Shown: piece by piece, positions 1 to 64,000 of the stretch
Layout of the letters: each line of letters begins with the position of its first letter
Numbering within the stretch: position 1 is the first letter of the stretch
From: Patescibacteria group bacterium
Lineage (GTDB): Bacteria; Patescibacteriota; Minisyncoccia; Phycocordibacterales; UBA1006
Reading direction: 5' to 3'
Assembly: GCA_020428645.1 (NCBI GenBank)
Contig: JAGQMN010000001.1
Location: 532-64,531 of the forward strand
Length of the DNA stretch: 64,000 nt
The notes under the pieces: model-generated
The model's input: the letters and a program-made list of their open reading frames with translations, nothing else
Databases searched by the model: none
Told to the model about the DNA's origin: nothing
Made by a program: the position numbers and the translations under genes

Positions 1-1564
1 TACCCACGCAACCTTTTTCGAGATGCTCGGTAACTGGTCGCTTGGTGATTATTTTAAGCGTGAAGCGATCACATGGTCGTGGGAGTTTTTGACTGACACA
101 ACCGAAGGTCTTGGTCTTGACCCTCACCGTCTCTATGTAACGGTTTTTGCAGGGAACGACATGGTAGAACGTGATGACGAAGCCGTTCAAATTTGGAAAG
201 AGTTCATTCCTGAACATCGCATCTACTACCGTGACTCCAAAGATAACTGGTGGACTGCAGGTCCAAACTCACCAGCAGGACCATCAACTGAGATGTTTTA
301 CGATATGACAGGTCACCTTGGGGATTTATCACCCAAAGAATTTGAACAGGCTGATGAGCAACAACAACTTGTTGAGATTTGGAATGATGTTTTCATGGCG
401 TATCGCCAAGAGGGAGGTGAGGTAGTTGGACAATTACCACAAAAAAATGTTGATACTGGAGCAGGACTCGAACGGGTTACTGCGGTGATGCAAGGGACGA
501 CGAATATTTTTGATACCGACCTCTTCTTGCCACTTCTCAATATTATTAAAGAACATGCTGGTAGCTACAACGATCGTGATGCACGTATTATTGCTGATCA
601 CATTAAAACTGCTGTATTTCTGATTAACGACGGAGTGGTGATTTCAAACACGGGTCGTGGGTACGTCTTGCGGCGAATTCTTCGGCGCGCGTACCAATCT
701 CTTGAAAGTATTGAATGTTCTGAGTCGATCATTTCACAATTGATTCATGCGGTTATTGAAATGTACCGAGATTTATATTTCAAAGATGTCAACGAGAAAC
801 AAATTGCTGTTAAGATTAAAATTGTTGCAACTGAGATGGACAAGATTATCAAAATCATCAAGCGTGGGGTAGCGATTTTCAAGAAGATTAAAGATGATCC
901 GAATACCATTATTACGGGGAAATTTTTAATGGATCTCGAACAGACGCACGGATTACCGCTCCAAATCTCACAGAAACTTGCAAAACAATTTGGTATTCAG
1001 ATTTCTGACCAGGCACTCGCTGAATGTGAACAACTACGTACTGAACACCAGGCGTTGTCACGACAAGGAGCTGAACAAAAATTCAAAGGTGGGCTTGAAA
1101 AAGATACTCCAAAAATTCGTGCACTGCATACAGCAACGCACCTCATGCTCGCTGGGTTACGCAAGGAGCTCGGTCCCGATGTACACCAAAAGGGATCAAA
1201 CATTACCGAAGAACGCAGTCGTTTTGATTTCACCTACGGAGAAAAAGTGCCAGAAGAAGTTCTGAGACGTGTTGAGCAATACGTTAATGATGCTATTGCA
1301 ACGAATGCTAAAATGGGTGTGCAGTTGATGGCGAAAGACAAGGCAAAGAACAGTGATGTCGTTGGTTCGTTCTGGGAGAAGTATCCCGACACCGTAAAGG
1401 TATGGACGATTTCAGATAAGAGTGGAAATATCTACTCACGCGAACTCTGTGGAGGTCCACATGTTGAAGAGCTATCAGAAATTGCACAATTTGGAATGTT
1501 CAAAATTACCAAAGAAGAGTCATCTTCGGCAGGTGTTCGCCGAATTAAGGCGGTGCTTGAATGA
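1..1564 (+). CDS. alaS: Alanyl-tRNA synthetase, 3' portion (5' end lies outside the window; reading frame begins at nt 2)
   Basis: The frame is open from the window edge. It carries the catalytic-core motif FEMLGNWSLGDYFK, the editing-domain HTATHLM motif and the C-terminal CGGPHV motif. The stop codon is at 1562-1564. Confidence 0.85.
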   Translation, partial: THATFFEMLGNWSLGDYFKREAITWSWEFLTDTTEGLGLDPHRLYVTVFAGNDMVERDDEAVQIWKEFIPEHRIYYRDSKDNWWTAGPNSPAGPSTEMFYDMTGHLGDLSPKEFEQADEQQQLVEIWNDVFMAYRQEGGEVVGQLPQKNVDTGAGLERVTAVMQGTTNIFDTDLFLPLLNIIKEHAGSYNDRDARIIADHIKTAVFLINDGVVISNTGRGYVLRRILRRAYQSLESIECSESIISQLIHAVIEMYRDLYFKDVNEKQIAVKIKIVATEMDKIIKIIKRGVAIFKKIKDDPNTIITGKFLMDLEQTHGLPLQISQKLAKQFGIQISDQALAECEQLRTEHQALSRQGAEQKFKGGLEKDTPKIRALHTATHLMLAGLRKELGPDVHQKGSNITEERSRFDFTYGEKVPEEVLRRVEQYVNDAIATNAKMGVQLMAKDKAKNSDVVGSFWEKYPDTVKVWTISDKSGNIYSRELCGGPHVEELSEIAQFGMFKITKEESSSAGVRRIKAVLE

Positions 1565-1599
1565 CAAAACCACGTAGCTAGGTGATTTTGTGATAAAAT

Positions 1600-2442
1600 A
1601 TGCTTGTGAACATGCTATTTATTATTCAACTTATTTCTTCATTTCTGGTTGGTGGGGGAATGGTTGCATTACTTTCCTTTATTGCAGAAAGGGTGCATAA
1701 AAATATATCTGGTATTATTTTGGCCTTTCCAACAACCCTCGCACTTGGTTTTTTCTTTTTAGGTTGGGTAACATCTTCAGAGGAAGTAGCAAGTATTGTT
1801 CCTACAATACTTTTCCCTTTAGGCTTAAGTGTATTATTTGTAATGACTTATTCTTATCTTGCTTTCTTTCTTAGAGTAAAAATTCAGGACAAAATATTTC
1901 AAATTGTATGTACACTATTCTTTAATACTATTGTTTGGTTTACCTTAACTGTTTTGATTATTAATTTAGAGATAACTAGTTTATTGTTTGGTTCTATATT
2001 TTATTTGTTCTTAGTTATAGTTAGCCACAAGCTACTTCATTTGAAGAATTTTTATAAACCAGTGAGTATCAAATATACATCAAAACAAAGGTTAATCAGA
2101 ATGATTTCTGCTGGTTTTGTGTTGCTTATTGTTGTCTTATTTGCAAAAATACTAGGTCCGGTATGGGGAGGAGTGCTAGCTCTCTTTCCAATTGCTTTTT
2201 CTATTATGATGGTAATAATACATTATCAGTACGGAGTGACTGCACTTTTTCCAAGTATGCAAAAAGCACCTTTAGGTTCTTTTTCATTATTTTTTTACGC
2301 TATTACTGCAATGCTTGTATTTCCTTCTGTGGGGTTTATTATAGGTACAATTATTTCTTATTTAGTAAGTATTATTGTTACCATCATTCTTGTTTATATT
2401 CAAAAAATAATAAACAAAACCAGGTATGTGGGCGACCAATAG
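1600..2442 (+). CDS. Hypothetical polytopic membrane protein (280 aa)
   Basis: Long ORF that is hydrophobic throughout with multiple predicted TM helices. No motif I recognise. Confidence 0.5.
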   Translation: MLVNMLFIIQLISSFLVGGGMVALLSFIAERVHKNISGIILAFPTTLALGFFFLGWVTSSEEVASIVPTILFPLGLSVLFVMTYSYLAFFLRVKIQDKIFQIVCTLFFNTIVWFTLTVLIINLEITSLLFGSIFYLFLVIVSHKLLHLKNFYKPVSIKYTSKQRLIRMISAGFVLLIVVLFAKILGPVWGGVLALFPIAFSIMMVIIHYQYGVTALFPSMQKAPLGSFSLFFYAITAMLVFPSVGFIIGTIISYLVSIIVTIILVYIQKIINKTRYVGDQ

Positions 2443-2484
2443 GTTTAGCCTCTATGTGGTTTTGTTTTATGCTACAATAACAGC

Positions 2485-2820
2485 ATGAACATCAACGCTA
2501 AAAAGTTGTTTGAATTGTTTCTCACACTCATGATTTTTTACGGTGTGTACTCACTATTTGATCGAGCTGCGCCAATTCTCGTTACAGAACCAAAGACCTT
2601 GTGGGTCGTTGTTCTCAGTTTGGTTGTATCAGGACTTCTCCTTCTCCTGTACGCTACTATGGTATCTTCGGGTGCACGTAAACAGTTGCAACACCGCGTG
2701 TCTGAACTTGAAGATGAACTTGAAACCAAAGAAGCCGAACTTCAGAATGCGTTTAAGGTAAAGCGTGTTGTTGAAGAAGAAGCAGAGGCCTCAATCCTCA
2801 AGGAAGAATCAAACGGCTAG
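2485..2820 (+). CDS. Hypothetical small membrane protein with C-terminal coiled coil (111 aa)
   Basis: Two hydrophobic helices followed by an E/K-rich heptad-like tail (ELEDELETKEAELQNAF). Confidence 0.45.
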   Translation: MNINAKKLFELFLTLMIFYGVYSLFDRAAPILVTEPKTLWVVVLSLVVSGLLLLLYATMVSSGARKQLQHRVSELEDELETKEAELQNAFKVKRVVEEEAEASILKEESNG

Positions 2821-2824
2821 TTGT

Positions 2825-3976
2825 ATGTCACAAAAAATTACTACAATTGAACACTACATTCTGTTTGATATTGATAGTGCGAGTATCGGTGGTGCTGTTG
2901 TACGTCACAGCAAGAATGCACGCGGTGATCTTGTTGAAAGCAAAGAGCTATTTTCTGTAAGAAAACCTATTACTAATGGAGAACCATATTCATTTGAACG
3001 CTTTTTTGAGAAAACTATTACAACATTAACATCAGTAGCAGATGAAGTGCATCTCCAAGCGTTGCTACCGATTTCTCAGGTGTACGTAAATGTTTCGACT
3101 CCATGGATGAGCAGTCAGAAACGTGTTGTACACCATGCACAGAAGAAGCCATACACCTTTACCCAAGAACTCGCTAATGCGATGGTTGTAGAAAGTACTG
3201 ATCAGACACACCATCACACTAGTAGTGCGTACCACGACCACACGGTTGAACTGATTGATAATCGTGTCATTGATGTGTACGCACATGGATACCCGGTACG
3301 TAATCCAATTGGTAAAGAACTCACCGAAGTCGATGTGCACATACTGGCGAGCGTTATGTCCGCAACAACTAAACAAGCCTTCACAGAAACGATACAATCA
3401 GTGTTTCATCATGAACCTGTGTATCTTTCAAATACTTTTGTGAACTATCAAACGACACTCGAATTACTCCCTGATACGAATAATAGTATTATTGTTGATA
3501 TGAGCGGGGAAGTAACTGATGTGCTCGTGGTACGCAATGATCACCTTGATCACATTGGATCTCTCCCTGTTGGTCTACACCACATGGTGCGCTCGCTCGC
3601 TGATCAATTACACGTTCCCTATGCAAAAGCACGATCACTCTTGAAACTCTCGCCTATACAGCACCTTGATGATGGGTACGTAGCATCACTCATACCTGCA
3701 TACACCACTGCGTTTAAGGTATGGTTCACAGCATTTTTTGATCTTCTCGATGAGTATGCCAAACATGGGATACTCAGCAATACCATTGTGTTAAAGGCAG
3801 ATGCTCAGTACGTAGCCTGGATTCAGGAACAATTACTCTCGTACGATCAATTACAAGAACACATGCACGCAGGTGCACGTCCTGAAATTATTACGCTCTT
3901 TCAAGCTCACGATACCACTTGTTTTCACGATAAAGAACTCGGTGTTTTTGATACGCTCATTGAAGAGTCAGCATAA
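2825..3976 (+). CDS. Hypothetical protein with an actin-like ATPase fold (PilM/FtsA-like)
   Basis: N-terminal motif HYILFDIDSASIGGAVV resembles the phosphate-1 loop of the actin/Hsp70 fold, and an internal IIVDMSGEVTDVLVV resembles the phosphate-2 loop. Start chosen at the ATG at 2825, just after the upstream stop. Confidence 0.4.
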   Translation: MSQKITTIEHYILFDIDSASIGGAVVRHSKNARGDLVESKELFSVRKPITNGEPYSFERFFEKTITTLTSVADEVHLQALLPISQVYVNVSTPWMSSQKRVVHHAQKKPYTFTQELANAMVVESTDQTHHHTSSAYHDHTVELIDNRVIDVYAHGYPVRNPIGKELTEVDVHILASVMSATTKQAFTETIQSVFHHEPVYLSNTFVNYQTTLELLPDTNNSIIVDMSGEVTDVLVVRNDHLDHIGSLPVGLHHMVRSLADQLHVPYAKARSLLKLSPIQHLDDGYVASLIPAYTTAFKVWFTAFFDLLDEYAKHGILSNTIVLKADAQYVAWIQEQLLSYDQLQEHMHAGARPEIITLFQAHDTTCFHDKELGVFDTLIEESA

Positions 3977-3991
3977 GAACGTAATACTGGT

Positions 3992-5305
3992 ATGGATGGC
4001 ATCAGAAGAAAAAATGGACAACCCGTTACAAGAACGAAGGACACTCGTTCTTTTTCACCTGATACTATTGTGCCCATAGAAAAAAAAGTACATGATGAAT
4101 ATCATAATAGTGAACAACAATCACACACACCTCGTCATTCGCGTGTACATGTACATACAACTCTTCAGCACATATATAAACGAGGTATCCGTTCGAAATG
4201 GTTTCGAAGAATACTGTTTGCGTTCCTGGTATGGGGTGTTATGGGATTCATCATTGGAGCAAACAATCGTACTAAGGTAACGATTCGTCCTCACATCGAG
4301 TACCTCGATCTCAATGAACAAGTAACTGTGTATCGATATCCACAGGAAGATCAGCTTGGTTTTGAGGTGATTGCTATAAGCGATGAAGTTTCTATCCCGG
4401 TTATTGCATCAGGAGAACGTCCTGTGTCTCGATACGCACAAGGTACGGTCACTATTTACAATGATTACAGTACAGAACCGCAACGTCTCTTACCAGAAAC
4501 ACGGTTTACGTCAGCGAGTGGTAAAGTATTTGTTCTTGGCAGTGAGGAGGTCATTATTCCTGGAAAAACAGATAGTCCTGGTACCGTGACAGCTATCCTC
4601 TATGCAACAGAACCAGGTGATGCCTACAATATTGATAGTACTGATTTTACGCTTCCAGGATTTGAAGAAGCAGGACTCACCGACAAGTACAACAGCATCT
4701 ATGCATTTTCGAGTACTCGGTTTGAGGGAGGGTTTACCGGTACTGAACCGTACGTAACCCCTGAACAAGTTGTTTCAGTGAATACTGAACTTGAACAAGA
4801 ACTCCGTGATCGACTTACTGTGCGACTCGTCAACGAGAAGACTAATGCGCTCATGTTGATTGATGGTAGTACTCGTGTAACACACGAGGATGTGTCGACT
4901 ATTTTTGATGATGAAAGTGCTACTGGACTCATGACATTACGTGGGACGATTATTGGTCTTGGTATCGGACGTGAACACCTTCTCAATTTTTTGGTGTCAC
5001 GGACGTTTAATTATCAATTTGTTGACCTTGTGACACTTGGTAACCTATCTATGTCATTACCGGTTCAGGATGTTAATTTTGAAACAGTATCTTCAATTCC
5101 CGTTACCATGATGGGTGCACCACTCTTTGAGTGGGTACTCGATGAATCAGATATAGCAACGTGGCTCACATCAGTGCCACGTGGTGAACTGGTGAATCAA
5201 CTACGTACACATAACGGTATTGATAGAGCTGAGGTTACCATACGACCACCGTGGCGTGGTCGTACCTCAGACGATGCAACCGATATCATTGTAACGTTTA
5301 ATTAA
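3992..5305 (+). CDS. Hypothetical single-pass membrane protein with a large extracytoplasmic domain (437 aa)
   Basis: Basic N-terminal region, one TM helix (ILFAFLVWGVMGFIIGA), then a long soluble domain. No motif I recognise. Confidence 0.5.
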   Translation: MDGIRRKNGQPVTRTKDTRSFSPDTIVPIEKKVHDEYHNSEQQSHTPRHSRVHVHTTLQHIYKRGIRSKWFRRILFAFLVWGVMGFIIGANNRTKVTIRPHIEYLDLNEQVTVYRYPQEDQLGFEVIAISDEVSIPVIASGERPVSRYAQGTVTIYNDYSTEPQRLLPETRFTSASGKVFVLGSEEVIIPGKTDSPGTVTAILYATEPGDAYNIDSTDFTLPGFEEAGLTDKYNSIYAFSSTRFEGGFTGTEPYVTPEQVVSVNTELEQELRDRLTVRLVNEKTNALMLIDGSTRVTHEDVSTIFDDESATGLMTLRGTIIGLGIGREHLLNFLVSRTFNYQFVDLVTLGNLSMSLPVQDVNFETVSSIPVTMMGAPLFEWVLDESDIATWLTSVPRGELVNQLRTHNGIDRAEVTIRPPWRGRTSDDATDIIVTFN

Positions 5306-5384
5306 TTGATATTCTTTAGGGCAGCAGAAAGGCTCTTTACTTGTTGACTAAAATATGCTTTCTGCTAATATGTGCCCCATCGCA

Positions 5385-5630
5385 ATGAGCACAGGTGAAA
5401 AGAACACAAAAGTTGGCGTAGTGGTGGAAAATCTTCCGAATACCATGTTTCGCGTTCAGTTTGAAGATGATGAACGAACATCTTTGACTCCAGAAGAGAT
5501 CAAAGAACTTCCGATTGTCACACTCGCTGGAAAGATGAAATTATACCGTATTAGAATTCTTGTTGGTGATACAGTAGAAGTACTACTGGATCCATACGGA
5601 GGGAAAGGCCGCATTATCAAAAGACTCTAA
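5385..5630 (+). CDS. infA: Translation initiation factor IF-1
   Basis: S1-like OB-fold signature VVVENLPNTMFRVQFEDD...RILVGDTVEVLLDPYGGKGRII. Typical position upstream of rpmJ and rpsM. Confidence 0.85.
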   Translation: MSTGEKNTKVGVVVENLPNTMFRVQFEDDERTSLTPEEIKELPIVTLAGKMKLYRIRILVGDTVEVLLDPYGGKGRIIKRL

Positions 5631-5697
5631 CAACCTACGGTATTTTTCTATGTCGCACGCTCATGAGACGTAGAACACCTTAAACATAATCGTCATT

Positions 5698-5811
5698 ATG
5701 AAAGTAAAATCATCAATTAAAAAGCGAAGTGCTGACGACAAAATTGTACGTCGCAAAGGACGCTTATATCTTATTAACAAGAAAAACCCACGAAACAAGG
5801 CACGACAGTAG
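5698..5811 (+). CDS. rpmJ: Ribosomal protein L36 (37 aa, variant without zinc-binding cysteines)
   Basis: Hand-translated as [37 protein letters not shown]. It sits in the canonical infA-rpmJ-rpsM position and is too short to appear in the ORF track. Confidence 0.8.
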
Positions 5812-5856
5812 TTTTTGCCTCTTTTGTAGTTTTAGTAATCGATACACACTATACGT

Positions 5857-6222
5857 ATGAGAATTTCAGGTATTACCATTCCAGATAATAAACAGCTCCA
5901 GTACGGACTCACTGTTCTGTACGGAATTGGGTTGTCAAAGGCGCAAGCCATTTGTGCACAAGCAGGTGTTAATCCTGTTACCAAAACCAAAGATGTCACC
6001 GAAGCCGATGAGCAGAAAGTTCGAGATGTTCTTGAAACCATGATGCTCGAAGGAGACCTCAAACGCGAAGTCAGTCAAAACATCAAACGATTGATTGACA
6101 TTGATTCGTACCGAGGAGGTCGACACACACGCAAGTTGCCAGGTCGAGGTCAACGAACAAAAACCAACAGTCGAACACGACGTGGAAACAAACGTGTCAC
6201 TATGGGTTCAGGAAAGAAATAA
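5857..6222 (+). CDS. rpsM: Ribosomal protein S13
   Basis: MRISGITIPDNKQLQYGLTVLYGIGLSKA is the conserved S13 N-terminus, and the C-terminal tail is basic. Confidence 0.9.
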   Translation: MRISGITIPDNKQLQYGLTVLYGIGLSKAQAICAQAGVNPVTKTKDVTEADEQKVRDVLETMMLEGDLKREVSQNIKRLIDIDSYRGGRHTRKLPGRGQRTKTNSRTRRGNKRVTMGSGKK

Positions 6223-6232
6223 TTAACGATAT

Positions 6233-6667
6233 ATGGGAAAGAAAAGAATTGTAAAACAAAAAGGACGTACCATGGACAAGAACCTTAAATCTCGTTCATT
6301 GTCACGTGTCCCAAAAAAGAAGCTTGCTAAGGCAATCTTGCACGTTCAGTCAACGTACAACAATACCAAGGCACTTGTTACCGATCTTGATGGAAACGCA
6401 ATTATGTTTTCATCATCGGGTTCTCTTGGATTCAAGGGAGCAAAGAAGGGCACCCCGTTTGCAGCAGCAAAAGTAGGGGAAGTACTCGGAGAGAAAGCTG
6501 CACTCATTGGTATCAAAGAAGTTGACGTTGTTGTTAAAGGTGTTGGTTCTGGTCGTGAATCAGCAGTACGAGGGTTTGTGTCTCACGGTATTGATATTAC
6601 CCGCATTCAGGATAAAACCCCTGTTCCATTTAATGGTCCGCGTGCACCAAAACCACGGCGCGTATAG
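6233..6667 (+). CDS. rpsK: Ribosomal protein S11
   Basis: Matches S11 over ...KKGTPFAAAKVGEVLGEKA...VVVKGVGSGRESAVRGF...ITRIQDKTPVPFNGPRAPKPRRV. Confidence 0.9.
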   Translation: MGKKRIVKQKGRTMDKNLKSRSLSRVPKKKLAKAILHVQSTYNNTKALVTDLDGNAIMFSSSGSLGFKGAKKGTPFAAAKVGEVLGEKAALIGIKEVDVVVKGVGSGRESAVRGFVSHGIDITRIQDKTPVPFNGPRAPKPRRV

Positions 6668-6675
6668 TAATAAGT

Positions 6676-7287
6676 ATGTCAAAGATTAAGAAATACAAAA
6701 TTGCACGTCGGCTTGGTTCTGGCGTATACGAAAAAACACAGGGACAAAAGTTCATGCTCTCTGAGCAGAAGCGATCAAAATCTCGTGCAGGACGTCCACG
6801 ACGACCAACGGATTACGGACTTTCATTGATTAAGAAACAACGTGTACGTTTTGCCTACGGTGTTTCTGAAAAACAATTCCGAAACTACGTGAACCACGCA
6901 ATGGATGCAGCGAAGTCAGGAAATGCTCCTTCAGAGGTACTCTTCAAGACGATTGAATCACGCTTTGATAATGTAGTGTATCGTTCAGGTATGGCAACTA
7001 CACGTGCGTTTGCCCGACAGTTAACCACCCATGGACACTTTCTCGTAAATGGTAAACGACTCGATGTGCCATCATACTTGATGAAGAAAGGAGATGTTAT
7101 TACCCTCCGCGAAGGAAGCAAAAATAAACCAGTGTTTACTGATTTGAGTGATCGCCTTGCTCAGGCAATCATCCCTGATTGGTTAACCGTCGATGTAAAG
7201 AATCAAACCGTTACCGTGAGTGGTGAACCTAAAAATCCTGACCCATTCTTCGACTTCCAATCAGTTATCGAGTTCTATAGTCGTTAG
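6676..7287 (+). CDS. rpsD: Ribosomal protein S4
   Basis: N-terminal KIARRLG, the S4 domain YRSGMATTRAFARQLTTHGHFLVNGKRLDVPSYLMKKGDVI, and the expected position before rpoA. Confidence 0.9.
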   Translation: MSKIKKYKIARRLGSGVYEKTQGQKFMLSEQKRSKSRAGRPRRPTDYGLSLIKKQRVRFAYGVSEKQFRNYVNHAMDAAKSGNAPSEVLFKTIESRFDNVVYRSGMATTRAFARQLTTHGHFLVNGKRLDVPSYLMKKGDVITLREGSKNKPVFTDLSDRLAQAIIPDWLTVDVKNQTVTVSGEPKNPDPFFDFQSVIEFYSR

Positions 7288-7342
7288 TACCACATGCGGT
7301 ATACCATTAACCACTTATTTATCATTAAACCCAAGCCTTATT

Positions 7343-8335
7343 ATGTTCCACCAAGACATTGTTCTCCCAAAAAAACTTAACGTCGTAGAAGAAGATGGTT
7401 CAAAAGGAATCTACGAGATTGAAGGGCTCTATCCAGGATACGGACACACCCTCGGTAACTCACTTCGTCGTATTATTCTTTCATCACTTCCTGGGGTATC
7501 TATTATTTCAGTTAAAATCAAAGGAGCTGATCATGAATTTGCTACACTTCCTGGTGTTAAGGAAGACGTACTGACCATTCTCTTGAATCTCAAAAAAGTA
7601 CGCTTCGCGTTGCATACCGAAGGTGAAGCAACGGTAACGTTGCATGCGAAGAATGTTGGTATCATTACTGCAAAAGACTTTGATACGACTGGAAACATCG
7701 AAGTGATGAATCCAGAGCAACACATTGCTGAAATTACTGCAAAATCTGGTTCACTCGAGATTGAACTTACGCTCGCAAAAGGTATCGGGTTTGTATCAAA
7801 AGAAGATTTCAGCGGAGATAAACCAGCTATCGGTACTATTCTCGTTGATGCAATCTTCAGTCCTATCCGCAAGGTAAACTACGAGGTTGAACACATGCGT
7901 GTTGGAGACCGAACCGACTATAACCTCTTGCGTATTAACCTTGAGACTGACGGTAGTATTTCAGCAAAAGAAGCACTTGAACAAGCACTCAAAATTATGA
8001 TTACTCAATTCAAGAGTATTCTTGATTTGAAACTGGTAGAAGAAGCACAACCAGTAATCACACAAAATGATACTGATGCTGGAATTGTGCGTGTTGAGTC
8101 ATCGGCTGTTGAAATTGACGAAGAAGAACGTGTTGAACTTTTGAAAACACGTATCGACACACTCGACTTTTCAACACGTACAGAAAAAGCACTTAATGAA
8201 GCGAGTATCCGAACACTCGGTGGACTCGTACAGAAATCATCTGATGATCTCCTTGAGCTCGATGGCTTTGGTCAAAAGAGTCTCGAAGAGGTTGAAGAAA
8301 CATTACACACATTCAAACTACGTTTGAAGGATTAA
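7343..8335 (+). CDS. rpoA: DNA-directed RNA polymerase alpha subunit
   Basis: YPGYGHTLGNSLRRIILSSLPG is the alpha N-terminal-domain signature, and the C-terminal domain has the LELDGFGQKSLEEV helix-hairpin-helix. Start placed at the internal ATG at 7343 rather than the longer ORF start at 7220. Confidence 0.9.
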   Translation: MFHQDIVLPKKLNVVEEDGSKGIYEIEGLYPGYGHTLGNSLRRIILSSLPGVSIISVKIKGADHEFATLPGVKEDVLTILLNLKKVRFALHTEGEATVTLHAKNVGIITAKDFDTTGNIEVMNPEQHIAEITAKSGSLEIELTLAKGIGFVSKEDFSGDKPAIGTILVDAIFSPIRKVNYEVEHMRVGDRTDYNLLRINLETDGSISAKEALEQALKIMITQFKSILDLKLVEEAQPVITQNDTDAGIVRVESSAVEIDEEERVELLKTRIDTLDFSTRTEKALNEASIRTLGGLVQKSSDDLLELDGFGQKSLEEVEETLHTFKLRLKD

Positions 8336-8347
8336 TCACACAGTACT

Positions 8348-8701
8348 ATGAGACATGGAAGAAAAAATCGAAAATTTGGACGAAAAGCAAATGTACGCCG
8401 TGGTTTTATTCGTTCGCTTGCGATTGCACTGATTACTCACGGAAGTATCAAAACCACTGAGGCACGTGCAAAAGAATTGCGCCCGTACATTGAAAAATTG
8501 ATCACCACAGCACGTGGTGGTGAGATTGCAACGCGTCGTCTGATTGCTGCACGTCTTGGTAACCAAGAAACATTAGCTAACAAGCTCGTTGATGAGATCG
8601 CACCAACCTACGTTGATCGCGATGGTGGGTATACCCGTATTACGAAATTGCCACAGCGGCAAGGTGATGGGAGTCCAATGGCTGTTATTGAATTTGTATA
8701 A
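8348..8701 (+). CDS. rplQ: Ribosomal protein L17
   Basis: MRHGRKNRKFGRKANVRRGFIRSLAIALITHGSIKTT is the conserved L17 N-terminus. Confidence 0.9.
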   Translation: MRHGRKNRKFGRKANVRRGFIRSLAIALITHGSIKTTEARAKELRPYIEKLITTARGGEIATRRLIAARLGNQETLANKLVDEIAPTYVDRDGGYTRITKLPQRQGDGSPMAVIEFV

Positions 8702-8706
8702 GAACT

Positions 8707-9069
8707 ATGACAACACAGACAGAAACAAAGGAATACGTATTCGATGCTGCTGGGGGAAGCCTCGGTCGTCTTTCATCTGAAATTGCCATGATTCTACGAG
8801 GTAAAAATGAACCAACATTCACACCAAATGTTGCACCTAATGTACGTGTAGTGGTGAATAATGCATCACAGGTTGAATTAAACGATTCACAACTCAAAGA
8901 TGTGTACACACGGTATTCAGGATATCCTGGGGGATTAACGCATGAGTCACGAGAGCACCTTATCGACCGCAAGGGATACCGTGAGGTATTTGAAAAGGCA
9001 GTGTACGGTATGCTACCAAACAATAAATTACGAGCAGTAATGATGAAGAATCTCATCATCAATGAATAA
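8707..9069 (+). CDS. rplM: Ribosomal protein L13
   Basis: L13 signature KEYVFDAAGGSLGRLSSEIAMILRGKNEPTFTPNV. Confidence 0.9.
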   Translation: MTTQTETKEYVFDAAGGSLGRLSSEIAMILRGKNEPTFTPNVAPNVRVVVNNASQVELNDSQLKDVYTRYSGYPGGLTHESREHLIDRKGYREVFEKAVYGMLPNNKLRAVMMKNLIINE

Positions 9070-9071
9070 CT

Positions 9072-9470
9072 ATGGCAGATAAACAATACTTTGCGGCTAT
9101 TGGCCGCCGAAAAAATGCTACCGCTCAGGTTCGTTTGACTCCAGATGCAAAAATGACCTACGTGATTAATGATCGACCACTTGATGATTACTTTTCTGTT
9201 GAAGAGTTTCAGAAGGTAGTTCGTTCACCATTCACTAGGGTTGAAACTAAAGACCAATTCACCGTATCAGTAGTAGTACGTGGTGGGGGAATCTCTGCAC
9301 AGGCAGACGCAATTCGTCATGGTATTGCTCGAGCACTCGAAGAATACAATGGTGAATTACGTGGGGCGCTCAAGTCAGCTGGATACCTCAAACGTGATCC
9401 ACGAAGTAAGGAACGAAAGAAACCAGGATTGCGCAAAGCCCGCAAGCGTCCAGCATGGAGCAAGCGTTAG
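9072..9470 (+). CDS. rpsI: Ribosomal protein S9
   Basis: YFAAIGRRKNATAQVRL...GGGISAQADAIRHGIARAL, ending in the basic ...RKARKRPAWSKR tail. Confidence 0.9.
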   Translation: MADKQYFAAIGRRKNATAQVRLTPDAKMTYVINDRPLDDYFSVEEFQKVVRSPFTRVETKDQFTVSVVVRGGGISAQADAIRHGIARALEEYNGELRGALKSAGYLKRDPRSKERKKPGLRKARKRPAWSKR

Positions 9471-9473
9471 TAT

Positions 9474-9504
9474 AAAAAAGCATCGTTCTCGATGTTTTTT
9501 GTTA
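9474..9504 (+). terminator. Putative intrinsic terminator after rpsI
   Basis: Hairpin aaaaagcatcg-ttct-cgatgtttttt followed by a T-run. Confidence 0.4.
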
Positions 9505-9510
9505 TAATGA

Positions 9511-9801
9511 ATGTATATGAAAACTGAAAAAAACCATCAAAAAAATGAATCATTCTTTCAACATGCAAAACACGTTGAACATGATATTGAACAAAAAGTA
9601 GTAACGGTACAAAAAAATGTTGTTCACCGTTTTCCGTTTATTTTTCTCGGACTCTCTACCTTTGGAGGAGTTGCCGTATTCTATGGCTTTGAAAAGATTA
9701 TCGACCGAACGCCATTTTTAGCTGATCAACCACTTGCAATTTTACTTTCAGGATTTCTTATCTTGGTGCTTACCGGTGCGTTGTATCGAAAGTTAAACTA
9801 A
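9511..9801 (+). CDS. Hypothetical small membrane protein (96 aa, 2 TM)
   Basis: Two hydrophobic helices. Ends adjacent to the next membrane-protein ORF. Confidence 0.4.
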   Translation: MYMKTEKNHQKNESFFQHAKHVEHDIEQKVVTVQKNVVHRFPFIFLGLSTFGGVAVFYGFEKIIDRTPFLADQPLAILLSGFLILVLTGALYRKLN

Positions 9802-10412
9802 TGACGATTAAACTTATTTTCACCATATTTGCGATTATTTCTTATCTTATAGGTTTTGTCCCGTACCTTAAGGATATTGCACGCAAAAAAGTTCAACCAC
9901 ATGCTATTAGCTGGGCAGGATGGGGATTAACTACTCTTTTGGCATTTTTTGCTATGTCGTCCGAGCTGTTTAACTGGGCTGCGTTCATCGTCTTGGTAAA
10001 CTCATTAGCCTGTTTTGTGGTCGTTATCTTTTCGTATGTGAAAGGTGTAGCAGTAACTATATTTTCCCAGTACGACAGTATCTTTTTAGTATCTGGTTTA
10101 CTTGGGGTGGTGCTATGGCAGTATTTCAACAATCCTGATCTCGCGATTATTTTTGCTATTATTCCAGACTTATCGTTTGGTATTCCTACGATTATAAAAA
10201 CCTATACAAATCCTTTTTCTGAAACAAAATTAGCGTGGCTGATGTCAACGCTCTCGGGATTTTTTAGTATTTTTGCAATTTCGTATGTTTCGTTTACTGA
10301 AATTGCATACCCAATTTATTTATTTATATTTGATTTAACAGTTTTCTTATTGGTGACACAAATCATTAGATCACAAAAAAAGAAGAGCCTTGGGCGACAC
10401 GAATGTGTTTAG
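9801..10412 (+). CDS. Hypothetical polytopic membrane protein (203 aa)
   Basis: Five to six predicted TM helices. No motif I recognise. Confidence 0.5.
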   Translation: MTIKLIFTIFAIISYLIGFVPYLKDIARKKVQPHAISWAGWGLTTLLAFFAMSSELFNWAAFIVLVNSLACFVVVIFSYVKGVAVTIFSQYDSIFLVSGLLGVVLWQYFNNPDLAIIFAIIPDLSFGIPTIIKTYTNPFSETKLAWLMSTLSGFFSIFAISYVSFTEIAYPIYLFIFDLTVFLLVTQIIRSQKKKSLGRHECV

Positions 10413-10413
10413 C

Positions 10414-11007
10414 CTAATCTTCTTTTTTTTCTTTTCCCGTAAATTTCTCAAATAACACCTGTTCAGTAATGGGATCTAACTTGTTTGTCACGAGTACCAT
10501 GATTTCATCACGTAATCCCATATCTTCTTTCATGTTAATCATCATGTGTTCGAGGGGATAGGGGGTGATCCAGACAGAATTCTTTATCTGTACAAACTGT
10601 GCTTTTTTGAGGATGTAGCGAACGGCATCTTGATCTTTTTTGCGGGTGTCAGGAATATCAATAATAACCATGCGCCAGTATCCGTCCCAGGTTGTTGAAA
10701 TAAGGTGGCTCTGTGATGAGAGTTTAATACTGCGGAGCTTGTGTCGTCCTGATGAGGTTAACGAGAGAAATGATGATTGTTCAGTTTCGTACTCGGCTAG
10801 TATATCTTCATCTACCATTCGTTTAATAGCTCGGCTAATGGCGTATTTTGGTTTAGTAGTATGTGTTCCAGTGCCATTTTTTTCGATTAATGTTTCTATA
10901 TGTTCGATAATATCATCGCGTTTATAGGCACGTTTTTTTGATAACAGGCGTAAAATGAGTTCCTGTACGTTCATTTTTTGTTTAGATTTCATAACAAGAT
11001 ATAACAC
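10414..11007 (-). CDS. PaaX-like transcriptional regulator family protein
   Basis: The C-terminal WDGYWRMVIIDIPDTRKKDQDAVRYILKKAQFVQIKNSVW matches the PaaX C-terminal WDG-x-W...P motif. The N-terminus is winged-helix-like. Confidence 0.55.
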   Translation of the reverse strand: MLYLVMKSKQKMNVQELILRLLSKKRAYKRDDIIEHIETLIEKNGTGTHTTKPKYAISRAIKRMVDEDILAEYETEQSSFLSLTSSGRHKLRSIKLSSQSHLISTTWDGYWRMVIIDIPDTRKKDQDAVRYILKKAQFVQIKNSVWITPYPLEHMMINMKEDMGLRDEIMVLVTNKLDPITEQVLFEKFTGKEKKED

Positions 11008-11042
11008 TTATAATCTAACAGAATTGCTATTTTTTACAAGAA

Positions 11043-11058
11043 TTTCATATATATGAAA
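11043..11058. promoter_or_regulatory. Perfect 16-bp palindrome TTTCATATATATGAAA in the regulator/grpE divergent intergenic region
   Basis: Read directly from the sequence. It lies 36 bp from the regulator start and 73 bp upstream of grpE. Confidence 0.3.
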
Positions 11059-11094
11059 AACTTGTCAAAAAAATATTTTTGGTATATATTTCTG

Positions 11095-11113
11095 ATATAA
11101 CCTTTGGTTATAT
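11095..11113. promoter_or_regulatory. Inverted repeat ATATAACC-TTT-GGTTATAT upstream of grpE
   Basis: Perfect 8-bp arms with a 3-bp spacer, 18 bp upstream of the grpE ATG. Candidate operator. Confidence 0.3.
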
Positions 11114-11130
11114 ACATTTTACACAAAAAT

Positions 11131-11703
11131 ATGAGTAAAAAAGATACTGAAAAAAAAGAACAGCTCGATGATATTGATATTGAATTCGAAGAAACTGAGT
11201 ACGAAGGGGTAAGCCAAAAAGACAAGAACAAAAAACTTCGTGATGAACTCACAGAGGCGAAAAAACAATCTCAAGAATATCTGACAGGTTGGCAGAAAGA
11301 GCGTGCGAGTTTTGCCAATTATAAATCAGACGAAGAAAAGAAACGTAAAGAACGCATCGAAGGATTAAAATTGAATCTCATTGCTGATTTCTTCCCTGTG
11401 CTCGATTCATTCGACATGGCATTCAGTAACAAGGAGGCCTGGGAAAAGGTTGACCCCGCCTGGCGTACGGGTGTTGAGTATATTTACACACAATTCATGA
11501 ACACACTCGATTCGTACGGTGTTTCGGTCATCGACCAGACAGATGTTCCATTTGATCCAAATATCCATGAACCCGTCGAACGGGTGAGGGTTGATACAGA
11601 AGATCAACACGATACCATCGTCAAAGTTATTCAGAAAGGATACCGTGCAGGAGATATAGTGTTGCGACCGGCAAAGGTTAATGTAGGAAACTATGAAAAC
11701 TAA
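11131..11703 (+). CDS. grpE: Nucleotide exchange factor GrpE
   Basis: Coiled-coil N-terminus, then the GrpE core LADFFPVLDSFDMAF...PFDPNIHEPVERV...VIQKGYRAGDIVLRPAKV. Confidence 0.85.
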   Translation: MSKKDTEKKEQLDDIDIEFEETEYEGVSQKDKNKKLRDELTEAKKQSQEYLTGWQKERASFANYKSDEEKKRKERIEGLKLNLIADFFPVLDSFDMAFSNKEAWEKVDPAWRTGVEYIYTQFMNTLDSYGVSVIDQTDVPFDPNIHEPVERVRVDTEDQHDTIVKVIQKGYRAGDIVLRPAKVNVGNYEN

Positions 11704-11802
11704 GCAAATACAGGTCATTAAGCACCACCAACACAGGTATTTGAATTCACACTTGAGCCAAAAAATACACAACAATGGATTGATGGTGCTGGAAAAGAAA
11801 CC

Positions 11803-12063
11803 GTGAATACAGATCAAATTGGGCTCGGTACCTTGTATACAAATGACTATGGCACGTTTGAGGTCACTGATTACGACAGAGATGTATTCTTCGAACTCAC
11901 CAACCATGATACGAGTTATCAGTGTTCGTACAGTTATCGAAAACTAGACGATACCACAACCGAACTAACGTATTTCGAATGTATGCAGGACGGATCAGAT
12001 TTACAAGAACCACTTAAAGAATCGTATTTTGAGACATTAAAAACATTATTAGAAACATCATAG
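11803..12063 (+). CDS. Hypothetical protein (86 aa) between grpE and dnaK
   Basis: ORF only. It sits in an otherwise unoccupied 390-bp gap. No motif I recognise. Confidence 0.3.
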
Positions 12064-12091
12064 TCCACAGAGACGTAAACGAAACAAAAAC

Positions 12092-13993
12092 ATGAGCAAA
12101 ATTATTGGAATTGATTTAGGAACAACAAACTCGGCAGTAGCCTTCATCGAAGGAGGACAGCCAAAAATTATTGAAAACAACGAGGGAAATCGAACTACCC
12201 CGTCTATTGCTGCGATTGGTAAAAACGGTGACCGACTCGTTGGTCTTTTGGCGAAACGTCAGGCAGTCACTAACCCAGAAAACACAATTTTCGGGGTGAA
12301 GCGCTACATGGGACACAAATTCTCTGATGAGGCGATTCAAAAAGACGTCAAAAACTCACCGTTCAAGATTACCAAAGGCGATAGTGACAAGGTAATGATT
12401 ACCATGTCTGGAAAAGACTACACCCCAGAGGAAATTTCAGCGATGATTTTGAAGAAGATCAAAACCGACGTTGAAGAAAAAACAGGTGAAACCGTAACCG
12501 AAGCAGTCATTACTGTTCCTGCGTACTTTGACGATGCACAACGACAGGCAACCAAAGACGCTGGTAAGATCGCGGGACTTGAGGTAAAACGTATCATTAA
12601 CGAACCAACCGCAGCTGCGCTCGCCTATGGATTCAATAAAAAGAAAGACGAAAAAATCGTTGTGTACGATTTTGGAGGAGGAACCTTTGATGTTTCTGTG
12701 CTCGAGGTTGGAGACGATGTTGTCGAGGTGAAATCGACTGGGGGAGACGCGCACATGGGAGGTGAAGACATTGACCGCGCAATTATTGATTGGATTGGTA
12801 CCGAGTACAAAAAGGATTCAGGTATTGATGTGACTAAAGACGTGCTTGCACTGCAACGTCTGAAAGAAGCTGCTGAAAAGGCAAAGCACGAACTCTCAAA
12901 TACGACTGAAACCGAGATTAACATTCCATTCATCACCTCTGATGATAGTGGACCAAAACACCTTCTTCTCACGCTCTCTCGGGCAAAACTCGAAGAGCTT
13001 GCAGCACCATACCTCGACAAATCTATTGCGATTACCAAAGATGTTTTGAAATCAGCAGGTATGTCAGCGTCTGATATTGATGAAATTATTCTCGTTGGGG
13101 GGCAAACCCGTATGCCAAAGATTTCGCAAATGGTAAAAGACGTCTTCAGTAAAGAACCAAACAAATCAATTAACCCGGACGAGGTGGTAGCTCTCGGAGC
13201 AGCACTTCAGGGAGGGGTAATGCAGGGAGACGTAAAAGACGTCCTCCTTCTCGATGTGATCCCACTTTCACTCTCGATTGAAACTATGGGAGGTGTTGCA
13301 ACGAAACTCGTTGAAAAAAATACCACCATTCCAGCCGAAGCATCACAGGTATTTTCGACCGCAGCCGACAACCAAACATCGGTAGAAATTCACATTGTGC
13401 AGGGTGAGCGACCTATGGCAACCGATAACAAATCGCTTGGCCGGTTCATCCTCGAAGGTATTCCACCATCACCACGTGGGGTGCCACAGATTGAGGTATC
13501 ATTTAACGTTGATGCCAACGGAATTCTCGAGGTAACGGCAAAGGACAAGGCAACCAACAAGGAAAATTCAATCCGCATTGAAGGAGGGTCAAAACTCTCT
13601 GACGAAGAGATCAAGAAAATGCAACAGGATGCTGAAGAACACGCAGATGAAGATAAGAAAAAGAAAGAATTGATTGACGTGCGTAACCTAGCTGACTCAA
13701 TGATCTTTACCGCTGAAAAAGCATTAAAGGATCATGCAGATGATGTTGATGACGAAACCAAGACCAAGATTGACGATGCCTTAAAAGTGCTCAAAGAGGT
13801 TAAAGATGGTGATGATAAAGATGCGATTGAAAAGAAAACCGCTGAACTATCAGAATCAATGCAAAAGATTGGTGAAATTATGCAGAAAAAAATGGCTGAA
13901 GAACAAACCACAGCAGGTGATGCACCAACTGATGGTGGAGATACGGTTGATGTAGAGGCTGAAGAAAGTTCAGAAGGGGATTCAGATAAATAA
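12092..13993 (+). CDS. dnaK: Chaperone DnaK (Hsp70)
   Basis: [26 protein letters not shown], the substrate-binding domain and an acidic C-terminal tail. Confidence 0.95.
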
Positions 13994-13997
13994 AAAA

Positions 13998-14043
13998 GTT
14001 TGAACAAGGATATGTAGTAATTTTACATACTCTTGTTCAAACA
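13998..14043. terminator. Strong hairpin after dnaK, probably a bidirectional terminator
   Basis: Perfect 11-bp stem gtttgaacaag/cttgttcaaac flanked by A/T runs. Confidence 0.5.
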
Positions 14044-14047
14044 AATC

Positions 14048-14257
14048 TTAAACTCTAGTTTGAAAAGATATCAGATTGTTACAACAATCATGTTTATCTT
14101 CCCCCAAACAGTAATTTGACCAGTCAGTATTGGTTAAGCGATTGAGTTGGAATAGACCTTTCTTGACTAAATTATCAACTCGCTTCCTATAACTTTGGTA
14201 AGTATCACCCTCTTGAGGTTTTGGGTAATCAGCTGGTTTTCTTAAGTCTTTTTCCAC
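14048..14257 (-). CDS. Hypothetical small protein (69 aa)
   Basis: ORF only. Confidence 0.25.
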   Translation of the reverse strand: MEKDLRKPADYPKPQEGDTYQSYRKRVDNLVKKGLFQLNRLTNTDWSNYCLGEDKHDCCNNLISFQTRV

Positions 14258-14386
14258 AATGTAAGATTTTAATTAGAATATATTTAATTTCATTAAATCA
14301 TATATAAAATATAAAACAATATTTATTCCTCTGAGTACCAATATTCAATAGTGTTGGTACGATTGAGTAATAAACTCACACCTATC

Positions 14387-14851
14387 ATGTCAAAACAACA
14401 TCGAGATACAATATTACATATGGTTAGAGAACGTAACCTTCCACATAAACATGATGTTCATGAACCAGTACGCACGAGCCAAGAAGCCTCTGATTTGAGA
14501 GGTGTTTCTATGAGTTCTGGAGCAAAAGCAATTGTTGTTCGGGGTAAGAAATCCAAAGAATCATGGTTAGTTGTCATTCCCGCAGACAGAAAGGTAGATA
14601 TGAAAACAATTCAACAGGTTGTTGGAGAGAAACTCAGTTTCCATCCAGATGTTGAAAATGAGTTTGATTGTGAGCCTGGATCAGTTCCACCATTTGGTTC
14701 AGTACTTGGTCTTCAAACGTACGCAGACAACAATCTCGAAGATACACTCAATTTTAATATTGGTCTTCGAACTGATTCGTTACAGATTTCAAAAACTGAT
14801 TACCTCTCACTGGAGACTCCTATTTTAGGTAACTTTTCTATAAATCTATGA
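14387..14851 (+). CDS. YbaK/ProX-type aminoacyl-tRNA deacylase family protein
   Basis: [11 protein letters not shown]...[16 protein letters not shown] matches the YbaK-type deacylase domain. Start set at the ATG at 14387, which gives about 154 aa. Confidence 0.7.
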
Positions 14852-15900
14852 GTAAAGACTACTACAAAATTTTAGGTGTTGAGAAAAATGCCAGTGACGA
14901 CGAGATCAAGAAGGCTTTTCGTAAAATCGCACACAAATACCACCCTGATAAACAAGATGGCGATGAAAAGAAATTCAAAGAAGCCAACGAAGCCTACCAG
15001 GTACTGTCGAATAAAGACAAACGCGCGCAGTACGATCGTTTCGGTTCAGCACGACCAAACATGGGTGGTGGACAGGGATTTGGTGGATTTGATTTTTCGG
15101 GATTTCAGAATGGTGGTGGTTTCGATTTCGGAGACATTGATCTTGGAGATCTCTTTGGTGGCGGGTTTGGACGTCGGCAACGACAACGGCGTGGTGCCGA
15201 TATGCAGATGCGCATTGAAATCAGTTTTATCGATGCGGTCTTTGGTGTAGAGAAAACTATCAACCTCGACCACGCGAAAACCTGTAGCGATTGTAATGGT
15301 ACGGGTGCGCAATCAAGCTCGGCCATGACGACCTGTCCTGAATGTAATGGTCAAGGTCAGGTACAGAGTCAGGTCATGGGTATTTTTGCAACCGTTACTG
15401 ATTGTCCTACATGTGAGGGTCGTGGAGAAGTTCCAAAAGACAAATGTACAACCTGTAAGGGTGCAGGGATTACGCGTGAAAAAGATACGATTGAATTTAA
15501 CATTCCTGCAGGTATCAAAAACGGTGATACCTTACGTATTTCAGGTCGTGGTCAGGCAGTGAAAGGAGGACCGTCAGGTGACCTCTTCGTACAAGTCCTC
15601 GTACAACCACACACAATGTTTAAACGAAATGGACTCGACCTCATCCTCGATCATGAGATCAGTATGAGTGATGCGGTACTAGGAGTTACTCACAAAATTA
15701 CGATGCTCGACGATAGTAAACTTGATATCAAAATTCCAGCAGGTACCAATCACGGTACAGCCTTGCGTGTTGCTGGAAAGGGAATTATCATCGATCGCGC
15801 AAAGGGTAATCTATTGATTAACATAAAAATCTCAATCCCAAAGAAATTGTCAAAGAAGGCAAAAGAGGCGATGGAAGTATTGCAACAAGAGGGGTATTAA
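14848..15900 (+). CDS. dnaJ: Chaperone DnaJ
   Basis: J-domain DYYKILGV...HPD, a G/F-rich region and four CxxCxGxG zinc-finger repeats. Its start overlaps the ybaK stop (ATGA). Confidence 0.9.
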
Positions 15901-15936
15901 AAAAAATGAAGTTACTAAACCCCATCTTTTTATTTA

Positions 15937-16200
15937 TTACAGATTAAATTTCTTTTTGTATTTTTCATAGAGCTCAATGTGCCCAGTAGCAATGATTACT
16001 ATCGTTACTTGATTATCACTATCGGCCGGAATAATCGCAGCAACAAACTCCTCGCGTTGTTGTTGTGTCATTATTCCTTTCTCCTTTTCGAAATACTCTA
16101 ATAATTGATTGTGTTCTTTGTAGTCCAATCTTAATTCAAACTGTAAAAAGTAACAGTTTGTTAAAATCTTTGCGCCTGGTAGTAACTGTGTGTCTGCCAT
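15937..16200 (-). CDS. Hypothetical protein (87 aa)
   Basis: ORF only. Confidence 0.3.
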   Translation of the reverse strand: MADTQLLPGAKILTNCYFLQFELRLDYKEHNQLLEYFEKEKGIMTQQQREEFVAAIIPADSDNQVTIVIIATGHIELYEKYKKKFNL

Positions 16201-16306
16201 GATCTATTTTTTTGTGTTATCTATTTCAGATTATTATTTAATAATAATATGTCAAATTATTAAAGACAAAAATGCATTTTTTTTTTTTGTATACTCAATA
16301 GTAGCT

Positions 16307-17332
16307 ATGGCGCTCACAGAACACGAACAACATATCCTCGATAGCATTGTCATTGCATCTGATAATGACCCGCGCAACCCAGAATTTCCTGCTGATAACC
16401 CAAAATTCCCCGCATCCGAAACCTACCAGATTACCGTCCCAGGATTTGAAAATGTGTGGCTGAAGGATGAGGGCACGAACCCAACAGGAACCCACAAGGA
16501 TCGCATGGCGTGGGAAATTATTGTGAGTTATCGACAGTACCTGTTATCAAAGAAGAAAGGTATTATTACGGAACTTCCAACGATGTCGCTTATCTCATCA
16601 GGGAGTGCGGCGCTCGCCATTCAAACACAGTTGAAACGATACGGTCTACCGCCATTACGGGTGCTGTTAGACTATTCGATTGATACACATATTGTACAAA
16701 GTCTCGATGCTATTGGTTGTGTAACTTTTTTTACCGACCTTTCAAAAAAACCATTGAGCTCCGAAGAGATACTTTCGTTAACCAACAATATTGCAGGAAT
16801 TGATATCACCTCAGACGAAACACTCGACCCTGATACCCGGTTTTATGATTGGCTCGCGTATGAAATTATTAATAGTTCACCTGACTATTGTTTTATTCCA
16901 TTTGGGACGGGGGCACTGTATGAAAATATTCTCAATGTCAGTAAAAAAGAAATCGCAGTATCGAAACACGATCCACGATTTGATGGTGACGTTGCCCGTT
17001 TGATGAACTGTAACTTCTTGGGTGCGACAACCAACAACCCACATTCAACAGCAACAAAGTTGTATTCACCACACCTACCGTTTTCACACTACAACGAAAA
17101 ATGGTTACAGACGTACAAGGATCGAGGATTCTGTGGTAAGGAATCAAATGTGTATGCCGTTGGTGAAACATTTATTAAAAAAGCACAGGAAATCATTGCA
17201 GGGCAAGAGAGAATCATTAAGGTTGAACCATCAGCCGTTGCTGGGCTTGCGCTGATGCTGCAAATGCAAGACCAACTACCTCGTGATACCAAAATGTTAA
17301 TTGTGAGTACGGGTTGTACGAAATTGATTTAA
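16307..17332 (+). CDS. PLP-dependent enzyme, fold type II (threonine synthase / cysteine synthase superfamily)
   Basis: NPTGTHKDRMAWE resembles the lysine-containing xFKDRG PLP-binding motif, followed by a glycine-rich FGTGALYEN loop. Start set at the ATG at 16307. Confidence 0.5.
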   Translation: MALTEHEQHILDSIVIASDNDPRNPEFPADNPKFPASETYQITVPGFENVWLKDEGTNPTGTHKDRMAWEIIVSYRQYLLSKKKGIITELPTMSLISSGSAALAIQTQLKRYGLPPLRVLLDYSIDTHIVQSLDAIGCVTFFTDLSKKPLSSEEILSLTNNIAGIDITSDETLDPDTRFYDWLAYEIINSSPDYCFIPFGTGALYENILNVSKKEIAVSKHDPRFDGDVARLMNCNFLGATTNNPHSTATKLYSPHLPFSHYNEKWLQTYKDRGFCGKESNVYAVGETFIKKAQEIIAGQERIIKVEPSAVAGLALMLQMQDQLPRDTKMLIVSTGCTKLI

Positions 17333-17351
17333 TTATTGGTATACTCATATT

Positions 17352-17636
17352 ATGAGAAACCTCGTCATCATTATCATTCTCCTTGGTATGGGATACTTTG
17401 CGTACCAGGCATTTCATGATTCAACAGCGGTGAATACCGAAAGCGCGAATCAACGTGCTATTCGTGAAAATCATCTTGAAGATTTTGAAGATCAAATTCC
17501 ACCAGGGAGCCAGGAGGCACTCGTTGAAGTTGATACTGAAATCTCTGGATTTGTTGATGGATTCTTTGGTCACATTATGGAAACTATTCGTCGTTGGCGT
17601 ATTCAAGTGAACGCGTGGATTCTTGAACATATTTAA
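17352..17636 (+). CDS. Hypothetical membrane-anchored protein (94 aa)
   Basis: N-terminal TM helix LVIIIILLGMGYFAY. ORF only. Confidence 0.35.
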   Translation: MRNLVIIIILLGMGYFAYQAFHDSTAVNTESANQRAIRENHLEDFEDQIPPGSQEALVEVDTEISGFVDGFFGHIMETIRRWRIQVNAWILEHI

Positions 17637-17654
17637 AAATAGCACGAAGGGGTG

Positions 17655-19040
17655 CTATTTTTTTTCGAGGTGTTGCTCTCCGTCAACATCAGAAATCGTG
17701 TATCCCATATCAGCAATGGCATCACGTAGTCGATCAGATTCTGCAAAGTCTTTGGCATCACGAGCTGCCTTACGTTTATCGAGTAATTCCTGGAGTTCCT
17801 GGTTTACCAGCACTTCTTTCCCTTCATAGTCTTCAAGCCCAAGACCGAGCACCGTGTCGAGTTCGTACGCAGTGATCAATTTATCAGCATCTGATAGATC
17901 TGATTTCAACATATCATGAAATATCGCCAGTGCCTGCGGAAGGTTAAAGTTGTCCTCGATTTTTGCTGCAAAGTCCTCTCGGTAGTTACCGCTAACACAT
18001 CCGTGTGTCGTCGTCGCGTGTTCACGTAGTCGCATGATATCTCGGTAGATATTATGTAATCCATTATCAGCTGCCTGGAGCACCTCCCAGCTAAAGTTCA
18101 TTGGTGATCGATAGTGTGTTTGGAGTGCAAGGTAACGATAGGCAAGAGGACTGAATCCTTTTTCTCGTAGGGTGTTCAGGGTAATATTGCCACCCGTTGA
18201 TTTTGATAATTTCTCACCTTGGACATTTAACATTTCTCCATGGAGCCAGTATGTCACAAAGGGTGAACACCCAGTTGCACATTCTGATTGTGCAATTTCA
18301 TTGTTGTGGTGAACACTGCGGAGGTCAGCACCACCGGTGTGAATATCAAACTGTGATCCGAGGTACTTTGTCGCCATTCCTGAACATTCGATGTGCCAAC
18401 CGGGGAATCCTTGTCCCCATGGTGATTCCCAACCAAGCTTTGCATCAAATTTCCACAACGCGAAATCGGCAAGTTGTCGTTTTTCAGTGTTCTCGGTAAT
18501 CCGACCCTCGCTATCGTTATCGAGATTGAGTCCACCTAATTTTCCGTAGTCTGCCATTTGTGCAGTGTCAAAATACACACCGTCACTCGTCGTATAGGTG
18601 AAACCTTTTTGTTCGAGTGTGGTGATCATATCAATGTCTTCTTGAATATGTTCTGATGCTCGCGGTAAGTGGTGTGGAGTACGGATGTTCATGTCAGTCA
18701 AATCTTGTGTGAACGCATCAACGTAGGTGGTGGCGAGCGCTAACATATTGTCAATGGTGATATCTTTACCTTCGCGTTTTAAGCCCTTGGTCATTTTATC
18801 GTCACCATCATCTCCATCAGACACGAGATGTCCAACATCGGTAATATTCATTACCTGTTTAACCTCGTAACCAAGAAACTCAAAACTACGGCGTACAATA
18901 TCACCCAGCAAAAAAGATCGAAGGTTTCCAATGTGTACGTAATCGTACACTGTTGGTCCACAATGGTACATTTTGACAACGCCAGGTTGGCGCGACCTGA
19001 ATCCTTCTTTTTCTTTGGTGAGTGAATTATAGAGTTTCAT
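17655..19040 (-). CDS. cysS: Cysteinyl-tRNA synthetase
   Basis: HCGPTVYDYVHIGN is the class I HIGH motif, and KLSKSTG is the KMSKS motif. Confidence 0.9.
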   Translation of the reverse strand: MKLYNSLTKEKEGFRSRQPGVVKMYHCGPTVYDYVHIGNLRSFLLGDIVRRSFEFLGYEVKQVMNITDVGHLVSDGDDGDDKMTKGLKREGKDITIDNMLALATTYVDAFTQDLTDMNIRTPHHLPRASEHIQEDIDMITTLEQKGFTYTTSDGVYFDTAQMADYGKLGGLNLDNDSEGRITENTEKRQLADFALWKFDAKLGWESPWGQGFPGWHIECSGMATKYLGSQFDIHTGGADLRSVHHNNEIAQSECATGCSPFVTYWLHGEMLNVQGEKLSKSTGGNITLNTLREKGFSPLAYRYLALQTHYRSPMNFSWEVLQAADNGLHNIYRDIMRLREHATTTHGCVSGNYREDFAAKIEDNFNLPQALAIFHDMLKSDLSDADKLITAYELDTVLGLGLEDYEGKEVLVNQELQELLDKRKAARDAKDFAESDRLRDAIADMGYTISDVDGEQHLEKK

Positions 19041-19127
19041 GACTGCACATAGTATATCAAATCATGGTATAAAATCATGAACGCGCAGGTTGCCAGACAT
19101 GAATTCGTATGTATAATGGCGGGTATT

Positions 19128-19448
19128 ATGAGTAAATTTGCAATTATTGAAACCGGTGGGAAACAATACCGCGTTTCAGAAGGCGATGTCATAACCATCG
19201 AAAAACTTCAAGGAGACTTCAACCAAGGAGATAAAATTGTTTTCGATCAGGTGCTGATGACCGATGACGGAAAGGCAGCACAGATCGGTACCCCATACTT
19301 GGCTGGAGCAAACGTTACCGGAGAACTGCTCGAAGAAGGGCGTTCTAAAAAAGTAACCGTTATTCGTTACAAAGCAAAATCCCGATACTTCAAGAAGAAG
19401 GGACACCGACAACCGTTCATGAAGATTAAGATCACCAAACTCGCTTAA
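19128..19448 (+). CDS. rplU: Ribosomal protein L21
   Basis: MSKFAIIETGGKQYRVSEGDVITIEKL is the L21 N-terminus. Start set at the ATG at 19128. Confidence 0.85.
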   Translation: MSKFAIIETGGKQYRVSEGDVITIEKLQGDFNQGDKIVFDQVLMTDDGKAAQIGTPYLAGANVTGELLEEGRSKKVTVIRYKAKSRYFKKKGHRQPFMKIKITKLA

Positions 19449-19449
19449 T

Positions 19450-19480
19450 AAAAAATCACCAATAATGGTGGTTTTTTATT
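19450..19480. terminator. Bidirectional hairpin terminator between convergent rplU and recR
   Basis: aaaaatcacca-ataa-tggtggtttttt. Confidence 0.45.
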
Positions 19481-20087
19481 GCTGAATCCGTGACTTAAAC
19501 GCGTATTTCAGCGTCTCGGTGTCAGAATATTCTAATTCTGTTCCTGTTGAGAGCCCACGACCGAGTGTTGAAAAGGTGAGGTTCGGGAATTCATCACGGA
19601 GCATAGTGTAGAGACGAATACGCGTGTGTTCGGCTTCGGGACTGATTGAGAGAGCAAAAATAACTTCATCGAGTGCTCCTGATGCTGTGTCACGCTCAAT
19701 ACGTTTGATGAGTGTATCTACCCGTGCGTACGAACGTTTTTTCTCGTTCGCGTTAATGAATCCTCCGAGGATAAAATATTTTCCATCATAGACGTGGGTC
19801 TTGTGGAGGTTTTCAAAGTCAGCGTCTTTTTCGACAATGGCGAGTTGCTTTGAATCCTTTGCTTGGGTACATACTTCACACACCAGTGAACCATTCTTTG
19901 GAAAAAAGCGATAGCATTCGCTACATTGGTTAATTTCAGCCTTTACGTTTTGTATCCCTGCGACCAGTTCGTTAATGTACCCCTGGTCTTTGTGGAGGAG
20001 GTAGTAGACGAATCGGCGCGCTTGTCGCCGTCCGATTCCGGGAAATGATTCAAAGAGTTCTGCCAATTTATCAATACGATTATTCAC
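19476..20087 (-). CDS. recR: Recombination protein RecR
   Basis: N-terminal helix-hairpin-helix FPGIGRRQARRF, a C4 zinc finger (CSEC...CEVC) and a Toprim domain. Confidence 0.9.
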   Translation of the reverse strand: MNNRIDKLAELFESFPGIGRRQARRFVYYLLHKDQGYINELVAGIQNVKAEINQCSECYRFFPKNGSLVCEVCTQAKDSKQLAIVEKDADFENLHKTHVYDGKYFILGGFINANEKKRSYARVDTLIKRIERDTASGALDEVIFALSISPEAEHTRIRLYTMLRDEFPNLTFSTLGRGLSTGTELEYSDTETLKYAFKSRIQQ

Positions 20088-20270
20088 TAGGTAAGTATAT
20101 CAAAATACTAAAATCTCGCATTTCTGCGTTTGGTCTGTTACTGTCCGTTTATGGACACCTCCAGACACTCACACTTCAGCATCTTGAATTCCAAGATTTT
20201 AGAAATTTTGAAAAATTATAAAAACCCGTAGAACATTCAATTCCACGGGAAATCTATTATTATTTTTTTT

Positions 20271-20489
20271 TCAAATGGGTTTACAAACAGCATCGTAAAC
20301 CTGGATCATTGCGATCAATATGGTATGCACAAGGACTAAGATAAAACCAGTTATTATAGATAAGACGATTGTTTTACCTTCAATAACTGAAAATCCTTTG
20401 GCAATTACTAACCCTGAAATAAAGAGTAATCCCAATAAACTCACATAACAAGATGTAGTACTTCGGAAGTATTTAAAGATTTTGTTCAT
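20271..20489 (-). CDS. Hypothetical small membrane protein (72 aa)
   Basis: Two hydrophobic helices. ORF only. Confidence 0.3.
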   Translation of the reverse strand: MNKIFKYFRSTTSCYVSLLGLLFISGLVIAKGFSVIEGKTIVLSIITGFILVLVHTILIAMIQVYDAVCKPI

Positions 20490-20613
20490 TTTTTAAAAGT
20501 CTTTAGTGATTATGAATATCCTCATAAAAGAACATTCATAATCACTAAAAGAGCTTTAATTTCATTATAATATTTAATTATTTTATGTCAAAAAACAAGC
20601 ACAAGCTTGTTTT

Positions 20614-21987
20614 TTAAAACTCATCATCGAGCCCTCCTCCTTCATAATCTTGATGTTTTTTGTCGAGATCGAGGAAGGTGGTTCTCGCTTCATCAAAGAA
20701 GAGTTGGCAGTATCCGACCGCACCGTTTCGGTGTTTTTCAATGAGGATGTCAGTAATTTGACTGCGACCGACGCCATCCTCGTTGCGTTCTTTGTGGAGG
20801 AACATTACGACATCAGCGTCCTGTTCGATCGAGCCAGAATCACGAAGGTCAGAGAGTCGTGGTTTACCACCTCGTTGTTCAACTGCACGCGAGAGCTGTG
20901 AGAGTGCAATGACCGGTACTTCAAGCTCACGTGCGAGTGCCTTGAGCGAGCGTGAAATTTCGGTTACCTGGTTCACCATCGAATCGTAGTTTTTTGATGT
21001 AGTCATGAGCTGAAGATAATCGACGAATACCAGTCCAAGCCCATGTTCAGCTTTCAATCGGCGAGCAGTCGATCGCATGTGATTGATGCTGTTTCCTGGT
21101 TTGTCGTCTATATAGATTGGGGCTTTGCTCAATGTTTCCATAGCTTGCGAGATACGCGCAAAGTCGTCATCAGTGAGTCCGCGCCCGGTTCGAATTCGCC
21201 AGGCATCGACCTGTGCCTGTGCCGAGAGCATACGATCGGTCAACTGGTCAGCGCTCATTTCGAGCGAGAAGAAACCAACCGGAACGTTGTGGTTGACTGC
21301 GACTTTGCGGGCGATATCGAGTGCCAGCGAAGTCTTACCTGTTGATGGTCGGGCTGCGATAATGATCAAATCAGATTCTTGAAATCCAGAAAGGATATTG
21401 TCGAGCGCTATATATCCCGTTGGCACACCGCGAAGTTTGCCATCACCCTGGGACAAGATTTCAAGTTTCTCCCACGATTTTGGAATGATGTCTTTGATGC
21501 TCGTAAATTTATCACCACCTTTTGGATTTGCAGTGATGGTGAATACTTTTTTCTCAGCGTCATCGAGTACCTTGTCAATTTCTTCGTCTTCTTGGAATCC
21601 GAGCTCACTGACGTAATCACCAGCCTCGATGAGTTTGCGTAGGGTTGATTTATTACCAACTGTTTTTGCGTAGTAGTCGATGTTGGTTGACGAGGGTACC
21701 GTATTAGCGAGTTCGTTCAGGTACGACAATCCACCTGCCTGTTCAGCCAAATTCATGCTGGTTAATTTTTCTGATACTGATACGAGGTCGATGGGATCAC
21801 CAACCCGCGCGAGTTCTGTCATGATGCGAAAAATAACTCGATGTTTCTGCACGTAGAAATCGTCTTCATGAATCTGATCAATCACGTCGTTCAATGCGAC
21901 CGGACGGAGCATAATAGAACCGAGAAGTGCTCGCTCAGCATCGATGTTTTGCGGTGGTACCCGCAGATTGTGTGTCTGTTGTGCCAT
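20614..21987 (-). CDS. dnaB: Replicative DNA helicase DnaB
   Basis: N-terminal AERALLGSIM, Walker A ARPSTGKTSLAL, Walker B LVFVDYLQLM and the RecA-like C-terminal domain. Confidence 0.9.
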   Translation of the reverse strand: MAQQTHNLRVPPQNIDAERALLGSIMLRPVALNDVIDQIHEDDFYVQKHRVIFRIMTELARVGDPIDLVSVSEKLTSMNLAEQAGGLSYLNELANTVPSSTNIDYYAKTVGNKSTLRKLIEAGDYVSELGFQEDEEIDKVLDDAEKKVFTITANPKGGDKFTSIKDIIPKSWEKLEILSQGDGKLRGVPTGYIALDNILSGFQESDLIIIAARPSTGKTSLALDIARKVAVNHNVPVGFFSLEMSADQLTDRMLSAQAQVDAWRIRTGRGLTDDDFARISQAMETLSKAPIYIDDKPGNSINHMRSTARRLKAEHGLGLVFVDYLQLMTTSKNYDSMVNQVTEISRSLKALARELEVPVIALSQLSRAVEQRGGKPRLSDLRDSGSIEQDADVVMFLHKERNEDGVGRSQITDILIEKHRNGAVGYCQLFFDEARTTFLDLDKKHQDYEGGGLDDEF

Positions 21988-22115
21988 AAGAGTATGGATG
22001 CATTGTAACCGAGGTTACCGATAAGCAAAAATTTCTATCGGGGAAACGCTGTGGATCGATATGGGGATAATAGCAATGACTTACAAAAAATTTGTTTTTA
22101 CGTATAATCAGCACC

Positions 22116-22997
22116 ATGAAAAAACTTTCTCGAGAACGAACAGGGGAGGCGATCATCCTCAGCGAATCAATCGTATGGGGTTTATTTCCTATTTTAGTTA
22201 TCCTCTCATCACAAGGATTAGCGCCTATTACCGCTCTCGCGTGGACGACAGGAATTTCTATACTGTTTTTTGCGATTGTTATTATTCTTCGAAAATCATG
22301 GAAACCGATATGGAGCCCGGATATTCTGTTCAAGCTATCGATGATTGCTTTAATTACAGGTATTATTTTGTACGTTCTGTATTACATTGGTCTTCAACAT
22401 ACCACTGCAGGGAACGCTGCCATCATTGGTACGTCTGAAATTTTGTTTTCCTACCTTTTCTTCAATGTATGGAAAAAGGAATACATGAGTGCTACCTACA
22501 TCACAGGAGCTACTCTCATGTTTTTAGGTGTGGTCGTTGTGCTGTCGCCTAATTTTCATGGATTACAGATAGGTGATCTGTTGATTGTGCTCGCAATGAT
22601 GGTCGCACCTCTTGGAAATCATTTTCAAAAAGGGTTACGTGCTGATATCAGTAGCGAGCAGATACTGTTGTTCCGAACCATCATTGCAACGCCGGTGTTG
22701 TTCGTACTCGCATGGGTACTTGGCGAGTCAGTGAGTATTCCATCTATGAACCTATGGTGGGCGATTCTCATTAATGGCTTCATTATGTTTGGTCTCACTA
22801 AAATTTTGTGGATCGAGAGCATCTATCGGCTTGGCGTTACCAAGGCAATCTCGCTTTCGAGTGTGTCGCCGATTTTTACACTCGTGTTTGCCTACATTAT
22901 TTTTAAAGATCAACCAACATTAATTCAAATTATTGCAGTACCGCTGAGTATTCTAGGAATTTATCTCCTAACTCGTCCTGTCAAAAAAACCACATAA
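22116..22997 (+). CDS. EamA/DMT-superfamily transporter
   Basis: Ten predicted TM helices in two EamA-like halves. An alternative TTG start at 22092 is possible. Confidence 0.7.
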   Translation: MKKLSRERTGEAIILSESIVWGLFPILVILSSQGLAPITALAWTTGISILFFAIVIILRKSWKPIWSPDILFKLSMIALITGIILYVLYYIGLQHTTAGNAAIIGTSEILFSYLFFNVWKKEYMSATYITGATLMFLGVVVVLSPNFHGLQIGDLLIVLAMMVAPLGNHFQKGLRADISSEQILLFRTIIATPVLFVLAWVLGESVSIPSMNLWWAILINGFIMFGLTKILWIESIYRLGVTKAISLSSVSPIFTLVFAYIIFKDQPTLIQIIAVPLSILGIYLLTRPVKKTT

Positions 22998-23075
22998 TCT
23001 ACTTGATATAAATACAAATAATTGTTAAATTAAAATCCAGAATGTACATCAATTACAAACTTTATACACAAGAAT

Positions 23076-23705
23076 ATGAAAAAAACATTAATGGTATTTG
23101 CTTCTGGTACTGAGACCGGTGGTGGTTCAGGGTTTCAAGTATTAGCAAAATCAGCTCAAAAAGGCATCATCGATGGTGATATTGTTGCTGTTGTATCTAA
23201 CCATGCCTATGGCGGCGTGAAAGAAAAGGCGGATGAATTAGGAATTCCATTTATTCACTTTGATGGACCTTACACTAAATCTGCTTACCAGGATATTGTT
23301 TCGCAATTTCAACCTGATTTGGTGTGTCTCTCTGGATGGTTAAAGTTAGTTAAGGGTCTAGATCCTAAAACCACTATCAACATTCATCCAGGTCCACTTC
23401 CTAGGTATGGAGGAAGGGGTATGTACGGTCAGCATGTACATGAAGCAGTTTTCAATGATGGGTTACAAAACAGTGCTGTGACCATGCATTTTGTAACAAA
23501 GAAGTATGATCAAGGTCCAATATTCTTTCAGATACCTGTTGATATTTCTTCCGCTACCACTGCCCATGGGATTAGTCGTTTGGTTAATCGTGTCGAACAT
23601 ACTTGGCAACCTGTTATTACCAATATGGTTTTGCAGGGTGATATCTCCTGGGATGGTAGTAACCCACAATCCCTCAGAATACCAAAAGAATATGACCACC
23701 TCTAA
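23076..23705 (+). CDS. Formyltransferase, PurN-like (phosphoribosylglycinamide formyltransferase family)
   Basis: NIHPGPLPRYGG...HFVTKKYDQGPIFFQIPV aligns with the PurN motifs NIHPSLLP...HFVTDELDGGPVILQ. Confidence 0.7.
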   Translation: MKKTLMVFASGTETGGGSGFQVLAKSAQKGIIDGDIVAVVSNHAYGGVKEKADELGIPFIHFDGPYTKSAYQDIVSQFQPDLVCLSGWLKLVKGLDPKTTINIHPGPLPRYGGRGMYGQHVHEAVFNDGLQNSAVTMHFVTKKYDQGPIFFQIPVDISSATTAHGISRLVNRVEHTWQPVITNMVLQGDISWDGSNPQSLRIPKEYDHL

Positions 23706-23794
23706 AGACAATTAATATTCTACATTCCCATCTCTACAATAAGGTGGGTTTTTTATTATGTAAATTAAAAAAACCATTGTGATATACTATATCC

Positions 23795-25759
23795 ATGTCA
23801 AACGGGGAACAAGTCACCTACTTTGCAGAGACCGATTTTCGGAATAACCGCACGAAGTTTGGTATCAAAAACAAAGACCGTTCACGTCACGTCTACGTCA
23901 TCGGAAAGACGGGAATGGGGAAATCAACGCTCCTTGAAAATATGGCAGCGCAAGACATCCTTAATGGAGAAGGGATGTGTTTTATGGATCCCCATGGTTC
24001 AGCGATTGATACACTTCTTGAATACGTACCATCACATCGTGTGCGTGATATTGTGTACTTCGCACCTTTTGATACTGATTACCCTATTTCATTTAATGTA
24101 CTTGAAGCAGTTGAACCCGATCGACGCCACTTGGTTGTAGCTGGACTCATGGCATCGTTCAAGAAGATTTGGGTTGATGCCTGGTCTGCTCGTATGGAGT
24201 ACATTCTCTCAAACACCCTCCTTGCGCTCCTCGAATACCCGAATGCAACACTCCTTGGAGTCAATCGCATGCTCGCTGAGAAAGACTATCGCAATGATGT
24301 GATTAAACATGTGACTGATGCGTCAGTGCGTTCATTTTGGATTGATGAGTACAACAAATGGGATCCACGATACGCACGTGAAGCGGGGGCTGCTATTCAG
24401 AACAAAATCGGTCAATTTACGGCGAATCCATTGATTCGTAATATTATTGGGCAACAACACTCGTCCATCGATTTTCGAAAGATTATGGATGAGAAAAAGA
24501 TTCTCCTCGTAAACCTCTCGAAAGGACTCATTGGTGAATCCAATGGAAACCTTCTTGGGGGAATGCTCATTACCAAGTTGTTTCTTGGTGCTCTGTCGCG
24601 AGCCGATGTCGGTGCAACCAGGTTGAATCAACTCCCTGATTTCTTTTTCTTTGTGGACGAGTTTCAAAACTTTGCTAATGAATCGTTTGCTGACATTCTG
24701 TCTGAAGCACGTAAGTACAAGCTCAACCTTACGGTTGCTCATCAATACGTTGACCAAATGGAGGAATCAGTTGCATCGGCAATTTTTGGTAACGTGGGAA
24801 CGATGATCACCTTTCGTATTGGAGCAAACGATGCAGAAATCTTTGAAAAACAATTTGCTCCAACGTTTACTTCAGAAGACCTGGTGAACCTCGGTAAATT
24901 CCAGATTTACCTCTCATTGATGATTGACGGGATTGGATCTCGACCCTTTTCAGCACGCACCATTGCACCCGTTGAGCGACCACCTGTTTCTATGCGCGCG
25001 GAAATTATTCAATCATCGCGAGAACAGTTTGCACGACCACGGAAAGAAGTTGAAATGAGTATTACGGAATGGTACGAGCCAGTGAATAAACCTGAAAAAC
25101 GTACGTTTCGTAATGATGATGGGAGTATGCCAAAAGCGAATACCAACGCCACACCTTCAATATCACCCAAAAAAATTGAAAAACAGAGTTTCATTATTCC
25201 GAAGGGTGAACGAGATAATGGTTCTAGCCCTTTGAAAAAGGTCGCAAAAGAACTTGATGAAAAAGAAGCTGAACTTGAAATGAAGAAAATTGTTTCACCA
25301 AAGTTGAATAGCTTGCTTGATAAAATGGGAGGTGGTGAGGAAAAGAAAATTCTCCCAGAAGTTGTTGAAAATATACGCAAGCATGACGTAACATCAGAGC
25401 CACTTAAAAAAACAGGGAACGTTCAGACATCTGAAACAAAGATACCCGAATCGGTCACTCAACGTGCTGCCTCAGTCAATAAACAACAGCCAGCTACATC
25501 TGATCGCGGGGCAAAAGTAGATACCATGTCCTCTCTTCAAGAAGTTCTTAAAAAAGCTATGGGTGGGAAGCGTACTGTTCAAAAGCAGGTTCGCAAACAA
25601 CCGAACCAGTCTGGACCAACAATTCAACAACCTAAACAATCGAATCATGATACAACTCAACAACACAAACAAGATACAAGCACAATATCATCACCGCAAA
25701 CCAATACTGAACAAAAAAAAGAAGTACCAGAAGATGTACTTCGGGGTATTTTCAGTTAA
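23795..25759 (+). CDS. Type IV secretion coupling-protein-like ATPase (VirD4/TraD/TraG family), soluble, with a long low-complexity C-terminal tail
   Basis: Walker A HVYVIGKTGMGKST, Walker B FFFFVDEFQNF, and a downstream EARKYKLNLTVAHQYVDQ that resembles the coupling-protein ARKYG...(T/A)xQ motif. No N-terminal TM helix. The last ~230 aa are K/E/Q/T/S-rich and lack a domain I recognise. Confidence 0.55.
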   Translation: MSNGEQVTYFAETDFRNNRTKFGIKNKDRSRHVYVIGKTGMGKSTLLENMAAQDILNGEGMCFMDPHGSAIDTLLEYVPSHRVRDIVYFAPFDTDYPISFNVLEAVEPDRRHLVVAGLMASFKKIWVDAWSARMEYILSNTLLALLEYPNATLLGVNRMLAEKDYRNDVIKHVTDASVRSFWIDEYNKWDPRYAREAGAAIQNKIGQFTANPLIRNIIGQQHSSIDFRKIMDEKKILLVNLSKGLIGESNGNLLGGMLITKLFLGALSRADVGATRLNQLPDFFFFVDEFQNFANESFADILSEARKYKLNLTVAHQYVDQMEESVASAIFGNVGTMITFRIGANDAEIFEKQFAPTFTSEDLVNLGKFQIYLSLMIDGIGSRPFSARTIAPVERPPVSMRAEIIQSSREQFARPRKEVEMSITEWYEPVNKPEKRTFRNDDGSMPKANTNATPSISPKKIEKQSFIIPKGERDNGSSPLKKVAKELDEKEAELEMKKIVSPKLNSLLDKMGGGEEKKILPEVVENIRKHDVTSEPLKKTGNVQTSETKIPESVTQRAASVNKQQPATSDRGAKVDTMSSLQEVLKKAMGGKRTVQKQVRKQPNQSGPTIQQPKQSNHDTTQQHKQDTSTISSPQTNTEQKKEVPEDVLRGIFS

Positions 25760-27197
25760 ATTCTTTGTTCTCCTCCTTTTTATTTGTGTTCCTCATATAC
25801 TGCTTGCCCAAGTTGAGATTACTGAGGTAATGTATGATCACGAGGGTACCGATTCTGGTTTTGAATGGGTAGAAATCTATAATAGTGGAAGTAGTGATAT
25901 CGATATTGGATCGTGGTACTTTTTTGAAAATGACACGTACCACGGATTAACACCCGATGGATTTGTCTCGATCGGTGCGGGTGAACGTGCACTAATTGTT
26001 CAAAACCTTGAAAATATATATGCTGAATTTGGTTCATCACTTAACCTTGTGAAAAGTTCATTTTCGCTTAACAATACTGGCGAGACGATTGCGCTTGCTG
26101 ATCAGAATCGTACCACCCAAGATGAAATTACCTATTCAGCTGATGGCGGAGCGCTCGGTAATGGTAATAGCATACAACTTACAAACGGAATATGGATTGA
26201 AGCGTTACCTACACCAGGTAGTGTAAACGCAAGAGAAGGTGATCCTGGTGATACGAATAACGCGACAACATCCTCGTCTTCGACAAGTACAACAAAAAAA
26301 GAAGTAGTTGTTGATGACTACTACACTGGTTACCTTACCATAGAGAAGCAAGCAATCAGTGGTTCACCAACGAATATTGAAGCGTACGTTGTTCATACGC
26401 GTAATGGTCAAGATACAAAGCTCAAGAGGGGTGTCTTTTATCTTAATTTTGGTGATGGTTCTGTGTATACTTCGGACGAACGATTTGAAACACAACATGT
26501 GTACCAGTATCCTGGTGAATATCAGGTTGTTCTTGAATACTACCGGAGTATGCTTGCCCAAGAGGCAGGTGAAGATCCAAAGGTAATGATTAACAAACGC
26601 ATACAGGTACACGATCATGTTCTCTCGATTGTGGCTGTTGATGGTAGTGGTGGTGTTACCATTCACAATGGTGCATCCATACCTATTGATCTTGATGGAT
26701 GGAGTCTTGTATACGATAATCATACGTATACCTTTCCACGATACTTGATGCTTGCATCACAAGGAGAAGTGACCATTCCACGTACTATTCATAACCTGGG
26801 ATACGTACACGCTGGCAGTATTCGACTTTTGAATGAAATTGGTGAAATAATGCAGGTTGGTGTAGCAACACCACCCATTGCAATATATTCTGAACACGTA
26901 GAAGGGGATGATACCCTTGAAGAAGTACCTATCACCAGTGACGCAACTACAGCACTTGTGAATTTTTTGGCAGAACACCCCGATAAACAAGTTGTAGATT
27001 TTGGAGAGGCCTCACAGTCACAGAATCAAACTCAAGGCGATCAATCTACACATACGAGCCGCCTGTTTATTATGACACTTGTTGTGGGTGTTGTTGCACT
27101 CCTTCTTGTGCTCATTCGTGCACGTTACCGTACATCACAAATAGACGAACGAGGTGCTGAGCTTCAGGTAATTGGTGATATTGAATTAATAGAATAA
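25734..27197 (+). CDS. Lamin-tail-domain (LTD) protein with a C-terminal membrane anchor
   Basis: N-terminal signal/TM, then VEITEVMYDHEGTDSGFEWVEIYNSGSSDIDIGSWYF...LNNTGETIAL, which is an LTD signature. A second LTD-like segment follows (DGSGGVTIHNGASIPIDLDGWSLVYDN), and there is a C-terminal TM (LFIMTLVVGVVALLLVLI). Start set at the ATG at 25734, overlapping the upstream gene by 26 nt. Confidence 0.6.
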   Translation: MYFGVFSVKFFVLLLFICVPHILLAQVEITEVMYDHEGTDSGFEWVEIYNSGSSDIDIGSWYFFENDTYHGLTPDGFVSIGAGERALIVQNLENIYAEFGSSLNLVKSSFSLNNTGETIALADQNRTTQDEITYSADGGALGNGNSIQLTNGIWIEALPTPGSVNAREGDPGDTNNATTSSSSTSTTKKEVVVDDYYTGYLTIEKQAISGSPTNIEAYVVHTRNGQDTKLKRGVFYLNFGDGSVYTSDERFETQHVYQYPGEYQVVLEYYRSMLAQEAGEDPKVMINKRIQVHDHVLSIVAVDGSGGVTIHNGASIPIDLDGWSLVYDNHTYTFPRYLMLASQGEVTIPRTIHNLGYVHAGSIRLLNEIGEIMQVGVATPPIAIYSEHVEGDDTLEEVPITSDATTALVNFLAEHPDKQVVDFGEASQSQNQTQGDQSTHTSRLFIMTLVVGVVALLLVLIRARYRTSQIDERGAELQVIGDIELIE

Positions 27198-27209
27198 ACA
27201 ATTAAAAAA

Positions 27210-28535
27210 CTACTCTCTGGTAGTTTTTTCTTGTGCTTGTAACAGCAAGTTCTGATCCACGGTTTCAGTATCTGATACGGTTTCAGTTGGTTTTTGATTC
27301 ACCGTGATTCCAAGATCAAACGCGAGTTCTTGGACAATAAATTGCTCTTGGTAGTAAGTGAGCACCTCTTGTAGTGCGACGAAGGCCTTTTTATACTTAC
27401 CTCGTTCAATAAGATCCTCAACGTTTTTATACACTGCCACTTCATCAAAGGTCTCAGTGAGTGCGTAAACCCCCTCTTGAAGTGTAAGCTTTTGCTTTAC
27501 CTTCTTGATTTCCTTTTTTAGATCAAGAATCTCTTTCAATGAATCAATCTCATTTTCAAGATCATGTACATCAACCTGTTCAGTAGGTGATTTAACAACA
27601 TCAACCCGTTCAGTAGGTTGTTCTTTTACTGATGGTTGCGATGTTGGTTCAGCAGTATTCATATCTTGATGAATCTCTTCCTCTTCATCTTTCGTTAGTT
27701 CTTCTGAAACTGCATCTTCAAATGCTTCAATGTTTTTTACTTCTTCTTCAATACTTTCCAAGAGAGATTCCGCTGATGATACAGATACGTCCACGTATTT
27801 ACCATCTTCTTGGTGTGTAGGAGAAGATTCTTGTGTAGTTTCTTGTGATGTATTTTCAGCATTATCTTCCTGTATTTGCTGTGCATCCACCTCGTTTTCA
27901 GTATCCTGTATTTCAACAACATCTACTTCGTTTTCATCCGTTTGTACACCATCATCAGAAACTTTTTGTTTTTCAACAGTGGTAGTTACATGCTTGAGCG
28001 CCTCGGCATTTAGTTTTATGGTTGACTTAAGTTCAGCGTTTAGGACCAATGCATCTTCAGGGTGTTCTGATTTTACTTCATTGATACGTTCTGTTACCTT
28101 GTTGGTTTGTTTCTTGATGGTATCGGCTATTTGAATTTGAGTTACCTCGTCAAGATCATGTTGTGTTGCTAGTTCGGTTGCTTCACGAATACGTTTTTCC
28201 GTTCGTTTGATTTCGTAACTGATTTTCTTTTTGGTATCAAAGGTTGTAGCAAGCTTAATCTCTTCGTGTACAATTTTCACAGGGTAGAGCGTATCTCCAG
28301 GGAGTGCTTGTCCAGACGCGACATTCGAGAGCGATCCAACAACCAGAATAACAACAAATGCCATAGCTAACCCTCGTCGCATGAGAAATACTACATGATG
28401 ATACGGGCTCACCACAGGGGTATACGACAGCGCAAAAGATGTGAGGTGATTACGCATCTCATCTTTCTCGTATGAAGTCATTTTGATTGACTCAATGTCT
28501 CCTATGAATTTTTCTAGTCGATTGTTAGGTTTCAT
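27210..28535 (-). CDS. DUF5667-like membrane protein (putative anti-sigma-factor-like partner of the ECF sigma)
   Basis: One TM helix after a short cytoplasmic N-terminus, then a long E/K/T-rich extracytoplasmic region. It is co-oriented with the ECF sigma gene and overlaps it by 11 nt. Confidence 0.5.
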   Translation of the reverse strand: MKPNNRLEKFIGDIESIKMTSYEKDEMRNHLTSFALSYTPVVSPYHHVVFLMRRGLAMAFVVILVVGSLSNVASGQALPGDTLYPVKIVHEEIKLATTFDTKKKISYEIKRTEKRIREATELATQHDLDEVTQIQIADTIKKQTNKVTERINEVKSEHPEDALVLNAELKSTIKLNAEALKHVTTTVEKQKVSDDGVQTDENEVDVVEIQDTENEVDAQQIQEDNAENTSQETTQESSPTHQEDGKYVDVSVSSAESLLESIEEEVKNIEAFEDAVSEELTKDEEEEIHQDMNTAEPTSQPSVKEQPTERVDVVKSPTEQVDVHDLENEIDSLKEILDLKKEIKKVKQKLTLQEGVYALTETFDEVAVYKNVEDLIERGKYKKAFVALQEVLTYYQEQFIVQELAFDLGITVNQKPTETVSDTETVDQNLLLQAQEKTTRE

Positions 28536-29049
28536 ATTCTTCTAAGATTTCGCGAAGTCGTTTGAGTCCGCGGTGGAGGTATACTGATACCGTTTTAGGT
28601 TTCATATCCAAGGTGTGTGCAATTTCCATAATTGAAAAATCGTGCATGAACCTTAGGTTGATGATTTCTCTCGTTGTTTCTGGTAACTGATGAAGAAGGG
28701 TAATTGCTTTCTCACCATCAATTTTATCGACCATACGCGTCTCGTGATCGTCGTGTAGATAGTCGTTGTATGATCCGGCACTAAAGTCTTCCACTAGGAT
28801 TGGCTTCTTTTTTCGGTATCCGTCAATGATGAGGTTGTTGGCAATTCGGTACAAGAGCGGTCGCTCGTTTTCGATGTCTTGTTCTGCGATAATGTATTCC
28901 CAAAACTTCATAAAGGTGTCCTGGGTAATATCGAGCGATCGTGAGCGATTTCGTGTTTTTACCATGCAAAAACGAAAGATATCGTCAGAGTACTTTTCGT
29001 AGTACTCTATGAACTGTTCAGTATACTGTTGTTTGTCTTCGTCTTTCAT
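28525..29049 (-). CDS. RNA polymerase sigma-70 factor, ECF subfamily
   Basis: Region 2 (DITQDTFMKFWEY...LYRIANNLIIDGYRKKK) and region 4 (REIINLRFMHDFSIMEIAHTLDMKPKTVSVYLHRGLKRLREIL). Confidence 0.8.
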   Translation of the reverse strand: MKDEDKQQYTEQFIEYYEKYSDDIFRFCMVKTRNRSRSLDITQDTFMKFWEYIIAEQDIENERPLLYRIANNLIIDGYRKKKPILVEDFSAGSYNDYLHDDHETRMVDKIDGEKAITLLHQLPETTREIINLRFMHDFSIMEIAHTLDMKPKTVSVYLHRGLKRLREILEEYET

Positions 29050-29177
29050 AGTATATGACGTACGAGTAGGGATATTATTACATATTTTGAGTCAAAACCA
29101 TACGTATGGATGATTGTAAAAATAGGCTATTTTGGTAGTATTACGGTTGTAATTACTTATATAATTTATAACACACT

Positions 29178-29423
29178 ATGGGAGTTAAAGACTTTTTAAT
29201 TAAAAAATTGGTTCGTGCCAAAATGAAGAACCTACCACAAAATCAGCAAGATATGCTCATTGCTTTAGTTTCTGAAAACCCGGAATTTTTCAAGAAGATT
29301 CAATCACAGATTGAAGCTAAGAAAAAACAAGGTCAAAATGAGCAACTCGCAATGATGCAGGTCATGCGTGAAAACCAGGCTGAAATCCAAAAACTCATGC
29401 TTGCGTGGCAATCGAAACAATAG
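29178..29423 (+). CDS. Hypothetical small protein (81 aa), coiled-coil-like
   Basis: ORF only. Its stop abuts the ychF start. Confidence 0.3.
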   Translation: MGVKDFLIKKLVRAKMKNLPQNQQDMLIALVSENPEFFKKIQSQIEAKKKQGQNEQLAMMQVMRENQAEIQKLMLAWQSKQ

Positions 29424-29425
29424 AC

Positions 29426-30538
29426 ATGTCACTCTCTATTGGTATTGTTGGTCTTCCGAATGTAGGAAAATCGACCCTCTTTAACGCGCTCACACAAAAA
29501 TCAGTGCCTGCTGAAAACTACCCGTTCTGTACCATTGATCCATCAGTGGGTATTGTTGCTGTTCCTGATGCACGGCTCGATGCGCTTGCTGAGTTCTCAC
29601 ACTCAGTAAAAAAAATACCCGCTGTTGTAGAATTTGTTGATATTGCTGGACTGGTTGAAGGTGCATCAACAGGTGAAGGTCTTGGAAATAAATTCCTCGC
29701 AAACATTCGCGAGGTTGATGCCATTCTCCACATGGTGCGTATTTTTGATATTCAGGACAATACCGGGACTGAACAGACCCACGTCTATGGTTCCATCGAT
29801 CCGCTTCGTGATATCAAGGTCATTAATATGGAGCTCATTCTCGCTGACCTTGAAACACTACAGAATCGTATCACCAAAATAGCACGTGATGTAAAACGGG
29901 GTGATAAACACGCGCTCCTAGAACAGGCATTGTGTGAGAAACTGGTCACGGCACTTGAAGCTGAAAACTTAGCCCATACGATTACCATGACCGATGATGA
30001 ACGTGCATTGGTGAAGAGTTTCCACCTCCTGACAATGAAACCGGTCATGTATGGGTTGAACAAAAAAACAGGAGGAAATAATCTCGATGTAACTGACCCT
30101 GCACGATTTAAAGCCATTACTGAAGAAATTACCAACGAAGGTTCAGAGTACGTGGTGATTGATGCGAAAACAGAACACGAACTCTCTGAATTTTCAGGTG
30201 AAGAGAAGGTACTCATGAAGACTGAACTTGAACATGTGGATGATGGTATTGATGAACTGATTACGAGTGCCTATACACTTCTTGGGCTTATGACCTATTT
30301 CACCACTGGTGATACTGAAACCCGTGCGTGGACGGTGAGGGTAGGTGCCACCGCGCCTGAGGCAGGTGCTGCAATACATACAGATTTTCAAACCAAATTT
30401 ATTCGTGCTGAAGTGATTGCAAGTAACGCACTCCTCCATGCTGGTTCGTTTGCTGAAGCACGGGCAAAAGGGTTACTCCGTACTGAAGGGAAAGAGTATA
30501 TCGTGGAAGATGGTGACGTGATTGAATTTAGGGTGTAA
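29426..30538 (+). CDS. ychF: Ribosome-binding ATPase YchF (Obg family)
   Basis: G1 GIVGLPNVGKSTLFNALT, G3 DIAGLV, and the C-terminal TGS domain ...FIRAEVI...GKEYIVEDGDVIEFR. Confidence 0.9.
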   Translation: MSLSIGIVGLPNVGKSTLFNALTQKSVPAENYPFCTIDPSVGIVAVPDARLDALAEFSHSVKKIPAVVEFVDIAGLVEGASTGEGLGNKFLANIREVDAILHMVRIFDIQDNTGTEQTHVYGSIDPLRDIKVINMELILADLETLQNRITKIARDVKRGDKHALLEQALCEKLVTALEAENLAHTITMTDDERALVKSFHLLTMKPVMYGLNKKTGGNNLDVTDPARFKAITEEITNEGSEYVVIDAKTEHELSEFSGEEKVLMKTELEHVDDGIDELITSAYTLLGLMTYFTTGDTETRAWTVRVGATAPEAGAAIHTDFQTKFIRAEVIASNALLHAGSFAEARAKGLLRTEGKEYIVEDGDVIEFRV

Positions 30539-30644
30539 AAGGAAAACTTCTTAAAACTTTTCGTCATATTGACGATTTTTTTAATATATGTTTATTATAG
30601 AGTAACGAAAAATAAAATATATACACTAATCTAACAATTAAATT

Positions 30645-30893
30645 ATGACTTCAAAAACTTCTAAAACACAACGAAATAACGGTGCATTCGGTATTGGCGT
30701 CTGCCTTGGTTCTAGCATAGCGATGTCAGGCCATGATACGTCTGCAATGAAACAAGATACTGGTGATATTGACACATCACTCGTTGACTCTGATCTTTTA
30801 GATAATCAACATATCGAATATATATTCGATGAATATGTTGATGAATATAAAGAAGACCCACTAGATGAGTGGGGACCAGTAGAAGAAGCTTAA
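30645..30893 (+). CDS. Hypothetical small protein with a Gly-rich hydrophobic N-terminus and an acidic C-terminus (82 aa)
   Basis: ORF only. GAFGIGVCLGSSIAMSG, then an acidic D/E/Y-rich tail. Confidence 0.3.
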   Translation: MTSKTSKTQRNNGAFGIGVCLGSSIAMSGHDTSAMKQDTGDIDTSLVDSDLLDNQHIEYIFDEYVDEYKEDPLDEWGPVEEA

Positions 30894-30973
30894 AATTTGT
30901 TACTTTTTTATAAATCAGTGAATTTCTTTTGCTGATTTTTATTATAAATTGAAAATCAGTATATAATTTAAAC

Positions 30974-31531
30974 ATGAAATCATTCCGCGAAATCATTCAG
31001 AATGGTGGTGTTGGGGTTATGCGTACTGACACGTTGTATGGACTCGTATGTGACGCGCATAATCCTCATGCGGTTGAGCGTATTTACCGGATAAAACAGA
31101 GAGACCTCTTAAAGCCGGTATTGATTTTAGTCGCAAATCTTGAACAGATTGCATCGTTTGATATCACGCTCACACCAACGATGAAGAAACACCTCGACCA
31201 GTACTGGCCAGGGAAGGTTAGCATTATTTTGCCGGCAAATGATACTTCGGTGAATACCCACTACATTCACAAGGGAACAGGTGGTATTGCGTTTCGTATT
31301 CCTGATGATGCTGAACTGCGTAATCTCCTCCTTGAGGTTGGTCCACTCATTGCGCCAAGTGCTAACCCCGAAGGGCAACCTCCTGCGCGAACGATTGCCG
31401 AGGCTATGGACTACTTTGGTGATCACGTTGATTACTACATGGATGGTGGAGACATTACCGACACGAGACCCTCGAAAATTATTAGGATAACAGCAACTCT
31501 AGATATAGATGTTATTCGCGAATACCTATGA
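30974..31531 (+). CDS. tsaC: L-threonylcarbamoyladenylate synthase (TsaC/YrdC/Sua5 family)
   Basis: YrdC-domain signature MRTDTLYGLVCDA...GKVSIILP...IAFRIPD...GPLIAPSAN. Confidence 0.8.
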   Translation: MKSFREIIQNGGVGVMRTDTLYGLVCDAHNPHAVERIYRIKQRDLLKPVLILVANLEQIASFDITLTPTMKKHLDQYWPGKVSIILPANDTSVNTHYIHKGTGGIAFRIPDDAELRNLLLEVGPLIAPSANPEGQPPARTIAEAMDYFGDHVDYYMDGGDITDTRPSKIIRITATLDIDVIREYL

Positions 31532-31788
31532 AACACACAAAAAAAGTTTGGCCAAAGTTCTTTCAGGCAATCCTTGACGGTAAGAAAACATACGAGCTCC
31601 GTCTCGCAGATTGGGAGTGTAGGGAGGGAGATATATTACTTCTACGAGAATGGGATCCGGCAACTGAAATGTACTCCGGAAGAGAAATTGAAAAACATGT
31701 TACGTATGTTGGTAAAACGAGAGATTTCAGTTTTTGGTCACAAGAAGACATTGAAAAATACGGTTACCAGATCATTGGTTTTAAATAA
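31528..31788 (+). CDS. ASCH/PUA-like small domain protein
   Basis: WPKFFQAILDGKKTYELRLADW...GDILLLRE follows the ASCH-domain pattern. Its start overlaps the tsaC stop. Confidence 0.45.
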   Translation: MKHTKKVWPKFFQAILDGKKTYELRLADWECREGDILLLREWDPATEMYSGREIEKHVTYVGKTRDFSFWSQEDIEKYGYQIIGFK

Positions 31789-31812
31789 AAAAACGACGTT
31801 TCGTCGTTTTTC

Positions 31813-33705
31813 CTATACCCCAAGAACAACCGGAATAATAATTGGTCGTTTCCCAGTATTCTGTACGAGATAGCGCCCAAGGTCATCAGCGAGTCGTTTC
31901 TTGACGATTTCAAAATCAACCGGATTTTTACCTTTCGAGTTTCGTATAATCGACTGCTTGATCAAGGTACGTGCACCTTGAATGAGCTCTTTTGAATCAC
32001 GCAGGTAGACGAATCCACGAGAAATAATATCTGGTGATTTACGCATCTTTCCTGTTTTTGGATCGATGGTAGCAATAACTACAAAAATACCTTCTTTGGT
32101 GAGCGTCTTTCGATCACGTACAACAACGTCTTGGATGTCACCAACACGGAACCCTTCAACAACGGTTACGTTGTTTGGTGCTTTTTGTTTGTGTACGGTG
32201 AATCCATCACGGTTAACATCGATAATTGATCCATTGTCTGGTACCACAATATTTTTGCGATCAAATCCATTACGCTCAACAACCGCCTGAGCGTGCACCT
32301 TGAGCATTGCATGGTGTCCGTGTACCGGCATAAAGAATTTTGCACCAACTGTTTTTTGAATCCACAAGAGCTCGTCTTGATTTCCATGACCTGAAGCGTG
32401 AATTTCGCTGGTCTGGTATTCCACAATCCGGAGATCGTGTCGTGCAAGGTTATCTTTCATCTTTTGAATAGCAACAGCATTACCAGGAATAACTGATGAC
32501 GAGAGGATGACGGTATCACGATCATTGAAACGAATTTTTGGATGTTTCTTTGATGAAATACGCATCAGCGCTGCAAACTCTTCACCCTGTGAACCCGTCA
32601 ACAGGTAGACGAGTTTATCAGGAGGGTAGTTGTTTGCTTCGTCTGCACTAATGATGAGTCCCTTTGGTGGAACGTAGCGACCTGATTTGATACAGATATC
32701 TACATTTGTTTTCATTGATCGACCTTCAAGAACGACCTTTTTACCAAATTGGTGTGCACCATCGAGCACTGCAGTAATACGACTGATTTGTGATGCAAAG
32801 GTTCCGAGGAATACGCGACTCTTTGATTCTTTAACGAGTTGGAGAATATTTTCGATAATGTCCGATTCATTTTTTGACCATCCTGGTTTTTCAGCACTTG
32901 TTGAGTCAGAGAGGAATATCAAGTTCTCCTGACCTGGTCGTGCCAATTTTCCATAGGCGTCGTGTTCACGTTGTACCGGTTCAGTGTCGATGTGTTCAAG
33001 TTTTGTATCTCCGGCAAGAATGACATTTCCCTGTGGCGTTTCAAAAGAGAATCCAATCGCATCAGGAATCGAGTGGGTAACTGCAAAAACTTGCACCTTG
33101 ATGTCGTTCCCGATGGTAATTCGATTTCCTGGTTCAATCACCTCGTATTCCAATTTTTGTAGGTGAGGAAATTCATCATTACGTTTATCGATCATCCACT
33201 TGGTGAGGAGTCCACAATACACCTTTGGATATCCAATTTGATCAATGATGTACGGGAATGCACCAATGTGATCGAGGTGACCGTGCGTTACAAAGACTCC
33301 TCGAATCTTATCTTTACGTTCAACGAGGTATTTAATATTTGGAATAATGTAGTCGACACCTGGCGTTTCAAGTTCGCTTGAAAACTGAATACCAATGTCA
33401 ACAACAAAGATATCATCGTTCGTTTCGATGACGTTCATATTTTGTCCTATTTGTTCAACCCCTCCGAGTGGAATGATTCTAATATCTCCTGGAGCAAGTT
33501 CTGGTATGTGTGGCTTGTTATGGTGTGTTGTTTTCTGTCGCGTAAAACCTTCTTTACGTGGAGATGGTTGTCGCTTAAATGATCCGCGACCACCACCATG
33601 AGATTTGCGTGATGTGTGTTTATTATGTCCTGATTTATGTGAATGCTTACCATGAGACTGGTTGCTCACCTGGTTGTGTGTATTCATGATTGTTATGGTG
33701 TACAC
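31813..33705 (-). CDS. rnj: Ribonuclease J (beta-CASP metallo-beta-lactamase RNase) with an N-terminal basic extension
   Basis: VFVTHGHLDHIGAFPYII is the HxHxDH motif, with beta-CASP motifs following. The first ~75 aa are a K/H/R/G-rich tail. Confidence 0.85.
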   Translation of the reverse strand: MYTITIMNTHNQVSNQSHGKHSHKSGHNKHTSRKSHGGGRGSFKRQPSPRKEGFTRQKTTHHNKPHIPELAPGDIRIIPLGGVEQIGQNMNVIETNDDIFVVDIGIQFSSELETPGVDYIIPNIKYLVERKDKIRGVFVTHGHLDHIGAFPYIIDQIGYPKVYCGLLTKWMIDKRNDEFPHLQKLEYEVIEPGNRITIGNDIKVQVFAVTHSIPDAIGFSFETPQGNVILAGDTKLEHIDTEPVQREHDAYGKLARPGQENLIFLSDSTSAEKPGWSKNESDIIENILQLVKESKSRVFLGTFASQISRITAVLDGAHQFGKKVVLEGRSMKTNVDICIKSGRYVPPKGLIISADEANNYPPDKLVYLLTGSQGEEFAALMRISSKKHPKIRFNDRDTVILSSSVIPGNAVAIQKMKDNLARHDLRIVEYQTSEIHASGHGNQDELLWIQKTVGAKFFMPVHGHHAMLKVHAQAVVERNGFDRKNIVVPDNGSIIDVNRDGFTVHKQKAPNNVTVVEGFRVGDIQDVVVRDRKTLTKEGIFVVIATIDPKTGKMRKSPDIISRGFVYLRDSKELIQGARTLIKQSIIRNSKGKNPVDFEIVKKRLADDLGRYLVQNTGKRPIIIPVVLGV

Positions 33706-33954
33706 CTATAGCGGTGTACGTCTAAAATTATAGTAAGGGTTTTACCTGAGGTAAAAAATCCCATAGTCGATTAATAGATTACGTTCTCCAAAATCAGCGC
33801 AGGTAAGTATACCAAGCATTGTTACTGTATCGAATTGTGTGTACTTTACTAGACTTGAGTCCACTACAGTACTTAAGGAGAATGTAATAACATCGTCAGT
33901 ATAGCGTCTCTCTGTAAAAGCGCAAGTATTTGTTTTGGTGTATAATAGAAGTCT

Positions 33955-34665
33955 ATGAATAAACGGCATCATCAATCACATCACATCTTTGCGTTTCTTG
34001 GAGCACTGCTACTCATCTTTATTATATTTTTTGGTATTCAGGCGTTTGAAAAAACGTATAATTTTGAAGATATTTCAGTTGATGATGCCCAAGGTTACTA
34101 TGATGGTGCGAATACCACCAATCCATTTTTCCCACACCCTGATGACGCACTTGCACAAGTCGCCGATTACCATTGGGTGACGTTTGGTAGTCCAACTTTT
34201 TCGTTTGTGTATCCAGACCAGTATGCACTCCGGGTAATGAATAGCAATACGGTGAGCGTCATCCCACCGTTAAATCCTATGCAAGAGGATGATTGTTCTC
34301 TCTCTACAGACGAACAGCTCCGCGCTCAATGTGAACAACCTGATATGAGCCCCCACATTACTATTACTGTTGGAGTGGATCAGAACGAGTGGTTACCTGG
34401 CATGTCTCTTGAAACCGCGCACGATATGGTTGTTGGAGATATAGCTCTCACCAAAAATTCTGTTTCAGGTGAGTATGGCGGGGTAACGGCATACAGACGG
34501 CAGTACGACAATACTATTGTTCAAGTATCCTATCGATATGTGGACACACCCGGTGGTGTACAATTTGAAACTCTTCATAGTATCCGTGGTAATCAATATC
34601 AACTCACTGCTGAAGAACAAGATTTGCTTGCACTTACCATCATCGAAAGTATTAAGCTCAAGTAA
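33955..34665 (+). CDS. Hypothetical signal-anchored or secreted protein (236 aa)
   Basis: N-terminal TM or signal peptide (IFAFLGALLLIFIIFFGIQAF). No motif I recognise. Confidence 0.45.
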   Translation: MNKRHHQSHHIFAFLGALLLIFIIFFGIQAFEKTYNFEDISVDDAQGYYDGANTTNPFFPHPDDALAQVADYHWVTFGSPTFSFVYPDQYALRVMNSNTVSVIPPLNPMQEDDCSLSTDEQLRAQCEQPDMSPHITITVGVDQNEWLPGMSLETAHDMVVGDIALTKNSVSGEYGGVTAYRRQYDNTIVQVSYRYVDTPGGVQFETLHSIRGNQYQLTAEEQDLLALTIIESIKLK

Positions 34666-34695
34666 AAAACACCATAGTTGGTGTTTTTTACTGTA
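34666..34695. terminator. Hairpin terminator
   Basis: aaaaaacacca-tagt-tggtgtttttt, a perfect stem flanked by A and T runs. Bidirectional. Confidence 0.5.
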
Positions 34696-34777
34696 AGGGA
34701 TTAATACGTTGAGTGCGCGCTCAAGTACATTTCCTTGTACGTTTAGTATACCGTATGCGCAATATGACTACAAGTAA

Positions 34778-37219
34778 TTATGACGACATCAGTACGACTG
34801 CATCTTCAAGGGTAAACGTTTCAGGATTTTGTTTATCACTGAGGTACAAACGTTTCATTCCTTTTTGTACGTAGTAGCCTGATTTTGATTTCAAGATGCG
34901 AATATCTTTTCCGGTTTTTGGATGTTTACCAAGATCTTTGTAGAGTTCAACACCTTTTGGTAGCGCTTTTGGTTCATTTAAAATTTTTATCGCTTCATCA
35001 AAGGTTATGGTGTATGGATCAAGACCACTCGTTTTTTTAATTGATCGGAATTCGCGTCCATGCCCAACGTAGGGTCCAAATCGTCCAATATTTGCAATCA
35101 CGGTTTCGCCCGATTCAGGGTGAGTTCCAAGTTCACGTGGTAAAATCAGAAGCTCAACAGCTTTTTCAACGGTTACGTCTTCAGGTTTAAGACCACTTGG
35201 CAGACTTGCTCGTTTTGGTTGTGGTTGTTCTTTGGCAATCTTAATAGCTTCTTTTTCTTTCTTAACCATCTCTTTCTCCTCATCTGTTTTTTTGTGTCCT
35301 TTTGGGAACTTGGTGAGTTTTGGAATAACTGGTGTTTCACCGAGCTGTACGTAGGGACCGAAGCGACCTTCCATAACGTAGATGTTTTCGCCAGTATCAG
35401 GATGAATACCAAGAGGTTCTTCATTTCCAATTTCTTTTCCGTCTTGGGTGAGTGCACCGTCACAATTTGGATAGGTACTACACGACATGAATTTACCTGT
35501 TCGTCCGAGCTTGTAGACCATAGACTTACCACACTTTGGACAACTAAACTCTTGTGGTGCATCACCAAGGTTTGTCAATTTTGGAATATCTTCTTTCGAT
35601 GCAACTGAGGTTTTGAATGGCGTATAAAAATTTGAAAGAATAGTCACGTAATCTTCTTCACCTGATGCAATGGCGTCGAGGTGATTTTCCATCTCAGCCG
35701 TAAAGTCGTCACCAATGTAATCAGTAAAGTGGTCTTCAAGAAAACTCGAAACCACATCCCCGGTGTCAGTAGGGAACAGTGTTCGTCCTTCTTTGAAGAC
35801 GTACCCCCGATCAACAATAGTTTTAATAATTGATGCGTACGTTGATGGTCGACCTATACCACGTTTTTCAAGTTCTTTAATGAGTCCTGCTTCTGAATAG
35901 CGATTCGGTGGTGTCGTGAATTTTTCGGTGTTGGTGATTTCTTTGAGATTGAGTCTATCTCCCTTGGCAACACGTGGTAGTTCGATATCCTCACCACGTG
36001 CACCGGTGTCACAGGCGAGCCACCCCAGATTGAGTATCCGCGATCCGCTCGTCGTGAAATCAGGAATTGGTGTACCGTCTATATTTGCGATCAATTTAGT
36101 CCGCATAATATCCGCCGATTTCATTTGTGATGATACGGCACGTTTAAAGATGAGGTCGTAGAGAGCTCGTTCATCTTGAGTGACACCGCGACCTTTTCCA
36201 TCAAAGCTTGTTGGGCGAATCGCTTCATGTGCTTCTTGGGCATTTTTTGATTTTGTTTTATAGGCAACAATATTGAGGTTTTGTTTCCCGTAGGTTGATT
36301 CAACGTACCGACCAATCATACCGAGCGCCTGGTTTGAGAGTGACAGACTATCAGTACGCATGTAGGTGATGTGTCCCTGCTCGTATAATTTTTGTGCTGC
36401 ACGCATCGTTCGTGATGGTGAAAATCCAAGACGCGATGATGCTGTCTGTTGCATGGTTGATGTCGTGAATGGTGGACGTGGTTTTCGGGTGCCTGCGGTT
36501 TCTTTAATATCAAGTACTGACCATGATCCAGCTTCAGCTTGTGCGACAATGTCGATGGCTTCGGTTTCACTTGCTATTTCTTGTGAACAGGTGAGAGGAA
36601 ATGTTTCCTTCTTAGCGCTAAAGATTCCTTCAATGACGTAGTATGCCTTTGGATTGAACGCCCGAATCTCTCGTTCGCGTTCCATCAGAATACGTAAGGC
36701 AGGCGACTGTACACGTCCAGCCGAAAGTCCATAGCGAACCTTTTTCCAAATGAGTCCAGAGAGATCGTATCCAACAAGTCGATCGAGGACACGTCGTGCT
36801 TCTTGCGCCTGTTTCAAATCCATATTCACTGCACGTGGATGTTGGATGGCTTCGGTGACCGCGTCTTTGGTGATTTCGTTAAAGGTGACCCGTTTAATAG
36901 GAGGTGTTTGTTTGCCGAGGTCATTCTTAATCACTTCTTCGAGGTGCCATGCGATTGCTTCTCCCTCTCGGTCTGGATCGGGTGCTAAGAGAATTTCGTC
37001 TGCTTTTTTGGCGAGGGTAGTGAGTTCCTTGATTACTTTGTTCTTGCCTGGTGATACCTCGTACCGCGGAACAAACCCGCCGTCGATATCGATAGCGTCT
37101 TTGTTTGATTTTGGGAGATCACGAATGTGTCCGATTGATGAACGTACAGTATATTCGTTCCCCAGGTACTTTTCAATTGTCTTCGCTTTTGACGGCGACT
37201 CTACAATGACGAGTTTCAT
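34778..37219 (-). CDS. topA: DNA topoisomerase I
   Basis: Toprim N-terminus MKLVIVESPSKAKTIEKYLG, the catalytic Tyr region, and C-terminal zinc ribbons (CPKCGKSMVYKLGRTGKFMSCSTYPNCDG). Confidence 0.95.
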   Translation of the reverse strand: MKLVIVESPSKAKTIEKYLGNEYTVRSSIGHIRDLPKSNKDAIDIDGGFVPRYEVSPGKNKVIKELTTLAKKADEILLAPDPDREGEAIAWHLEEVIKNDLGKQTPPIKRVTFNEITKDAVTEAIQHPRAVNMDLKQAQEARRVLDRLVGYDLSGLIWKKVRYGLSAGRVQSPALRILMEREREIRAFNPKAYYVIEGIFSAKKETFPLTCSQEIASETEAIDIVAQAEAGSWSVLDIKETAGTRKPRPPFTTSTMQQTASSRLGFSPSRTMRAAQKLYEQGHITYMRTDSLSLSNQALGMIGRYVESTYGKQNLNIVAYKTKSKNAQEAHEAIRPTSFDGKGRGVTQDERALYDLIFKRAVSSQMKSADIMRTKLIANIDGTPIPDFTTSGSRILNLGWLACDTGARGEDIELPRVAKGDRLNLKEITNTEKFTTPPNRYSEAGLIKELEKRGIGRPSTYASIIKTIVDRGYVFKEGRTLFPTDTGDVVSSFLEDHFTDYIGDDFTAEMENHLDAIASGEEDYVTILSNFYTPFKTSVASKEDIPKLTNLGDAPQEFSCPKCGKSMVYKLGRTGKFMSCSTYPNCDGALTQDGKEIGNEEPLGIHPDTGENIYVMEGRFGPYVQLGETPVIPKLTKFPKGHKKTDEEKEMVKKEKEAIKIAKEQPQPKRASLPSGLKPEDVTVEKAVELLILPRELGTHPESGETVIANIGRFGPYVGHGREFRSIKKTSGLDPYTITFDEAIKILNEPKALPKGVELYKDLGKHPKTGKDIRILKSKSGYYVQKGMKRLYLSDKQNPETFTLEDAVVLMSS

Positions 37220-37313
37220 AACTGGCTCATTATTGCCACAGCTTTAAAATTTTTGCAAATTAAATACGTTTCGTAATTGCTTACGAAACGTACTCATAAC
37301 ATTTTACTCACAT

Positions 37314-37565
37314 TTACGTGGTCGGAAGTGGGTCAAGAGATGCAAAGAATATGTCTTCGGTAATATTTTCTCCATGTTCTTGAAACGCTTCAAATACTTT
37401 CTCTGGTTTTAATTTGGATCTGTCTGGTAGTTCTTGTTTTTGCTCCATTGTAAGGAGTTCATATGTCCACCAAAATCCAGATTGAAACCCTTCATCTCCC
37501 TCAAACGAATATCGTTTTTCCAGAAGATTTAACTTGAATTTATTAAAAATAGACTCTTTAAGCAT
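37314..37565 (-). CDS. Hypothetical small protein (83 aa)
   Basis: ORF only. Confidence 0.3.
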   Translation of the reverse strand: MLKESIFNKFKLNLLEKRYSFEGDEGFQSGFWWTYELLTMEQKQELPDRSKLKPEKVFEAFQEHGENITEDIFFASLDPLPTT

Positions 37566-37749
37566 TACTATTATTTTTGATTATTACTAGAAAAGGTTAT
37601 AACCATTTCAAATTTGTAAGCTAGCCCTTAGCTTTGTATTTATTTTAAATATAAATATTACTATGTCAAATAAAAAAGGATCTCGGTGAATGGCTAATTC
37701 GTTCAAGATCCTTTTTGTGAGTACATTAGTGGAATAAATGCACGGGTCA

Positions 37750-37959
37750 TTAGGTTAAAAATTCTTTTTGAAACTGTTTAAAGTTTACTTGTTCTTTAAG
37801 AAATTGATAAACCTGCTCTGATTTTCCACTTAGCTTATCGATCACTGAGTCTTTTAATTGATGTAGCCACAACTCCCATCCATACGATTCAGTGAATACA
37901 GTTTCTTGGTTGTATTTTGCAAGGGTTTGCAAACGTTTAAATAAATTTTCTAGTGCCAT
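37750..37959 (-). CDS. Hypothetical small protein (69 aa)
   Basis: ORF only. A hairpin terminator lies downstream at about 37672-37715. Confidence 0.3.
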   Translation of the reverse strand: MALENLFKRLQTLAKYNQETVFTESYGWELWLHQLKDSVIDKLSGKSEQVYQFLKEQVNFKQFQKEFLT

Positions 37960-38018
37960 ATTTGGTATGTTTTGGTTTCTTCTTTTACTATGACAAATTA
38001 TTCCTACCTAGGCAACTG

Positions 38019-38864
38019 TTACAAGCGATACATCTTCCCAAGTTCTTCTTTGATAAGCCCCTTAATTTCCATTGATGACAGTAGGATATTTAATTTAATA
38101 ATGCTCATTTCAACCTTATCTGCAATTTGGTTCCGAGATAGCGGTTCAACTAATACATCTATGACTTTTTGCTCGTCAGGTCCGAGAGCCATCATTTGAG
38201 ATTGTTGTGGTTGTTGATCGGTGAATCCAAAGAAATCGAGAATATCCTCTGCACGGGTAACTGGCGTTGCCCCCTCGCGTATCAGTTCATTCGTGCCCTC
38301 AGAAGCTGGTGAAAATATTGATCCCGGCACCGCAAACACTTCTCGGTTGTAGTCAGTTGCGAGTCGTGCGGTAATGCGTGTTCCTGATGTGTTCTCGGCT
38401 TCGATGACGAGTGTTGCGTGTGCGATTCCTGCCATGACCCGATTACGTTGAGGGAAACTCCAATTGGTTGCCTTAAACGTTGGTTCAAATTCTGATAATA
38501 GGCACCCACCCGCGCGCAGAATGTTCTGTGCAAGTCCACGGTTTGATGCAGGGTAGAGGACAGAATCATCGAGTCCTGATCCTGGAACGGCTATGGTTGT
38601 GAGGTGGTTATCAAGAGCCGCTTGGTGAGCGATGCTGTCAATACCGAGTGCGAGTCCCGAAACAATAACAATCGGGTATCCGGCAAGTCCACGAATCAGG
38701 TGTTCACATACTTGTTTTCCGTAGGTGCTAAATTTCCGCGATCCAATAACGGTGAGAAATTTATACTCGTCTTCACTTGGTAGTATTCCACGAATGTAGA
38801 GTTGTTTTGGTGGATCAGATATTTCTTTGAGAAGGTGAGGGATGTCAGATGTTTCCATATGCAA
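38019..38864 (-). CDS. dprA: DNA-processing protein DprA (Smf)
   Basis: Rossmann-like DprA core VVSGLALGIDSIAHQAAL...TIAVPGSGLD...VIEAENTSGTRITARLA. It is conserved upstream of topA. Confidence 0.85.
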   Translation of the reverse strand: MHMETSDIPHLLKEISDPPKQLYIRGILPSEDEYKFLTVIGSRKFSTYGKQVCEHLIRGLAGYPIVIVSGLALGIDSIAHQAALDNHLTTIAVPGSGLDDSVLYPASNRGLAQNILRAGGCLLSEFEPTFKATNWSFPQRNRVMAGIAHATLVIEAENTSGTRITARLATDYNREVFAVPGSIFSPASEGTNELIREGATPVTRAEDILDFFGFTDQQPQQSQMMALGPDEQKVIDVLVEPLSRNQIADKVEMSIIKLNILLSSMEIKGLIKEELGKMYRL

Positions 38865-38942
38865 AGTATACCAATAACTCGAATCTTAGGTTGATTATTG
38901 TTTTTTATTCATATTGTGGTATAAAGAATAAAATTTTCTGTT

Positions 38943-39158
38943 ATGTCACAATCTATCACTCAAGCAATACATGTATTGCGTACTGTTTTACAGAGTCATA
39001 ATTCATATTTTTTTAGTAAATTCGATCAAGAAATCATTAACAAAGAAGGTGCATTTGATTACGCAGCTTGGATTAATATTGAGCCTCAACATAAACAATA
39101 TATTAACCAGTTAATGTATCGTTGGTTTCGCAGGCGTGGAATTCTTATTCTTGGATAA
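38943..39158 (+). CDS. Hypothetical small protein (71 aa)
   Basis: ORF only. Confidence 0.25.
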   Translation: MSQSITQAIHVLRTVLQSHNSYFFSKFDQEIINKEGAFDYAAWINIEPQHKQYINQLMYRWFRRRGILILG

Positions 39159-39181
39159 AGTATGAATAGTATTTTGTATAC

Positions 39182-39230
39182 ATCTCCCTATGAAAAACTA
39201 CATGTTAGTTTTTCATAGGGAGATTTTTTA
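39182..39230 (+). terminator. Long perfect hairpin terminator upstream of serS
   Basis: 19-bp arms atctccctatgaaaaacta/tagtttttcatagggagat with loop catgt, followed by ttttttatt. Confidence 0.5.
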
Positions 39231-39258
39231 TTGCAACTTAAGGGTTCTCATTTATACT
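39231..39258 (+). promoter_or_regulatory. Sigma-70-like promoter for serS (TTGCAA, 16 nt, TATACT)
   Basis: The -10 box ends 6 nt before the serS ATG, so the mRNA would be leaderless or nearly so. Confidence 0.35.
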
Positions 39259-39264
39259 ACGACT

Positions 39265-40533
39265 ATGTTAGACATCAAATTTATTAGAGAAAATCGCGAT
39301 ATTGTAAAACAAGCAGCGATGAAAAAACACATCACCGTTGACGTTGATAAACTCGTTGCGCTCGATAACGACCGCCTCGATCTCCTTCGTGAAATTGAGG
39401 CTCTGCGTGCTGAACAGAATGCCCAGTCGGAAAAAATTCAAAATATCGAAGGCGAGGAACGTGAAAACGCTATTATTGCGATGCGTGCATTAAAGGAGAG
39501 TCTCCAAACAAAAGAAGCTGACCATAAAAAAGTAGCAAAGAAATGGCAAGAATTAATGTGGCAGATTCCGAACATACCTGATGTATCAGTACCAGACGGG
39601 GAGAGTGACTCCGATAACATTGAGGTAAAGGTATGGGGAGAGCAAACAACGTTTGACTTTGAACCAAAAGACCACATCGAAATTATGGAAGACCTCGATA
39701 TAGTTGATCTTGAACGTGGTCAAAAGATTCATGGATTCCGTGGGTACTTTTTGAAGGGTGATGCAGTTCGATTATGTTTTGCTATTTGGCAGTACGCACT
39801 CGAATTTTTTGCTGATAAGGGATTTAATCCAATGATTGCACCAGCAATCGTACGTGAGGAAAATCTCTACGGTACTGGACACCTACCGAACGATGCTGAG
39901 GACGTCTACATAACCCAGGATAACGATTACCTCGCGGGAACCGCCGAGGTGCCAGTTATGGGGTACCACAGTGGTGAGGTATTGGATGAAGGACAATTTC
40001 CGATTAAATATTTGGCATTCTCTCCATGTTATCGTCGCGAGGTGGGGAGTCATGGTAAAGATACCAAGGGACTTATTCGTGTTCATGAATTTCAGAAATG
40101 GGAACAGGTCGTGTTGTGTGAAGCGTCACATGAACGGTCAGTAGAACTCCACGAATGGATTAACCGAAATACCGAAGAGTTCATCGAATCACTCGGCATT
40201 CCGTACCACACCGTCTTGAATTGTGGTGGTGATCTCGGACAAGGACAGGTGAAGAAGTACGACGTTGAACTGTGGGTGCCGGGTGAAGAGAAATACCGAG
40301 AGATTTCATCAGCGTCGTATTTTCACGACTTCCAGACTCGCCGGTTTAACATCCGCTACAAAGACGGCGAAGGGAAGATGCGATTTGCACACTCCTTGAA
40401 CTGTACTGCGATCCCAACACCACGAATTTTGGTGTCGTTGGTTGAGAATTTTCAGAATGCTGATGGTTCAATTAGTATTCCTGCAATACTCCAACCGTAC
40501 ATGCGTAATCAAGAGGTTATTAAAAAGAGCTAA
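39265..40533 (+). CDS. serS: Seryl-tRNA synthetase
   Basis: N-terminal coiled coil MLDIKFIREN...; class II motifs including ...FRREVGSHGKDTKGLIRVHEF... and ...RFAHSLNCTAIP... Confidence 0.9.
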   Translation: MLDIKFIRENRDIVKQAAMKKHITVDVDKLVALDNDRLDLLREIEALRAEQNAQSEKIQNIEGEERENAIIAMRALKESLQTKEADHKKVAKKWQELMWQIPNIPDVSVPDGESDSDNIEVKVWGEQTTFDFEPKDHIEIMEDLDIVDLERGQKIHGFRGYFLKGDAVRLCFAIWQYALEFFADKGFNPMIAPAIVREENLYGTGHLPNDAEDVYITQDNDYLAGTAEVPVMGYHSGEVLDEGQFPIKYLAFSPCYRREVGSHGKDTKGLIRVHEFQKWEQVVLCEASHERSVELHEWINRNTEEFIESLGIPYHTVLNCGGDLGQGQVKKYDVELWVPGEEKYREISSASYFHDFQTRRFNIRYKDGEGKMRFAHSLNCTAIPTPRILVSLVENFQNADGSISIPAILQPYMRNQEVIKKS

Positions 40534-40576
40534 CAAGCTTTTTTTATTTCCTTAAAAAATACAGTACAATACCACT

Positions 40577-41533
40577 GTGATTAATAAACGTCCAGTTCCA
40601 AAAACACGACGCGAGAAAAAGCGCAGTAAGAAAAAAATCATTATCCTCATTACAGCGCTCGTCGTTATTATTGGGAGTTTTGTCTATACCATGAACCAAG
40701 ATTCGCTCGCTATTCGTGAGGTGCGCATTGAAGGTCAGCGAACTCTCATTGCATCTGATGTTCGCGATATTATTGATGATTACCTTGGACGCACACTATT
40801 AGGCATACTGCCGAGAGATAATGTCATACTCCTGAGCACTGATAGGCTCACCCAGTATTTAAAAGAAACACTACCAAAGATTGAACACATAGAAATGAGT
40901 ATCGAAAATGGAAATAAATTAGTGGTACATATCGGCGAACGCTCAGCACATTCATTGTGGTGTATTGATCGCGATTATGAATCCGTGTTTGATGAAGAGT
41001 GTTACTTTGCTGATCAAGATGGGCTCTTGTATGCACGCGCACCATATTTTTCAGGTGGCGTGTACATGAAGTTTTTCTTACCACCAAACGATACACAGAA
41101 TGAATACATTGGTCATACGGTTACCGCGGTGAATTCGTTTACTGACTTTTTTGATTTTTTGAATACTCTCGAAGAAATGTATTCATTGGCTGTGCATGGT
41201 GTGTCATTTAATGAATTTGGTGATGTTACTATTGCGCTCTCGCGGGTACGTACACGCGTCTATCCACAAACTATGCCGTATATTATATACAATCAATCCG
41301 ATGACTATGAAACGGTACTGCGGAATGTTGGTATTGTACTGAATTTTGATGATTTCAATCGTGACTTTACGAATCGACCATCATCATTAGAATCAATTGA
41401 TGTACGCTTTGATGGTCGGGTATTCTATACCTTTACTCCTATTGGAGGACGACCCGAACCAGTACCGCAAACAGACAATGACATTCCTGAACCAATTGAA
41501 GAAACTATTCAAGACAACATCAACACCGGTTAA
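40577..41533 (+). CDS. FtsQ/DivIB-like cell-division protein (POTRA domain)
   Basis: Basic N-terminus, a single TM helix, then IREVRIEGQRTLIASDVRDIIDDYLGR, which is POTRA-like. Confidence 0.5.
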   Translation: MINKRPVPKTRREKKRSKKKIIILITALVVIIGSFVYTMNQDSLAIREVRIEGQRTLIASDVRDIIDDYLGRTLLGILPRDNVILLSTDRLTQYLKETLPKIEHIEMSIENGNKLVVHIGERSAHSLWCIDRDYESVFDEECYFADQDGLLYARAPYFSGGVYMKFFLPPNDTQNEYIGHTVTAVNSFTDFFDFLNTLEEMYSLAVHGVSFNEFGDVTIALSRVRTRVYPQTMPYIIYNQSDDYETVLRNVGIVLNFDDFNRDFTNRPSSLESIDVRFDGRVFYTFTPIGGRPEPVPQTDNDIPEPIEETIQDNINTG

Positions 41534-41549
41534 TACAGGTCCTTTTGTC

Positions 41550-42557
41550 ATGGGATTTTGGGATACGCTCCCAAAAAATTTTGTCATCATGGCGCCGATG
41601 GCAGACGTGACCGACTGTGCGTACCGAGAAATTATCGCTAAATACTCTCGCCATGGTGAACCTGGTGGAGGGCCTGATGTGTTCTACACCGAATTTGTTG
41701 CATCTGACGGTTTAAATAATGATATTGGTCGACCGAAATTGATGCACAATTTCAAGTACACAGAAAATGAGCGACCTATCGTTGCACAAATTTTCTCGAA
41801 TAAACCGGCAAGCATCGAATATGCCGCACGCCTGTGTCGCGAGCTTGGTTTTGATGGTATTGATCTCAACATGGGATGCCCGGAACGCAACATTTGCAGA
41901 CAAGGTGCAGGATGCGGGATGATTAAAACACCTGAACTATTACCTGAAATTATTGCTGCTGCAAAACGTGGTGCAGGTGACATTCCCGTTGCGGTGAAAA
42001 CTCGCGCGGGTTGGTCACAGAACGAAATTGAAACGTGGATCCCGGCAATCCTTGAATGTGATGTCGCGGCGATTATTCTCCATGGTCGGACACGTCAGGT
42101 GATGAGTCGTATTCCGGCAAATTGGGATTGGATACAGCGTGCAGGTGAAATTGTGCGGGCGAGCGGTAAACCGACAAAATTCATTGGTAACGGTGATATT
42201 CAGTCGGTAGCCCAGGCGAAAGAGTACTGCCGGAAATATGGCACTGACGGAGTAATGATAGCCCGCGCTATTTTTGGTAATCCGTGGTTGTTCGATACTG
42301 AAAAAACCGAGGTGTCGGTACGTGAGAAACTTGACGTTATGCTCGAACACACCAGGATATTTATCCGAGAACTGTCGGACCACAAAAATTTTGCTGTGAT
42401 GAAGAAACACTACAAGGCGTACATATCGGGATTTGATGGAGCAAAGGAACTTCGCGTAAAGTTAATGGAGTCAAATTCGTACGAGGAAATTGAACAGCAT
42501 GTGAAAGAGTGGATAGCACAATATCCAGAACGATTGAATGTGATGATTCCGTGTTAA
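41550..42557 (+). CDS. dus: tRNA-dihydrouridine synthase
   Basis: MAPMADVTDCAYREI...IAQIFSNKP...DGIDLNMGCP...VAVKTR...DGVMIARAIFGNPWLF follows the Dus family FMN/TIM-barrel motifs. Start set at the ATG at 41550. Confidence 0.85.
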   Translation: MGFWDTLPKNFVIMAPMADVTDCAYREIIAKYSRHGEPGGGPDVFYTEFVASDGLNNDIGRPKLMHNFKYTENERPIVAQIFSNKPASIEYAARLCRELGFDGIDLNMGCPERNICRQGAGCGMIKTPELLPEIIAAAKRGAGDIPVAVKTRAGWSQNEIETWIPAILECDVAAIILHGRTRQVMSRIPANWDWIQRAGEIVRASGKPTKFIGNGDIQSVAQAKEYCRKYGTDGVMIARAIFGNPWLFDTEKTEVSVREKLDVMLEHTRIFIRELSDHKNFAVMKKHYKAYISGFDGAKELRVKLMESNSYEEIEQHVKEWIAQYPERLNVMIPC

Positions 42558-42604
42558 AAAGCTTCCCGAACCCAGGAAGCTTTTGTTTGATTATTATTTT
42601 AAGT

Positions 42605-43108
42605 TTAACTTAGAAGTTTCAATAAGTCATTAAGTCTTTGAATCTCTCTATTTTCATAGGGAAGTGTAGGATTATCTCTGTTTTGTTCGTACACCTTATT
42701 TTTGGCCAAATTTTGGTCGATATAATTTTGCATGCGCTTTGCTCGTTCGGAAATTGAAACTCGTATTTTGTTTATTTCTTTTTCCACGTTTGTTTTTAAG
42801 TATTCTTTTTTGTCCGGGTCAGAAATATCAATTTTGAAGAATCTCCAGAGCAAAACAGAATGATAATCCGGATGAAACCCGAACAATAACCCTCCAGCCA
42901 AGCTACTTAGTAGTACTACCGTTAATATTGTAGGATGTGCTGTGAACAATAAAAACAAATTCCCATCAGTAGTCATTTTCAGAGGTGGTGAAACCAGAAA
43001 TGTTAAAATTGGTCCAGAACTGGTGAGCACAAAAAAAAATAAGAAGTACTCTACACCTACACAAAAATTATGTATTTTGGTGTAACGAAATAATATTCTG
43101 TTTTTCAT
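42605..43108 (-). CDS. Hypothetical membrane protein (167 aa)
   Basis: Three N-terminal TM helices. ORF only. Confidence 0.4.
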   Translation of the reverse strand: MKNRILFRYTKIHNFCVGVEYFLFFFVLTSSGPILTFLVSPPLKMTTDGNLFLLFTAHPTILTVVLLSSLAGGLLFGFHPDYHSVLLWRFFKIDISDPDKKEYLKTNVEKEINKIRVSISERAKRMQNYIDQNLAKNKVYEQNRDNPTLPYENREIQRLNDLLKLLS

Positions 43109-43225
43109 AATCGTAAGGATTAAGTTAATATGATTTTTTAAAATTTTACCAATTTATATATATTATGTCAATAATCATGTTACAAATCCCCATAACTCTT
43201 ATTTCCAGTATGGTATACTATCCTC

Positions 43226-44266
<1,041 letters not shown>

Positions 44267-44270
44267 CACG

Positions 44271-44291
44271 AATCGCTACACGGTAGCGATT
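44271..44291 (+). terminator. Hairpin after dnaX (aatcgctac-acg-gtagcgatt)
   Basis: Perfect 9-bp stem followed by tatcatt. The T-run is weak. Confidence 0.35.
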
Positions 44292-44296
44292 TATCA

Positions 44297-44317
44297 TTGC
44301 CAGATCGTCTAATGGTA
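44297..44317 (+). repeat. 21-nt direct repeat identical to the 5' end of the downstream tRNA-Gln (acceptor 5' strand plus D-arm)
   Basis: ttgccagatcgtctaatggta is identical at 44297-44317 and 44488-44508. The sequences diverge immediately after. Confidence 0.7.
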
Positions 44318-44488
44318 TGGAATGAAATACTACCTGCGTAGTATTTCATCCAGTTCCGAGCATATGCGAGGAAATCACCGTTGTGAACTTGGTGAACAGG
44401 GGATAGGCTAGGTTTTGCTCAAAACCTGGAGTTTCCTTACATACGTGAAGTTATTTATGTATAAATATAAAATACTTCAATAAATTAT

Positions 44489-44559
44489 TGCCAGATCGTC
44501 TAATGGTAGGACTCCAGGTTTTGGTCCTGGCTATCTAGGTTCGAATCCTAGTCTGGCAG
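44489..44559 (+). tRNA. tRNA-Gln (anticodon UUG)
   Basis: Folded by hand into a cloverleaf. Acceptor TGCCAGA/TCTGGCA, D-stem GTCT/GGAC, anticodon stem CCAGG/CCTGG with loop TTTTGGT (anticodon TTG), T-arm CTAGG-TTCGAAT-CCTAG, discriminator G. CCA is not encoded. Confidence 0.8.
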
Positions 44560-44573
44560 CATATGTAAACAAA

Positions 44574-44605
44574 ACAGAATCCGAAAGGGTTCTGTTTTGC
44601 TTTTG
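44574..44605 (+). terminator. Intrinsic terminator downstream of tRNA-Gln
   Basis: acagaatcc-GAAA-gggttctgt stem with a GNRA loop, followed by ttttgcttttg. Confidence 0.5.
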
Positions 44606-44732
44606 CATACCTGTTCACGCTAGGATTCGAAAAGAGGTGCGCCCGAAGGCTGGCGTACGCCAGAAGCACCGGCGGGGTCGAGCGAATGAGATGTTTTGAG
44701 AACTCGTTCGAAAAAATATCCATGAGGGTGAC

Positions 44733-44752
44733 CGAATCCTAGTCTGGCAGCA
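44733..44752 (+). repeat. 20-nt direct repeat identical to the 3' end of tRNA-Gln (T-loop 3' half, T-stem, acceptor 3' strand, discriminator, CA)
   Basis: cgaatcctagtctggcagca is identical at 44542-44561 and 44733-44752. This is an att-like duplication. Confidence 0.7.
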
Positions 44753-44799
44753 CGCAAGGGTATCTACCTAGATACCTAAAAATGTTAAAATGGAGATAT

Positions 44800-45207
44800 A
44801 TGAGTAAAGATTACATACAAAACGTAGCGCCTGAAGATTACAAAAAGAGAGGTGTGTATACTCCAGCAAAAAAGATTGATATGGGGAACTTTTATCAAAT
44901 CTACGTGTCTGGTGTACAAGCGCCAAAAGATGAAAATCATAAGGTGGTAACAAATGACATTGAAGAGCAAACCAAATTGGTGTTTGAAGATATCAAGAAA
45001 ATACTAGAACAAGCTGGGGCAACGTTAGACGATGTGATAAAGGCAGTGATCTATGTAACTGATATGAATGAGTTTGATAAGGTCTCTGAAATTAGAGGTG
45101 AGTATTTTAAAAAATCTATGCCCGTAAGTACACTCGTTGAGGTAAATCGTATGACAAGGACTGGTGCTAAAATTGAGATCGAGGTAACAGCTATTGTGGC
45201 GAAATAA
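44800..45207 (+). CDS. ridA: RidA/YjgF-family reactive-intermediate deaminase
   Basis: YVSGVQAP...VIYVTDMNEFDKVSEIRGEYF...PVSTLVEVNRMTRTGAKIEIEVTAIV is the RidA signature pattern. Confidence 0.8.
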   Translation: MSKDYIQNVAPEDYKKRGVYTPAKKIDMGNFYQIYVSGVQAPKDENHKVVTNDIEEQTKLVFEDIKKILEQAGATLDDVIKAVIYVTDMNEFDKVSEIRGEYFKKSMPVSTLVEVNRMTRTGAKIEIEVTAIVAK

Positions 45208-45211
45208 TTTT

Positions 45212-45742
45212 ATGAATGCTTATATATTTCATGGTACAGAAGGAACACCAGACGAAAATTGGTTTCCTTGGTTAAAATCACAATTAGATAGTATTGGGAT
45301 CACTGCGGAAGTACCTCAACTATCAAACTCTAAAAACCCAAATGTAAACAAATGGCTTACCGAAGCTTCTGAATTTAAAACAGGAGAAGATACTATTTTG
45401 ATTGGACACAGTTTAGGCGCAGTCTTGATATTGAGAATGCTTGAACGAGGACACAAAGCAAAAGCGGTATATTTAGTTGCACCGTTTTTAGATGATCTGG
45501 GTTGGGAGGTATTAAAGGAATCTCTATTTTTTGCTGACAGTTTTGATTGGCATCAAATAAAGAAGCAATGTGAATATTTTGAAGTCTTTGCTTCAAAGAA
45601 TGACCCTTACGTATCTCTAGAAAATGTGAAAGAGGTTGCTGATAATTTAGAAGTTGAACCTCAGGTACTTGATGTGAATAAGCATTTCAATACAGAAGAT
45701 TTTCCATATCTTTTTGAAAGGATCAATCTACTCAACAAATAA
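45212..45742 (+). CDS. Alpha/beta hydrolase, YdeN/RBBP9-like serine hydrolase family
   Basis: IFHGTEG, then the nucleophile elbow GHSLGAV (GxSxG). About 177 aa, which is typical for this family. Confidence 0.65.
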   Translation: MNAYIFHGTEGTPDENWFPWLKSQLDSIGITAEVPQLSNSKNPNVNKWLTEASEFKTGEDTILIGHSLGAVLILRMLERGHKAKAVYLVAPFLDDLGWEVLKESLFFADSFDWHQIKKQCEYFEVFASKNDPYVSLENVKEVADNLEVEPQVLDVNKHFNTEDFPYLFERINLLNK

Positions 45743-45929
45743 TTTTTTTGTCTTTTAGCACGACTTTGGTTTTGATATTTCCCAACACCTCACGCTTCTC
45801 TAAAACTGATCCGTTTTTCAGTAGATATTTTAGATAGTTCCTCACATCGATATCCTTCACTTTGATATCAGTGTTTTCAGTATTCATTACCTCCTGAAAC
45901 TTCTTGAACCGCTTGATCTCATCTTTCAT
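45732..45929 (-). CDS. Hypothetical small protein (65 aa)
   Basis: ORF only. It overlaps the hydrolase stop. Confidence 0.2.
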   Translation of the reverse strand: MKDEIKRFKKFQEVMNTENTDIKVKDIDVRNYLKYLLKNGSVLEKREVLGNIKTKVVLKDKKIIC

Positions 45930-46115
45930 CCTCTTTTATTTCCTCAAAAACCCTTTAAAACATTGAAGTGGTTAGGTACTCAACCTAAGCACGCAGTAAC
46001 TCAAAAATCACCATACAAGAAAGGTGACCCCTTTATTTTAATTATGAATATAAAACATTGACAATATTTTAATATTTTAGTAAATTTAAATTAAATACTT
46101 TAAATTTCTCTAAAA

Positions 46116-46514
46116 ATGAAACAAATACTTCTCTTTTGTATCGCGTTTTTTTTACTATCATGTGAAGGTGATAGAACTCTTCAGTATGTTTATGTGAAAA
46201 ACCCACACCACCTTGACTACCACATTCTAAAAGGAAAGGAATACTTTTTTATACCCGACTCTCTCAAAGAGAAACATAGAAAATGGGTAAGTGAAACGAT
46301 ATCAAATGCATCTTACCACTTATCGGCTGGAAGGTATAAAAATGTTGATGAAACCATAAGACAAATTGAACGAACAGCAAAAAATCTGTTTTCTGAAGTT
46401 GAAGACGGATTATTGATATGGGAAAAAGATTTTCCAGAAGATGTGGAATTCATTCCTTATTCCGAATTAGGAAAAGAAGAACGCGATATTTATTTGTCAC
46501 TTAAGGTTGAGTAA
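46116..46514 (+). CDS. Putative lipoprotein (132 aa)
   Basis: Signal peptide with a lipobox-like FFLLSC sequence, where the Cys follows the hydrophobic core. Confidence 0.5.
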   Translation: MKQILLFCIAFFLLSCEGDRTLQYVYVKNPHHLDYHILKGKEYFFIPDSLKEKHRKWVSETISNASYHLSAGRYKNVDETIRQIERTAKNLFSEVEDGLLIWEKDFPEDVEFIPYSELGKEERDIYLSLKVE

Positions 46515-46681
46515 GATACTCCCGCTTAATGCACTAGCTGATATTCAGTTAGTGCATTTATTTAATAGTAATTTTGTCTGGTTAAAAATTAGGCTAATAC
46601 TAATAGTGTTTAGTGTGTCACTTTATTATTGGTCATTACAAACAACGCAAAAGTAATTTATTCTCTTTCAGTGTTTCGTGA

Positions 46682-48583
46682 ATGAAGGTATACTCCTTGT
46701 ATATGAATCACAAAAAACGAATAAATATTTTATCCGGTATTGTTGCTCTAGTCATCTTTGCTATGCTTCCACCCTTTGCGCATGCAGCTCCGGTAATCAC
46801 TACGGTTACACCACAAGCAGACGGAACCTACACGACATCATTCGGTATTAACCTACAGTTGACCGTTGATGATATTGTAACCGTGACCGGAGAACCGTAC
46901 GTTGAATTTTTAATCGGTTCTCGAGTATATCAGGCCATACATTTCTCTACTGGTTTCCCTGGTGGAGGTGTTACGGTTCTGGGGTTTGTAGAAGGGGTTG
47001 AATCATACCACGCAGACAGCGATGGTGTTGAGATGCTCTCACCTATTATTTTGAATGGTGGAACAATTCGGAACGCAGGCAGTGAAGATCTCGTGCTCAC
47101 CTTTACTGAACCTAATACGTCAGGGGTGTTAGCTAATCCAAATGGGTCCGAAGTTGTTACGTTTTCACCGAGCCATAATGAGACAGGAGTTTCAGTCGAT
47201 ACCAACCTCGTGATGACGTTTGACGAAACAGTCGGTGCTGCATCTGGCAACGTGTTGATTAAACGCGCCTATGATGATGCAATCATCCAAACCATTGATG
47301 TTGCTGGCGGACCTGTTTCAGGAAATGGAACGACTACCATTACCATCAACCCTGAAACTGACCTTGATCCTGCGACCACTTACTATGTCGATATGAACGA
47401 AGGAGTGTTCCGAGATACCGACAGCGGTACGGATTTTGGGGGTGTTTCTGGAGAATACTTTTGGACGTTTACGACTGCGGGCACGGGTTCCGGTCGCATT
47501 GCGCCGTCCCCATCTACGGTAACAGTGGCTGAAGGTGATACGGTAGATATCGGAGTTCTGCTCGATCAACCGATTGTTGGTGATACCGAAGTGCAAATTG
47601 ACATCAGTTCTGCCGATACCAACAGAATCACCTCTAATGTTTCGAGTATTACGATCGATGCTGATACTTGGGAACAATCGGGAAACTTTACCCTCACGGC
47701 AGTTGATGATGATATCGACAATGTGAGCAATCAAGTTGTGGTCACCCTGACAGCAAACACAACAGCTGCATATTACGATGGTTTTGAAAATACCGTGACG
47801 GTGACGATTACCGATGATGATACGGCTGGAATCACCGCGCCGATTCCTATTCAATCAGTTACTGAGCACCCGACCTCGCCAACCATTGATACTATGAGTT
47901 TCGTTTTGGATTCCGAACCAACCGATGACGTTGTTATTACACCATCTTCATTGCGAAACCAAGTGAGTTTTAGCCCAACGAGCATTACCTTTACCAGCGC
48001 GAATTGGGATGATCAGCAGTCGATTACTACGAGTGCGATTGATGATAATAATTATGAAGGTACGCATAGCGATACCATTACGTTTAGTATCAGTTCTACG
48101 GATGCAATCTACGCGGCACTCTCTCTTGATGATGTTCCAGTCACCATTATAGATGATGAACAACCAACACGAAGTGGATCGAGGATGAATCCTGTTGTTG
48201 TACGCCAATTATTTGCCGATGCTGAATCATCTATTGAAGAAGAATCAACCATTGATGATGTTATTCAGTGTACCCAAGATCAATCTTTAACTCAGAACCT
48301 CACCAGGGGAGCCATTGATGGTCGCCCGCACGCGTATGCTGGTGGTATCGTAATCGATGTTGCACGTTTACAGAATTATATAAATCAGATACTAAAAGAC
48401 CGTTACTCGTTTGCTGCAGGTCCCATTGATGGTATGTTTGGGCCGTTGACGAAGCAGGGAGTAGTGAGAATGCAGCAAGTATTGATTAACGAGTACGGCT
48501 ATGATCTTGGTCCATTCGGTGCTGATGGAATCGTTGGTCCAATGACCCGTTCCGCGATTAATGCGTGGTGTAGTCGTGAATGA
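46682..48583 (+). CDS. Secreted or cell-surface protein with bacterial Ig-like repeats and a C-terminal peptidoglycan-binding domain
   Basis: N-terminal signal/anchor, then Ig-like segments (SPSHNETGVSVDTNLVMTFDETV...) and T/D/V-rich repeats. The C-terminal DGMFGPLTKQGVVRMQQ...GADGIVGPMTRSAINAW matches the PG_binding_1 motif DGxFGxxT...A. Confidence 0.6.
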   Translation: MKVYSLYMNHKKRINILSGIVALVIFAMLPPFAHAAPVITTVTPQADGTYTTSFGINLQLTVDDIVTVTGEPYVEFLIGSRVYQAIHFSTGFPGGGVTVLGFVEGVESYHADSDGVEMLSPIILNGGTIRNAGSEDLVLTFTEPNTSGVLANPNGSEVVTFSPSHNETGVSVDTNLVMTFDETVGAASGNVLIKRAYDDAIIQTIDVAGGPVSGNGTTTITINPETDLDPATTYYVDMNEGVFRDTDSGTDFGGVSGEYFWTFTTAGTGSGRIAPSPSTVTVAEGDTVDIGVLLDQPIVGDTEVQIDISSADTNRITSNVSSITIDADTWEQSGNFTLTAVDDDIDNVSNQVVVTLTANTTAAYYDGFENTVTVTITDDDTAGITAPIPIQSVTEHPTSPTIDTMSFVLDSEPTDDVVITPSSLRNQVSFSPTSITFTSANWDDQQSITTSAIDDNNYEGTHSDTITFSISSTDAIYAALSLDDVPVTIIDDEQPTRSGSRMNPVVVRQLFADAESSIEEESTIDDVIQCTQDQSLTQNLTRGAIDGRPHAYAGGIVIDVARLQNYINQILKDRYSFAAGPIDGMFGPLTKQGVVRMQQVLINEYGYDLGPFGADGIVGPMTRSAINAWCSRE

Positions 48584-48593
48584 TCACACAAAT

Positions 48594-48625
48594 AAAAATC
48601 ACCATATTCTGTATGGTGATTTTTG
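48594..48625 (+). terminator. Intrinsic terminator after the surface-protein gene
   Basis: Perfect 13-bp stem aaaaatcaccata/tatggtgattttt with loop ttctg. A TATAAT -10 box follows at 48649-48654. Confidence 0.5.
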
Positions 48626-48660
48626 ATTCGAAAATGATCCTCATTTGGTATAATATTTCT

Positions 48661-48969
48661 ATGTTTAAAAAATATGTACATTATCTACAAAATAATCCTC
48701 AACATTTTTGGTTCAAACGTAAGATTTGGGGGTGGGGATGGATACCTGCGACATGGGAAGGTGTGTTGACGACCTTGGTGTATATCGTATTGGTTTCCTT
48801 TCTTGTGTTACATCGAGAGGAATCTATTCCTGGTAGTCCTGATTCAGGAAGTAATTTCTTGGTGCTCGGTTTACCTATTATTCTTTTGACTATCTTATTC
48901 ATTTTTATTGCTTATAAGAAAGGAGAAAAACCAAAATGGCAGTGGGGTTTAGATCAAAAAGAAAAATAA
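48661..48969 (+). CDS. Hypothetical membrane protein (102 aa from the ATG at 48661)
   Basis: W-rich N-terminus and two TM helices. Start chosen downstream of the terminator and -10 box rather than the overlapping ORF start at 48580. Confidence 0.4.
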   Translation: MFKKYVHYLQNNPQHFWFKRKIWGWGWIPATWEGVLTTLVYIVLVSFLVLHREESIPGSPDSGSNFLVLGLPIILLTILFIFIAYKKGEKPKWQWGLDQKEK

Positions 48970-49175
48970 CCCTTTAGTTTTAAGGAGTAAATAAAAACTC
49001 AAAAATCATTTATTATGATTTTTTGGTATAATTTATTCATGAAATTTTTAAAGAAAAATAATAAAAAAGAGTCTTGGTGCGTGTTTCTGTTAGGTCTTCT
49101 CTTTGTATATTTAATTTTAGGTATTTTAGATTTATTATTTCCACGTTTACTTTAAGTTCTTCGTTTTTCTTAAAT

Positions 49176-49448
49176 ATGAAAAATCTTTTTCAAATTTTAA
49201 TCCTCATTGGAGTCGTATACATTATTATCTATAGGTTTAAACAACAACGAAACTATAGTAACTTTGACGATTACCTTACCCAAAAACGCGTCTCCCTCAG
49301 TACCGACAAGTATCGGCGATTCCTTGAACAAAAACGTGCTGAGGTACAATCACAGATACGTATCCGAGAACAAAAAGGACTCAAACCTGATCCTGTGCTT
49401 GATGGTGTGCTTAAAACTCTGGAAGAGGAACAGCGGAAACTAGGATGA
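49176..49448 (+). CDS. Hypothetical small membrane protein (90 aa)
   Basis: N-terminal TM (LFQILILIGVVYIIIY), then a charged coiled-coil-like tail. Confidence 0.35.
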   Translation: MKNLFQILILIGVVYIIIYRFKQQRNYSNFDDYLTQKRVSLSTDKYRRFLEQKRAEVQSQIRIREQKGLKPDPVLDGVLKTLEEEQRKLG

Positions 49449-49454
49449 TTAAAA

Positions 49455-49480
49455 TAAATAGTACATATTCGTGTACTATT
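49455..49480. terminator. Bidirectional hairpin between convergent genes
   Basis: aaatagtaca-tattcg-tgtactattt, a perfect 10-bp stem. Confidence 0.45.
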
Positions 49481-49910
49481 TATTATTGTAATTTGCTAGT
49501 AAATCTGATGAACTTCTGACCTTACCGCCGTGCCCGACATTGAATTCCATTTTGATATTATGTTCGTTACAAAAGACGAATTCGGGAATGTCGTCAGCGA
49601 ACCGGTCACCACCATTGGCAAAGATATCAGGCATTACCTCAGCCAGTGCCTTGCATACGCTGGTATCAGGATCGTCTACTTTGTGGTTGGTAATGACGAC
49701 CTCGTCCACGCAAGCGAAGGCTTCGATGATTTCCTTGCGATCTTGTTCATTCATAAAGTTTTTTCCTTTTTTAGTGCGTAGCCAGTTATCGTTGTTAATA
49801 ATCACAACGAGTTTATTTCCGAGTGCCTTGGCTTCTTTGAGATACCTAACATGACCAATATGAATTGGATCGAATCCACCTGAAACAGCAACAACGATTT
49901 CTTTCTTCAT
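49476..49910 (-). CDS. Cytidylyltransferase-family nucleotidyltransferase (HIGH-motif Rossmann; RfaE-domain-II/TagD-like)
   Basis: VAVSGGFDPIHIGHVRYL is the (H/T)xGH nucleotidyltransferase motif. About 144 aa, a single domain. Confidence 0.65.
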   Translation of the reverse strand: MKKEIVVAVSGGFDPIHIGHVRYLKEAKALGNKLVVIINNDNWLRTKKGKNFMNEQDRKEIIEAFACVDEVVITNHKVDDPDTSVCKALAEVMPDIFANGGDRFADDIPEFVFCNEHNIKMEFNVGHGGKVRSSSDLLANYNNK

Positions 49911-49948
49911 GTGCGTAGTATAACAAGTCTTGCTATACTACGCACATG
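49908..49948. promoter_or_regulatory. Perfect 15-bp inverted repeat (CATGTGCGTAGTATA, 11 nt, TATACTACGCACATG) spanning both divergent start codons
   Basis: Read directly from the sequence. The whole 35-bp gap between the divergent cytidylyltransferase and PMM-like genes is the palindrome. Confidence 0.4.
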
Positions 49949-50710
49949 AAGAAGTACAACACGATCATTTTTGATTTGGATGGGACGTTGGCAGTGACTA
50001 AATCTCCTCTGACAGATGAAATGGGTCAATTAGTTGCTCAACTCACCCAAAAAATAAATGTGGTCATTATTACTGGTGGTCGTTTTGAACAGATTAAAAA
50101 ACAGGTTATTGATAGACTTGGTGAAAACGTTGTACGTTCAAATTTTTACGTACTCCCTACAACAGGATCAAGTATGGTTGCATATGATTCAAAAACAAAA
50201 GAATGGAATTACGTATATCGTCATGAATTAACTAACGAACAAAAAGAACGAATCATTAATGGAATTAAACAAGCTTTGGAACAAGCATCGTTTTCTATTA
50301 ATCCTGATGATGTTTTTGAAAATCAATTTGAAGATAGAGGTTCTCAAATTACATTTTCGGCTCTCGGTCAATATCAAAAACCGGAAATCAAGATTGTATG
50401 GGATCCTGAACAGAAAAAACGGCAGGAATTATTATCCTATATGAATCACTTAGAGGACGAGTTTGCGCTTAATTTAGGGGGTTCTACATCTATTGATGTA
50501 ACCTTAAAGGGAATTGATAAGGAATATGGAATTAATGAATTTTATAAAACAACAGCACTTCAAATTAAAGATGGTCTTTTTGTTGGTGATAAAATTTTTC
50601 CTGGTGGAAATGATTATCCAGCAATAAAAACAGGGATTGATTACCGTGAGACATCAGGTCCTGAAGAAACGATGGAAATTATCCACGAGGTACTTCAATC
50701 ATACGACTAA
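49946..50710 (+). CDS. HAD-IIB hydrolase, eukaryote-type phosphomannomutase (PMM)-like
   Basis: IIFDLDGTLA (DxDGT), VIITGGRFEQI and especially FVGDKIFPGGNDYPAI align with the PMM motifs LFDVDGTLT, GVVGGSD and FFGNETSPGGNDFEIF. Confidence 0.6.
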   Translation: MKKYNTIIFDLDGTLAVTKSPLTDEMGQLVAQLTQKINVVIITGGRFEQIKKQVIDRLGENVVRSNFYVLPTTGSSMVAYDSKTKEWNYVYRHELTNEQKERIINGIKQALEQASFSINPDDVFENQFEDRGSQITFSALGQYQKPEIKIVWDPEQKKRQELLSYMNHLEDEFALNLGGSTSIDVTLKGIDKEYGINEFYKTTALQIKDGLFVGDKIFPGGNDYPAIKTGIDYRETSGPEETMEIIHEVLQSYD

Positions 50711-50743
50711 GACGTGTTATTATAGAGGTATCTTGTAATTTTT

Positions 50744-51088
50744 ATGAAGGCATCGCACGTGACAAAAAAACCATGGGGAGAGTTCAGGCAGTTTACGCTC
50801 AATCAAGAGTCTACGGTAAAGACCCTATCTGTTAATCAGGGAGAAGAGCTTTCATTACAGACTCATACATCACGTGAAGAATATTGGTACGTACTCGATG
50901 GTCACCCACGAATAACACAAGGAAAAGATATCTTTGATGCAGAACCAGGTCGAGAATTTTTTATCGAGCAGGGTGAAAAACACCGTATCGCTGCACCAAT
51001 TGATGACGTTCGCATTCTAGAAATCGCCTATGGACACTTTGATGAAGATGACATCGTTCGGCTCGAAGATCGTTACGATAGATCTTAG
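50744..51088 (+). CDS. Cupin-domain protein, mannose-6-phosphate isomerase type II C-terminal-like
   Basis: KPWGEFRQF...SLQTHTSREEYWYVLDG...EKHRI fits the cupin_2 / PMI type II pattern. Confidence 0.55.
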   Translation: MKASHVTKKPWGEFRQFTLNQESTVKTLSVNQGEELSLQTHTSREEYWYVLDGHPRITQGKDIFDAEPGREFFIEQGEKHRIAAPIDDVRILEIAYGHFDEDDIVRLEDRYDRS

Positions 51089-51111
51089 CTAACAATTATA
51101 TATTTATTTAC

Positions 51112-53070
51112 ATGAAGCGTTTCCTTTCACAACTTATCGAGATATTGGTACAACCTCTTGTTCCTGCTTGGCAGAAAGAGGCGCCTTTGTCTCAGGAAGT
51201 TATTGGAACAGCACACTTCGATAATCAGCATTACTTTTTTGTTCGTGATGGCGACAAGGTTTTTCTCGTGAGTGATACAGATACCTATGTTTATCGACAG
51301 AATGTGTGTTTCTCTCGGATTATGACGAGGCACATTCCAAACATGTGTGACCTTGATGCGGTAACCTTACCAAACGGAGAGCATGCCATGGTGTGTACGG
51401 TCAAACTCAAGCGAGGGTACAAAACTGTGTATCTTACTTCACAAGACACTCGTCACTTTAAGGCGTGGTCAATGGTACGTAATCCAAACGGACATGCGAC
51501 AAAAATTATTGTTCATGCAGCTAATCAGATAGCACTTGTAACCTCAATTAATGGTGAGATTTGTTATCGCGATCTTGATGTACACAACCGAAATGTTGAA
51601 TACCACACAACACCGCTTGTACCACGACACGATTCGTTTGATCATAGTCCACTGCGTGTAGTTGGTGTATTTGATCTACCTGACGGGGTGTTTGTGCTCT
51701 ACGATACATCGTACGAAATGCGTGGGTTCGTGACTCACCGGTTTGGCGCGGCACTTCTTGCCCACGGAAACCTTGGTCACTGTCACTGGCGAGCGTACTT
51801 TGATGAGGTGCCATTCTGGGATTATTTTGTTTCTAAAAAAGAAAACGAACACCTCTCACTCTCTGCTATTAGTGCGTACCACCGTGGAGATACCATTCAT
51901 GTCTACTTTTATGACTGCCTGAACCGAGATGTGTATACGCTCGATCTTCACGAACCGTACTCACGTCGTGATCCACATCCCGACAAGGCAATCTTGCGAA
52001 AGTATGTACACAATCCAATTTTGAAACCAAATGAAGACCACGCCTGGGAATGTTACGCGACATTCAATCCAACCGCACTTCAGATTGGTAACACAACACA
52101 TCTCCTCTACCGGGCTGAAGGTTCAGCAGGTCTTTCGGTGATTGGCTATGGCTCCAGCTATAATGGGGTTACCTTTGATCGTTTACCTGATCCAATATAT
52201 GTTCCAACGATGGACTTCGAGGGAGTGAACTTGTCGCCTGACATGATACGATTATTGCGAAAACGTTCGACTAGTTTTAAATCCGGATATAACCACTATC
52301 CAACTGATTACCATGGATACCGTTGGCACGGTGTTGAGGATCCACGTATGACCGAGATGGAAGGTCGAATCTACATGATTTATTCCGCGTATAATGGCTA
52401 CCAGATGGCGCGACCTGCAATTACCTCAATTGATACAAACGATTTTCTGAATCACCGCTGGAACTGGGCGGTTCCACAGGTGATGACCGAACAGGCGTAT
52501 GCATGGGGGCAGGGGAATAAGAACGTCGTTCTTCACCCGGAAAAGGTAAATGGTAAGTATGTAATTTTCCACCGCATATGGCCACACATCCGGATCGATT
52601 ACGTTGATAATCTCGAATTTGGTCCTGGTAAAAAGTACCTCAAAGAGCTTGCACGCATCGAGGCTCGTGGGGATTCGTGGGATAGTAACCGCGTTGGTGT
52701 TTCTTCCGCTCCTATTTTGATTGATGAGGGGTGGCTGATGATTTACCAAGGATCGGGTTCGCAAGATCGTCGCTATAAAGTTGGTGCTATGATTCTCGAT
52801 CGATATGATCCATCAAAGGTACTGTACCGCAGTGGACAACCAATCCTTGCACCAACTGAATGGTACGAAAACGACAACAAATCCGGCGTTGCGTACCCTT
52901 GTGGAGCGGTTGTTCGAGATGGTACTCTGTACGTGTACTACGGAGCATCAGACAAGTACGTATCGGTAGCAACGGCACCTCTTCGTGAATTTATTGATAA
53001 GCTCAAACATGATGCGTACCAAAAACCAGAACTTACCAAAAGAATCGGTATCGACGACCTATGTATATAA
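51112..53070 (+). CDS. GH130-family glycoside hydrolase/phosphorylase domain protein with a ~290-aa N-terminal extension
   Basis: The C-terminal half carries NPILKPNEDHAWECYATFNPTA and GVEDPRMTEMEGRIYMIYSAYNG, the GH130 beta-mannoside-phosphorylase catalytic-Asp region. The N-terminal 290 aa are unassigned. Confidence 0.7.
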   Translation: MKRFLSQLIEILVQPLVPAWQKEAPLSQEVIGTAHFDNQHYFFVRDGDKVFLVSDTDTYVYRQNVCFSRIMTRHIPNMCDLDAVTLPNGEHAMVCTVKLKRGYKTVYLTSQDTRHFKAWSMVRNPNGHATKIIVHAANQIALVTSINGEICYRDLDVHNRNVEYHTTPLVPRHDSFDHSPLRVVGVFDLPDGVFVLYDTSYEMRGFVTHRFGAALLAHGNLGHCHWRAYFDEVPFWDYFVSKKENEHLSLSAISAYHRGDTIHVYFYDCLNRDVYTLDLHEPYSRRDPHPDKAILRKYVHNPILKPNEDHAWECYATFNPTALQIGNTTHLLYRAEGSAGLSVIGYGSSYNGVTFDRLPDPIYVPTMDFEGVNLSPDMIRLLRKRSTSFKSGYNHYPTDYHGYRWHGVEDPRMTEMEGRIYMIYSAYNGYQMARPAITSIDTNDFLNHRWNWAVPQVMTEQAYAWGQGNKNVVLHPEKVNGKYVIFHRIWPHIRIDYVDNLEFGPGKKYLKELARIEARGDSWDSNRVGVSSAPILIDEGWLMIYQGSGSQDRRYKVGAMILDRYDPSKVLYRSGQPILAPTEWYENDNKSGVAYPCGAVVRDGTLYVYYGASDKYVSVATAPLREFIDKLKHDAYQKPELTKRIGIDDLCI

Positions 53071-55007
53071 CCAGACGATCAGATCACAACCCGTTTATCA
53101 GACCGAACGAAGAAAAGCACTGGATGTCCTACGCAACCTTCAACTGGTCACCATGGCACGATGAAGAAACACATACTATTCATGCGTTATACCGTGCTAT
53201 GACGAAACCTGACCTCCTCGCATCAGGTCCGTCTTTTAGTGTGTCTTCAATTGGTTATACCTATAGTAACGATGAGGAACACTTCACTCACCACGAACAG
53301 TTTATTTTTTCAGAGGAAGAGTGGGAACGGTATGGGTGCGAAGATCCACGTGTGACGAAAATCGGTGATACCTACTACATTTTCTACACAGCACTCTCAA
53401 CCTATCCTTTTTCAGCTGAGGGTATTAAAGTTGCTGTTGCAACTACCAAGGATTTCAAAACGATTGACGAAAAAAAATTAGTAACTCCATTCAACGCAAA
53501 GGCGATGACACTCTTTCCAGAGAAAATAAATGGCAAATTTACTGCGCTCCTTACCGTTGATCCCGATAAACCACCGTCAAAGATTGCATTCATCCAGTTT
53601 GATTCTGAAGAACAAATCTGGGATCAGGGCTACTGGCATAATTGGTATGCGAACATCGACGACCATATCTTTGATCCACGAAAACGTGATGACGATCATT
53701 GTGAGATTGGTGCTGCACCGGTGTGGACTGATGAGGGATGGCTTCTTGTGTATTCACATATTCAGCACTATTTTAATGAATCTGAGCGAGTATTTGGTAT
53801 AGAAGCGCTGCTTCTCGACCACGATGACCCAAAAAAGATTCTTGGTAGGACAACTGGGCCCATCCTTGTCCCAGAGAAAACCTATGAAAAAGAAGGTCAG
53901 GTACACAACATTACGTTTCCATCAGGTGCGCTGCTTCATGGTGATCGTCTCGACATCTACTATGGTGGAGCAGATTCAGTATGTTGTATGGCAACTGTCA
54001 ATCTACACCATCTCTTGGACAGTATGAATATAGAGAAACGTAAAGAGCACATTGTTCGCTACGCCGGTAACCCAATTTTGGAGCCAATTCGTGAGAACGA
54101 ATGGGAAGCAAAACTGGTCTTCAATCCAACCACCGTCGATATCGGTGAAAAAACCTATATTGTGTACCGTGCTATGTCACAGGACAACACCTCGTACATG
54201 GGAGCTGCGGTGACTACCGATGGCTACACCATTGATGAACGTTTTTCTGAACCAATCTACGTTCCACGTATGGATTTCGAGATGAAGAAATCACATCCAA
54301 CAGGGAACTCTGGATGTGAGGACGGTCGTGCAACGGTCATCGGCGACACCCTCTACATGTTTTACACCGCGTACAATGGGGTGGATGCTCCCAGGGTTGC
54401 TTTTTCATCAATTTCATTGAACCATTTCGAGGCAAAGAACTGGAATGCATGGTCAGAACCACAGCTGGTAACGCCAGATGGAATAGATGACAAAGATGCC
54501 TGCCTCCTCGCTGAAAAAATTAGAGACGAGTACGCGATCTTTCACCGCATCAAACACCATGTGTGTTTTGACACGGTACCTGAACTCGATTTTTCAAAAC
54601 ATCGATTGAATAAGTGTATTCCATTAATTGGCCCACGAACTGGGATGTGGGACGGACTGAAGGTTGGTATTGCTGGTCCCCCTATTAAGACTGATGCAGG
54701 ATGGTTACTGTTGTACCACGCAGTATCAACTGATAAATACTATCGCGTTGGCGCGATGTTGATGGAGCTCGATAATCCAGGTAACATCATCGGACGTACG
54801 ACTGATTTCATTCTCGAACCCGAAGAACGGTGGGAACTTGAGGGTGAGATCAACAAAGTTGTCTTCCCGTGTGGTGCCTCGATTCGTGGTGATGAACTCT
54901 TTATCTACTACGGTGGAGCCGATACCGTGGTTGGGGTAGCAACGACAAAGCTCTCATGGCTACTTGACGTATTGACCTGGCAACGTGATTCAGACAATTG
55001 GTCGTAA
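53061..55007 (+). CDS. Tandem double GH130-domain protein
   Basis: Domain 1 has NPFIRPNEEKHWMSYATFN...GCEDPRVTKIGDTYYIFYTA. Domain 2 starts at about nt 54,033 with NPILEPIRENEWEAKLVFNPT...GCEDGRATVIGDTLYMFYTAYNG. The gene overlaps the upstream GH130 gene by 10 nt. Confidence 0.7.
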   Translation: MYITRRSDHNPFIRPNEEKHWMSYATFNWSPWHDEETHTIHALYRAMTKPDLLASGPSFSVSSIGYTYSNDEEHFTHHEQFIFSEEEWERYGCEDPRVTKIGDTYYIFYTALSTYPFSAEGIKVAVATTKDFKTIDEKKLVTPFNAKAMTLFPEKINGKFTALLTVDPDKPPSKIAFIQFDSEEQIWDQGYWHNWYANIDDHIFDPRKRDDDHCEIGAAPVWTDEGWLLVYSHIQHYFNESERVFGIEALLLDHDDPKKILGRTTGPILVPEKTYEKEGQVHNITFPSGALLHGDRLDIYYGGADSVCCMATVNLHHLLDSMNIEKRKEHIVRYAGNPILEPIRENEWEAKLVFNPTTVDIGEKTYIVYRAMSQDNTSYMGAAVTTDGYTIDERFSEPIYVPRMDFEMKKSHPTGNSGCEDGRATVIGDTLYMFYTAYNGVDAPRVAFSSISLNHFEAKNWNAWSEPQLVTPDGIDDKDACLLAEKIRDEYAIFHRIKHHVCFDTVPELDFSKHRLNKCIPLIGPRTGMWDGLKVGIAGPPIKTDAGWLLLYHAVSTDKYYRVGAMLMELDNPGNIIGRTTDFILEPEERWELEGEINKVVFPCGASIRGDELFIYYGGADTVVGVATTKLSWLLDVLTWQRDSDNWS

Positions 55008-55051
55008 ACAAAAGAACTTCTTTAGCGAAGTTCTTTTGTTATACTTAGGGT

Positions 55052-55417
55052 ATGAAGATATTTGTAACACACTCTAGCGATATTAATGTACATGAAGATT
55101 TGTATCAACCAATCAGAGAATCAGAATTGAATAAAAAACACGACATTAAGTTACCACAAGAGTTTGGTAAAGAAACAATTACCAAAGAACTCATTCAATC
55201 TCAAGATTTTATTATTGCCGAATCCTCAATGCCTTCGACCGGTTCAGGTATTGAATTAGGTTGGGCTGATATGTACAACGTACCGATACTCAATGTATAT
55301 AAAAAGAATAGTAAATCTTCATCTTCACTACGGTACGTAACTGATAATCATATTGAATACATAGATAGCAAAGACATGGTTAATAAAATTACAGATTTTA
55401 TTGATAACCAAGTATGA
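55052..55417 (+). CDS. Nucleoside 2-deoxyribosyltransferase-like small Rossmann protein
   Basis: STGSGIELGWA resembles the GTxxExGxA motif of the nucleoside deoxyribosyltransferase-like family. Support is weak. Confidence 0.35.
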   Translation: MKIFVTHSSDINVHEDLYQPIRESELNKKHDIKLPQEFGKETITKELIQSQDFIIAESSMPSTGSGIELGWADMYNVPILNVYKKNSKSSSSLRYVTDNHIEYIDSKDMVNKITDFIDNQV

Positions 55418-56127
55418 GTAAAAAATTAATTGCTATACAAAAAACTCAACGAGCTGTTGAAATGGCGATGCAGGCAGTCATTGATTACCTAAAGACTCAC
55501 CCTACACCAACATCAGAACGAGCTCATGAAATCATTGATGAAGTGCTCACCGAACATGGTTGCGAATCACCTGAGAGGCACATTGTTACTTCTGGAATCC
55601 AGTCCCACGAACCACACGAAGAGGGAACAGGTTTGATCGAACAAGGGGTACCGATTGTGATTGATATTTACCCTCGATCCACAGAGTCGGGTTACTTTGC
55701 CGACATGACACGGACGGTGTGTATTGGAACATCACCATTTGAACTACAGCGTATGTACGGTACCGTGCTCGAAGCACAGAATATGGCGATCAGTATGCTT
55801 GCACCAGGTGTTCGTTGTAGTGATGTACATAATGTTGTTGCAGAATTTTTTATCAATCAAGGCTACGAAACCAACGGAAAGGGTAGCGAGTTCACCTATG
55901 CTGAGGGTTTTGTGCATGCGCTCGGTCACGGGGTATCTACAAAGATCCATGACAAACCAACACTTAGCCCAAAGAGTGAAGATATTTTACAAGAAGGCGA
56001 CGTAATCACCATTGAACCTGGGCTATATTACAAACACATTGGCGGTATCCGCATCGAGGATATGTTCGTGATTACCGAAACTGGTGTTGAACGAATCACC
56101 CAATTTCCTCACCTTTTTCAAATTTAA
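55414..56127 (+). CDS. M24-family metallopeptidase catalytic domain (Xaa-Pro / methionine aminopeptidase-like pita-bread fold)
   Basis: Metal-ligand pattern D (FADMTRT), H (HALGHG), E (ITIEPG), E (IRIEDM). Only the catalytic domain is present. Its start overlaps the upstream stop. Confidence 0.7.
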   Translation: MSKKLIAIQKTQRAVEMAMQAVIDYLKTHPTPTSERAHEIIDEVLTEHGCESPERHIVTSGIQSHEPHEEGTGLIEQGVPIVIDIYPRSTESGYFADMTRTVCIGTSPFELQRMYGTVLEAQNMAISMLAPGVRCSDVHNVVAEFFINQGYETNGKGSEFTYAEGFVHALGHGVSTKIHDKPTLSPKSEDILQEGDVITIEPGLYYKHIGGIRIEDMFVITETGVERITQFPHLFQI

Positions 56128-56158
56128 AAATTATAGATATAAGGTATAATGTATTGCA

Positions 56159-59100
56159 ATGAACTACATCAAAAAATTTCGTGAACTGACAAAAAAAGAC
56201 GCTGATATCGCAGGAGGAAAGGGTGCCTCCCTTGGAGAAATGCTCAATGCTGGAATTCCCGTTCCTGATGGATTTGTGGTGACTGCCGATACTTTTGATT
56301 TCTTTCTTGCTGAAACTGATCTCGTTCAGGAAATTGGTGCTATTTTGAAAAAAGTGGATACCCAGGCAATTCACACTGTTGATGATGCATCTGAACAAAT
56401 TCAAAATCTGATTCGCAGTGCACAGATGCCTGAATCTGTGGCTTCTGAAATCCTCAAAGATTTTGATGAACTTGATACGGCTTACGTTGCAGTTCGTTCT
56501 TCGGCAACTGCCGAAGACGGTGCTGATCATGCATGGGCAGGGCAACTTGATTCGTACCTCAACACAACGAAAGATATGCTCCTCGAAAAAGTTCAGTCGT
56601 GTTGGGCATCACTGTTTACTCCACGGGCGATCTTTTACCGGTTTGAAAAAGGTCTTCACACCACTCACATCTCTGTTGCGGTGGTAATCCAGAAAATGGT
56701 GAACTCTGAAAAATCAGGGATTGCTTTTTCAGTGCATCCAGTGACTGAAGATTACAATCAGATGATTATCGAGGCAGGTCTTGGACTCGGCGAGGCTATT
56801 GTTTCTGGTTCGGTTACCCCCGATTCCTACGTAGTTACCAAAGACCCACAGGAAATTATCGATAGCAACGTTAATACTCAAACCAAGGCACTGTACCGTA
56901 CTGCCACAAAGGGTGACCACGGTTTCAACGAATGGAGAGAACTATCTGAAACCGAAGCTAATCAGCAGGTACTTGATAACACACAGATCATCGAGTTAGC
57001 AAACATTATTGAACGTATCGAAAATCACTACGGATTCCCATGTGATATTGAATGGGCGTATGAAAACAATACCTTCTTTATTGTCCAATCTCGACCAATT
57101 ACAACGCTATCGAATAAAACGGTAGACCTAAAAAAAAACGATAGTGTAGCAAAACTTACCTTTGAACGAGAGTATACACGGGATTTTTCAATAATTCTCG
57201 AAGATTTTTGGCATCACGGATTAATGAGTTGTTATCGTGATATTCTTCAATCTGAACCTCTACATGAAACCCCCCTCGTTACATATATACATGATGGTGT
57301 TGTTGAAACATGGCAAAATCGTCCATTCATCAATGATCTAAAGAAAAAAATTCTTGAACGTAATATTGCTGATCCATCTTTTCTTAATCCTATTATGGCG
57401 GACTATCGTGTTTTACTTGATACCTTTAAACAGTATCGGGCACAGAAAAAATTTGCACAATCACACAAAGATATTAAAGAACTCTTGGCGCAGTTTAAAG
57501 AGGGAATTCGTCTATGGATTCCGTGGGGGCATGCAGCCTATGTAGAAGAAACACCAAAAGATATTTGGGATAAAACTATGGCGCTTCGTGATATTGATAC
57601 ATTTTGGGATGATGCTGATTACGTATTACGGAAGAGTATTATTAATGTTTACCCGGAGCTTGAAGGGTGTGAGAATACTATCCTTGCGGAAGAGCTGTTA
57701 ACCGGTTCTGACAGCTTTGACAATAACCAGTACACAAAACGTCTCTCTGGGTATGTTCATATTCCTGGTCGGTCACACTGGTTTGGTGACTTAGCAAGCG
57801 CTGAAGAAAAGTACAGAGATCTACAATTTAACTACCCGACGAATGAGATTGTAAACAATGGTTTCAAAGGCGAAATCGCATATGCTGGTAATCAAGAAGT
57901 CATTACTGGTAAGGTTCGTATTATCAAGAGAAAAGACCAAGTACGTACATTACAAGATGGTGAGGTATTAGTCTCGCCAATGACAACACCCGACTTTGAA
58001 CCAGCAATGAAGCGTGCGGTAATCACTATTACCGATGAAGGTGGGATCACTTGTCATGCGGCAGTTGTTGCCAGAGAGATGAAGTTACCATGTATTACTG
58101 GAACCCGAATTGCTACTAGTTTTTTGAATGATGATGACACCGTTTCAGTAAATACAAAAACAGGAGTTGTGACTCGTATTGCATCTAAATTTCCTAATGG
58201 CGAATGTTTTAAAAACATGTCGACTCCAGATGCATGGAACTACACAGGGAAGTGGATTCAAAATCCACTATGTTCAAGTTTTTGGGCTGCGTATCACCAA
58301 ACTGATATTGTTCAGAAAATTTATCCTGATCGAGAATTTGGTATTGAGTTCAGCGTTGATGGTCACTGGCGAGAGAACCTTGTTGATATCACATATATGA
58401 AATCAGAAATCATCAGAAGATATCAAGATGGTAGTCTAGATAAATTTGTTCAAAATTTCGATTCGGTAGGTAATGAGATTCAAAATGTACTCTTAAAAGA
58501 GATTAATGAAATTAGTATTAATACATTACCACTTCAAGAGATCTTTGCTTGCTATCAAGATTTGTTCACTTATTGGGGTTTTCTAACATTCTTAGGTGAC
58601 TTAACCATGCCAGTTGCAAACGAGGTAAATCTTGTTTCCTCTGATGGTGAATTTTTCGAGATGACTCATCCTCATCTTCGTCTAACCTGGATTGAATATG
58701 AAGAAGAAAAAACACGTGAAATCGCTCAAGAAGTAATTAATTTAGGTGCAGGTGTTTGTAATATCGAACTCATAAAGAAAAATAAAACTATTTCAAAGCT
58801 TGTCAAAGAATATTTTGAAAATTTTGCGTGGGTTGGTGTTAACAAATGGGAAGGAGAGGGAATGAACGATGAGAAATTAGTTGAACGAGTAAATCAGGCA
58901 ATTGAAAACATTAAAGAAGGAAACTTTTTTGAATCTCGTTCTCCTAATGAATCTATTTTTAAAGAACTTAATCCACTCGTGCAACTTGGTGTATCTACTG
59001 CGTATTGGCGTGCGACCTGTGCTAGTTTAGCAGCTCGCTTTGAGTATCTGATACAAGAGCGAATGAGTAAGTTGGCAAAGAAACATAAGATTACTTACAA

Positions 59101-62100
59101 TGATATTATTTATCTTAGTAAGCACGAGGTTCTTATCCTTGAAAATGAGGGAACCTTACTTGTTCCAGTAAAAGATATACAAGAACGTAAAGAAGGTTTT
59201 GCGTGTTTTGTTGATGTTGAAGGTACACTCAATGTCGTGTCAGGTAATAATAGGGTGTATCAAAAACTCAAAAAGCTCTATGGTAGTGCACCAAAGTTAG
59301 AGTTTAATAAAAGTTTTATTGAGGGAATGCCAGCATGCAAAGGTTTTGCTGAAGGGCGAGTTACAATTGTTTCCAGTAAAGATGATTTCCATAAGTTTCA
59401 AAAAGGGAATATTCTAGTCTCCGAAGAAACAACACCTGCTTTCGTACCTTTAATGAGACAAGCGTCAGCAATTGTAACTGATCGTGGAGGTATCACCTCG
59501 CATGCTGCTATTGTTTCTAGGGAACTTGGTAAACCTTGCATTATTGCTACTAAAAACGCTACTCAAATTTTAAAAGATGGAGATTTGGTTGAGGTGGATG
59601 CTGATAACGGAATTGTGCGTATCATCGAAACATCCCAAAAAAAAACTCAAAATGAGGTAGAACAAGATATTGTTGATAAGGTTGCTAAACAAAAATATCA
59701 TTATATTCACAAACGTTATCGCACTCCATTCTATATGGAACTCATGTGGAAAGGCGCAAGTGTTTCTTGTAAAGATTCAAAAATCCCTTTTGATTATTTA
59801 GTTGAGGGTCTTTATCTTGATACAGAGATTGGGTTTGAAGATAGGGATTGGAATAATGCTAAAAAGATTACTTGGGAATTTACACATCAAAATCCTAAAT
59901 TGTTTTTAAAGATGATTGAAGATGCGTACTCAATCCAAACATCTATTCGTAAATCAATAAAAAAAATTACTCAAGATATTGACAAGGTTAATAAACAAGA
60001 TGTCGTTAGGTTTTGGCAAGAATATGCAAGACGTATGCACGCATTTGGACAGTATCTTCTTCCTCCGTTATTTATCGAATCGATTCTAGAGGAACGTATA
60101 CAAAAAGCAATTACACAAGTATTATCAAAACATGATTTCAATGAAGTGTTTCGGATTTTAACAACCCCTATGAAATTAGGAACTGCTGTTTTAGAAGAAC
60201 TGTCAATTCTTGATATTGCAATTGCAGAAAAGAATAAAAAACCCGTAGATGGTTTAATAGAAAAACATTTAGAAGATTTTGGTTGGACGAAAAATAATTC
60301 TCATGATGGGAAATTTAATACCATCAATGATATTGAAGACAGTGTTCAAAAAGTTTTGAGTGAAAGCGATCCATCAATTTTAAAACAACACATTGAAGAA
60401 GATATTGCTCACACCAAAGAGAAATTTGATTCATATTTCTCCATGTTTGACAAAGAGACGCAAAGTCTCATTGAAATATTACAAGAATCTATTTATTATC
60501 GTAGCTGGCGTACTGAACGTTACTATAAAAATGCATATTATTTAGATTCACTATTCCGTAAAACCGCAGAGATTTTAAACATGCAAATGTATTCTGATAT
60601 TTTCTTTTTAACGATTGATGAAATAATTTCACTACTCAAGGGCAAGAGTTTTGATTTCAAAGATCTTATACAAAATCGCAAATTAGGTTATGCAGTTTAT
60701 GCTACTGAAACAGGCACACACGTTTTTCAAGGCGAGGATGTATTGAAAATGAAAGAATCTGTAAAATTTTTTGATGAATCCCAACAGACAGATGTCATTA
60801 TCGGACAACAAGCATATCCAGGTGTCGTATCGGGCAGAGCCCGTGTTATTTTGGACAAGAAAAACTTGGATAGAGTTCAAGAAGGAGATATTCTTATTAC
60901 TCCAGCCACAACAGTTGATTATGTTCCTACATTAAAAAAAGTGAAAGCCATTGTAACCGATGAGGGTGGTGTACTTTGCCATGCGTCTGTTATTTCGCGG
61001 GAATTACGCATACCGTGTATCATTGGTACGAAAAATGGTTCCAAGATTATTCAAGATAATAGTGTAGTTGAAGTTGATGCCAATACAGGAACAGTACATA
61101 TTCTTGACAAAGAGCAAAAAGAAAATACGCACATAAATTTTGACCTCAACCAAGAACCGTTGGTGTGGGGTCCTGTTGGCATGAACTCTATACTATCGTT
61201 TACTACTTGGGTACCTGGCTTATACAATGGTTTTTCAAAACAATTTCCAGGATATTCGTGGCCGAAACTACTCGCACTGTTTAAGGAATATTTCTTTGCA
61301 TGGATTCACGAGTTGCAAGATATTGAAAAACATGGAGCTGATGTTTTTGTGGATCTCATGATGAATCCAAAGGTACGAGAACAAGCACGCAGTGAATGGG
61401 AACAATCAAAGGACCGTTTACGTGATGTTGAAGAGATACTTGAACAGCACAATCTTACTCAGCTTAGTGGTGACGAGTACTTGAACCTATGGCGCCAAAT
61501 GGAAACAGCCATTACAGATTTTTGGGTGTGGTCGAGTTTGCCTGAACTTGCTAACTATGGATCAATCAATGTTTTGAAAGAGCGCTTAAAAAACAACGTA
61601 CCTAAAGACAATATAATGTCGGTATTAGAAATACTCACCGCACCCGAAGATATTTCGTTTTTTCAACAAGAGGAAATTGACCTTGCACGGACTCATGATC
61701 TTGAGGCACATCAGCAGAACTACTTTTGGTTAAACAACAGCTACGCACACATTGAGGTTACACCTGTTTCATTTTTTGAAAAACGAAAAGCAGTGTTATC
61801 ACCAAGCATTGAAACTGAAATAGCCGAACGCATGGCGTCAGTCAAAGAAGCTAAACAGAATGTCCAAAAACAATATAATCTCTCGGACGAAATTATGGAG
61901 ATGGCGTACCGTATTACTGATGGAATTATTTGGCAGGATAAACGAAAGAAAGAGGTATGGGTATATCTCCACTACGAGGAGCAAATGTTCCATGAAGCGG
62001 CACGACGAACCAATACAGATGTACAAGACGTAAAGTTACTTCTTTTTGAAGAATTTGAGCCTTTTATTAAGGGTGAGATTAATATCGATGATATTAAAAA

Positions 62101-63988
62101 CCGGACTGATGGTTTCCTGGTATACATTGATGAACACCAAAACATGAAAACTTATGGTTCTAATATTGCGAACTACTACTGGAATCACTACTTTCCTTCG
62201 GAAAAAGATCTCAGTATTACCTCTTTGAAAGGTACTGTTGCGAGTAAAGCCGAATCCGGCAATGTACAAGGTAGTGTAAGAATTATTCTCGATGCGACAA
62301 AGTGCAAAGATTTTTGTCCTGGTGATGTTTTAGTGACTACGATGACAACACCCGAATTTGTATTTCTTATGAAACAAGCGTCAGCGATTGTGACTGACAC
62401 TGGAGGATTGACCTCACACGCTGCGATTGTTGCGCGTGAGCTTGGTAAACCATGTATTATCAATACGAAATCAGCGACCCGTGCGCTAGAAGATGGTGAC
62501 TTGATTGAAGTTAATACTGATGTAGGTGAGGTTACTATTATAGAACGATCGAATACCTCACATTCGCTCCCCATTAATCCACATGACTACAAATTTATTG
62601 GGCTTTGGAAGGAAGATTTGTTTCCAGCATACTTTTGGGCTCGGTGGTTTGATGTAAAGAAAAATAATAAACTTGGATTTACAGAAATCACTAATAGTGG
62701 AGCACTTATTTTGAAAGGTGGGAACTTTTTTTGGAGTCATCAAATGCGAGATCAAATGAAAGCACTCCTTGATCGAGTTGTTGAAACAAAAGATACCTCA
62801 CTGTTTAAGAATTTATACAAACAAGCTAATAAATGTTTTAGGGACACAATGAAAAAGGCCGACACATTGGCAAAAGAAGAACCAGATACTGAAAATTTTG
62901 AAACATTCATTCAATTAGGTCGTGACCTCATGTATTATTGGACCTTTGGCGCTTCAATGGCAGAGTTTGTTGATGAGTATATTATCGAGCATGCATCCAG
63001 AGAACATATTAAACCTTCTGATGTAGTTGGGTATGTAGACATACCAGAGACTGAACTTATGCGTCAGCAGTCGGCACTTCGTGAATTTCATCAGGAATTT
63101 AAAAAACGAGGTTGGCTTGATAGAATCGATGGTGATCGAGAATCACTTATTCATGATATTCAACAAGATAAGAAACTCTACAAAAAATTAGAGAAACATA
63201 TGTATGAGTATGGCTGGATTGAAATGTTGAACTATGTTGGTGACGTTATAACCTTTGATAGATTCCTTACCATTATTGGAGGTGTTGGAGAAGAGCAGAA
63301 ACCCCAAGAAAAGAAAAAAGTTTCAGATACATTTAATTTTATTCTTAATATCGCTTCCTACATTGGTTACGCACGTCAAGCTGGAGCGGAGTATTCTTCA
63401 GTGTTTTCCTATAAACTACATGACTACTTAAAAGCTACAGCAGAAAAAATAAATGTATCTTACTCAGAAATGTTAAACCTGACACCGGAAGAAATTATAC
63501 TTGCACTCTCAAATAACTTAGATCCACAGCCACTACTACAACGACGAGCAAATAGAAATTGGTTAGTGTGGTGGGACAAACATCAACATGCACAGGTTGT
63601 AGATGATTCAGATATTATCAATAAATTGTACGAGAAAATGGTTCCTATTATAGAGGATGATCAACGTCAACTTGTTGGTCAAACTGGTAATAAGGGTAAG
63701 GTTGTTGGAAAAGTGAGTGTAATTATGGCCACCGAGGATTTTGGAGCATTCAAAGAGGGTAACATTTTAGTCACTACTATGACGACACCAGATTTCGTAG
63801 TCTTAATGCAAAAAGCATCGGCAATCGTGACTGATATCGGAGGTTTACTGTCCCATGCATCAATTGTCTCACGCGAACTTGGTAAACCTTGTGTTATTGG
63901 TACAAAATTTGCTACTCAAATACTCAAAGATGGTGATATGGTTGAAGTTGATGCGGATAACGGAGTTGTTAAGATTCTAGAAAAATAA
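56159..63988 (+). CDS. Giant PEP-synthase/rifampin-phosphotransferase-like protein (2609 aa): one N-terminal PPDK_N-type ATP-binding domain plus five tandem phosphohistidine swivel modules
   Basis: N-terminus DIAGGKGASLGEMLNAGIPVPDGFVVT...AVRSSATAEDG is the PPDK_N/PEP-synthase nucleotide-binding domain (about aa 1-315). There are five copies of the mobile-domain motif GG(I/L/V)(T/L)(S/C)HA(A/S)(I/V)V(S/A)RE(L/M)...P, with His codons at 58055, 59501, 60980, 62417 and 63854, each preceded by a ~390-aa spacer domain. There are no internal stops and no PEP/pyruvate TIM-barrel motifs. Confidence 0.75.
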   Translation: MNYIKKFRELTKKDADIAGGKGASLGEMLNAGIPVPDGFVVTADTFDFFLAETDLVQEIGAILKKVDTQAIHTVDDASEQIQNLIRSAQMPESVASEILKDFDELDTAYVAVRSSATAEDGADHAWAGQLDSYLNTTKDMLLEKVQSCWASLFTPRAIFYRFEKGLHTTHISVAVVIQKMVNSEKSGIAFSVHPVTEDYNQMIIEAGLGLGEAIVSGSVTPDSYVVTKDPQEIIDSNVNTQTKALYRTATKGDHGFNEWRELSETEANQQVLDNTQIIELANIIERIENHYGFPCDIEWAYENNTFFIVQSRPITTLSNKTVDLKKNDSVAKLTFEREYTRDFSIILEDFWHHGLMSCYRDILQSEPLHETPLVTYIHDGVVETWQNRPFINDLKKKILERNIADPSFLNPIMADYRVLLDTFKQYRAQKKFAQSHKDIKELLAQFKEGIRLWIPWGHAAYVEETPKDIWDKTMALRDIDTFWDDADYVLRKSIINVYPELEGCENTILAEELLTGSDSFDNNQYTKRLSGYVHIPGRSHWFGDLASAEEKYRDLQFNYPTNEIVNNGFKGEIAYAGNQEVITGKVRIIKRKDQVRTLQDGEVLVSPMTTPDFEPAMKRAVITITDEGGITCHAAVVAREMKLPCITGTRIATSFLNDDDTVSVNTKTGVVTRIASKFPNGECFKNMSTPDAWNYTGKWIQNPLCSSFWAAYHQTDIVQKIYPDREFGIEFSVDGHWRENLVDITYMKSEIIRRYQDGSLDKFVQNFDSVGNEIQNVLLKEINEISINTLPLQEIFACYQDLFTYWGFLTFLGDLTMPVANEVNLVSSDGEFFEMTHPHLRLTWIEYEEEKTREIAQEVINLGAGVCNIELIKKNKTISKLVKEYFENFAWVGVNKWEGEGMNDEKLVERVNQAIENIKEGNFFESRSPNESIFKELNPLVQLGVSTAYWRATCASLAARFEYLIQERMSKLAKKHKITYNDIIYLSKHEVLILENEGTLLVPVKDIQERKEGFACFVDVEGTLNVVSGNNRVYQKLKKLYGSAPKLEFNKSFIEGMPACKGFAEGRVTIVSSKDDFHKFQKGNILVSEETTPAFVPLMRQASAIVTDRGGITSHAAIVSRELGKPCIIATKNATQILKDGDLVEVDADNGIVRIIETSQKKTQNEVEQDIVDKVAKQKYHYIHKRYRTPFYMELMWKGASVSCKDSKIPFDYLVEGLYLDTEIGFEDRDWNNAKKITWEFTHQNPKLFLKMIEDAYSIQTSIRKSIKKITQDIDKVNKQDVVRFWQEYARRMHAFGQYLLPPLFIESILEERIQKAITQVLSKHDFNEVFRILTTPMKLGTAVLEELSILDIAIAEKNKKPVDGLIEKHLEDFGWTKNNSHDGKFNTINDIEDSVQKVLSESDPSILKQHIEEDIAHTKEKFDSYFSMFDKETQSLIEILQESIYYRSWRTERYYKNAYYLDSLFRKTAEILNMQMYSDIFFLTIDEIISLLKGKSFDFKDLIQNRKLGYAVYATETGTHVFQGEDVLKMKESVKFFDESQQTDVIIGQQAYPGVVSGRARVILDKKNLDRVQEGDILITPATTVDYVPTLKKVKAIVTDEGGVLCHASVISRELRIPCIIGTKNGSKIIQDNSVVEVDANTGTVHILDKEQKENTHINFDLNQEPLVWGPVGMNSILSFTTWVPGLYNGFSKQFPGYSWPKLLALFKEYFFAWIHELQDIEKHGADVFVDLMMNPKVREQARSEWEQSKDRLRDVEEILEQHNLTQLSGDEYLNLWRQMETAITDFWVWSSLPELANYGSINVLKERLKNNVPKDNIMSVLEILTAPEDISFFQQEEIDLARTHDLEAHQQNYFWLNNSYAHIEVTPVSFFEKRKAVLSPSIETEIAERMASVKEAKQNVQKQYNLSDEIMEMAYRITDGIIWQDKRKKEVWVYLHYEEQMFHEAARRTNTDVQDVKLLLFEEFEPFIKGEINIDDIKNRTDGFLVYIDEHQNMKTYGSNIANYYWNHYFPSEKDLSITSLKGTVASKAESGNVQGSVRIILDATKCKDFCPGDVLVTTMTTPEFVFLMKQASAIVTDTGGLTSHAAIVARELGKPCIINTKSATRALEDGDLIEVNTDVGEVTIIERSNTSHSLPINPHDYKFIGLWKEDLFPAYFWARWFDVKKNNKLGFTEITNSGALILKGGNFFWSHQMRDQMKALLDRVVETKDTSLFKNLYKQANKCFRDTMKKADTLAKEEPDTENFETFIQLGRDLMYYWTFGASMAEFVDEYIIEHASREHIKPSDVVGYVDIPETELMRQQSALREFHQEFKKRGWLDRIDGDRESLIHDIQQDKKLYKKLEKHMYEYGWIEMLNYVGDVITFDRFLTIIGGVGEEQKPQEKKKVSDTFNFILNIASYIGYARQAGAEYSSVFSYKLHDYLKATAEKINVSYSEMLNLTPEEIILALSNNLDPQPLLQRRANRNWLVWWDKHQHAQVVDDSDIINKLYEKMVPIIEDDQRQLVGQTGNKGKVVGKVSVIMATEDFGAFKEGNILVTTMTTPDFVVLMQKASAIVTDIGGLLSHASIVSRELGKPCVIGTKFATQILKDGDMVEVDADNGVVKILEK

Positions 63989-64000
63989 CATGTTTTTAAA

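What the first reader, a model, noticed from the sequence alone, without database searches (positions are those of the whole stretch)
23795..27197. Soluble T4SS coupling-protein-like ATPase translationally overlapped with a double lamin-tail-domain membrane protein: putative DNA-handling module
The ATPase has Walker A and B boxes plus the coupling-protein-type ARKY(K/G)...(A/T)HQ region, but lacks the N-terminal TM anchor of VirD4/TraD. The next gene starts 26 nt inside it. That gene encodes a protein with a clear lamin-tail domain (VEITEVMYDHEGTDSGFEWVEIYNSGS...LNNTGETIAL), a second LTD-like domain and a C-terminal TM anchor. LTD domains are typically found in extracellular nucleases and DNA-binding surface proteins. 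Pairing with a DNA-translocase-like ATPase suggests a DNA uptake, secretion or tethering system not organised like classical competence or conjugation loci. No VirB-type partners and no relaxase are nearby.
Basis: partly seen in the sequence, partly recalled or inferred. Interest (0 to 1): 0.65.

Follow-up and report, generated by a model that had tools for sequence, protein, structure and literature searches.

The report
TM-less coupling ATPase plus surface protein
A tiny-genome Patescibacteria chromosome carries a two-gene operon: a very strongly conserved relative of conjugation 'coupling' ATPases that lacks a membrane anchor, followed by a fast-evolving surface protein made of three Ig-like domains. 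The pairing recurs in about a third of related genomes, but nothing found here shows that it handles DNA.

Summary
Window 23795-25759 encodes a 654-aa VirD4/TrwB-type ATPase. It passes the Pfam cut-offs for TrwB_AAD_bind and TraG-D_C, its best structural matches are Cagbeta, DotL and TrwB, and it has no transmembrane segment. Window 25734-27197 overlaps it by 26 nt and encodes signal peptide, LTD, PKD-like domain, LTD-like domain, TM helix and a short cytoplasmic tail. The window is housekeeping chromosome, with no VirB or relaxase genes.

The ATPase is the Paceibacteria "short form" of the orphan T4CP homologues already counted across Patescibacteria (PMC12102498). Its N-terminal 440 aa are 64-88% identical between species. 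It ends in a basic disordered tail with a conserved peptide, KEVPEDVLRxIL. An LTD orthologue lies directly downstream in 26 of 81 loci (median gap 4 nt), in several different flanking contexts. Most relatives lack it, though, and LTD-PKD-LTD proteins also occur elsewhere.

The LTD ectodomain is strongly acidic (pI about 4.1-4.4), which argues against direct DNA binding. My best reading, mostly inferred, is a membrane-recruited translocation or coupling ATPase with an accessory surface adhesin or anchor, serving an apparatus encoded elsewhere. The DNA-handling interpretation is only partly supported. I rate it a new variant of a known kind, of moderate interest.

The parts
23712..23748 (+). Intergenic signals upstream of the ATPase gene: a terminator-like hairpin with a T-run (23727-23748) after the formyltransferase gene, overlapping a promoter-like TTAATA-17-TACAAT. 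Together with the convergent gene downstream, this suggests a separate two-gene transcription unit.
   Evidence: Consensus scan. These are pattern matches only. Promoter-like sites are no more frequent than in shuffled sequence (11 found versus 11.3 expected).
23795..25759 (+). Gene for a 654-aa soluble VirD4/TrwB-type (T4CP-like) ATPase, NCBI MCA9351799.1.
   Evidence: ORF. Pfam PF10412 29.6 bits and PF12696 27.1 bits, both above cut-off. Closest PDB sequence match is TrwB at E 4.7e-5. Foldseek best matches are Cagbeta, DotL and TrwB. Accession.
23903..23926 (+). Walker A motif, GKTGMGKS (aa 37-44).
   Evidence: invariant in 15 homologues. It aligns with the TrwB P-loop.
24116..24490 (+). All-alpha domain inserted in the nucleotide-binding domain (aa about 108-232). 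It is basic: pI 9.3.
   Evidence: AF2 model helices 108-232 lie between strands 86-89 and 236-240. The Pfam TrwB_AAD_bind match spans aa 25-343. Charge.
24641..24664 (+). Walker B motif, FFFFVDEF (aa 283-290).
   Evidence: V287, D288 and E289 invariant. It aligns with TrwB LFIDEL.
24707..24745 (+). ARKYKLNLTVAHQ, a T4CP-type arginine/glutamine motif (aa 305-317).
   Evidence: It aligns with TrwB KGRKAGLRVVAGLQ.
25085..25756 (+). C-terminal tail (aa 431-654), largely low-complexity, rich in K, S, E, T, Q and P, with net charge +11 and pI 9.7. Sequence conservation drops from 0.81 to 0.21 of column identity at about aa 430. Disorder is inferred from composition for all but aa 431-440.
   Evidence: The AF2 model covers only aa 1-440; its pLDDT falls below 50 over the last residues modelled, 431-440.
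25715..25756 (+). Conserved C-terminal peptide KKEVPEDVLRGIFS. The family consensus is KE[VI]PE[DE][VL]L[RK]x[IL]L.
   Evidence: Present in most of the 81 orthologues whether or not an LTD gene follows. A strict regular expression finds it in 58 of 81.
25734..25759 (+). 26-nt overlap between the 3' end of the ATPase gene and the 5' end of the LTD gene, with the LTD frame at +1.
   Evidence: In 25 orthologous pairs the junction has a median gap of 4 nt, 19 of 25 are at most 20 nt, and 8 of 25 overlap.
25734..27197 (+). Gene for a 487-aa type I membrane surface protein with the order LTD, PKD-like, LTD-like, TM. NCBI MCA9351800.1 is called 29 aa longer.
25734..25808 (+). N-terminal signal peptide, MYFGVFSVKFFVLLLFICVPHILLA, with a predicted cleavage site before QVEITEV.
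   Evidence: Hydrophobicity scan. Homologues carry a small residue plus A or S at the equivalent position before the LTD. Cleavage is inferred.
25809..26213 (+). Lamin-tail domain 1 (aa 26-160), strongly acidic: net charge -18, pI 4.1.
   Evidence: Pfam LTD E 5.8e-23, best stretch aa 25-135. AF2 pLDDT is above 90. Foldseek matches the lamin A/C Ig fold at TMt 0.63-0.64. Charge.
26316..26615 (+). PKD-like beta-sandwich domain (aa 195-294).
   Evidence: Weak PKD and PKD_4 hits at aa 234-267. Homologues carry precomputed PF00801 and PF18911. AF2 strands 196-293. Foldseek matches PKD domains 4xed and 4jgu.
26616..26864 (+). Second, divergent LTD-like beta-sandwich domain (aa 295-377).
   Evidence: Second LTD stretch in Pfam. 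A second LTD hit is precomputed in orthologues. AF2 strands 297-375.
27054..27134 (+). C-terminal transmembrane helix (aa 441-467).
   Evidence: Kyte-Doolittle mean 2.83. AF2 helix 441-472.
27135..27194 (+). Short cytoplasmic tail ending in GDIELIE. Close orthologues end in G[DE]IE[LI]IE, and distant ones end in a looser acidic-hydrophobic [FY]x[IL][IE][DE].
   Evidence: Only 7 of 5553 ORFs in the loci have this terminus, and 5 of them are the LTD proteins.

Best explanation
This is a two-gene operon. It encodes the Paceibacteria 'short form' of the chromosomal, vertically inherited, orphan VirD4-like (T4CP) ATPase family of Patescibacteria, together with a fast-evolving surface protein.

**Shown**
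- The ATPase has an intact P-loop motor with an inserted basic all-alpha domain.
- It has no TM anchor.
- It has a basic, low-complexity C-terminal tail of about 220 aa that ends in a conserved amphipathic peptide. Disorder of the tail is inferred from composition.
- The downstream gene overlaps it. Its product has a signal peptide, an acidic LTD-PKD-LTD ectodomain, one TM helix, and a short cytoplasmic tail with a conserved acidic-hydrophobic end.

**Inferred**
- The ATPase assembles as a T4CP-like ring at the cytoplasmic face of the membrane. It lacks its own anchor, so it is recruited by protein contacts: its C-terminal peptide docks on a lineage-wide partner, and where the LTD protein is present, that protein's cytoplasmic tail supplies a membrane tether in trans.
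- The ATPase uses ATP to hand a macromolecular substrate (nucleic acid or protein) to an envelope-spanning apparatus encoded elsewhere. The most likely candidate is the relaxase-less, MPF-FATA-type T4SS that most Patescibacteria carry.
- The LTD-PKD-LTD ectodomain acts as an accessory, lineage-variable extracellular adhesin or spacer, not as the DNA-binding element.
For: **The ATPase is T4CP-like**
- Pfam PF10412 and PF12696 score above their cut-offs, and TrwB is the closest PDB sequence.
- Foldseek's top hits are Cagbeta, DotL and TrwB at E 7e-9 to 1e-7.
- The catalytic residues are invariant.

**Essential-like conservation**
- The ATPase is 64-88% identical across species-level genomes, whereas the partner is only 23-45% identical.
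- It is retained in genomes of about 640 kb with the same synteny as the window.

**The two genes are linked**
- An LTD orthologue lies directly downstream on the same strand in 26 of 81 loci.
- The junction has a median gap of 4 nt, and 8 of 25 pairs overlap.
- The pair persists while the flanks change, from Mur-RsmI-DUF4015 ... Epimerase/GT1, to RecR-DnaB ... antisigma-sigma-YchF, and others.
- LTD-positive loci are scattered across the ATPase tree.

**Membrane proximity of the family**
- 51 of 149 top representatives are long forms. The five inspected begin with an N-terminal TM helix followed by about 350 aa. Precomputed Pfam assigns that region to DUF8128 in P0252 and its tandem paralogue.

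**Docking elements**
- The C-terminal peptide of the ATPase is conserved regardless of LTD presence.
- The LTD protein has a conserved cytoplasmic end.

**A nucleic-acid substrate is plausible**
- The AAD has pI 9.3 and the tail has net charge +11.

**Literature**
- PMC12102498 reports 5,713 VirD4-like T4CP homologues in 2,918 of 3,035 Patescibacteria genomes. Only 148 are near virB4, while VirB4 is present in 2,417 genomes.
- The same paper notes that T4CP genes far from virB4 are not unusual.
Against: - No physical or co-evolutionary evidence for an ATPase-LTD contact was obtained.
- 55 of 81 ATPase loci lack an LTD gene nearby, and some LTD orthologues lack the tail motif.
- LTD-PKD-LTD proteins also occur away from the ATPase.
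- No T4SS gene lies within 10 kb of any of the 81 ATPase genes. Only one T4CP/VirB4-like hit was found per locus.
- In S. epibionticum the T4SS is essential, but the t4cp homologue was reported as not essential (PMC12102498, citing Wang 2023). Wang et al. found no recognisable coupling protein in that T4SS locus (PMC10633639).
- T4CP homologues are found in more genomes than VirB4.
- Part of the adjacency could be inherited synteny among fairly close relatives.
Confidence: 0.4

Rival explanations
1. The pair is a self-contained DNA (or RNA) uptake, secretion or tethering device that works independently of a T4SS. The LTD ectodomain captures extracellular nucleic acid, and the T4CP-like hexamer pumps it across the membrane.
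For: - T4CPs belong to the FtsK/HerA DNA-pump superfamily.
- The AAD and the tail are basic.
- LTD and PKD domains are recurrently fused to secreted DNases (PMC4486849, PMC8289736).
- Patescibacteria lack nucleotide synthesis and must import nucleic acids (PMC11665869; bioRxiv 10.64898/2026.06.21.733656).
- T4CP homologues occur in more genomes than VirB4 (PMC12102498).
- The two genes are tightly coupled.
Against: - The LTD ectodomain is strongly and consistently acidic: pI 4.1-4.4 for LTD1 and net charge -39 for the whole ectodomain.
- The partner has a single TM helix, and no channel-forming protein is encoded in the operon.
- About two thirds of ATPase loci have no LTD gene.
- LTD-PKD-LTD relatives sit next to lipase-like giants, pilMN or unrelated genes.
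- Foldseek finds only generic Ig, adhesin or scaffold folds such as RbmA, PKD and lamin Ig.
Confidence: 0.15
2. The two genes are neighbours but functionally independent. The ATPase has a cytoplasmic or envelope housekeeping role of its own. The LTD-PKD-LTD protein is simply one of many variable surface adhesins of Patescibacteria that happens to be inherited next to it.
For: - Most ATPase loci lack the LTD gene, and the C-terminal peptide of the ATPase is conserved regardless.
- The LTD family occurs in several other contexts.
- The 80 loci are fairly close relatives (64-81% ATPase identity), so shared gene order may partly be inheritance.
- Other conserved neighbours (DUF4015 in 53 loci, GT1 arrays in 44, RsmI in 31) are equally or more frequent.
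Against: - Adjacency survives at least five different flanking arrangements.
- The junction is nearly always 20 nt or less, or overlapping.
- In the window's clade, all the usual envelope neighbours are gone from the 64 kb, but the LTD gene stays.
- The conserved cytoplasmic terminus of a surface protein implies an intracellular binding partner.
Confidence: 0.25
3. The ATPase is an FtsK-like chromosome or division translocase. It is recruited to the divisome by its tail peptide, which loosely resembles the FtsZ C-terminal peptide D[IV]PxFLR that follows a disordered linker. The envelope and dcw-type neighbours would reflect that role.
For: - The layout of motor, long disordered linker and conserved terminal peptide fits this idea.
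- Neighbours in many loci are Mur ligases, MraY, MurB and SecA.
- One source annotates a homologue as 'DNA segregation ATPase FtsK/SpoIIIE-like'.
- Conservation is very high, as for a core process.
Against: - Pfam FtsK_SpoIIIE matches only the P-loop, at 12.2 bits against a cut-off of 24.
- There is no gamma domain and there are no N-terminal TM helices.
- The peptide resemblance is recalled from memory, is offset by one residue, and was not tested.
- TM7x is reported to have its own ftsK (PMC10768705).
- Fold matches favour T4CP.
Confidence: 0.07
4. The pair belongs to a mobile element or an anti-phage defence system, as a HerA- or mad8-like ATPase.
For: - PADLOC mad8 matches at E 3e-17 and HerA models match weakly.
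- phrog_5156 matches at E 4e-54.
- Homologues at 20-40% identity occur on plasmids and in Bacillus phages.
- A 33% homologue sits beside an integrase and a Replic_Relax protein.
Against: - The window is core chromosome with no GC anomaly: DnaK, DnaJ, CysRS, L21, RecR and DnaB upstream, and sigma factor, YchF, RNase J and TopA downstream.
- The same synteny is seen in genomes of about 640 kb.
- Only 4 hits were found among 2.9 million viral contigs.
- The gene is vertically conserved at 64-88% identity.
- No partner defence genes are present.
Confidence: 0.03

Closest known systems
Type IV coupling proteins (VirD4 / TrwB / TraD / Cagbeta / DotL)
   Same: - It shares the P-loop nucleotide-binding domain with an inserted all-alpha domain, and the Walker A, Walker B and R...Q motifs align with TrwB.
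- These proteins are its best structural matches.
- Like F-TraD and DotL, it has a C-terminal extension ending in a conserved peptide. In those proteins the extension docks adaptors (from general knowledge of those systems).
   Different: - It has no N-terminal two-helix TM domain.
- It is not linked to VirB4, VirB6 or a relaxase.
- It is a vertically inherited chromosomal gene, far more conserved than typical T4SS parts.
- It scores far below the NCBIfam equivalog cut-offs for TraD and CD1115.
Patescibacteria orphan T4CP homologues (Quinonero-Coronel et al. 2025, PMC12102498), including the long DUF8128-T4CP forms
   Same: - It belongs to the same family. The ATPase domains are 45-77% identical, the genes are chromosomal and almost never near virB4, and no function is assigned.
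   Different: - The window protein is the short form. It lacks the N-terminal TM helix and the DUF8128 domain of about 350 aa.
- It carries a different, conserved C-terminal peptide.
- The LTD partner is not mentioned in that paper.
HerA / FtsK / VirB4 ATPases
   Same: - It belongs to the same ASCE P-loop superfamily. HerA 4d2i and VirB4 4ag5 are significant fold matches.
   Different: - It has no HAS-barrel (HerA), no alpha or gamma domains or TM helices (FtsK), and no VirB4 N-terminal domain.
- The Pfam DUF87 and FtsK_SpoIIIE hits are limited to the P-loop and fall below their cut-offs.
Bacterial lamin-tail-domain (PF00932) surface or secreted proteins, including LTD/PKD-bearing extracellular DNases
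   Same: - It has a clear LTD (81.8 bits) plus a PKD-like domain, is secreted, and is anchored in the membrane.
- LTD and PKD are the same accessory modules found on DNaseI-family enzymes (PMC4486849).
   Different: - It has no nuclease or other catalytic domain.
- Its ectodomain is very acidic.
- It has a C-terminal TM helix and a conserved cytoplasmic tail.
Surface adhesins of Gram-positive conjugation systems (e.g. PrgB of pCF10)
   Same: - This is a functional analogy only: a multi-Ig-like surface protein encoded with a T4CP-type ATPase in a monoderm. Gram-positive T4SSs use membrane proteins with large extracellular domains (PMC12857230).
   Different: - No sequence or specific fold relation was found.
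- It has no LPXTG motif.
- No T4SS locus is present.

Membership tests
T4CP (VirD4/TrwB/TraD) | FtsK/HerA-superfamily P-loop NBD with intact Walker A and B motifs | tested here: met
   GKTGMGKS at aa 37-44 and FFFFVDEF at aa 283-290, invariant in homologues and aligned to TrwB.
T4CP (VirD4/TrwB/TraD) | All-alpha domain inserted in the NBD; matches to the family's Pfam models above the gathering score | tested here: met
   PF10412 scores 29.6 against a cut-off of 20.5, over aa 25-343. PF12696 scores 27.1 against 22. AF2 helices span 108-232. Top Foldseek hits are Cagbeta, DotL and TrwB.
T4CP (VirD4/TrwB/TraD) | N-terminal transmembrane domain anchoring the hexamer | tested here: not met
   No hydrophobic segment: the maximum Kyte-Doolittle mean is 1.23. 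Walker A starts at residue 37.
T4CP (VirD4/TrwB/TraD) | Genetic association with a T4SS (VirB4 etc.) and/or a relaxase | tested here: not met
   None was found in the 64-kb window. No second T4CP/VirB4-like ATPase lies within 10 kb in any of 81 loci. Across the phylum only 148 of 5,713 are near virB4 (PMC12102498). A T4SS elsewhere in the genome could not be checked.
T4CP (VirD4/TrwB/TraD) | Couples DNA or protein substrates to a secretion channel (function) | not testable with these tools
   Needs biochemistry or genetics.
NCBIfam TraD / CD1115 VirD4-like equivalogs | Score above the curated equivalog cut-off | tested here: not met
   conju_CD1115 scores 42 against a cut-off of 250. SXT_TraD scores 41.7 against 366.
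HerA | N-terminal HAS barrel and a DUF87 match above cut-off | tested here: not met
   DUF87 scores 20.5 against a cut-off of 23.2, and covers only aa 26-68. Only two short strands precede the P-loop.
FtsK/SpoIIIE | FtsK_SpoIIIE motor match, N-terminal TM helices and a gamma domain | tested here: not met
   PF01580 scores 12.2 against a cut-off of 24, and covers only aa 21-50. No TM segment.
Lamin tail domain proteins (PF00932) | LTD Ig-like beta-sandwich above the Pfam cut-off | tested here: met
   81.8 bits against a cut-off of 34.3, in two stretches. The AF2 domain matches lamin A/C 1ifr and 3gef at TMt 0.63-0.64.
LTD-bearing extracellular nucleases / DNA-binding surface proteins | A nuclease or recognised nucleic-acid-binding domain; a surface suited to binding DNA | tested here: not met
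   No domain other than LTD and PKD was found. The ectodomain has net charge -39 and pI 4.4, and the family median for LTD1 is pI 4.1. Actual binding was not tested.
Anti-phage defence (MADS mad8 / HerA-based systems) | Presence of the partner defence genes; island context | tested here: not met
   There is an ATPase-domain match to mad8 (E 3e-17), but the neighbours are housekeeping genes.

The most novel reading that the evidence does not exclude
The short-form ATPase and the single-pass LTD-PKD-LTD protein may form a previously unrecognised, T4SS-independent envelope machine of Paceibacteria. In effect it would be a 'split' coupling protein: the membrane and extracellular part is supplied in trans, and the machine moves nucleic acid or protein across the membrane of these nucleotide-auxotrophic epibionts. 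It could be the missing route for acquiring host nucleic acid.
Probability: 0.12. Interest if true: 0.85.

Novelty: new variant of a known kind. Interest (0 to 1): 0.5.

Why it matters
**What is already known**
- Patescibacteria make up a large share of bacterial diversity, yet how they take macromolecules from their hosts is unknown.
- Their T4SS is essential in Saccharibacteria but lacks a recognisable coupling protein and relaxase (PMC10633639).
- VirD4-like genes are found in 96% of genomes, almost always away from virB4, with no role assigned (PMC12102498).

**What this window adds**
- It defines a concrete subfamily: anchor-less, extremely conserved, and carrying a basic low-complexity tail (inferred disordered) with a conserved terminal peptide.
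- It gives a recurrent, translationally coupled surface partner whose conserved cytoplasmic end is a testable docking site.
- It identifies the usual genomic setting in cell-envelope loci.

Together these turn 'orphan T4CP of unknown role' into specific interaction and localisation experiments. If the pair proved to be a stand-alone translocation device, it would be a new type of envelope machine. If not, it is still a useful marker for how T4CPs were re-used in reduced genomes.

Tried and rejected
1. **Programmed frameshift or transcriptional slippage fusing the two proteins.** An A8 run (25712-25719) lies just upstream of the overlap, and the LTD frame is open from 25563. However, most orthologous pairs have a small gap instead of an overlap, and the LTD frame is closed upstream in them, e.g. 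L001. Rejected.
2. **A hairpin sequestering the LTD start codon (25721-25742).** The scan flagged it, but RNA folding of 25700-25770 gives -13 kcal/mol with z = -1.13, which is not better than shuffled sequence. No claim is made.
3. **A split gene.** I tested whether the DUF8128 N-terminal domain of the long forms is encoded separately near the short form. An HMM of five N-terminal domains found nothing in the window or in any locus, even at E<=10.
4. **Usual neighbours elsewhere in the window.** HMMs for DUF4015, GT1, MurD, epimerase and Wzy found none in the 64 kb. The RsmI HMM gave only one marginal hit (E 6e-4) to a short ORF.
5. **Phage or plasmid origin.** There are only 4 viral-contig hits. 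Plasmid and phage relatives are at most 40% identical and are themselves mostly orphan genes on non-mobilizable replicons.
6. **The FtsZ-like tail-peptide idea.** The only FtsZ fragment in the loci (L052) has no comparable C-terminus, and no FtsK was found in the loci by motif search. Both results are uninformative.
8. **Generic fold matches for the LTD protein.** Whole-chain Foldseek hits for the LTD model are generic multi-Ig proteins and give no functional lead.

Full report
**1. Observation**

The ORF at 23795-25759 (+) encodes 654 aa. A second ORF, open from 25563, ends at 27197.

The ATG at 25734 gives a 487-aa product and exactly 26 nt of overlap. An alignment of 22 homologues places their N-terminal signal peptides at this start, and JGI and ENA call the same product. 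NCBI's annotation uses an upstream start (516 aa, MCA9351800.1; the ATPase is MCA9351799.1).

The ATPase motifs are as follows:

| Motif | Sequence | Residues |
|---|---|---|
| Walker A | GKTGMGKS | aa 37-44 |
| Walker B | FFFFVDEF | aa 283-290 |
| R...Q motif | ARKYKLNLTVAHQ | aa 305-317 |

Their core residues are invariant in 15 homologues: G37-T45, V287-Q291, A305-L310 and A315-Y318. The Walker B and R...Q stretches line up with TrwB LFIDEL and KGRKAGLRVVAGLQ. There is no hydrophobic segment anywhere in the ATPase: the maximum 19-residue Kyte-Doolittle mean is 1.23.

**2. What the ATPase is**

- **Pfam.** TrwB_AAD_bind scores 29.6 bits (cut-off 20.5) over residues 25-343, and TraG-D_C scores 27.1 bits (cut-off 22). 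DUF87/HerA and FtsK_SpoIIIE match only the P-loop and fall below their cut-offs.
- **NCBIfam.** The TraD and CD1115 VirD4-like models match weakly, far below the equivalog cut-offs.
- **PDB by sequence.** A 15-sequence profile finds TrwB as the only real relative (E 4.7e-5).
- **Structure.** An AF2 model (pLDDT 70, pTM 0.74) shows a RecA-like core with an all-helical insertion at about 108-232. Its best Foldseek matches are the T4CPs Cagbeta, DotL and TrwB (E 7e-9 to 1e-7, TM about 0.5). HerA comes close behind and VirB4 next.

After residue about 430, conservation collapses from 0.81 to 0.21 mean column identity. What follows is a K/S/E/T/Q/P-rich, basic tail (net charge +11, pI 9.7), which I infer to be disordered from its composition. 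It ends in a peptide, KEVPEDVLRxIL, that is conserved in most of the 81 orthologues. The all-alpha domain is also basic, with pI 9.3.

**3. What the partner is**

Pfam gives LTD at E 5.8e-23 in two stretches, plus weak PKD hits. Orthologues carry precomputed LTD-PKD-LTD annotations. The AF2 model has this layout:

| Segment | Residues |
|---|---|
| Signal peptide | N-terminus |
| LTD | 27-157 (pLDDT above 90) |
| Disordered S/T linker | after the LTD |
| PKD-like sandwich | 196-293 |
| Second LTD-like sandwich | 297-375 |
| Short conserved juxtamembrane helix | before the TM helix |
| TM helix | 441-472 |
| Cytoplasmic tail ending GDIELIE | about 20 residues |

Foldseek matches the lamin A/C Ig fold and PKD domains individually. 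Otherwise it finds only generic multi-Ig adhesin or scaffold proteins.

Close orthologues end in G[DE]IE[LI]IE. Distant ones end in a looser acidic-hydrophobic terminus, and a few have no tail at all.

The ectodomain is strikingly acidic. LTD1 has net charge -18 and pI 4.1 (family median -15, pI range 4.1-4.4), and the whole ectodomain has net charge -39.

**4. Context in the window**

The window is ordinary Patescibacteria chromosome at about 41% GC, with no compositional break. Gene order around the pair is:

- **Upstream:** AlaRS, RpoA, DnaK, DnaJ, CysRS, L21, RecR, DnaB, an EamA transporter and a formyltransferase.
- **The pair.**
- **Downstream:** a convergent DUF5667 membrane protein and an ECF-type sigma factor, then YchF, RNase J, TopA, DprA and SerRS.

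No VirB-type gene or relaxase was found among the 34 ORFs scanned against Pfam. A terminator-like hairpin follows the formyltransferase gene, and the downstream gene converges on the pair, so the two genes look like a separate operon (pattern matches only). Two near-complete genomes of about 640 kb carry the same synteny.

**5. Is the pair conserved?**

A scan of one genome per species found at least 589 species with an orthologue, and 80 loci were fetched (64-81% identity).

*From the ATPase side*
- An LTD orthologue lies immediately downstream on the same strand in 26 of 81 loci, and nowhere else in those loci apart from one tandem paralogue.
- The junction has a median gap of 4 nt. It is at most 20 nt in 19 of 25 pairs and overlaps in 8.
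- The pair persists while both flanks change. The arrangements include Mur ligases-RsmI-DUF4015-ATPase-LTD-epimerase/GT1, RecR-DnaB-...-ATPase-LTD-antisigma-sigma-YchF, and several others.
- LTD-positive loci are scattered over the ATPase tree. This suggests an old linkage with repeated loss.
- In the window, every other usual neighbour (DUF4015, GT1, RsmI, MurD, epimerase, Wzy) is absent from the 64 kb, but the LTD gene stays.

*Against an obligate pair*
- 55 of 81 loci have no LTD gene within about 10 kb.
- From the LTD side, two distant full-length relatives are ATPase-adjacent (P0158, P0154). Four are not: P0166 follows pilM/pilN-like genes, P0155 and P0159 sit beside giant PGAP1/LCAT lipase-like proteins, and P0152 is elsewhere.

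The ATPase evolves far more slowly than its partner: 88% versus 45% identity to the nearest relative.

**6. The wider family**

- Against 1.84 billion representatives there are 22,124 hits at E<=1e-3 and 5,852 at E<=1e-30.
- 51 of the top 149 representatives are long forms. They have an N-terminal TM helix and a domain of about 350 aa before the ATPase, precomputed as PF26449 DUF8128.
- One locus has two long forms in tandem next to SecDF, again without a T4SS.
- The short form is not a split gene.
- Outside the phylum, relatives at 20-40% identity occur as orphan genes. They are mostly on non-mobilizable plasmids (Streptomyces, haloarchaea, Sulfitobacter) and in large Bacillus phages.
- A 33% relative lies on an integrase plus Replic_Relax element. 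This is consistent with descent from conjugative T4CPs.
- PMC12102498 already counted 5,713 VirD4-like homologues in 2,918 of 3,035 Patescibacteria genomes. Only 148 are near virB4, VirB4 is in 2,417 genomes, and the authors stated that exaptation 'cannot be ruled out'.
- Wang et al. found no recognisable coupling protein in the essential Saccharibacteria T4SS locus.
- None of these papers mentions a lamin-tail partner.

**7. Mechanism**

*Shown*
- The motor is intact and T4CP-type.
- It has no anchor of its own.
- Its AAD and tail are basic.
- It has a conserved terminal peptide.
- Its partner is an operonic type I membrane protein with a conserved cytoplasmic end and an acidic Ig-like ectodomain.

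*Inferred*
- The ATPase forms a ring at the membrane and is recruited by protein contacts: its own C-terminal peptide to a lineage-wide partner, and the LTD protein's tail as a tether in trans.
- The ring passes a macromolecule to an apparatus encoded elsewhere, most plausibly the phylum's relaxase-less MPF-FATA T4SS.
- The ectodomain acts as an adhesin or spacer, not as a DNA binder.

I give this 0.4.

*Rival explanations*

| Rival | Probability |
|---|---|
It is weakened by the acidic ectodomain, the lack of a channel protein and the non-obligate pairing. | 0.15 |
| Functionally independent neighbours | 0.25 |
| FtsK-like divisome translocase | 0.07 |
| Mobile element or defence system | 0.03 |

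**8. Comparison and novelty**

It works like a T4CP, but it fails two defining features of membership: the TM domain and linkage to a T4SS or relaxase. It is best filed as a T4CP-derived, TM-less subfamily within the already noted Patescibacteria orphan T4CPs.

The following are, as far as the searched literature shows, not described:
- the short form
- its tail peptide
- the recurrent translationally coupled LTD-PKD-LTD-TM partner
- the envelope-locus setting

I rate it a new variant of a known kind, with interest 0.5.

Noticed in passing
window 56159-63988 (+), runs to the end of the window: A giant ORF of at least 2609 aa. It combines a PPDK_N ATP-binding domain, five PEP-utilizers 'mobile' swivel domains and a fragment of UDP-GlcNAc 2-epimerase. 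This is an unusual multi-swivel architecture.
   Followed up: no
window 51112-53070 and 53061-55007 (+): Two tandem, overlapping proteins of about 650 aa. Each has a C-terminal GH130 (mannoside phosphorylase) domain and an unannotated N-terminal half of about 350 aa.
   Followed up: no
L093 5581-8001 and 8001-10985: Two tandem long-form paralogues of the ATPase (806 and 994 aa). Each has an N-terminal TM helix and DUF8128 (PF26449) before the T4CP-like domain, and they sit next to SecDF and not a T4SS. 51 of 149 family representatives have this N-terminal domain. No paper in the library mentions DUF8128.
   Followed up: partly
L095 2140-6404; L096 5001-9713; L087 3053-7533: LTD-PKD-LTD relatives that are not next to the ATPase lie beside giant secreted PGAP1/LCAT lipase-like proteins (764 and 1075 aa). 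In one case the relative lies directly after pilM/pilN-like type IV pilus genes.
   Followed up: no
L001-L080, upstream of the ATPase: In 53 of 81 loci a membrane-anchored DUF4015 putative glycoside hydrolase (about 411 aa) lies just upstream. Arrays of 2-6 GT1 glycosyltransferases follow downstream in 44 loci, with RsmI, Mur ligases and MraY nearby. None of these is in the window.
   Followed up: partly
window 27210-29049 (-): A DUF5667 membrane protein (anti-sigma-like) and an ECF-type sigma-70 factor converge on the LTD gene. The same arrangement follows the pair in L001, L012, L029, L097 and L098.
   Followed up: no
window 25712-25719: An A8 run sits immediately upstream of the gene overlap, and the LTD reading frame is open from 25563. 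A +1 shift would fuse the two proteins. The overlap is not conserved in orthologues, so this is probably coincidental.
   Followed up: yes
window 24332-24757 (-) and equivalents in the loci: Antisense ORFs inside the ATPase gene form 'conserved' clusters across 34-40 loci (clusters 3 and 4). This is an artefact of the very high conservation of the sense strand, not evidence of genes.
   Followed up: yes
window 2765-5305 (+): A 403-aa protein with a weak FtsA/PilM-type actin-like hit is followed by a 437-aa protein with no Pfam match. These may be type IV pilus assembly genes.
   Followed up: no

What the first reader, a model, noticed from the sequence alone, without database searches (positions are those of the whole stretch)
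44297..44752. tRNA-Gln flanked by partial direct repeats of its own 5' (21 nt) and 3' (20 nt) ends: att-like scars
The first 21 nt of the tRNA are repeated exactly 191 bp upstream. The last 20 nt, including the discriminator and CA, are repeated exactly 191 bp downstream. The intervening segments are unrelated to each other. A duplicated tRNA 3' end is the classic footprint of site-specific integration into a tRNA gene (attL/attR), but the enclosed segment here is only ~170 bp. That suggests a decayed or miniature integrated element, or repeated integration and excision at this tRNA. The symmetric ~191-bp spacing of both partial copies is odd. No integrase is visible nearby.
Basis: seen in the sequence. 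Interest (0 to 1): 0.55.

Follow-up and report, generated by a model that had tools for sequence, protein, structure and literature searches.

The report
Integration scars flanking a tRNA-Gln gene
The only tRNA-Gln gene in this window, from a Patescibacteria (Paceibacteria-like) genome, is a landing site for mobile DNA, and the partial copies of its two ends are the leftover borders of two tiny gene-less insertions, a known kind of footprint seen here in an unusually compact form.

Summary
An exact 22-nt copy covering tRNA positions 1-20 lies 191 bp upstream, and an exact 20-nt copy covering positions 54-73 plus the base after them lies 191 bp downstream. Neither is expected by chance.

The att-scar reading is largely supported.
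- Relatives show the downstream unit (171 bp plus repeat) as a discrete insertion. What follows the window's second copy follows the tRNA directly in another lineage.
- The same non-coding module ("A") and a second one ("B") occur in other lineages between the tRNA and a copy of that lineage's own tRNA 3' end, sometimes in tandem with gene-carrying islands.
- Contigs 100% identical to the window up to the tRNA end continue into an 8.7-kb copper island with a large serine recombinase.
- A 64-residue remnant of such a recombinase lies at 45741-45932 in the window.
- The window holds no intact integrase.

The 5' side has lineage-specific inserts and empty sites in relatives, but no mechanism is shown. 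The equal 191-bp spacing looks coincidental (relatives: 60/189, 137/45).

Exact antisense copies of tRNA segments in the flanks, matching each lineage's own tRNA, remain unexplained. So does the conserved hairpin architecture of module A.

This is a new member of a known kind, of moderate interest.

The parts
43226..44266 (+). dnaX (DNA polymerase III gamma/tau). It is the conserved left neighbour and was used as the anchor to collect related loci.
   Evidence: Pfam DNA_pol3_delta2, AAA and DNA_pol3_gamma3. Orthologues lie next to tRNA-Gln in most relatives.
44272..44290 (+). Hairpin directly after the dnaX stop codon (ATCGCTAC-acg-GTAGCGAT). In 'empty' relatives a comparable hairpin is followed within a few nt (3-21) by the tRNA.
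   Evidence: Sequence. Compared with L034, L005, L004 and L071.
44293..44317 (+). Displaced 5' fragment of the tRNA gene. It holds 5 nt of leader plus tRNA positions 1-20. It matches 44484-44508 at 24 of 25 positions, and 44296-44317 is exact.
   Evidence: 0 matches expected by chance.
44318..44483 (+). Upstream non-coding insert (166 nt). It contains hairpin 44321-44350 and terminator-like hairpin 44408-44429. The 3' arm region of the second hairpin (44420-44432) is the exact antisense of tRNA positions 23-35. An AT-rich stretch follows and abuts the tRNA.
   Evidence: It is identical in L018 and L044-L046. It is absent from L004, L005, L034, L071 and L075. Other inserts take its place in the L019/L064-L070, L001/L048, L058 and L012 lineages.
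44489..44560 (+). Intact tRNA-Gln(UUG) gene. CCA is not encoded: the gene ends ...TCTGGCAGCA followed by T.
   Evidence: ARAGORN. Rfam RF00005, 60.3 bits.
44542..44561 (+). Direct repeat copy 1. It runs from inside the T loop to the 3' end of the tRNA (attL-type copy).
44559..44560 (+). Inferred crossover (GC, within the short shared core CAGC) used by the copper island and a related island in sibling strains.
   Evidence: L018 and L044-L046 are 100% identical to the window up to 44560 and unrelated after it. L038 and L040 join foreign DNA (...gtgttagccagc) to the window from 44557 onward. The exact dinucleotide is inferred.
44562..44732 (+). Module A, a 171-nt non-coding insert. It comprises intrinsic terminator 44570-44599, an antisense copy of the T arm at 44620-44631, a branched hairpin at 44636-44670, and a highly conserved block at 44671-44735 that includes the motif GTGACCGA.
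   Evidence: Homologues sit in the same position in L064/L068/L019 (79% DnaX lineage), L008 (53%) and L048/L057 (86%). Empty sites are in L053 and L002.
44733..44752 (+). Direct repeat copy 2. This is the displaced 3' end of the tRNA (attR-type copy).
44753..44778 (+). Older right flank of the tRNA (cgcaagggtatctacctagatacc, a small hairpin). A homologous sequence directly follows the tRNA in L053.
44800..45742 (+). RidA-family gene (44800-45207) and serine-hydrolase gene (45212-45742). They are probably cargo of an older, decayed recombinase island. They were not found next to tRNA-Gln in any relative.
   Evidence: Pfam. tblastn hits only contigs of the window's own species. The layout of cargo (+) converging on a recombinase (-) matches L044. 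The cargo status is inferred.
45741..45932 (-). Remnant of a large serine recombinase gene. Only the last ~64 residues remain.
   Evidence: 48% identity to residues 372-435 of the L044 recombinase. tblastn E = 1e-12; BLASTP E = 2e-18.

Best explanation
The tRNA-Gln(UUG) gene after dnaX is a recurrent target for site-specific integration in this Paceibacteria lineage. The window carries the borders of at least two small insertions that no longer hold any gene, or never did.

Downstream. A unit recombined inside the T loop. The unit consisted of a replacement copy of the tRNA's last 20 nt, its own terminator and the non-coding module A. The gene was regenerated, and the original 3' end (44733-44752) was pushed 191 bp away, still attached to its old flank.

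Upstream. An analogous event after tRNA position 20 brought a replacement leader plus positions 1-20. The old 5' end (44293-44317) stayed next to the dnaX terminator.

Shown: the repeats; the discreteness of the units; their presence or absence across lineages; the tandem arrays; recombinase islands at the same tRNA end; and a recombinase remnant in the window.

Inferred: that a recombinase made the two small units rather than homologous or illegitimate recombination; which recombinase it was (a T-loop-cutting serine recombinase as in Dehalococcoides, or an unseen tyrosine integrase); the order of events (RidA/hydrolase island first, module A later, copper island last in some strains); and that the units are deletion remnants or trans-mobilised mini-elements.
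For: 1. Both repeats are exact, and none is expected by chance.

2. Three filled-versus-empty comparisons:
- the window has tRNA, A, repeat, then cgcaagggtatctacc..., while L053 has the tRNA followed directly by cacagggtatactacc...;
- L068 has tRNA, A, repeat, then aatcaatttttacttaaaaacac..., while L002 has the tRNA followed directly by that flank;
- L048 has tRNA, B, repeat, then 'flank C', while L075 and L004 have the tRNA followed directly by flank C.

3. Modules A and B are each bounded by a copy of the local tRNA 3' end that starts in the T loop. This holds in lineages whose tRNA sequences differ (L008: AGCCCCTGTCCGGCAGT).

4. Tandem arrays are present. L048 has a 137-bp repeat (tRNA 3' end + B + repeat) around a 3.2-kb three-gene segment, and L057 is the same minus that segment. 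L004 repeats the 3' end plus flank C. L058 has a third repeat copy beyond an AAA_13 gene.

5. Recombinases occupy the site. A 439-aa large serine recombinase closes an 8.7-kb copper island that starts exactly at the tRNA end, in three independent contigs 100% identical to the window upstream. A second one (494 aa, 35% identical) abuts the tRNA end in L078, L079, L082 and L083 but not in L075-77, L080, L081 or L084. A 75%-identical relative lies in the same layout next to tRNA-Asn.

6. A recombinase remnant lies in the window at 45741-45932.

7. The displaced 3' fragments share a motif, G(T/C)GACCG(A), that is not in the tRNA. This ties them to one family of element ends.

8. There is published precedent. 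Dehalococcoides ssrA islands have serine recombinases, a 20-bp direct repeat of the target's 3' end that starts in the T loop, an extra conserved motif upstream of the repeat, tandem islands and integrase-less units (PMC3146451). The general rule of a regenerated target plus a displaced fragment is in PMC4383910 (abstract).
Against: - Neither small unit is associated with an integrase.
- No empty site for either unit was found in the window's own species. The empty sites come from lineages with 65-86% DnaX identity.
- The recombinase islands actually seen cross over at the very 3' end (shared core about 4 nt) and leave only diverged 3'-like fragments. The L088 island next to tRNA-Asn has no direct repeat of 9 nt or more. 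So the enzyme that made the 20-nt repeats is not identified.
- A 191-bp circle is too small to be a plausible free intermediate.
- Replacement of a tRNA's 5' end by an element is uncommon, to my knowledge.
- Integration alone does not predict the exact antisense copies of tRNA segments or the conservation of module A (3' block 97% identical between lineages whose DnaX is 79% identical).
- All relatives are metagenome contigs, and joins at a shared 72-nt tRNA can be chimeric. L036 probably is.
Confidence: 0.68

Rival explanations
1. The flanks are functional RNA, or folded DNA, rather than debris. Leader and trailer segments complementary to the tRNA pair with it or with each other, and module A is a structured RNA with a tRNA-like 3' tail. 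Together they would control maturation, stability or use of tRNA-Gln, or form a folded recombination substrate.
For: - Exact antisense copies follow each lineage's own tRNA sequence: window 13 and 12 nt; L008 12 nt; L014/L029 10 nt; L001, L002 and L058 14-18 nt.
- In the upstream hairpins of L001, L002 and L058 the sense arm has decayed while the antisense arm stays exact.
- The segments fold well below shuffled controls: z = -5.1 downstream, -4.7 upstream, -8.7 for the whole region.
- In hairpin 44636-44670 all stems differ in sequence between the window and L068, yet each copy can still form an outer stem enclosing two small hairpins.
- The 3' block of A is 97% identical across lineages whose DnaX is only 79% identical.
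Against: - Rfam gives no match even at E = 10.
- Only two clearly compensatory pairs could be counted, from two distinct sequences.
- The modules are absent from many close relatives that keep the same tRNA, so they are dispensable.
- A terminator separates the tRNA from the rest of A.
- The z-scores are inflated by the repeats themselves.
- High identity of the 3' block fits recent horizontal transfer equally well, and mosaic copies exist.
Confidence: 0.12
2. Local replication or repair errors produced the partial copies without any site-specific recombinase. These would be tandem or inverted (fold-back) duplications around the tRNA, followed by decay. The parts overlapping the tRNA would be kept exact by gene conversion from the constrained gene.
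For: - 44540-44631 is one ~92-nt imperfect palindrome centred on the terminator loop.
- Hairpins built from a sense and an antisense copy of tRNA segments occur upstream in several lineages.
- The equal 191-bp period hints at a duplication register.
Against: - No residual similarity exists between the tRNA and the interiors of the two units, or between the two units (p = 0.19 and 0.58).
- The same modules appear with different right flanks in different lineages, and as discrete insertions relative to empty sites. This needs transfer or insertion, not local duplication.
- The 191/191 equality is not conserved: 60/189 in L068 and 137/45 in L012.
Confidence: 0.1
3. The outer fragments are the two halves of a split, permuted or intron-containing second tRNA-Gln gene. 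Its 5' half (44298-) and 3' half (-44752) would be joined at the RNA level.
For: The outer fragments carry complementary acceptor strands (TGCCAGA / TCTGGCA). The antisense T-arm copy at 44620-44629 can pair with 44733-44742 to give a T-stem-like helix (pair I15).
Against: - ARAGORN with introns allowed and relaxed scores finds nothing, and Rfam finds nothing.
- The anticodon arm and the 3' strand of the D stem are missing from the outer pieces.
- The 5' and 3' fragments occur independently of each other in relatives: L008 has only the 3' one, and L053 has neither 3' unit.
- No bacterial machinery for such joining is known (my knowledge).
Confidence: 0.02

Closest known systems
Genomic islands in tRNA/tmRNA genes, with a regenerated target and a displaced fragment (Islander-type, mostly tyrosine integrases; PMC4383910)
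   Same: There is an intact tRNA gene at one border and an identical fragment of its end in direct orientation at the other. The identity block runs from the T loop to the 3' end. The site is used repeatedly.
   Different: The enclosed DNA is only 166-171 bp with no integrase or any other gene. A second scar lies on the 5' side. No tyrosine integrase was seen in any of the ~97 related loci for which gene or Pfam information was available.
Dehalococcoides ssrA genomic islands with the serine recombinase DsiB (PMC3146451)
   Same: - Serine-recombinase islands sit at a single-copy tRNA-like gene.
- There is a 20-bp direct repeat of the target's 3' end that begins in the T loop.
- An extra conserved motif lies just upstream of the repeat and is absent from the target.
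- Islands occur in tandem arrays downstream of the target.
- Many units lack an integration module.
   Different: The target is tRNA-Gln, not ssrA. The host is Patescibacteria. The units are far smaller. The recombinase islands I could map cross over at the extreme 3' end, not in the T loop. Any relation of these recombinases to CcrB/DsiB was not tested.
Cis-mobilizable elements (CIMEs) and accretion at ICE/IME attachment sites in streptococci. Reviewed in PMC5704250, listed but not read here; the concept is also used in PMC3146451.
   Same: The units are bounded by attL- and attR-type repeats and encode neither recombination nor transfer functions. They lie in tandem with recombinase-bearing elements at the same site.
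   Different: Mobilisation in trans is untested here. Known CIMEs are kilobases long (my recollection), whereas these are under 200 bp.
SCCmec / ccr elements at the 3' end of rlmH (orfX). This rests on my own knowledge; the ccr analogy is drawn in PMC3146451.
   Same: Large serine recombinases integrate at the 3' end of a conserved single-copy gene. They leave short direct repeats, composite tandem arrays and ccr-less pseudo-elements.
   Different: The target there is a protein-coding gene, and the host group and recombinase clade differ. No 5'-side scar is known there.

Membership tests
tRNA-gene-targeted integrated element (regenerated target + displaced fragment) | An intact target tRNA gene lies at one end. 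| tested here: met
   tRNA-Gln at 44489-44560, 60.3 bits.
tRNA-gene-targeted integrated element (regenerated target + displaced fragment) | A displaced fragment identical to the tRNA end lies in direct orientation at the other end. | tested here: met
   20 of 20 nt at 44733-44752 and 22 of 22 nt at 44296-44317, with 0 expected by chance.
tRNA-gene-targeted integrated element (regenerated target + displaced fragment) | An integrase gene lies inside the element. | tested here: not met
   The 166- and 171-bp units hold no gene. The ORF across A is not conserved as protein. There is no intact recombinase in 64 kb. Only a remnant lies outside the unit at 45741-45932.
tRNA-gene-targeted integrated element (regenerated target + displaced fragment) | An unoccupied site exists in related genomes. 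| tested here: met
   L053 and L002 are empty for module A. L075 and L004 are empty for module B. L004, L005, L034, L071 and L075 are empty upstream. None of these is from the window's own species.
tRNA-gene-targeted integrated element (regenerated target + displaced fragment) | Excision to a circular form with a reconstituted attP. | not testable with these tools
   This needs raw reads or an experiment.
Cis-mobilizable / decayed element (CIME-like) | Both att-type borders are kept and no recombination or transfer genes are present. | tested here: met
   Exact repeats and no genes.
Cis-mobilizable / decayed element (CIME-like) | The borders are related to those of a recombinase-bearing element at the same site. 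| tested here: inconclusive
   The GACCG(A) motif upstream of the 3'-like fragments is shared by module A, module B, L048, L004 and the copper island. The motif is short, its spacing varies (20-32 nt), and the sequences are not independent.
Cis-mobilizable / decayed element (CIME-like) | The unit is mobilised in trans by a resident recombinase. | not testable with these tools
   There is only indirect support: the same modules occur with different right flanks in different lineages.
Large-serine-recombinase integration (attP x attB, 2-bp crossover) | A recombinase with Resolvase, Recombinase and zinc-ribbon domains lies at the element border. | tested here: met
   Met for the neighbouring islands in sibling strains: L044 (439 aa) and L078 (494 aa). 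Not met for the two small units.
Large-serine-recombinase integration (attP x attB, 2-bp crossover) | The junctions share only a very short core. | tested here: met
   Copper-island junctions: left TCTGGCAGC|CAGG, right ...TTAGCCAGC|ATATG, shared core CAGC. The 20-nt repeats of module A do not fit a 3'-end crossover. They would need a T-loop crossover plus an element-borne copy of the 3' end.
Split, permuted or intron-containing tRNA gene | The outer pieces together encode all tRNA arms. | tested here: not met
   There is no anticodon arm or D-stem 3' strand. ARAGORN with introns allowed and at relaxed score finds nothing.

The most novel reading that the evidence does not exclude
Modules A and B and the upstream hairpins may not be dead scars. 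They could be a family of miniature, structure-bearing elements that copy or track the host tRNA-Gln sequence in both sense and antisense. They would act through nucleic-acid pairing with the tRNA gene or transcript. One possibility is a folded-DNA or RNA-assisted attachment site that lets gene-less units insert at the T loop or D loop using a recombinase supplied in trans. Another is leader/trailer pairing that gates tRNA-Gln maturation. The evidence does not exclude this. Antisense copies match each lineage's own tRNA. The antisense arms stay exact while the neighbouring sense arms decay. Module A keeps its hairpin architecture while the sequence changes.
Probability: 0.1. Interest if true: 0.7.

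Novelty: new member of a known kind. Interest (0 to 1): 0.35.

Why it matters
It marks tRNA-Gln next to dnaX as a gene-exchange hot spot in Patescibacteria, organisms with tiny genomes whose routes of horizontal transfer are poorly known. Cargo seen at this one site includes copper resistance, a RidA/hydrolase pair, and putative defence or toxin genes (an AAA_13 ATPase and an RHS/Colicin_D toxin).

It also points to a very large family of ~440-aa serine recombinases in this group that use tRNA 3' ends (tRNA-Gln and tRNA-Asn) as landing sites. Such enzymes are of practical interest as genome-integration tools.

For assembly and annotation, it explains why contigs of these organisms so often stop at this tRNA.

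The sub-200-bp gene-less units with conserved structure, and the antisense tRNA copies, are the only parts that could lead somewhere new.

Tried and rejected
1. Tandem triplication of a 191-bp unit. Rejected: local alignment finds no similarity beyond chance between the tRNA and the unit interiors, or between the two units, and the spacing is not conserved in relatives.

2. Pseudo-tRNA, intron-containing tRNA or tmRNA. ARAGORN finds none at relaxed settings. Rfam finds only the tRNA, even at E = 10.

3. Phage or viral origin. blastn of module A against phage records gave no match. Four exact-pattern scans of viral contigs gave nothing: two for module A, one for module B, one for the tRNA 3' end.

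4. L036 as a same-species variant of the upstream insert. Rejected: its first 84 nt are L019-lineage sequence (100% identical over the 50-nt insert tested), so it may be a chimera joined at the shared tRNA.

5. An attR-like fragment of the older island at about 45966-45998 (TTAGG-tactcaa-CCTAA-GCACGCAG). It looks tRNA-3'-like, but the alignment to the L044 border is no better than shuffles (score 20 vs 19 +/- 2.7). Not claimed.

6. A promoter in the upstream insert (TTACAT-17-TATAAA, read by eye). The consensus scan does not call it. Left as a guess.

7. A protein in module A. The 62-aa minus-strand ORF has a single database relative. It is conserved only where the DNA is conserved and differs elsewhere. 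The contig of that relative could not be fetched.

8. More copies of module A through further DnaX relatives. Their contigs stop at the tRNA.

Full report
**Context**

The window is a cellular genome of the Patescibacteria (Paceibacteria-like). The gene order around the finding is seryl-tRNA synthetase, an FtsQ-like gene, Dus, a 167-aa ORF, dnaX, the tRNA, a RidA-family gene and a serine hydrolase. DnaX relatives come from MAGs named Paceibacteria, Pacebacteria or Patescibacteria. The window holds one tRNA gene, tRNA-Gln(UUG), at 44489-44560.

**The observation**

- tRNA positions 1-20 recur exactly at 44298-44317. The exact match extends to 22 nt (44296-44317), or 25 nt with one mismatch, so it includes a few bases of leader.
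- The last 20 nt, CGAATCCTAGTCTGGCAGCA, recur exactly at 44733-44752.
- Both start-to-start spacings are 191 bp. Shuffles give no match even with three mismatches allowed.
- The two intervening segments are unrelated to each other, and apart from the repeats they are unrelated to the tRNA.
44420-44432 is the reverse complement of tRNA 23-35, and 44620-44631 is the reverse complement of tRNA 52-63.
- Neither flank is called as a pseudo-, intron-containing or tm-RNA gene. Rfam finds nothing else, even at E = 10.
- The layout recurs in independent assemblies: upstream in L018 and L044-L046, downstream in L036-L043.

**Relatives**

I used DnaX as the anchor and collected about 85 loci. Four results matter.

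1. The downstream unit is a discrete insertion.
- In the window the second repeat copy is followed by cgcaagggtatctacctagatacc. In L053 (DnaX 86% identical) the tRNA is followed directly by the homologous cacagggtatactacctagtatcc.
- L068 (79%) has the same module A plus a repeat, followed by a flank that follows the tRNA directly in L002.
- A second module, B (~95 nt plus a 19-nt repeat), stands in the same relation to 'flank C': L048 is filled, L075 and L004 are empty.
- Each repeat matches the local tRNA, including L008, whose tRNA sequence is different.

2. The units stack.
- L048 has tRNA, B, repeat, then 3.2 kb holding three genes, then a diverged 3' fragment, B, a repeat and an A-like module.
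- L057 is the same without the 3.2-kb segment.
- L004 and L058 show further repeat copies beyond small gene sets.

3. Recombinase islands use the same tRNA end.
- Contigs L018 and L044-L046 are 100% identical to the window for up to 11.3 kb and diverge exactly after 44560. They continue into an 8.7-kb copper island (CsoR, CopA, DsbA-like, multicopper oxidase, DUF305) closed by a 439-aa large serine recombinase.
- L038 and L040 show a right junction of such an island fused to the window at 44557. This gives a shared core of only CAGC.
- In another lineage a 494-aa recombinase abuts the tRNA end in four contigs and is absent from six.
- The 439-aa family is very large. At least 8000 relatives score E <= 1e-40, and where named they are from Patescibacteria or Parcubacteria.
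- A 75%-identical member sits in the same layout next to tRNA-Asn.

4. The window keeps a 64-residue C-terminal remnant of such a recombinase at 45741-45932. It converges on the RidA/hydrolase pair as the intact gene does on its cargo. RidA and the hydrolase are found next to tRNA-Gln only in this species. No intact integrase is present anywhere in the 64 kb.

**The 5' side**

Many relatives have the tRNA a few bases after the dnaX hairpin: L004, L005, L034, L071 and L075. Others have different inserts.
- The L019/L064-70 lineage has 50 nt plus a 10-nt 5' repeat.
- L001/L048, L002 and L058 have a ~200-nt region containing a hairpin made of a decayed sense copy and an exact antisense copy of tRNA 1-18.
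- L012/L026 have 115 nt plus a 22-nt repeat, with a different tRNA sequence and a different genomic context.

So 5' partial copies recur. I found no recombinase or same-species empty site for them.

**Most likely history (inferred)**

1. An island carrying RidA, the hydrolase and a serine recombinase entered at the tRNA 3' end and decayed.
2. A unit recombined in the T loop. It supplied a new 3' end with its own terminator plus module A, and it displaced the old 3' end by 191 bp.
3. An analogous event after position 20 supplied a new leader and 5' end.
4. In some strains the copper island then entered between the tRNA and module A.

The closest published parallel is the Dehalococcoides ssrA islands. 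They have serine recombinases, a 20-bp repeat that starts in the T loop, an extra conserved motif upstream of the repeat, tandem arrays and units without integration genes (PMC3146451). Here the displaced fragments likewise share a non-tRNA motif, G(T/C)GACCG(A).

The enzyme that produced the 20-nt repeats is not identified. The islands I could map cross over at the extreme 3' end and leave only diverged fragments.

**The 191/191 symmetry**

The repeat lengths differ (25 vs 20 nt), so the non-repeated inserts are 166 and 171 nt. Relatives show 60/189 (L068) and 137/45 (L012). I treat the equality as coincidence.

**What integration does not explain**

- Antisense copies of tRNA segments occur in several lineages, and each matches its own tRNA.
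- In the window, 44540-44631 forms a ~92-nt imperfect palindrome centred on the terminator loop. Its T-arm complement is perfect, but its middle has decayed.
- Module A keeps an outer stem with two small hairpins at 44636-44670 although every stem differs in sequence between the window and L068.
- The 3' block of module A is 97% identical between lineages whose DnaX is 79% identical.
- A database ORF spanning a third copy shows a mosaic of window-type and L064-type parts.

Possible causes are fold-back duplication with gene conversion, inversions between inverted sites (the tRNA lies inverted relative to dnaX in L031 and L020), or selected pairing. I could not decide between them. With only two to four distinct copies, covariation is not testable.

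**Caveats**

- All comparison sequences are metagenome contigs. Many end at the tRNA or at the repeats: L047 at 44318, and L050, L051, L054, L066, L069 and L072 at the tRNA end.
- One contig, L036, is probably chimeric at the tRNA.
- The key junctions are each seen in several independent assemblies.

**Verdict**

It belongs to the known class of integration scars at tRNA genes. It is noteworthy for its miniature, two-sided form, its host group and the serine recombinases involved.

Noticed in passing
window 56159-63988 (+), runs off the window end: An ORF of at least 2609 aa combines a PPDK_N domain, five PEP-utilizers mobile-domain matches and an Epimerase_2 fragment. This is an unusually large and repetitive fusion.
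   Followed up: no
window 45741-45932 (-): A 64-residue C-terminal remnant of a large serine recombinase, 48% identical to the recombinase of the copper island in sibling strains. It lies directly after the serine-hydrolase gene.
   Followed up: yes
L044 11336-20260 (also L045, L046, L018): An 8.7-kb copper-resistance island (CsoR, CopA, DUF3105, DsbA-like, multicopper oxidase, DUF305, 439-aa serine recombinase) is inserted exactly at the tRNA-Gln 3' end in strains otherwise identical to the window. With the island the tRNA gene ends GCCA, so CCA is encoded. In the window it does not.
   Followed up: partly
L088 and L089 (recombinase at L088 4299-5621; tRNA-Asn at 9803-9877, minus strand): A 75%-identical recombinase lies in a methyltransferase-rich island with the same layout next to tRNA-Asn. 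The recombinase family has at least 8000 relatives at E <= 1e-40, and those that carry a name are from Patescibacteria/Parcubacteria.
   Followed up: partly
L058 7048-7730 (also L059-L063): A ~640-bp insert inside the 3' end of dnaX supplies a new C-terminus. The displaced old dnaX end and terminator follow it. The insert holds a 93-aa ORF containing a diverged inverted copy of tRNA-Gln positions 1-20 (TACCATTAtgttATCTGGCA).
   Followed up: no
L058 8515-13047: Downstream of tRNA-Gln lie an AAA_13 ATPase bounded by a third copy of the tRNA 3' repeat (at 10996) and a 2023-aa RHS protein with a Colicin_D domain. This looks like defence or toxin cargo at the same hot spot.
   Followed up: no
L031 555-626 and L020 2872-2943: In these two relatives tRNA-Gln lies inverted relative to dnaX, so inversions also happen at this locus.
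   Followed up: no
window 23795-27197: A TrwB/TraG-like coupling-protein homologue is followed by a lamin-tail-domain protein.
   Followed up: no
window 10414-11007 (-): A 197-aa protein with a PaaX central Cas2-like domain lies next to grpE and dnaK.
   Followed up: no
window 44620-44631, 44420-44432; L008 5275-5286; L014 6069-6078; L001 5096-5110; L058 about 7585: Exact antisense copies of segments of the local tRNA-Gln lie in its flanks, and each matches its own lineage's tRNA sequence. Integration scars alone do not explain this.
   Followed up: partly

What the first reader, a model, noticed from the sequence alone, without database searches (positions are those of the whole stretch)
49476..55007. 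Compact mannose/mannoside salvage cluster: nucleotidyltransferase, eukaryote-type PMM-like, PMI-like cupin and the GH130s
The PGGNDY and DxDGT motifs of the HAD protein match eukaryote-type phosphomannomutase rather than the bacterial ManB type. A stand-alone PMI type II C-terminal-like cupin (KPWG...) follows. Upstream and divergent is a cytidylyltransferase-family (HxGH) enzyme. Together with phosphorolytic GH130 enzymes, which release alpha-mannose-1-phosphate, this gives a coherent route from beta-mannoside through Man-1-P and Man-6-P to Fru-6-P, or toward a nucleotide-sugar, without ATP expenditure. That fits an organism scavenging host or partner glycans. The split arrangement (separate cupin, and a non-ManC-type nucleotidyltransferase) is atypical.
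Basis: partly seen in the sequence, partly recalled or inferred. Interest (0 to 1): 0.65.

Follow-up and report, generated by a model that had tools for sequence, protein, structure and literature searches.

The report
Conserved CPR beta-1,2-mannoside / mannose-phosphate operon
This is a real gene cluster, kept in hundreds of ultra-small (Patescibacteria/Omnitrophota) bacterial species, that links enzymes cutting beta-1,2-linked mannose chains with phosphate to small, non-standard enzymes that pass mannose phosphates to glycolysis and to an activated nucleotide-sugar; only one of its four GH130 domains is a textbook phosphorylase.

Summary
All five ORFs and the quoted motifs are at the stated coordinates. 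The window comes from a Patescibacteria (CPR) genome. In 86 loci from distinct species, a second GH130 gene sits directly upstream of the tandem GH130 in 84. Among the 52 loci with complete flanks, the PMI-like cupin is present in 42, a hexose-phosphate mutase in 38 and the HxGH nucleotidyltransferase in 16. No transporter recurs.

1. All catalytic GH130 domains carry the beta-1,2 signature and are closest to Thermoanaerobacter Teth514_1788/1789.
2. The two GH130 proteins hold four GH130-fold propellers. Only the C-domain of the tandem protein has the full phosphate-binding set (115/115 homologues). Its N-domain keeps the sugar and catalytic residues but always lacks the phosphate ligands and has an invariant D-H-x-E motif, so it is hydrolase-like. 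GH130-A has a degenerate N-propeller, and its C-domain has H261 replaced by Q.
3. The HAD protein is PMM-fold, but its nearest characterised relative is the atypical alpha-phosphoglucomutase of L. lactis. Its mannose specificity is inferred from context only.

The pathway logic is already known (Chiku 2014). The component set and the tandem architecture are new. Whether the cluster salvages imported glycan or turns over a self-made, mannogen-like beta-1,2-mannan is unresolved.

The parts
49476..49910 (-). Cytidylyltransferase-fold (HxGH) nucleotidyltransferase, 144 aa. HIGH motif at 49851-49862; KVRSSS C-terminal motif at 49506-49523.
   Evidence: PF01467 60.8 bits. Best NCBIfam match is rfaE_dom_II (HldC-like) at 76 bits, below its cutoff of 181. 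PDB relatives are ECT 3ELB, 3GLV, 5X9Q and TagD. It is 65-70% identical across Paceibacteria. It lies co-directionally upstream of the cluster in other genomes.
49903..49953 (.). Inverted repeat with 25-nt arms covering the whole 35-bp divergent intergenic region and the first three codons of both the NT and HAD genes. Operator-like, or a hairpin that sequesters the start codons.
   Evidence: the repeat finder: 96% complementary. RNA fold -32.4 kcal/mol, z = -8.5. A related 13+13 palindrome lies 4 nt upstream of the HAD start in the closest relative, L006.
49946..50710 (+). HAD-IIB, PMM-fold hexose-phosphate mutase, 254 aa. DLDGT at 49973-49987; cap motif EDRGS at 50330-50344; GGNDY at 50603-50617.
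   Evidence: PF03332 48.3 bits, PF08282 48.2 bits. Best PDB hit is 4BND, the L. lactis atypical alpha-PGM (130 bits, E = 6e-37); PMM2 scores about 60 bits. Motifs are conserved in 44 family members. The same slot is filled by canonical phosphohexomutases in L045, L046 and L080.
50744..51088 (+). Stand-alone mini-cupin, 114 aa, related to the C-terminal PMI domain of type II PMI/GMP enzymes. PWG at 50771-50779; SLQxHxxRxExW at 50852-50887; KHRI at 50978-50989.
   Evidence: PF01050 68.9 bits against Cupin_2 29.8 bits. Matches TIGR01479 GMP_PMI profile positions 360-466. Invariant P10 W11 G12 S37 L38 Q39 H41 R44 E46 W48 H80. Adjacent to GH130 in 59 of 86 loci.
51205..51936 (+). GH130-A N-terminal domain (residues about 32-275): a degenerate GH130-fold propeller without the catalytic Glu-Asp pair ('CDLD' at 51343 where active domains have 'CEDP').
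   Evidence: No Pfam or NCBIfam hit. hhalign of the family profile against the GH130-B C-domain profile gives probability 98.7%, E = 3.6e-16 over 228 columns.
52000..53007 (+). GH130-A C-terminal GH130 domain. E409-D410, K470, H487-R488 and R527 are present; the position equivalent to Uhgb_MS H261 is Gln (Q546).
   Evidence: PF04041 139.5 bits. 7FIP 147 bits. Alignment; family census, where R202 and R242 are lost in most orthologues from other species but kept here.
53061..54035 (+). GH130-B N-terminal domain: the sugar-binding and catalytic residues are kept (N28, R45, E94-D95, K147, D305), the phosphate ligands are replaced (L164-T165, S232, F245), and there is an invariant D212-H213-x-E215-x-G217 motif. 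Non-phosphorolytic, hydrolase-like.
   Evidence: Alignments to Teth514_1788/1789 and Uhgb_MS. Conservation in 115 homologues and in 82 species loci. The published phosphorylase/hydrolase rule is in PMC4599007.
54051..54980 (+). GH130-B C-terminal domain: a canonical beta-1,2-mannoside phosphorylase-type active site (E420-D421, K478, H495-R496, K534, H553, Y561).
   Evidence: 7FIP 174.6 bits and 9FJ8 167 bits. NF052550 217 bits. All listed residues are conserved in 115 of 115 homologues. AF2 model pLDDT 92.9; Foldseek TM 0.86-0.90 to 7FIR/9FJ8.

Best explanation
This is a cytoplasmic beta-1,2-mannoside / mannose-phosphate module of a Patescibacteria bacterium. Step 1: the C-terminal propeller of GH130-B, and probably the C-terminal propeller of GH130-A, phosphorolyse beta-1,2-manno-oligosaccharides to alpha-mannose-1-phosphate without using ATP. 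The reaction is reversible. Step 2: the N-terminal propeller of GH130-B binds the same sugar but cannot hold phosphate; it most likely hydrolyses a beta-1,2-mannosidic bond that the phosphorylase cannot process, such as the last disaccharide or an aglycone-linked mannose. The N-propeller of GH130-A is a non-catalytic partner. Step 3: the PMM-fold HAD mutase interconverts Man-1-P and Man-6-P. Step 4: the mini-cupin, the stand-alone equivalent of the type II PMI domain, interconverts Man-6-P and Fru-6-P, joining the pool to glycolysis. Step 5: the HldC/TagD-fold nucleotidyltransferase converts Man-1-P plus NTP to an NDP-mannose for glycan synthesis. What is shown: domain identities, active-site residue patterns, gene linkage across phyla, and the lack of signal peptides or transporters. 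What is inferred: every substrate and activity, the sugar specificity of the mutase and the NT, and the direction of net flux. I take breakdown and salvage as the default because every characterised GH130 system is catabolic, but the source of the mannoside (imported or self-made) is open.
For: Domain identities. The beta-1,2 signature (E136, K184, R47 in Uhgb_MS numbering; PMC12814180 and PMC4599007) is present in all three catalytic domains and invariant in their families. The full phosphate-ligand set in the B C-domain is conserved in 115 of 115 homologues. Linkage: GH130 pair in 84 of 86 loci, cupin in 59, HAD in 46. In the 52 loci with complete flanks: cupin 42, any mutase 38, NT 16. Two unrelated mutase folds, and a second HAD type, occupy the same slot after the NT, in L045, L046, L080, L065 and L076. 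NT-seeded loci carry the GH130 pair in 3 of 5 cases; a fourth has the NT with the PMI-like cupin, and a fifth has the NT heading a GT2/Wzm/Wzt/GT1 polysaccharide cluster, consistent with a nucleotide-sugar-forming enzyme. Precedent: in Thermoanaerobacter, the Teth514_1788/1789 pair lies next to a Man-1-P guanylyltransferase, and a phosphorylase-driven GDP-mannose salvage route was proposed (PMC4264767).
Against: No sugar transporter, binding protein, secreted glycosidase or regulator is associated with the cluster in 86 loci or found in the 64-kb window, unlike the Thermoanaerobacter cluster. No environmental source of beta-1,2-mannan for these organisms is known. The nearest characterised relative of the HAD protein is a phosphoglucomutase that, from my memory of Neves et al. 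2006 (paper not held), is glucose-specific. No cytidylyltransferase-fold enzyme is known to act on alpha-Man-1-P; HldC uses a beta-heptose-1-phosphate. In most other species GH130-A lacks R202 and R242, so two phosphorylases with different chain-length preferences is not the general rule. All NCBIfam equivalog cutoffs are missed.
Confidence: 0.5

Rival explanations
1. An endogenous, mannogen-like reserve cycle. The cell makes its own cytoplasmic beta-1,2-mannan from Fru-6-P through the cupin PMI, the mutase and the NT to NDP-mannose. GH130 paralogues with reduced phosphate sites (GH130-A in most species, or the B N-domain) act as NDP-Man- or Man-1-P-dependent beta-1,2-mannosyltransferases. The canonical B C-domain then mobilises the polymer as Man-1-P. 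This would parallel the GT108 MTP family of Leishmania.
For: All enzymes are cytoplasmic and no transporter is linked in 86 loci. The operon encodes the full Fru-6-P to NDP-mannose route in biosynthetic gene order, nt-mutase-PMI-GH130-GH130. All tested beta-1,2-specific GH130 phosphorylases have measurable GDP-Man transferase activity, and fewer phosphate contacts favour transferase over phosphorylase activity (PMC12814180). GH130 paralogues with graded loss of phosphate ligands are conserved. The model also matches GT108 MTP2/MTP4. Conservation in at least 588 species with reduced genomes suggests a core function rather than use of a rare substrate.
Against: No beta-1,2-mannan has been reported in any CPR or Omnitrophota organism. 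The transferase activity of GH130 enzymes is weak (kcat/Km below 0.03 s-1 mM-1). The B N-domain has lost so many phosphate ligands (H201, R202, H261, Y269) that binding an NDP leaving group seems unlikely, and its invariant Glu looks more like a hydrolase base. The NT is present in only 31% of complete loci. In this window GH130-A keeps R202 and R242.
Confidence: 0.3
2. The cluster is only partly a mannose pathway. The cupin and the GH130s work together, but the HAD protein is the cell's general alpha-phosphoglucomutase, and the NT is a housekeeping enzyme for another phosphorylated substrate (for example CDP-glycerol or ADP-heptose type) that is linked only by synteny.
For: The best characterised relative of the HAD protein is alpha-PGM 4BND, at twice the PMM2 score. 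HAD homologues in non-CPR bacteria sit in unrelated contexts, for example next to transketolase. The NT is much more conserved (65-70% identity) than the other members, occurs without GH130 in 2 of 5 NT-seeded loci, and its best models are HldC and TagD.
Against: The mutase slot is kept next to the GH130/cupin genes in 38 of 52 complete loci and is filled by three unrelated or distinct mutase types. The NT is translationally coupled (gaps of 1-2 bp) to the mutase in L045, L046 and L080, and it abuts the cupin or GH130 directly in L086-L088.
Confidence: 0.15
3. Chance adjacency of unrelated genes, or mis-called ORFs.
For: None beyond the compactness of CPR genomes in general. The promoter and terminator scans are uninformative.
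Against: Conservation of order and adjacency across Patescibacteria classes and Omnitrophota, with all other neighbours differing. There is strong purifying selection on the active-site residues.
Confidence: 0.01

Closest known systems
Thermoanaerobacter sp. X-514 cluster Teth514_1785-1796: beta-1,2-oligomannan phosphorylase Teth514_1788, beta-1,2-mannobiose phosphorylase Teth514_1789, Man-1-P guanylyltransferase and GT4 (Chiku et al. 2014, PMC4264767)
   Same: Two adjacent GH130 genes of the same subfamily type (GH130_6-like; 34% identity, TM 0.86-0.90), cytoplasmic, next to a nucleotidyltransferase. The proposed logic is beta-1,2-mannoside + Pi -> alpha-Man-1-P -> NDP-mannose without ATP.
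   Different: The Thermoanaerobacter cluster has an ABC transporter, a GH5 and a GT4, none of which occur here. Its nucleotidyltransferase is ManC-type (NTP_transferase fold), whereas here it is HxGH cytidylyltransferase-fold. It has no PMM or PMI in the cluster. Its GH130s are single-domain enzymes and both are canonical phosphorylases, whereas here there are two double-propeller proteins with only one canonical site.
GH130 beta-1,2-mannosidases BT3780 / BACOVA_03624 (Cuskin et al. 2015, PMC4599007)
   Same: Like them, the N-domain of GH130-B keeps the -1 subsite, the Glu-Asp pair and the beta-1,2 lysine, but lacks the basic phosphate ligands and has a carboxylate in the phosphate pocket region.
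   Different: Overall the sequence is closer to the GH130_6 phosphorylases (170 bits) than to the BT3780 model (82 bits). The acidic residue is in a D-H-x-E motif two residues after the R242-equivalent position, not a Glu pair like E227/E268. The domain is fused to a phosphorylase domain.
Leishmania GT108 mannogen enzymes MTP1-7 (Sernee et al. 2019; Franceus et al. 2024, PMC10913872)
   Same: The same five-bladed propeller and catalytic pocket (Foldseek hits to 6Q50 and 6Q4Y). Both are paralogue families in which changes at the phosphate site separate transferase from phosphorylase, acting on a cytoplasmic beta-1,2-mannan.
   Different: A different CAZy family with 13-16% identity. A mannogen-like polymer is not known in bacteria carrying this operon. 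No tandem fusion occurs in GT108.
Lactococcus lactis atypical alpha-phosphoglucomutase PgmH/APGM (PDB 4BND) and eukaryotic PMM1/PMM2
   Same: HAD-IIB fold with the PMM-type cap, DxDxT and GGND motifs, and similar length (about 250 aa). 130 bits to 4BND.
   Different: PgmH is a glucose-phosphate mutase (specificity from my own recollection of Neves 2006, not verified here). The operon context of the window's protein points to mannose phosphates.
Type II PMI/GMP bifunctional enzymes (AlgA, XanB, WbpW, CBU0671; PMC3204966)
   Same: The cupin matches their C-terminal PMI domain (PF01050; TIGR01479 positions 360-466) and keeps the SLQxHxxRxExW / H motif.
   Different: It is a stand-alone 114-aa protein with no N-terminal guanylyltransferase domain. 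The nucleotidyltransferase function appears to be supplied by an unrelated fold encoded separately.
HldC / RfaE domain II (D-glycero-beta-D-manno-heptose-1-P adenylyltransferase) and TagD
   Same: The same small HxGH nucleotidyltransferase fold and motifs. HldC acts on a manno-configured sugar-1-phosphate.
   Different: Scores are far below the equivalog cutoffs (76 against 181; 54 against 165). HldC uses the beta-anomer of a heptose, whereas GH130 phosphorolysis yields alpha-Man-1-P. There is no heptose pathway in the context.

Membership tests
GH130 (PF04041) five-bladed propeller | Significant match to the family model and the propeller fold | tested here: met
   PF04041 139.5 bits (A) and 294.7 bits (B, two stretches) against a cutoff of 26. 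AF2 model pLDDT 92.9; Foldseek TM 0.86-0.90 to 7FIR/9FJ8. The A N-domain is detected only by profile-profile comparison (98.7%).
GH130 beta-1,2-mannoside-specific enzymes | Glu adjacent to the catalytic Asp (E136-D137 in Uhgb_MS), the +1 Lys (K184; K199 in BT3780) and the Arg of the YRA motif | tested here: met
   Present in A-C, B-N and B-C. Invariant in 115 tandem homologues and 81 A-type homologues. Absent from the A N-domain.
GH130 glycoside phosphorylases | Three basic phosphate ligands (R202, R242 or K, H261 in Uhgb_MS numbering) plus Y269 | tested here: met
   Met for the GH130-B C-domain only: H495-R496, K534, H553, Y561, conserved in 115 of 115.
GH130 glycoside phosphorylases | The same phosphate ligands in the GH130-B N-domain and in GH130-A | tested here: not met
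   B-N has L164-T165, S232 and F245, with H213 at the R242 position. A-C has Q546 at the H261 position. The A N-domain lacks the catalytic pair.
NCBIfam NF052550 beta-1,2-mannobiose phosphorylase (equivalog) | Score at or above the curated cutoff of 450 bits | tested here: not met
   382 bits for whole B, from two domains. 217, 170 and 198 bits for the single domains.
GH130 beta-1,2-mannosidases (BT3780 type) | Basic phosphate ligands replaced by carboxylates (E227/E268) with the -1 subsite conserved | tested here: inconclusive
   B-N lacks the basic ligands, keeps the -1 subsite and has the invariant E215, but in a different motif. A residue-level alignment to 5A7V could not be displayed; only its coordinate ranges were available. 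NF058598 scores 82 bits against a cutoff of 550.
Eukaryote-type phosphomannomutase family (PF03332, HAD-IIB) | Family model above threshold; DxDxT nucleophile motif; GGND motif; PMM-type cap with basic residues | tested here: met
   PF03332 48.3 bits against 22.4. All 17 PDB hits are PMM or APGM. DLDGT, GGNDY and the cap residues E-D-R...GQ...K...R are conserved in 44 members.
Eukaryote-type phosphomannomutase family | Preference for mannose phosphates over glucose phosphates | not testable with these tools
   The best characterised relative is alpha-PGM 4BND (130 bits), against PMM2 at about 60 bits. Only the operon context favours mannose.
   TIGR00099 44.3 bits against a cutoff of 137. Hydrolase_3 48.2 bits ties with PMM 48.3, but no Cof-type structure appears among the PDB hits.
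Type II PMI C-terminal cupin (PF01050) | Family model above threshold and the conserved Q-x-H...E...H metal/active-site motif | tested here: met
   68.9 bits against 23.6. Q39, H41, E46 and H80 are invariant in 18 of 18 aligned sequences and at least 90% conserved in 59 sequences. Treating these as the PMI ligands rests on my knowledge of the type II PMI motif, which was not verified in a structure.
Type II PMI/GMP bifunctional enzyme | Fused N-terminal NTP_transferase (GMP) domain | tested here: not met
   A 114-aa single-domain protein.
Cytidylyltransferase-like nucleotidyltransferases (PF01467) | HxGH motif, C-terminal basic/Ser-rich motif, family model above threshold | tested here: met
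   60.8 bits against 21. SGGFDPxHxGH and KxxSSS are conserved.
HldC / RfaE domain II and TagD equivalogs | Score at or above the curated cutoff | tested here: not met
   TIGR02199 76 bits against 181.5; TIGR01518 54 bits against 165.
ManC-type Man-1-P guanylyltransferase (NTP_transferase fold) | PF00483-type domain | tested here: not met
   No such hit for any protein of the cluster or the scanned window ORFs.

The most novel reading that the evidence does not exclude
Patescibacteria and Omnitrophota maintain a self-made cytoplasmic beta-1,2-mannan (bacterial 'mannogen') as an ATP-neutral carbohydrate reserve. A non-canonical three-enzyme route (mini-cupin PMI, HAD-type PMM, HldC-fold Man-1-P nucleotidyltransferase) supplies Man-1-P and NDP-mannose. 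A set of specialised GH130 propellers divides the labour: a synthase, a phosphorylase, and a hydrolase-like trimming domain that is permanently fused to the phosphorylase.
Probability: 0.3. Interest if true: 0.8.

Novelty: new variant of a known kind. Interest (0 to 1): 0.58.

Why it matters
CPR/Patescibacteria make up a large share of bacterial diversity, have minimal metabolism, and most of their conserved genes lack tested functions. This operon is present in at least 588 species-level genomes. It would give them an ATP-free entry of mannose into glycolysis and into nucleotide-sugar synthesis, using three non-orthologous replacements for ManA, ManB and ManC. It also supplies a natural, strongly conserved fusion of a canonical GH130 phosphorylase with a GH130 domain whose phosphate site has been rebuilt (D-H-x-E). 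That is a ready-made test case for how phosphorylase, hydrolase and transferase chemistries diverge within one fold, a question currently studied in GH130 and GT108. If the substrate proves to be endogenous, it would be the first bacterial analogue of the Leishmania mannogen cycle.

Tried and rejected
1. A residue-level alignment of the B N-domain to BT3780 (5A7V) could not be obtained, because the PDB tool prints only the top five matches. Only coordinate ranges were available, so the equivalence of E215 or H213 to E268 remains approximate.
2. The primary papers on the L. lactis alpha-PGM (Neves 2006, Nogly 2013) are not in the library. Its glucose specificity is cited from memory only.
3. 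The context of HAD homologues in non-CPR genomes (Chitinophaga, Baltobacteraceae) was uninformative.
4. A phmmer search of the cupin against PDB gave nothing. The profile search gave only matches of about 40 bits to small cupins 7ZVY/7ZVM, which is not enough to support or reject PMI activity.
5. The promoter and terminator scans were not above the shuffled background.
7. The literature search found no paper describing GH130 clusters or tandem GH130s in CPR; one Microgenomates genome paper mentions GH130 once. This is absence in the held library only.
8. I considered the HAD protein as a mannosyl-3-phosphoglycerate phosphatase or a Cof phosphatase and rejected both: only PMM/APGM structures match and the PMM-type cap is conserved.
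9. I considered the cupin as a D-lyxose/mannose isomerase and rejected it: matches to 7NZO and 2Y0O have E > 0.2, and PF01050 is the best family.
10. I considered the divergent NT as unrelated and rejected that after the census and the NT-seeded loci.

Full report
OBSERVATION. The intergenic gaps are 33 and 23 bp, and A and B overlap by 10 bp. The quoted motifs (DLDGT, GGNDY, KKPWG, HIGH) were confirmed by translation. Pfam assigns PF01467 to the NT, PF03332 tied with PF08282 to the HAD protein, PF01050 to the cupin and PF04041 to both GH130 proteins. The rest of the window encodes ribosomal proteins, DnaK/DnaJ/GrpE, aminoacyl-tRNA synthetases, TopA, DnaB and similar genes. The closest relatives of every protein are from Patescibacteria metagenome-assembled genomes, so the organism is a CPR bacterium of the Paceibacteria type.

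IS THE CLUSTER REAL? I ran that test at scale. The tandem GH130-B family has more than 5500 database relatives of about 630-650 aa, and at least 588 GTDB species-representative genomes encode one. I annotated 86 loci (80 species representatives, 5 contigs from other sources, and the window) with HMMs built from the window's proteins. A second GH130 gene lies immediately upstream of the tandem gene in 84 of 86 loci, the PF01050-type cupin is adjacent in 59, and the PMM-like HAD is adjacent in 46. Among the 52 loci with complete flanks, the cupin is present in 42, some hexose-phosphate mutase in 38 and the NT in 16; only 5 have none of these. The loci span many Patescibacteria lineages plus Omnitrophota. 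All other neighbours differ between loci: no other family recurs in more than 14 loci, and those that do are housekeeping genes. The association is therefore functional and not due to chance.

THE NUCLEOTIDYLTRANSFERASE BELONGS TO THE CLUSTER. In this window it is divergent, and in a relative at 83% identity it is absent from that position. But in many genomes it is the co-directional first gene, in the order nt-mutase-cupin-GH130-GH130. As an unbiased check I picked five loci through NT homologues alone. Three have the NT directly upstream of (cupin)-GH130-tandem GH130. One has NT-DUF1361-cupin. One has the NT heading a GT2/Wzm/Wzt/methyltransferase-GT1/GT1 polysaccharide cluster. The gene after the NT is the PMM-like HAD in most cases, a canonical alpha-D-phosphohexomutase of 454-547 aa in L045, L046 and L080 (1-2 bp spacing), and a different HAD in L065 and L076. 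This non-orthologous displacement argues that the slot encodes a hexose-phosphate mutase, and that the NT acts on the sugar-1-phosphate it supplies. The NT is HldC/TagD/ECT-like by sequence but falls far below every equivalog cutoff. Its substrate is inferred only.

THE GH130 PROTEINS. Both are closest to the Thermoanaerobacter beta-1,2-mannobiose phosphorylase (7FIP) and beta-1,2-oligomannan phosphorylase (9FJ8), by sequence and by fold: the AF2 model has pLDDT 92.9 and pTM 0.90, with TM 0.86-0.90. Published work defines testable residues. A Glu next to the catalytic Asp, together with a Lys at the +1 subsite, marks beta-1,2 specificity. Three basic residues bind the phosphate nucleophile in phosphorylases, and these are lost or replaced by carboxylates in the hydrolases (PMC4599007; PMC12814180). 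I aligned the window's domains with Teth514_1788, Teth514_1789 and Uhgb_MS and then counted the same columns in 115 tandem homologues and in 82 species loci.

The C-terminal domain of GH130-B has every phosphorylase residue (E420-D421, K478, H495-R496, K534, H553, Y561), each conserved in 115 of 115 homologues.

The N-terminal domain of GH130-B keeps the sugar-binding and catalytic residues (N28, R45, E94-D95, K147, D305, all invariant or nearly so). It always lacks the phosphate ligands: H201-R202 is replaced by L/F-T/S, H261 by S, and Y269 by F. It carries a conserved D212-H213-x-E215-x-G motif (E in 115 of 115) where the phosphorylase domain has K-V-G.

GH130-A has a C-terminal domain with E-D, K, H-R and R but with Gln at the H261 position. 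In most other species its orthologue also lacks R202 and R242. Its N-terminal 295 residues have no Pfam or NCBIfam hit, yet they are a remote GH130 propeller (hhalign 98.7%, E = 3.6e-16) that lacks the catalytic pair.

The two proteins therefore contain four GH130-fold propellers, of which exactly one is a canonical phosphorylase. Under the published rule, the B N-domain is predicted to be non-phosphorolytic and hydrolase-like. Its strict conservation rules out simple decay. No tandem GH130 exists among solved structures, and I found no description of one in the held literature.

THE HAD PROTEIN. It belongs to the PMM branch of HAD-IIB. All 17 PDB sequence hits are phosphomannomutases or the PMM-related alpha-phosphoglucomutase of Lactococcus lactis, and the Cof model is far below its cutoff. 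The DxDxT motif, the GGND motif and the basic cap residues are conserved, which fits a mutase that binds a bisphosphate intermediate rather than a simple phosphatase. The best hit, however, is the alpha-PGM (130 bits), against about 60 bits for PMM2. 'Eukaryote-type PMM-like' is thus correct as a fold statement, but the sugar specificity is open. From my own recollection, the Lactococcus enzyme is glucose-specific; the paper could not be read. Only the operon context favours mannose.

THE CUPIN. PF01050 scores 68.9 bits, well above generic Cupin_2, and the match covers the C-terminal PMI region of TIGR01479. P-W-G, S-L-Q39-x-H41-x-x-R-x-E46-x-W and H80 are invariant. No close solved structure exists, and activity is inferred. 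Even bona fide type II PMIs can fail to complement manA (PMC3204966).

MECHANISM. The best-supported reading is a cytoplasmic hub. Beta-1,2-manno-oligosaccharide plus Pi gives alpha-Man-1-P (B C-domain, possibly A C-domain). A Pi-independent cleavage is carried out by the B N-domain. Man-1-P is interconverted with Man-6-P (HAD mutase), and Man-6-P with Fru-6-P (cupin). Man-1-P plus NTP gives NDP-mannose (NT) for glycan synthesis. This matches the logic proposed for the Thermoanaerobacter cluster, where Teth514_1788/1789 lie beside a Man-1-P guanylyltransferase and a GT4 (PMC4264767). That cluster also has an ABC transporter and a GH5. Here, no transporter, binding protein or secreted enzyme is linked in any of the 86 loci, none is found in the window apart from a distant EamA protein, and neither GH130 protein has a signal peptide-like N-terminus.

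The main rival is an endogenous, mannogen-like beta-1,2-mannan cycle. Several points make it plausible: the complete Fru-6-P to NDP-mannose gene set, the demonstrated weak GDP-Man transferase activity of all tested beta-1,2 GH130 phosphorylases, and the parallel with GT108 paralogues. I give the salvage/hub reading 0.5, the endogenous cycle 0.3, a partly unrelated cluster 0.15 and chance 0.01.

NOVELTY. The pathway logic is known. The new elements are the component set (a stand-alone PMI cupin, a HAD-type mutase and an HldC-fold NT replacing ManA/B/C), the obligatory pairing of a variable GH130 with a tandem GH130, the rebuilt phosphate site of the tandem's N-domain, and the breadth of conservation in CPR and Omnitrophota. 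I rate it a new variant of a known kind, of moderate to good interest.

SIDE OBSERVATION. The whole 35-bp region between the NT and HAD start codons, together with the first three codons of both genes, forms an inverted repeat with 25-nt arms (z = -8.5). The closest relative has a related palindrome just upstream of its HAD gene. This could be an operator or a hairpin that masks the start codons.

Noticed in passing
window 49903-49953: Inverted repeat with 25-nt arms, 96% complementary, spanning the entire 35-bp divergent intergenic region and the first three codons (ATGAAGAA) of both the NT and HAD genes. As RNA it folds at -32.4 kcal/mol (z = -8.5). The closest relative, L006, has a 13+13 perfect palindrome with the same TAGTATAnCAA core 4 nt upstream of its HAD start. 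The arm is not repeated elsewhere in the window beyond chance.
   Followed up: partly
window 56159-63988 (+): Giant 2609-aa ORF with one PPDK_N (ATP-grasp) domain and five PEP-utilizers mobile (phosphohistidine swivel) domains. No PEP/pyruvate-binding barrel was detected by Pfam. This is an unusual multi-swivel architecture.
   Followed up: partly
L026, L042, L043, L079 (between nt and cupin) and L091:6479-7126: A membrane protein of about 216 aa (PF07099, DUF1361) sits between the nucleotidyltransferase and the PMI-like cupin in five or more genomes, in the slot held elsewhere by the mutase. Its role is unknown.
   Followed up: no
L092:6001-12441: An NT homologue (146 aa) heads a GT2 / Wzm / Wzt (with Wzt_C) / 908-aa methyltransferase-kinase-like-GT1 / GT1 cluster. 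This resembles ABC-transporter-dependent polymannose O-antigen systems and suggests the NT feeds surface-glycan synthesis.
   Followed up: no
proteins P0018 (1110 aa), P0022 (978 aa), P0031 (971 aa), P0063 (996 aa): Relatives of the tandem GH130 that are about 1.5 times longer, apparently carrying three GH130-type domains or an extra domain (PF22847 in P0022).
   Followed up: no
L003:9921-11276: In a Saccharibacteria-labelled genome, the GH130 pair is followed by a GH63/MGH1-like (mannosylglycerate hydrolase-like) glycosidase instead of the cupin and HAD genes, and an ATP-grasp gene lies upstream.
   Followed up: no
GH130-A orthologues in L004-L085: The partner GH130 comes in two forms: a single-domain form of about 370-450 aa (50 loci) and a double-propeller form of about 600-680 aa (31 loci). 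All short forms and about two thirds of long forms lack R202 and R242, while the window's copy keeps both.
   Followed up: partly
window 55052-55417 and 55414-56127 (+): A 121-aa ORF with no family hit overlaps by 4 bp an N-terminally short (237 aa) M24 peptidase, 44 bp downstream of GH130-B. It may be co-transcribed, but this pairing is not conserved with the cluster in other genomes.
   Followed up: partly
window 23795-27197 (+): A TraG/VirD4-like coupling-protein ATPase (654 aa) is followed by a 544-aa protein with two lamin-tail domains.
   Followed up: no
window 46682-48583 (+): A 633-aa protein with an N-terminal hydrophobic (signal/anchor-like) segment, carrying Big_5 and a C-terminal peptidoglycan-binding domain. 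A similar PG_binding_1 protein lies near the cluster in L004.
   Followed up: no
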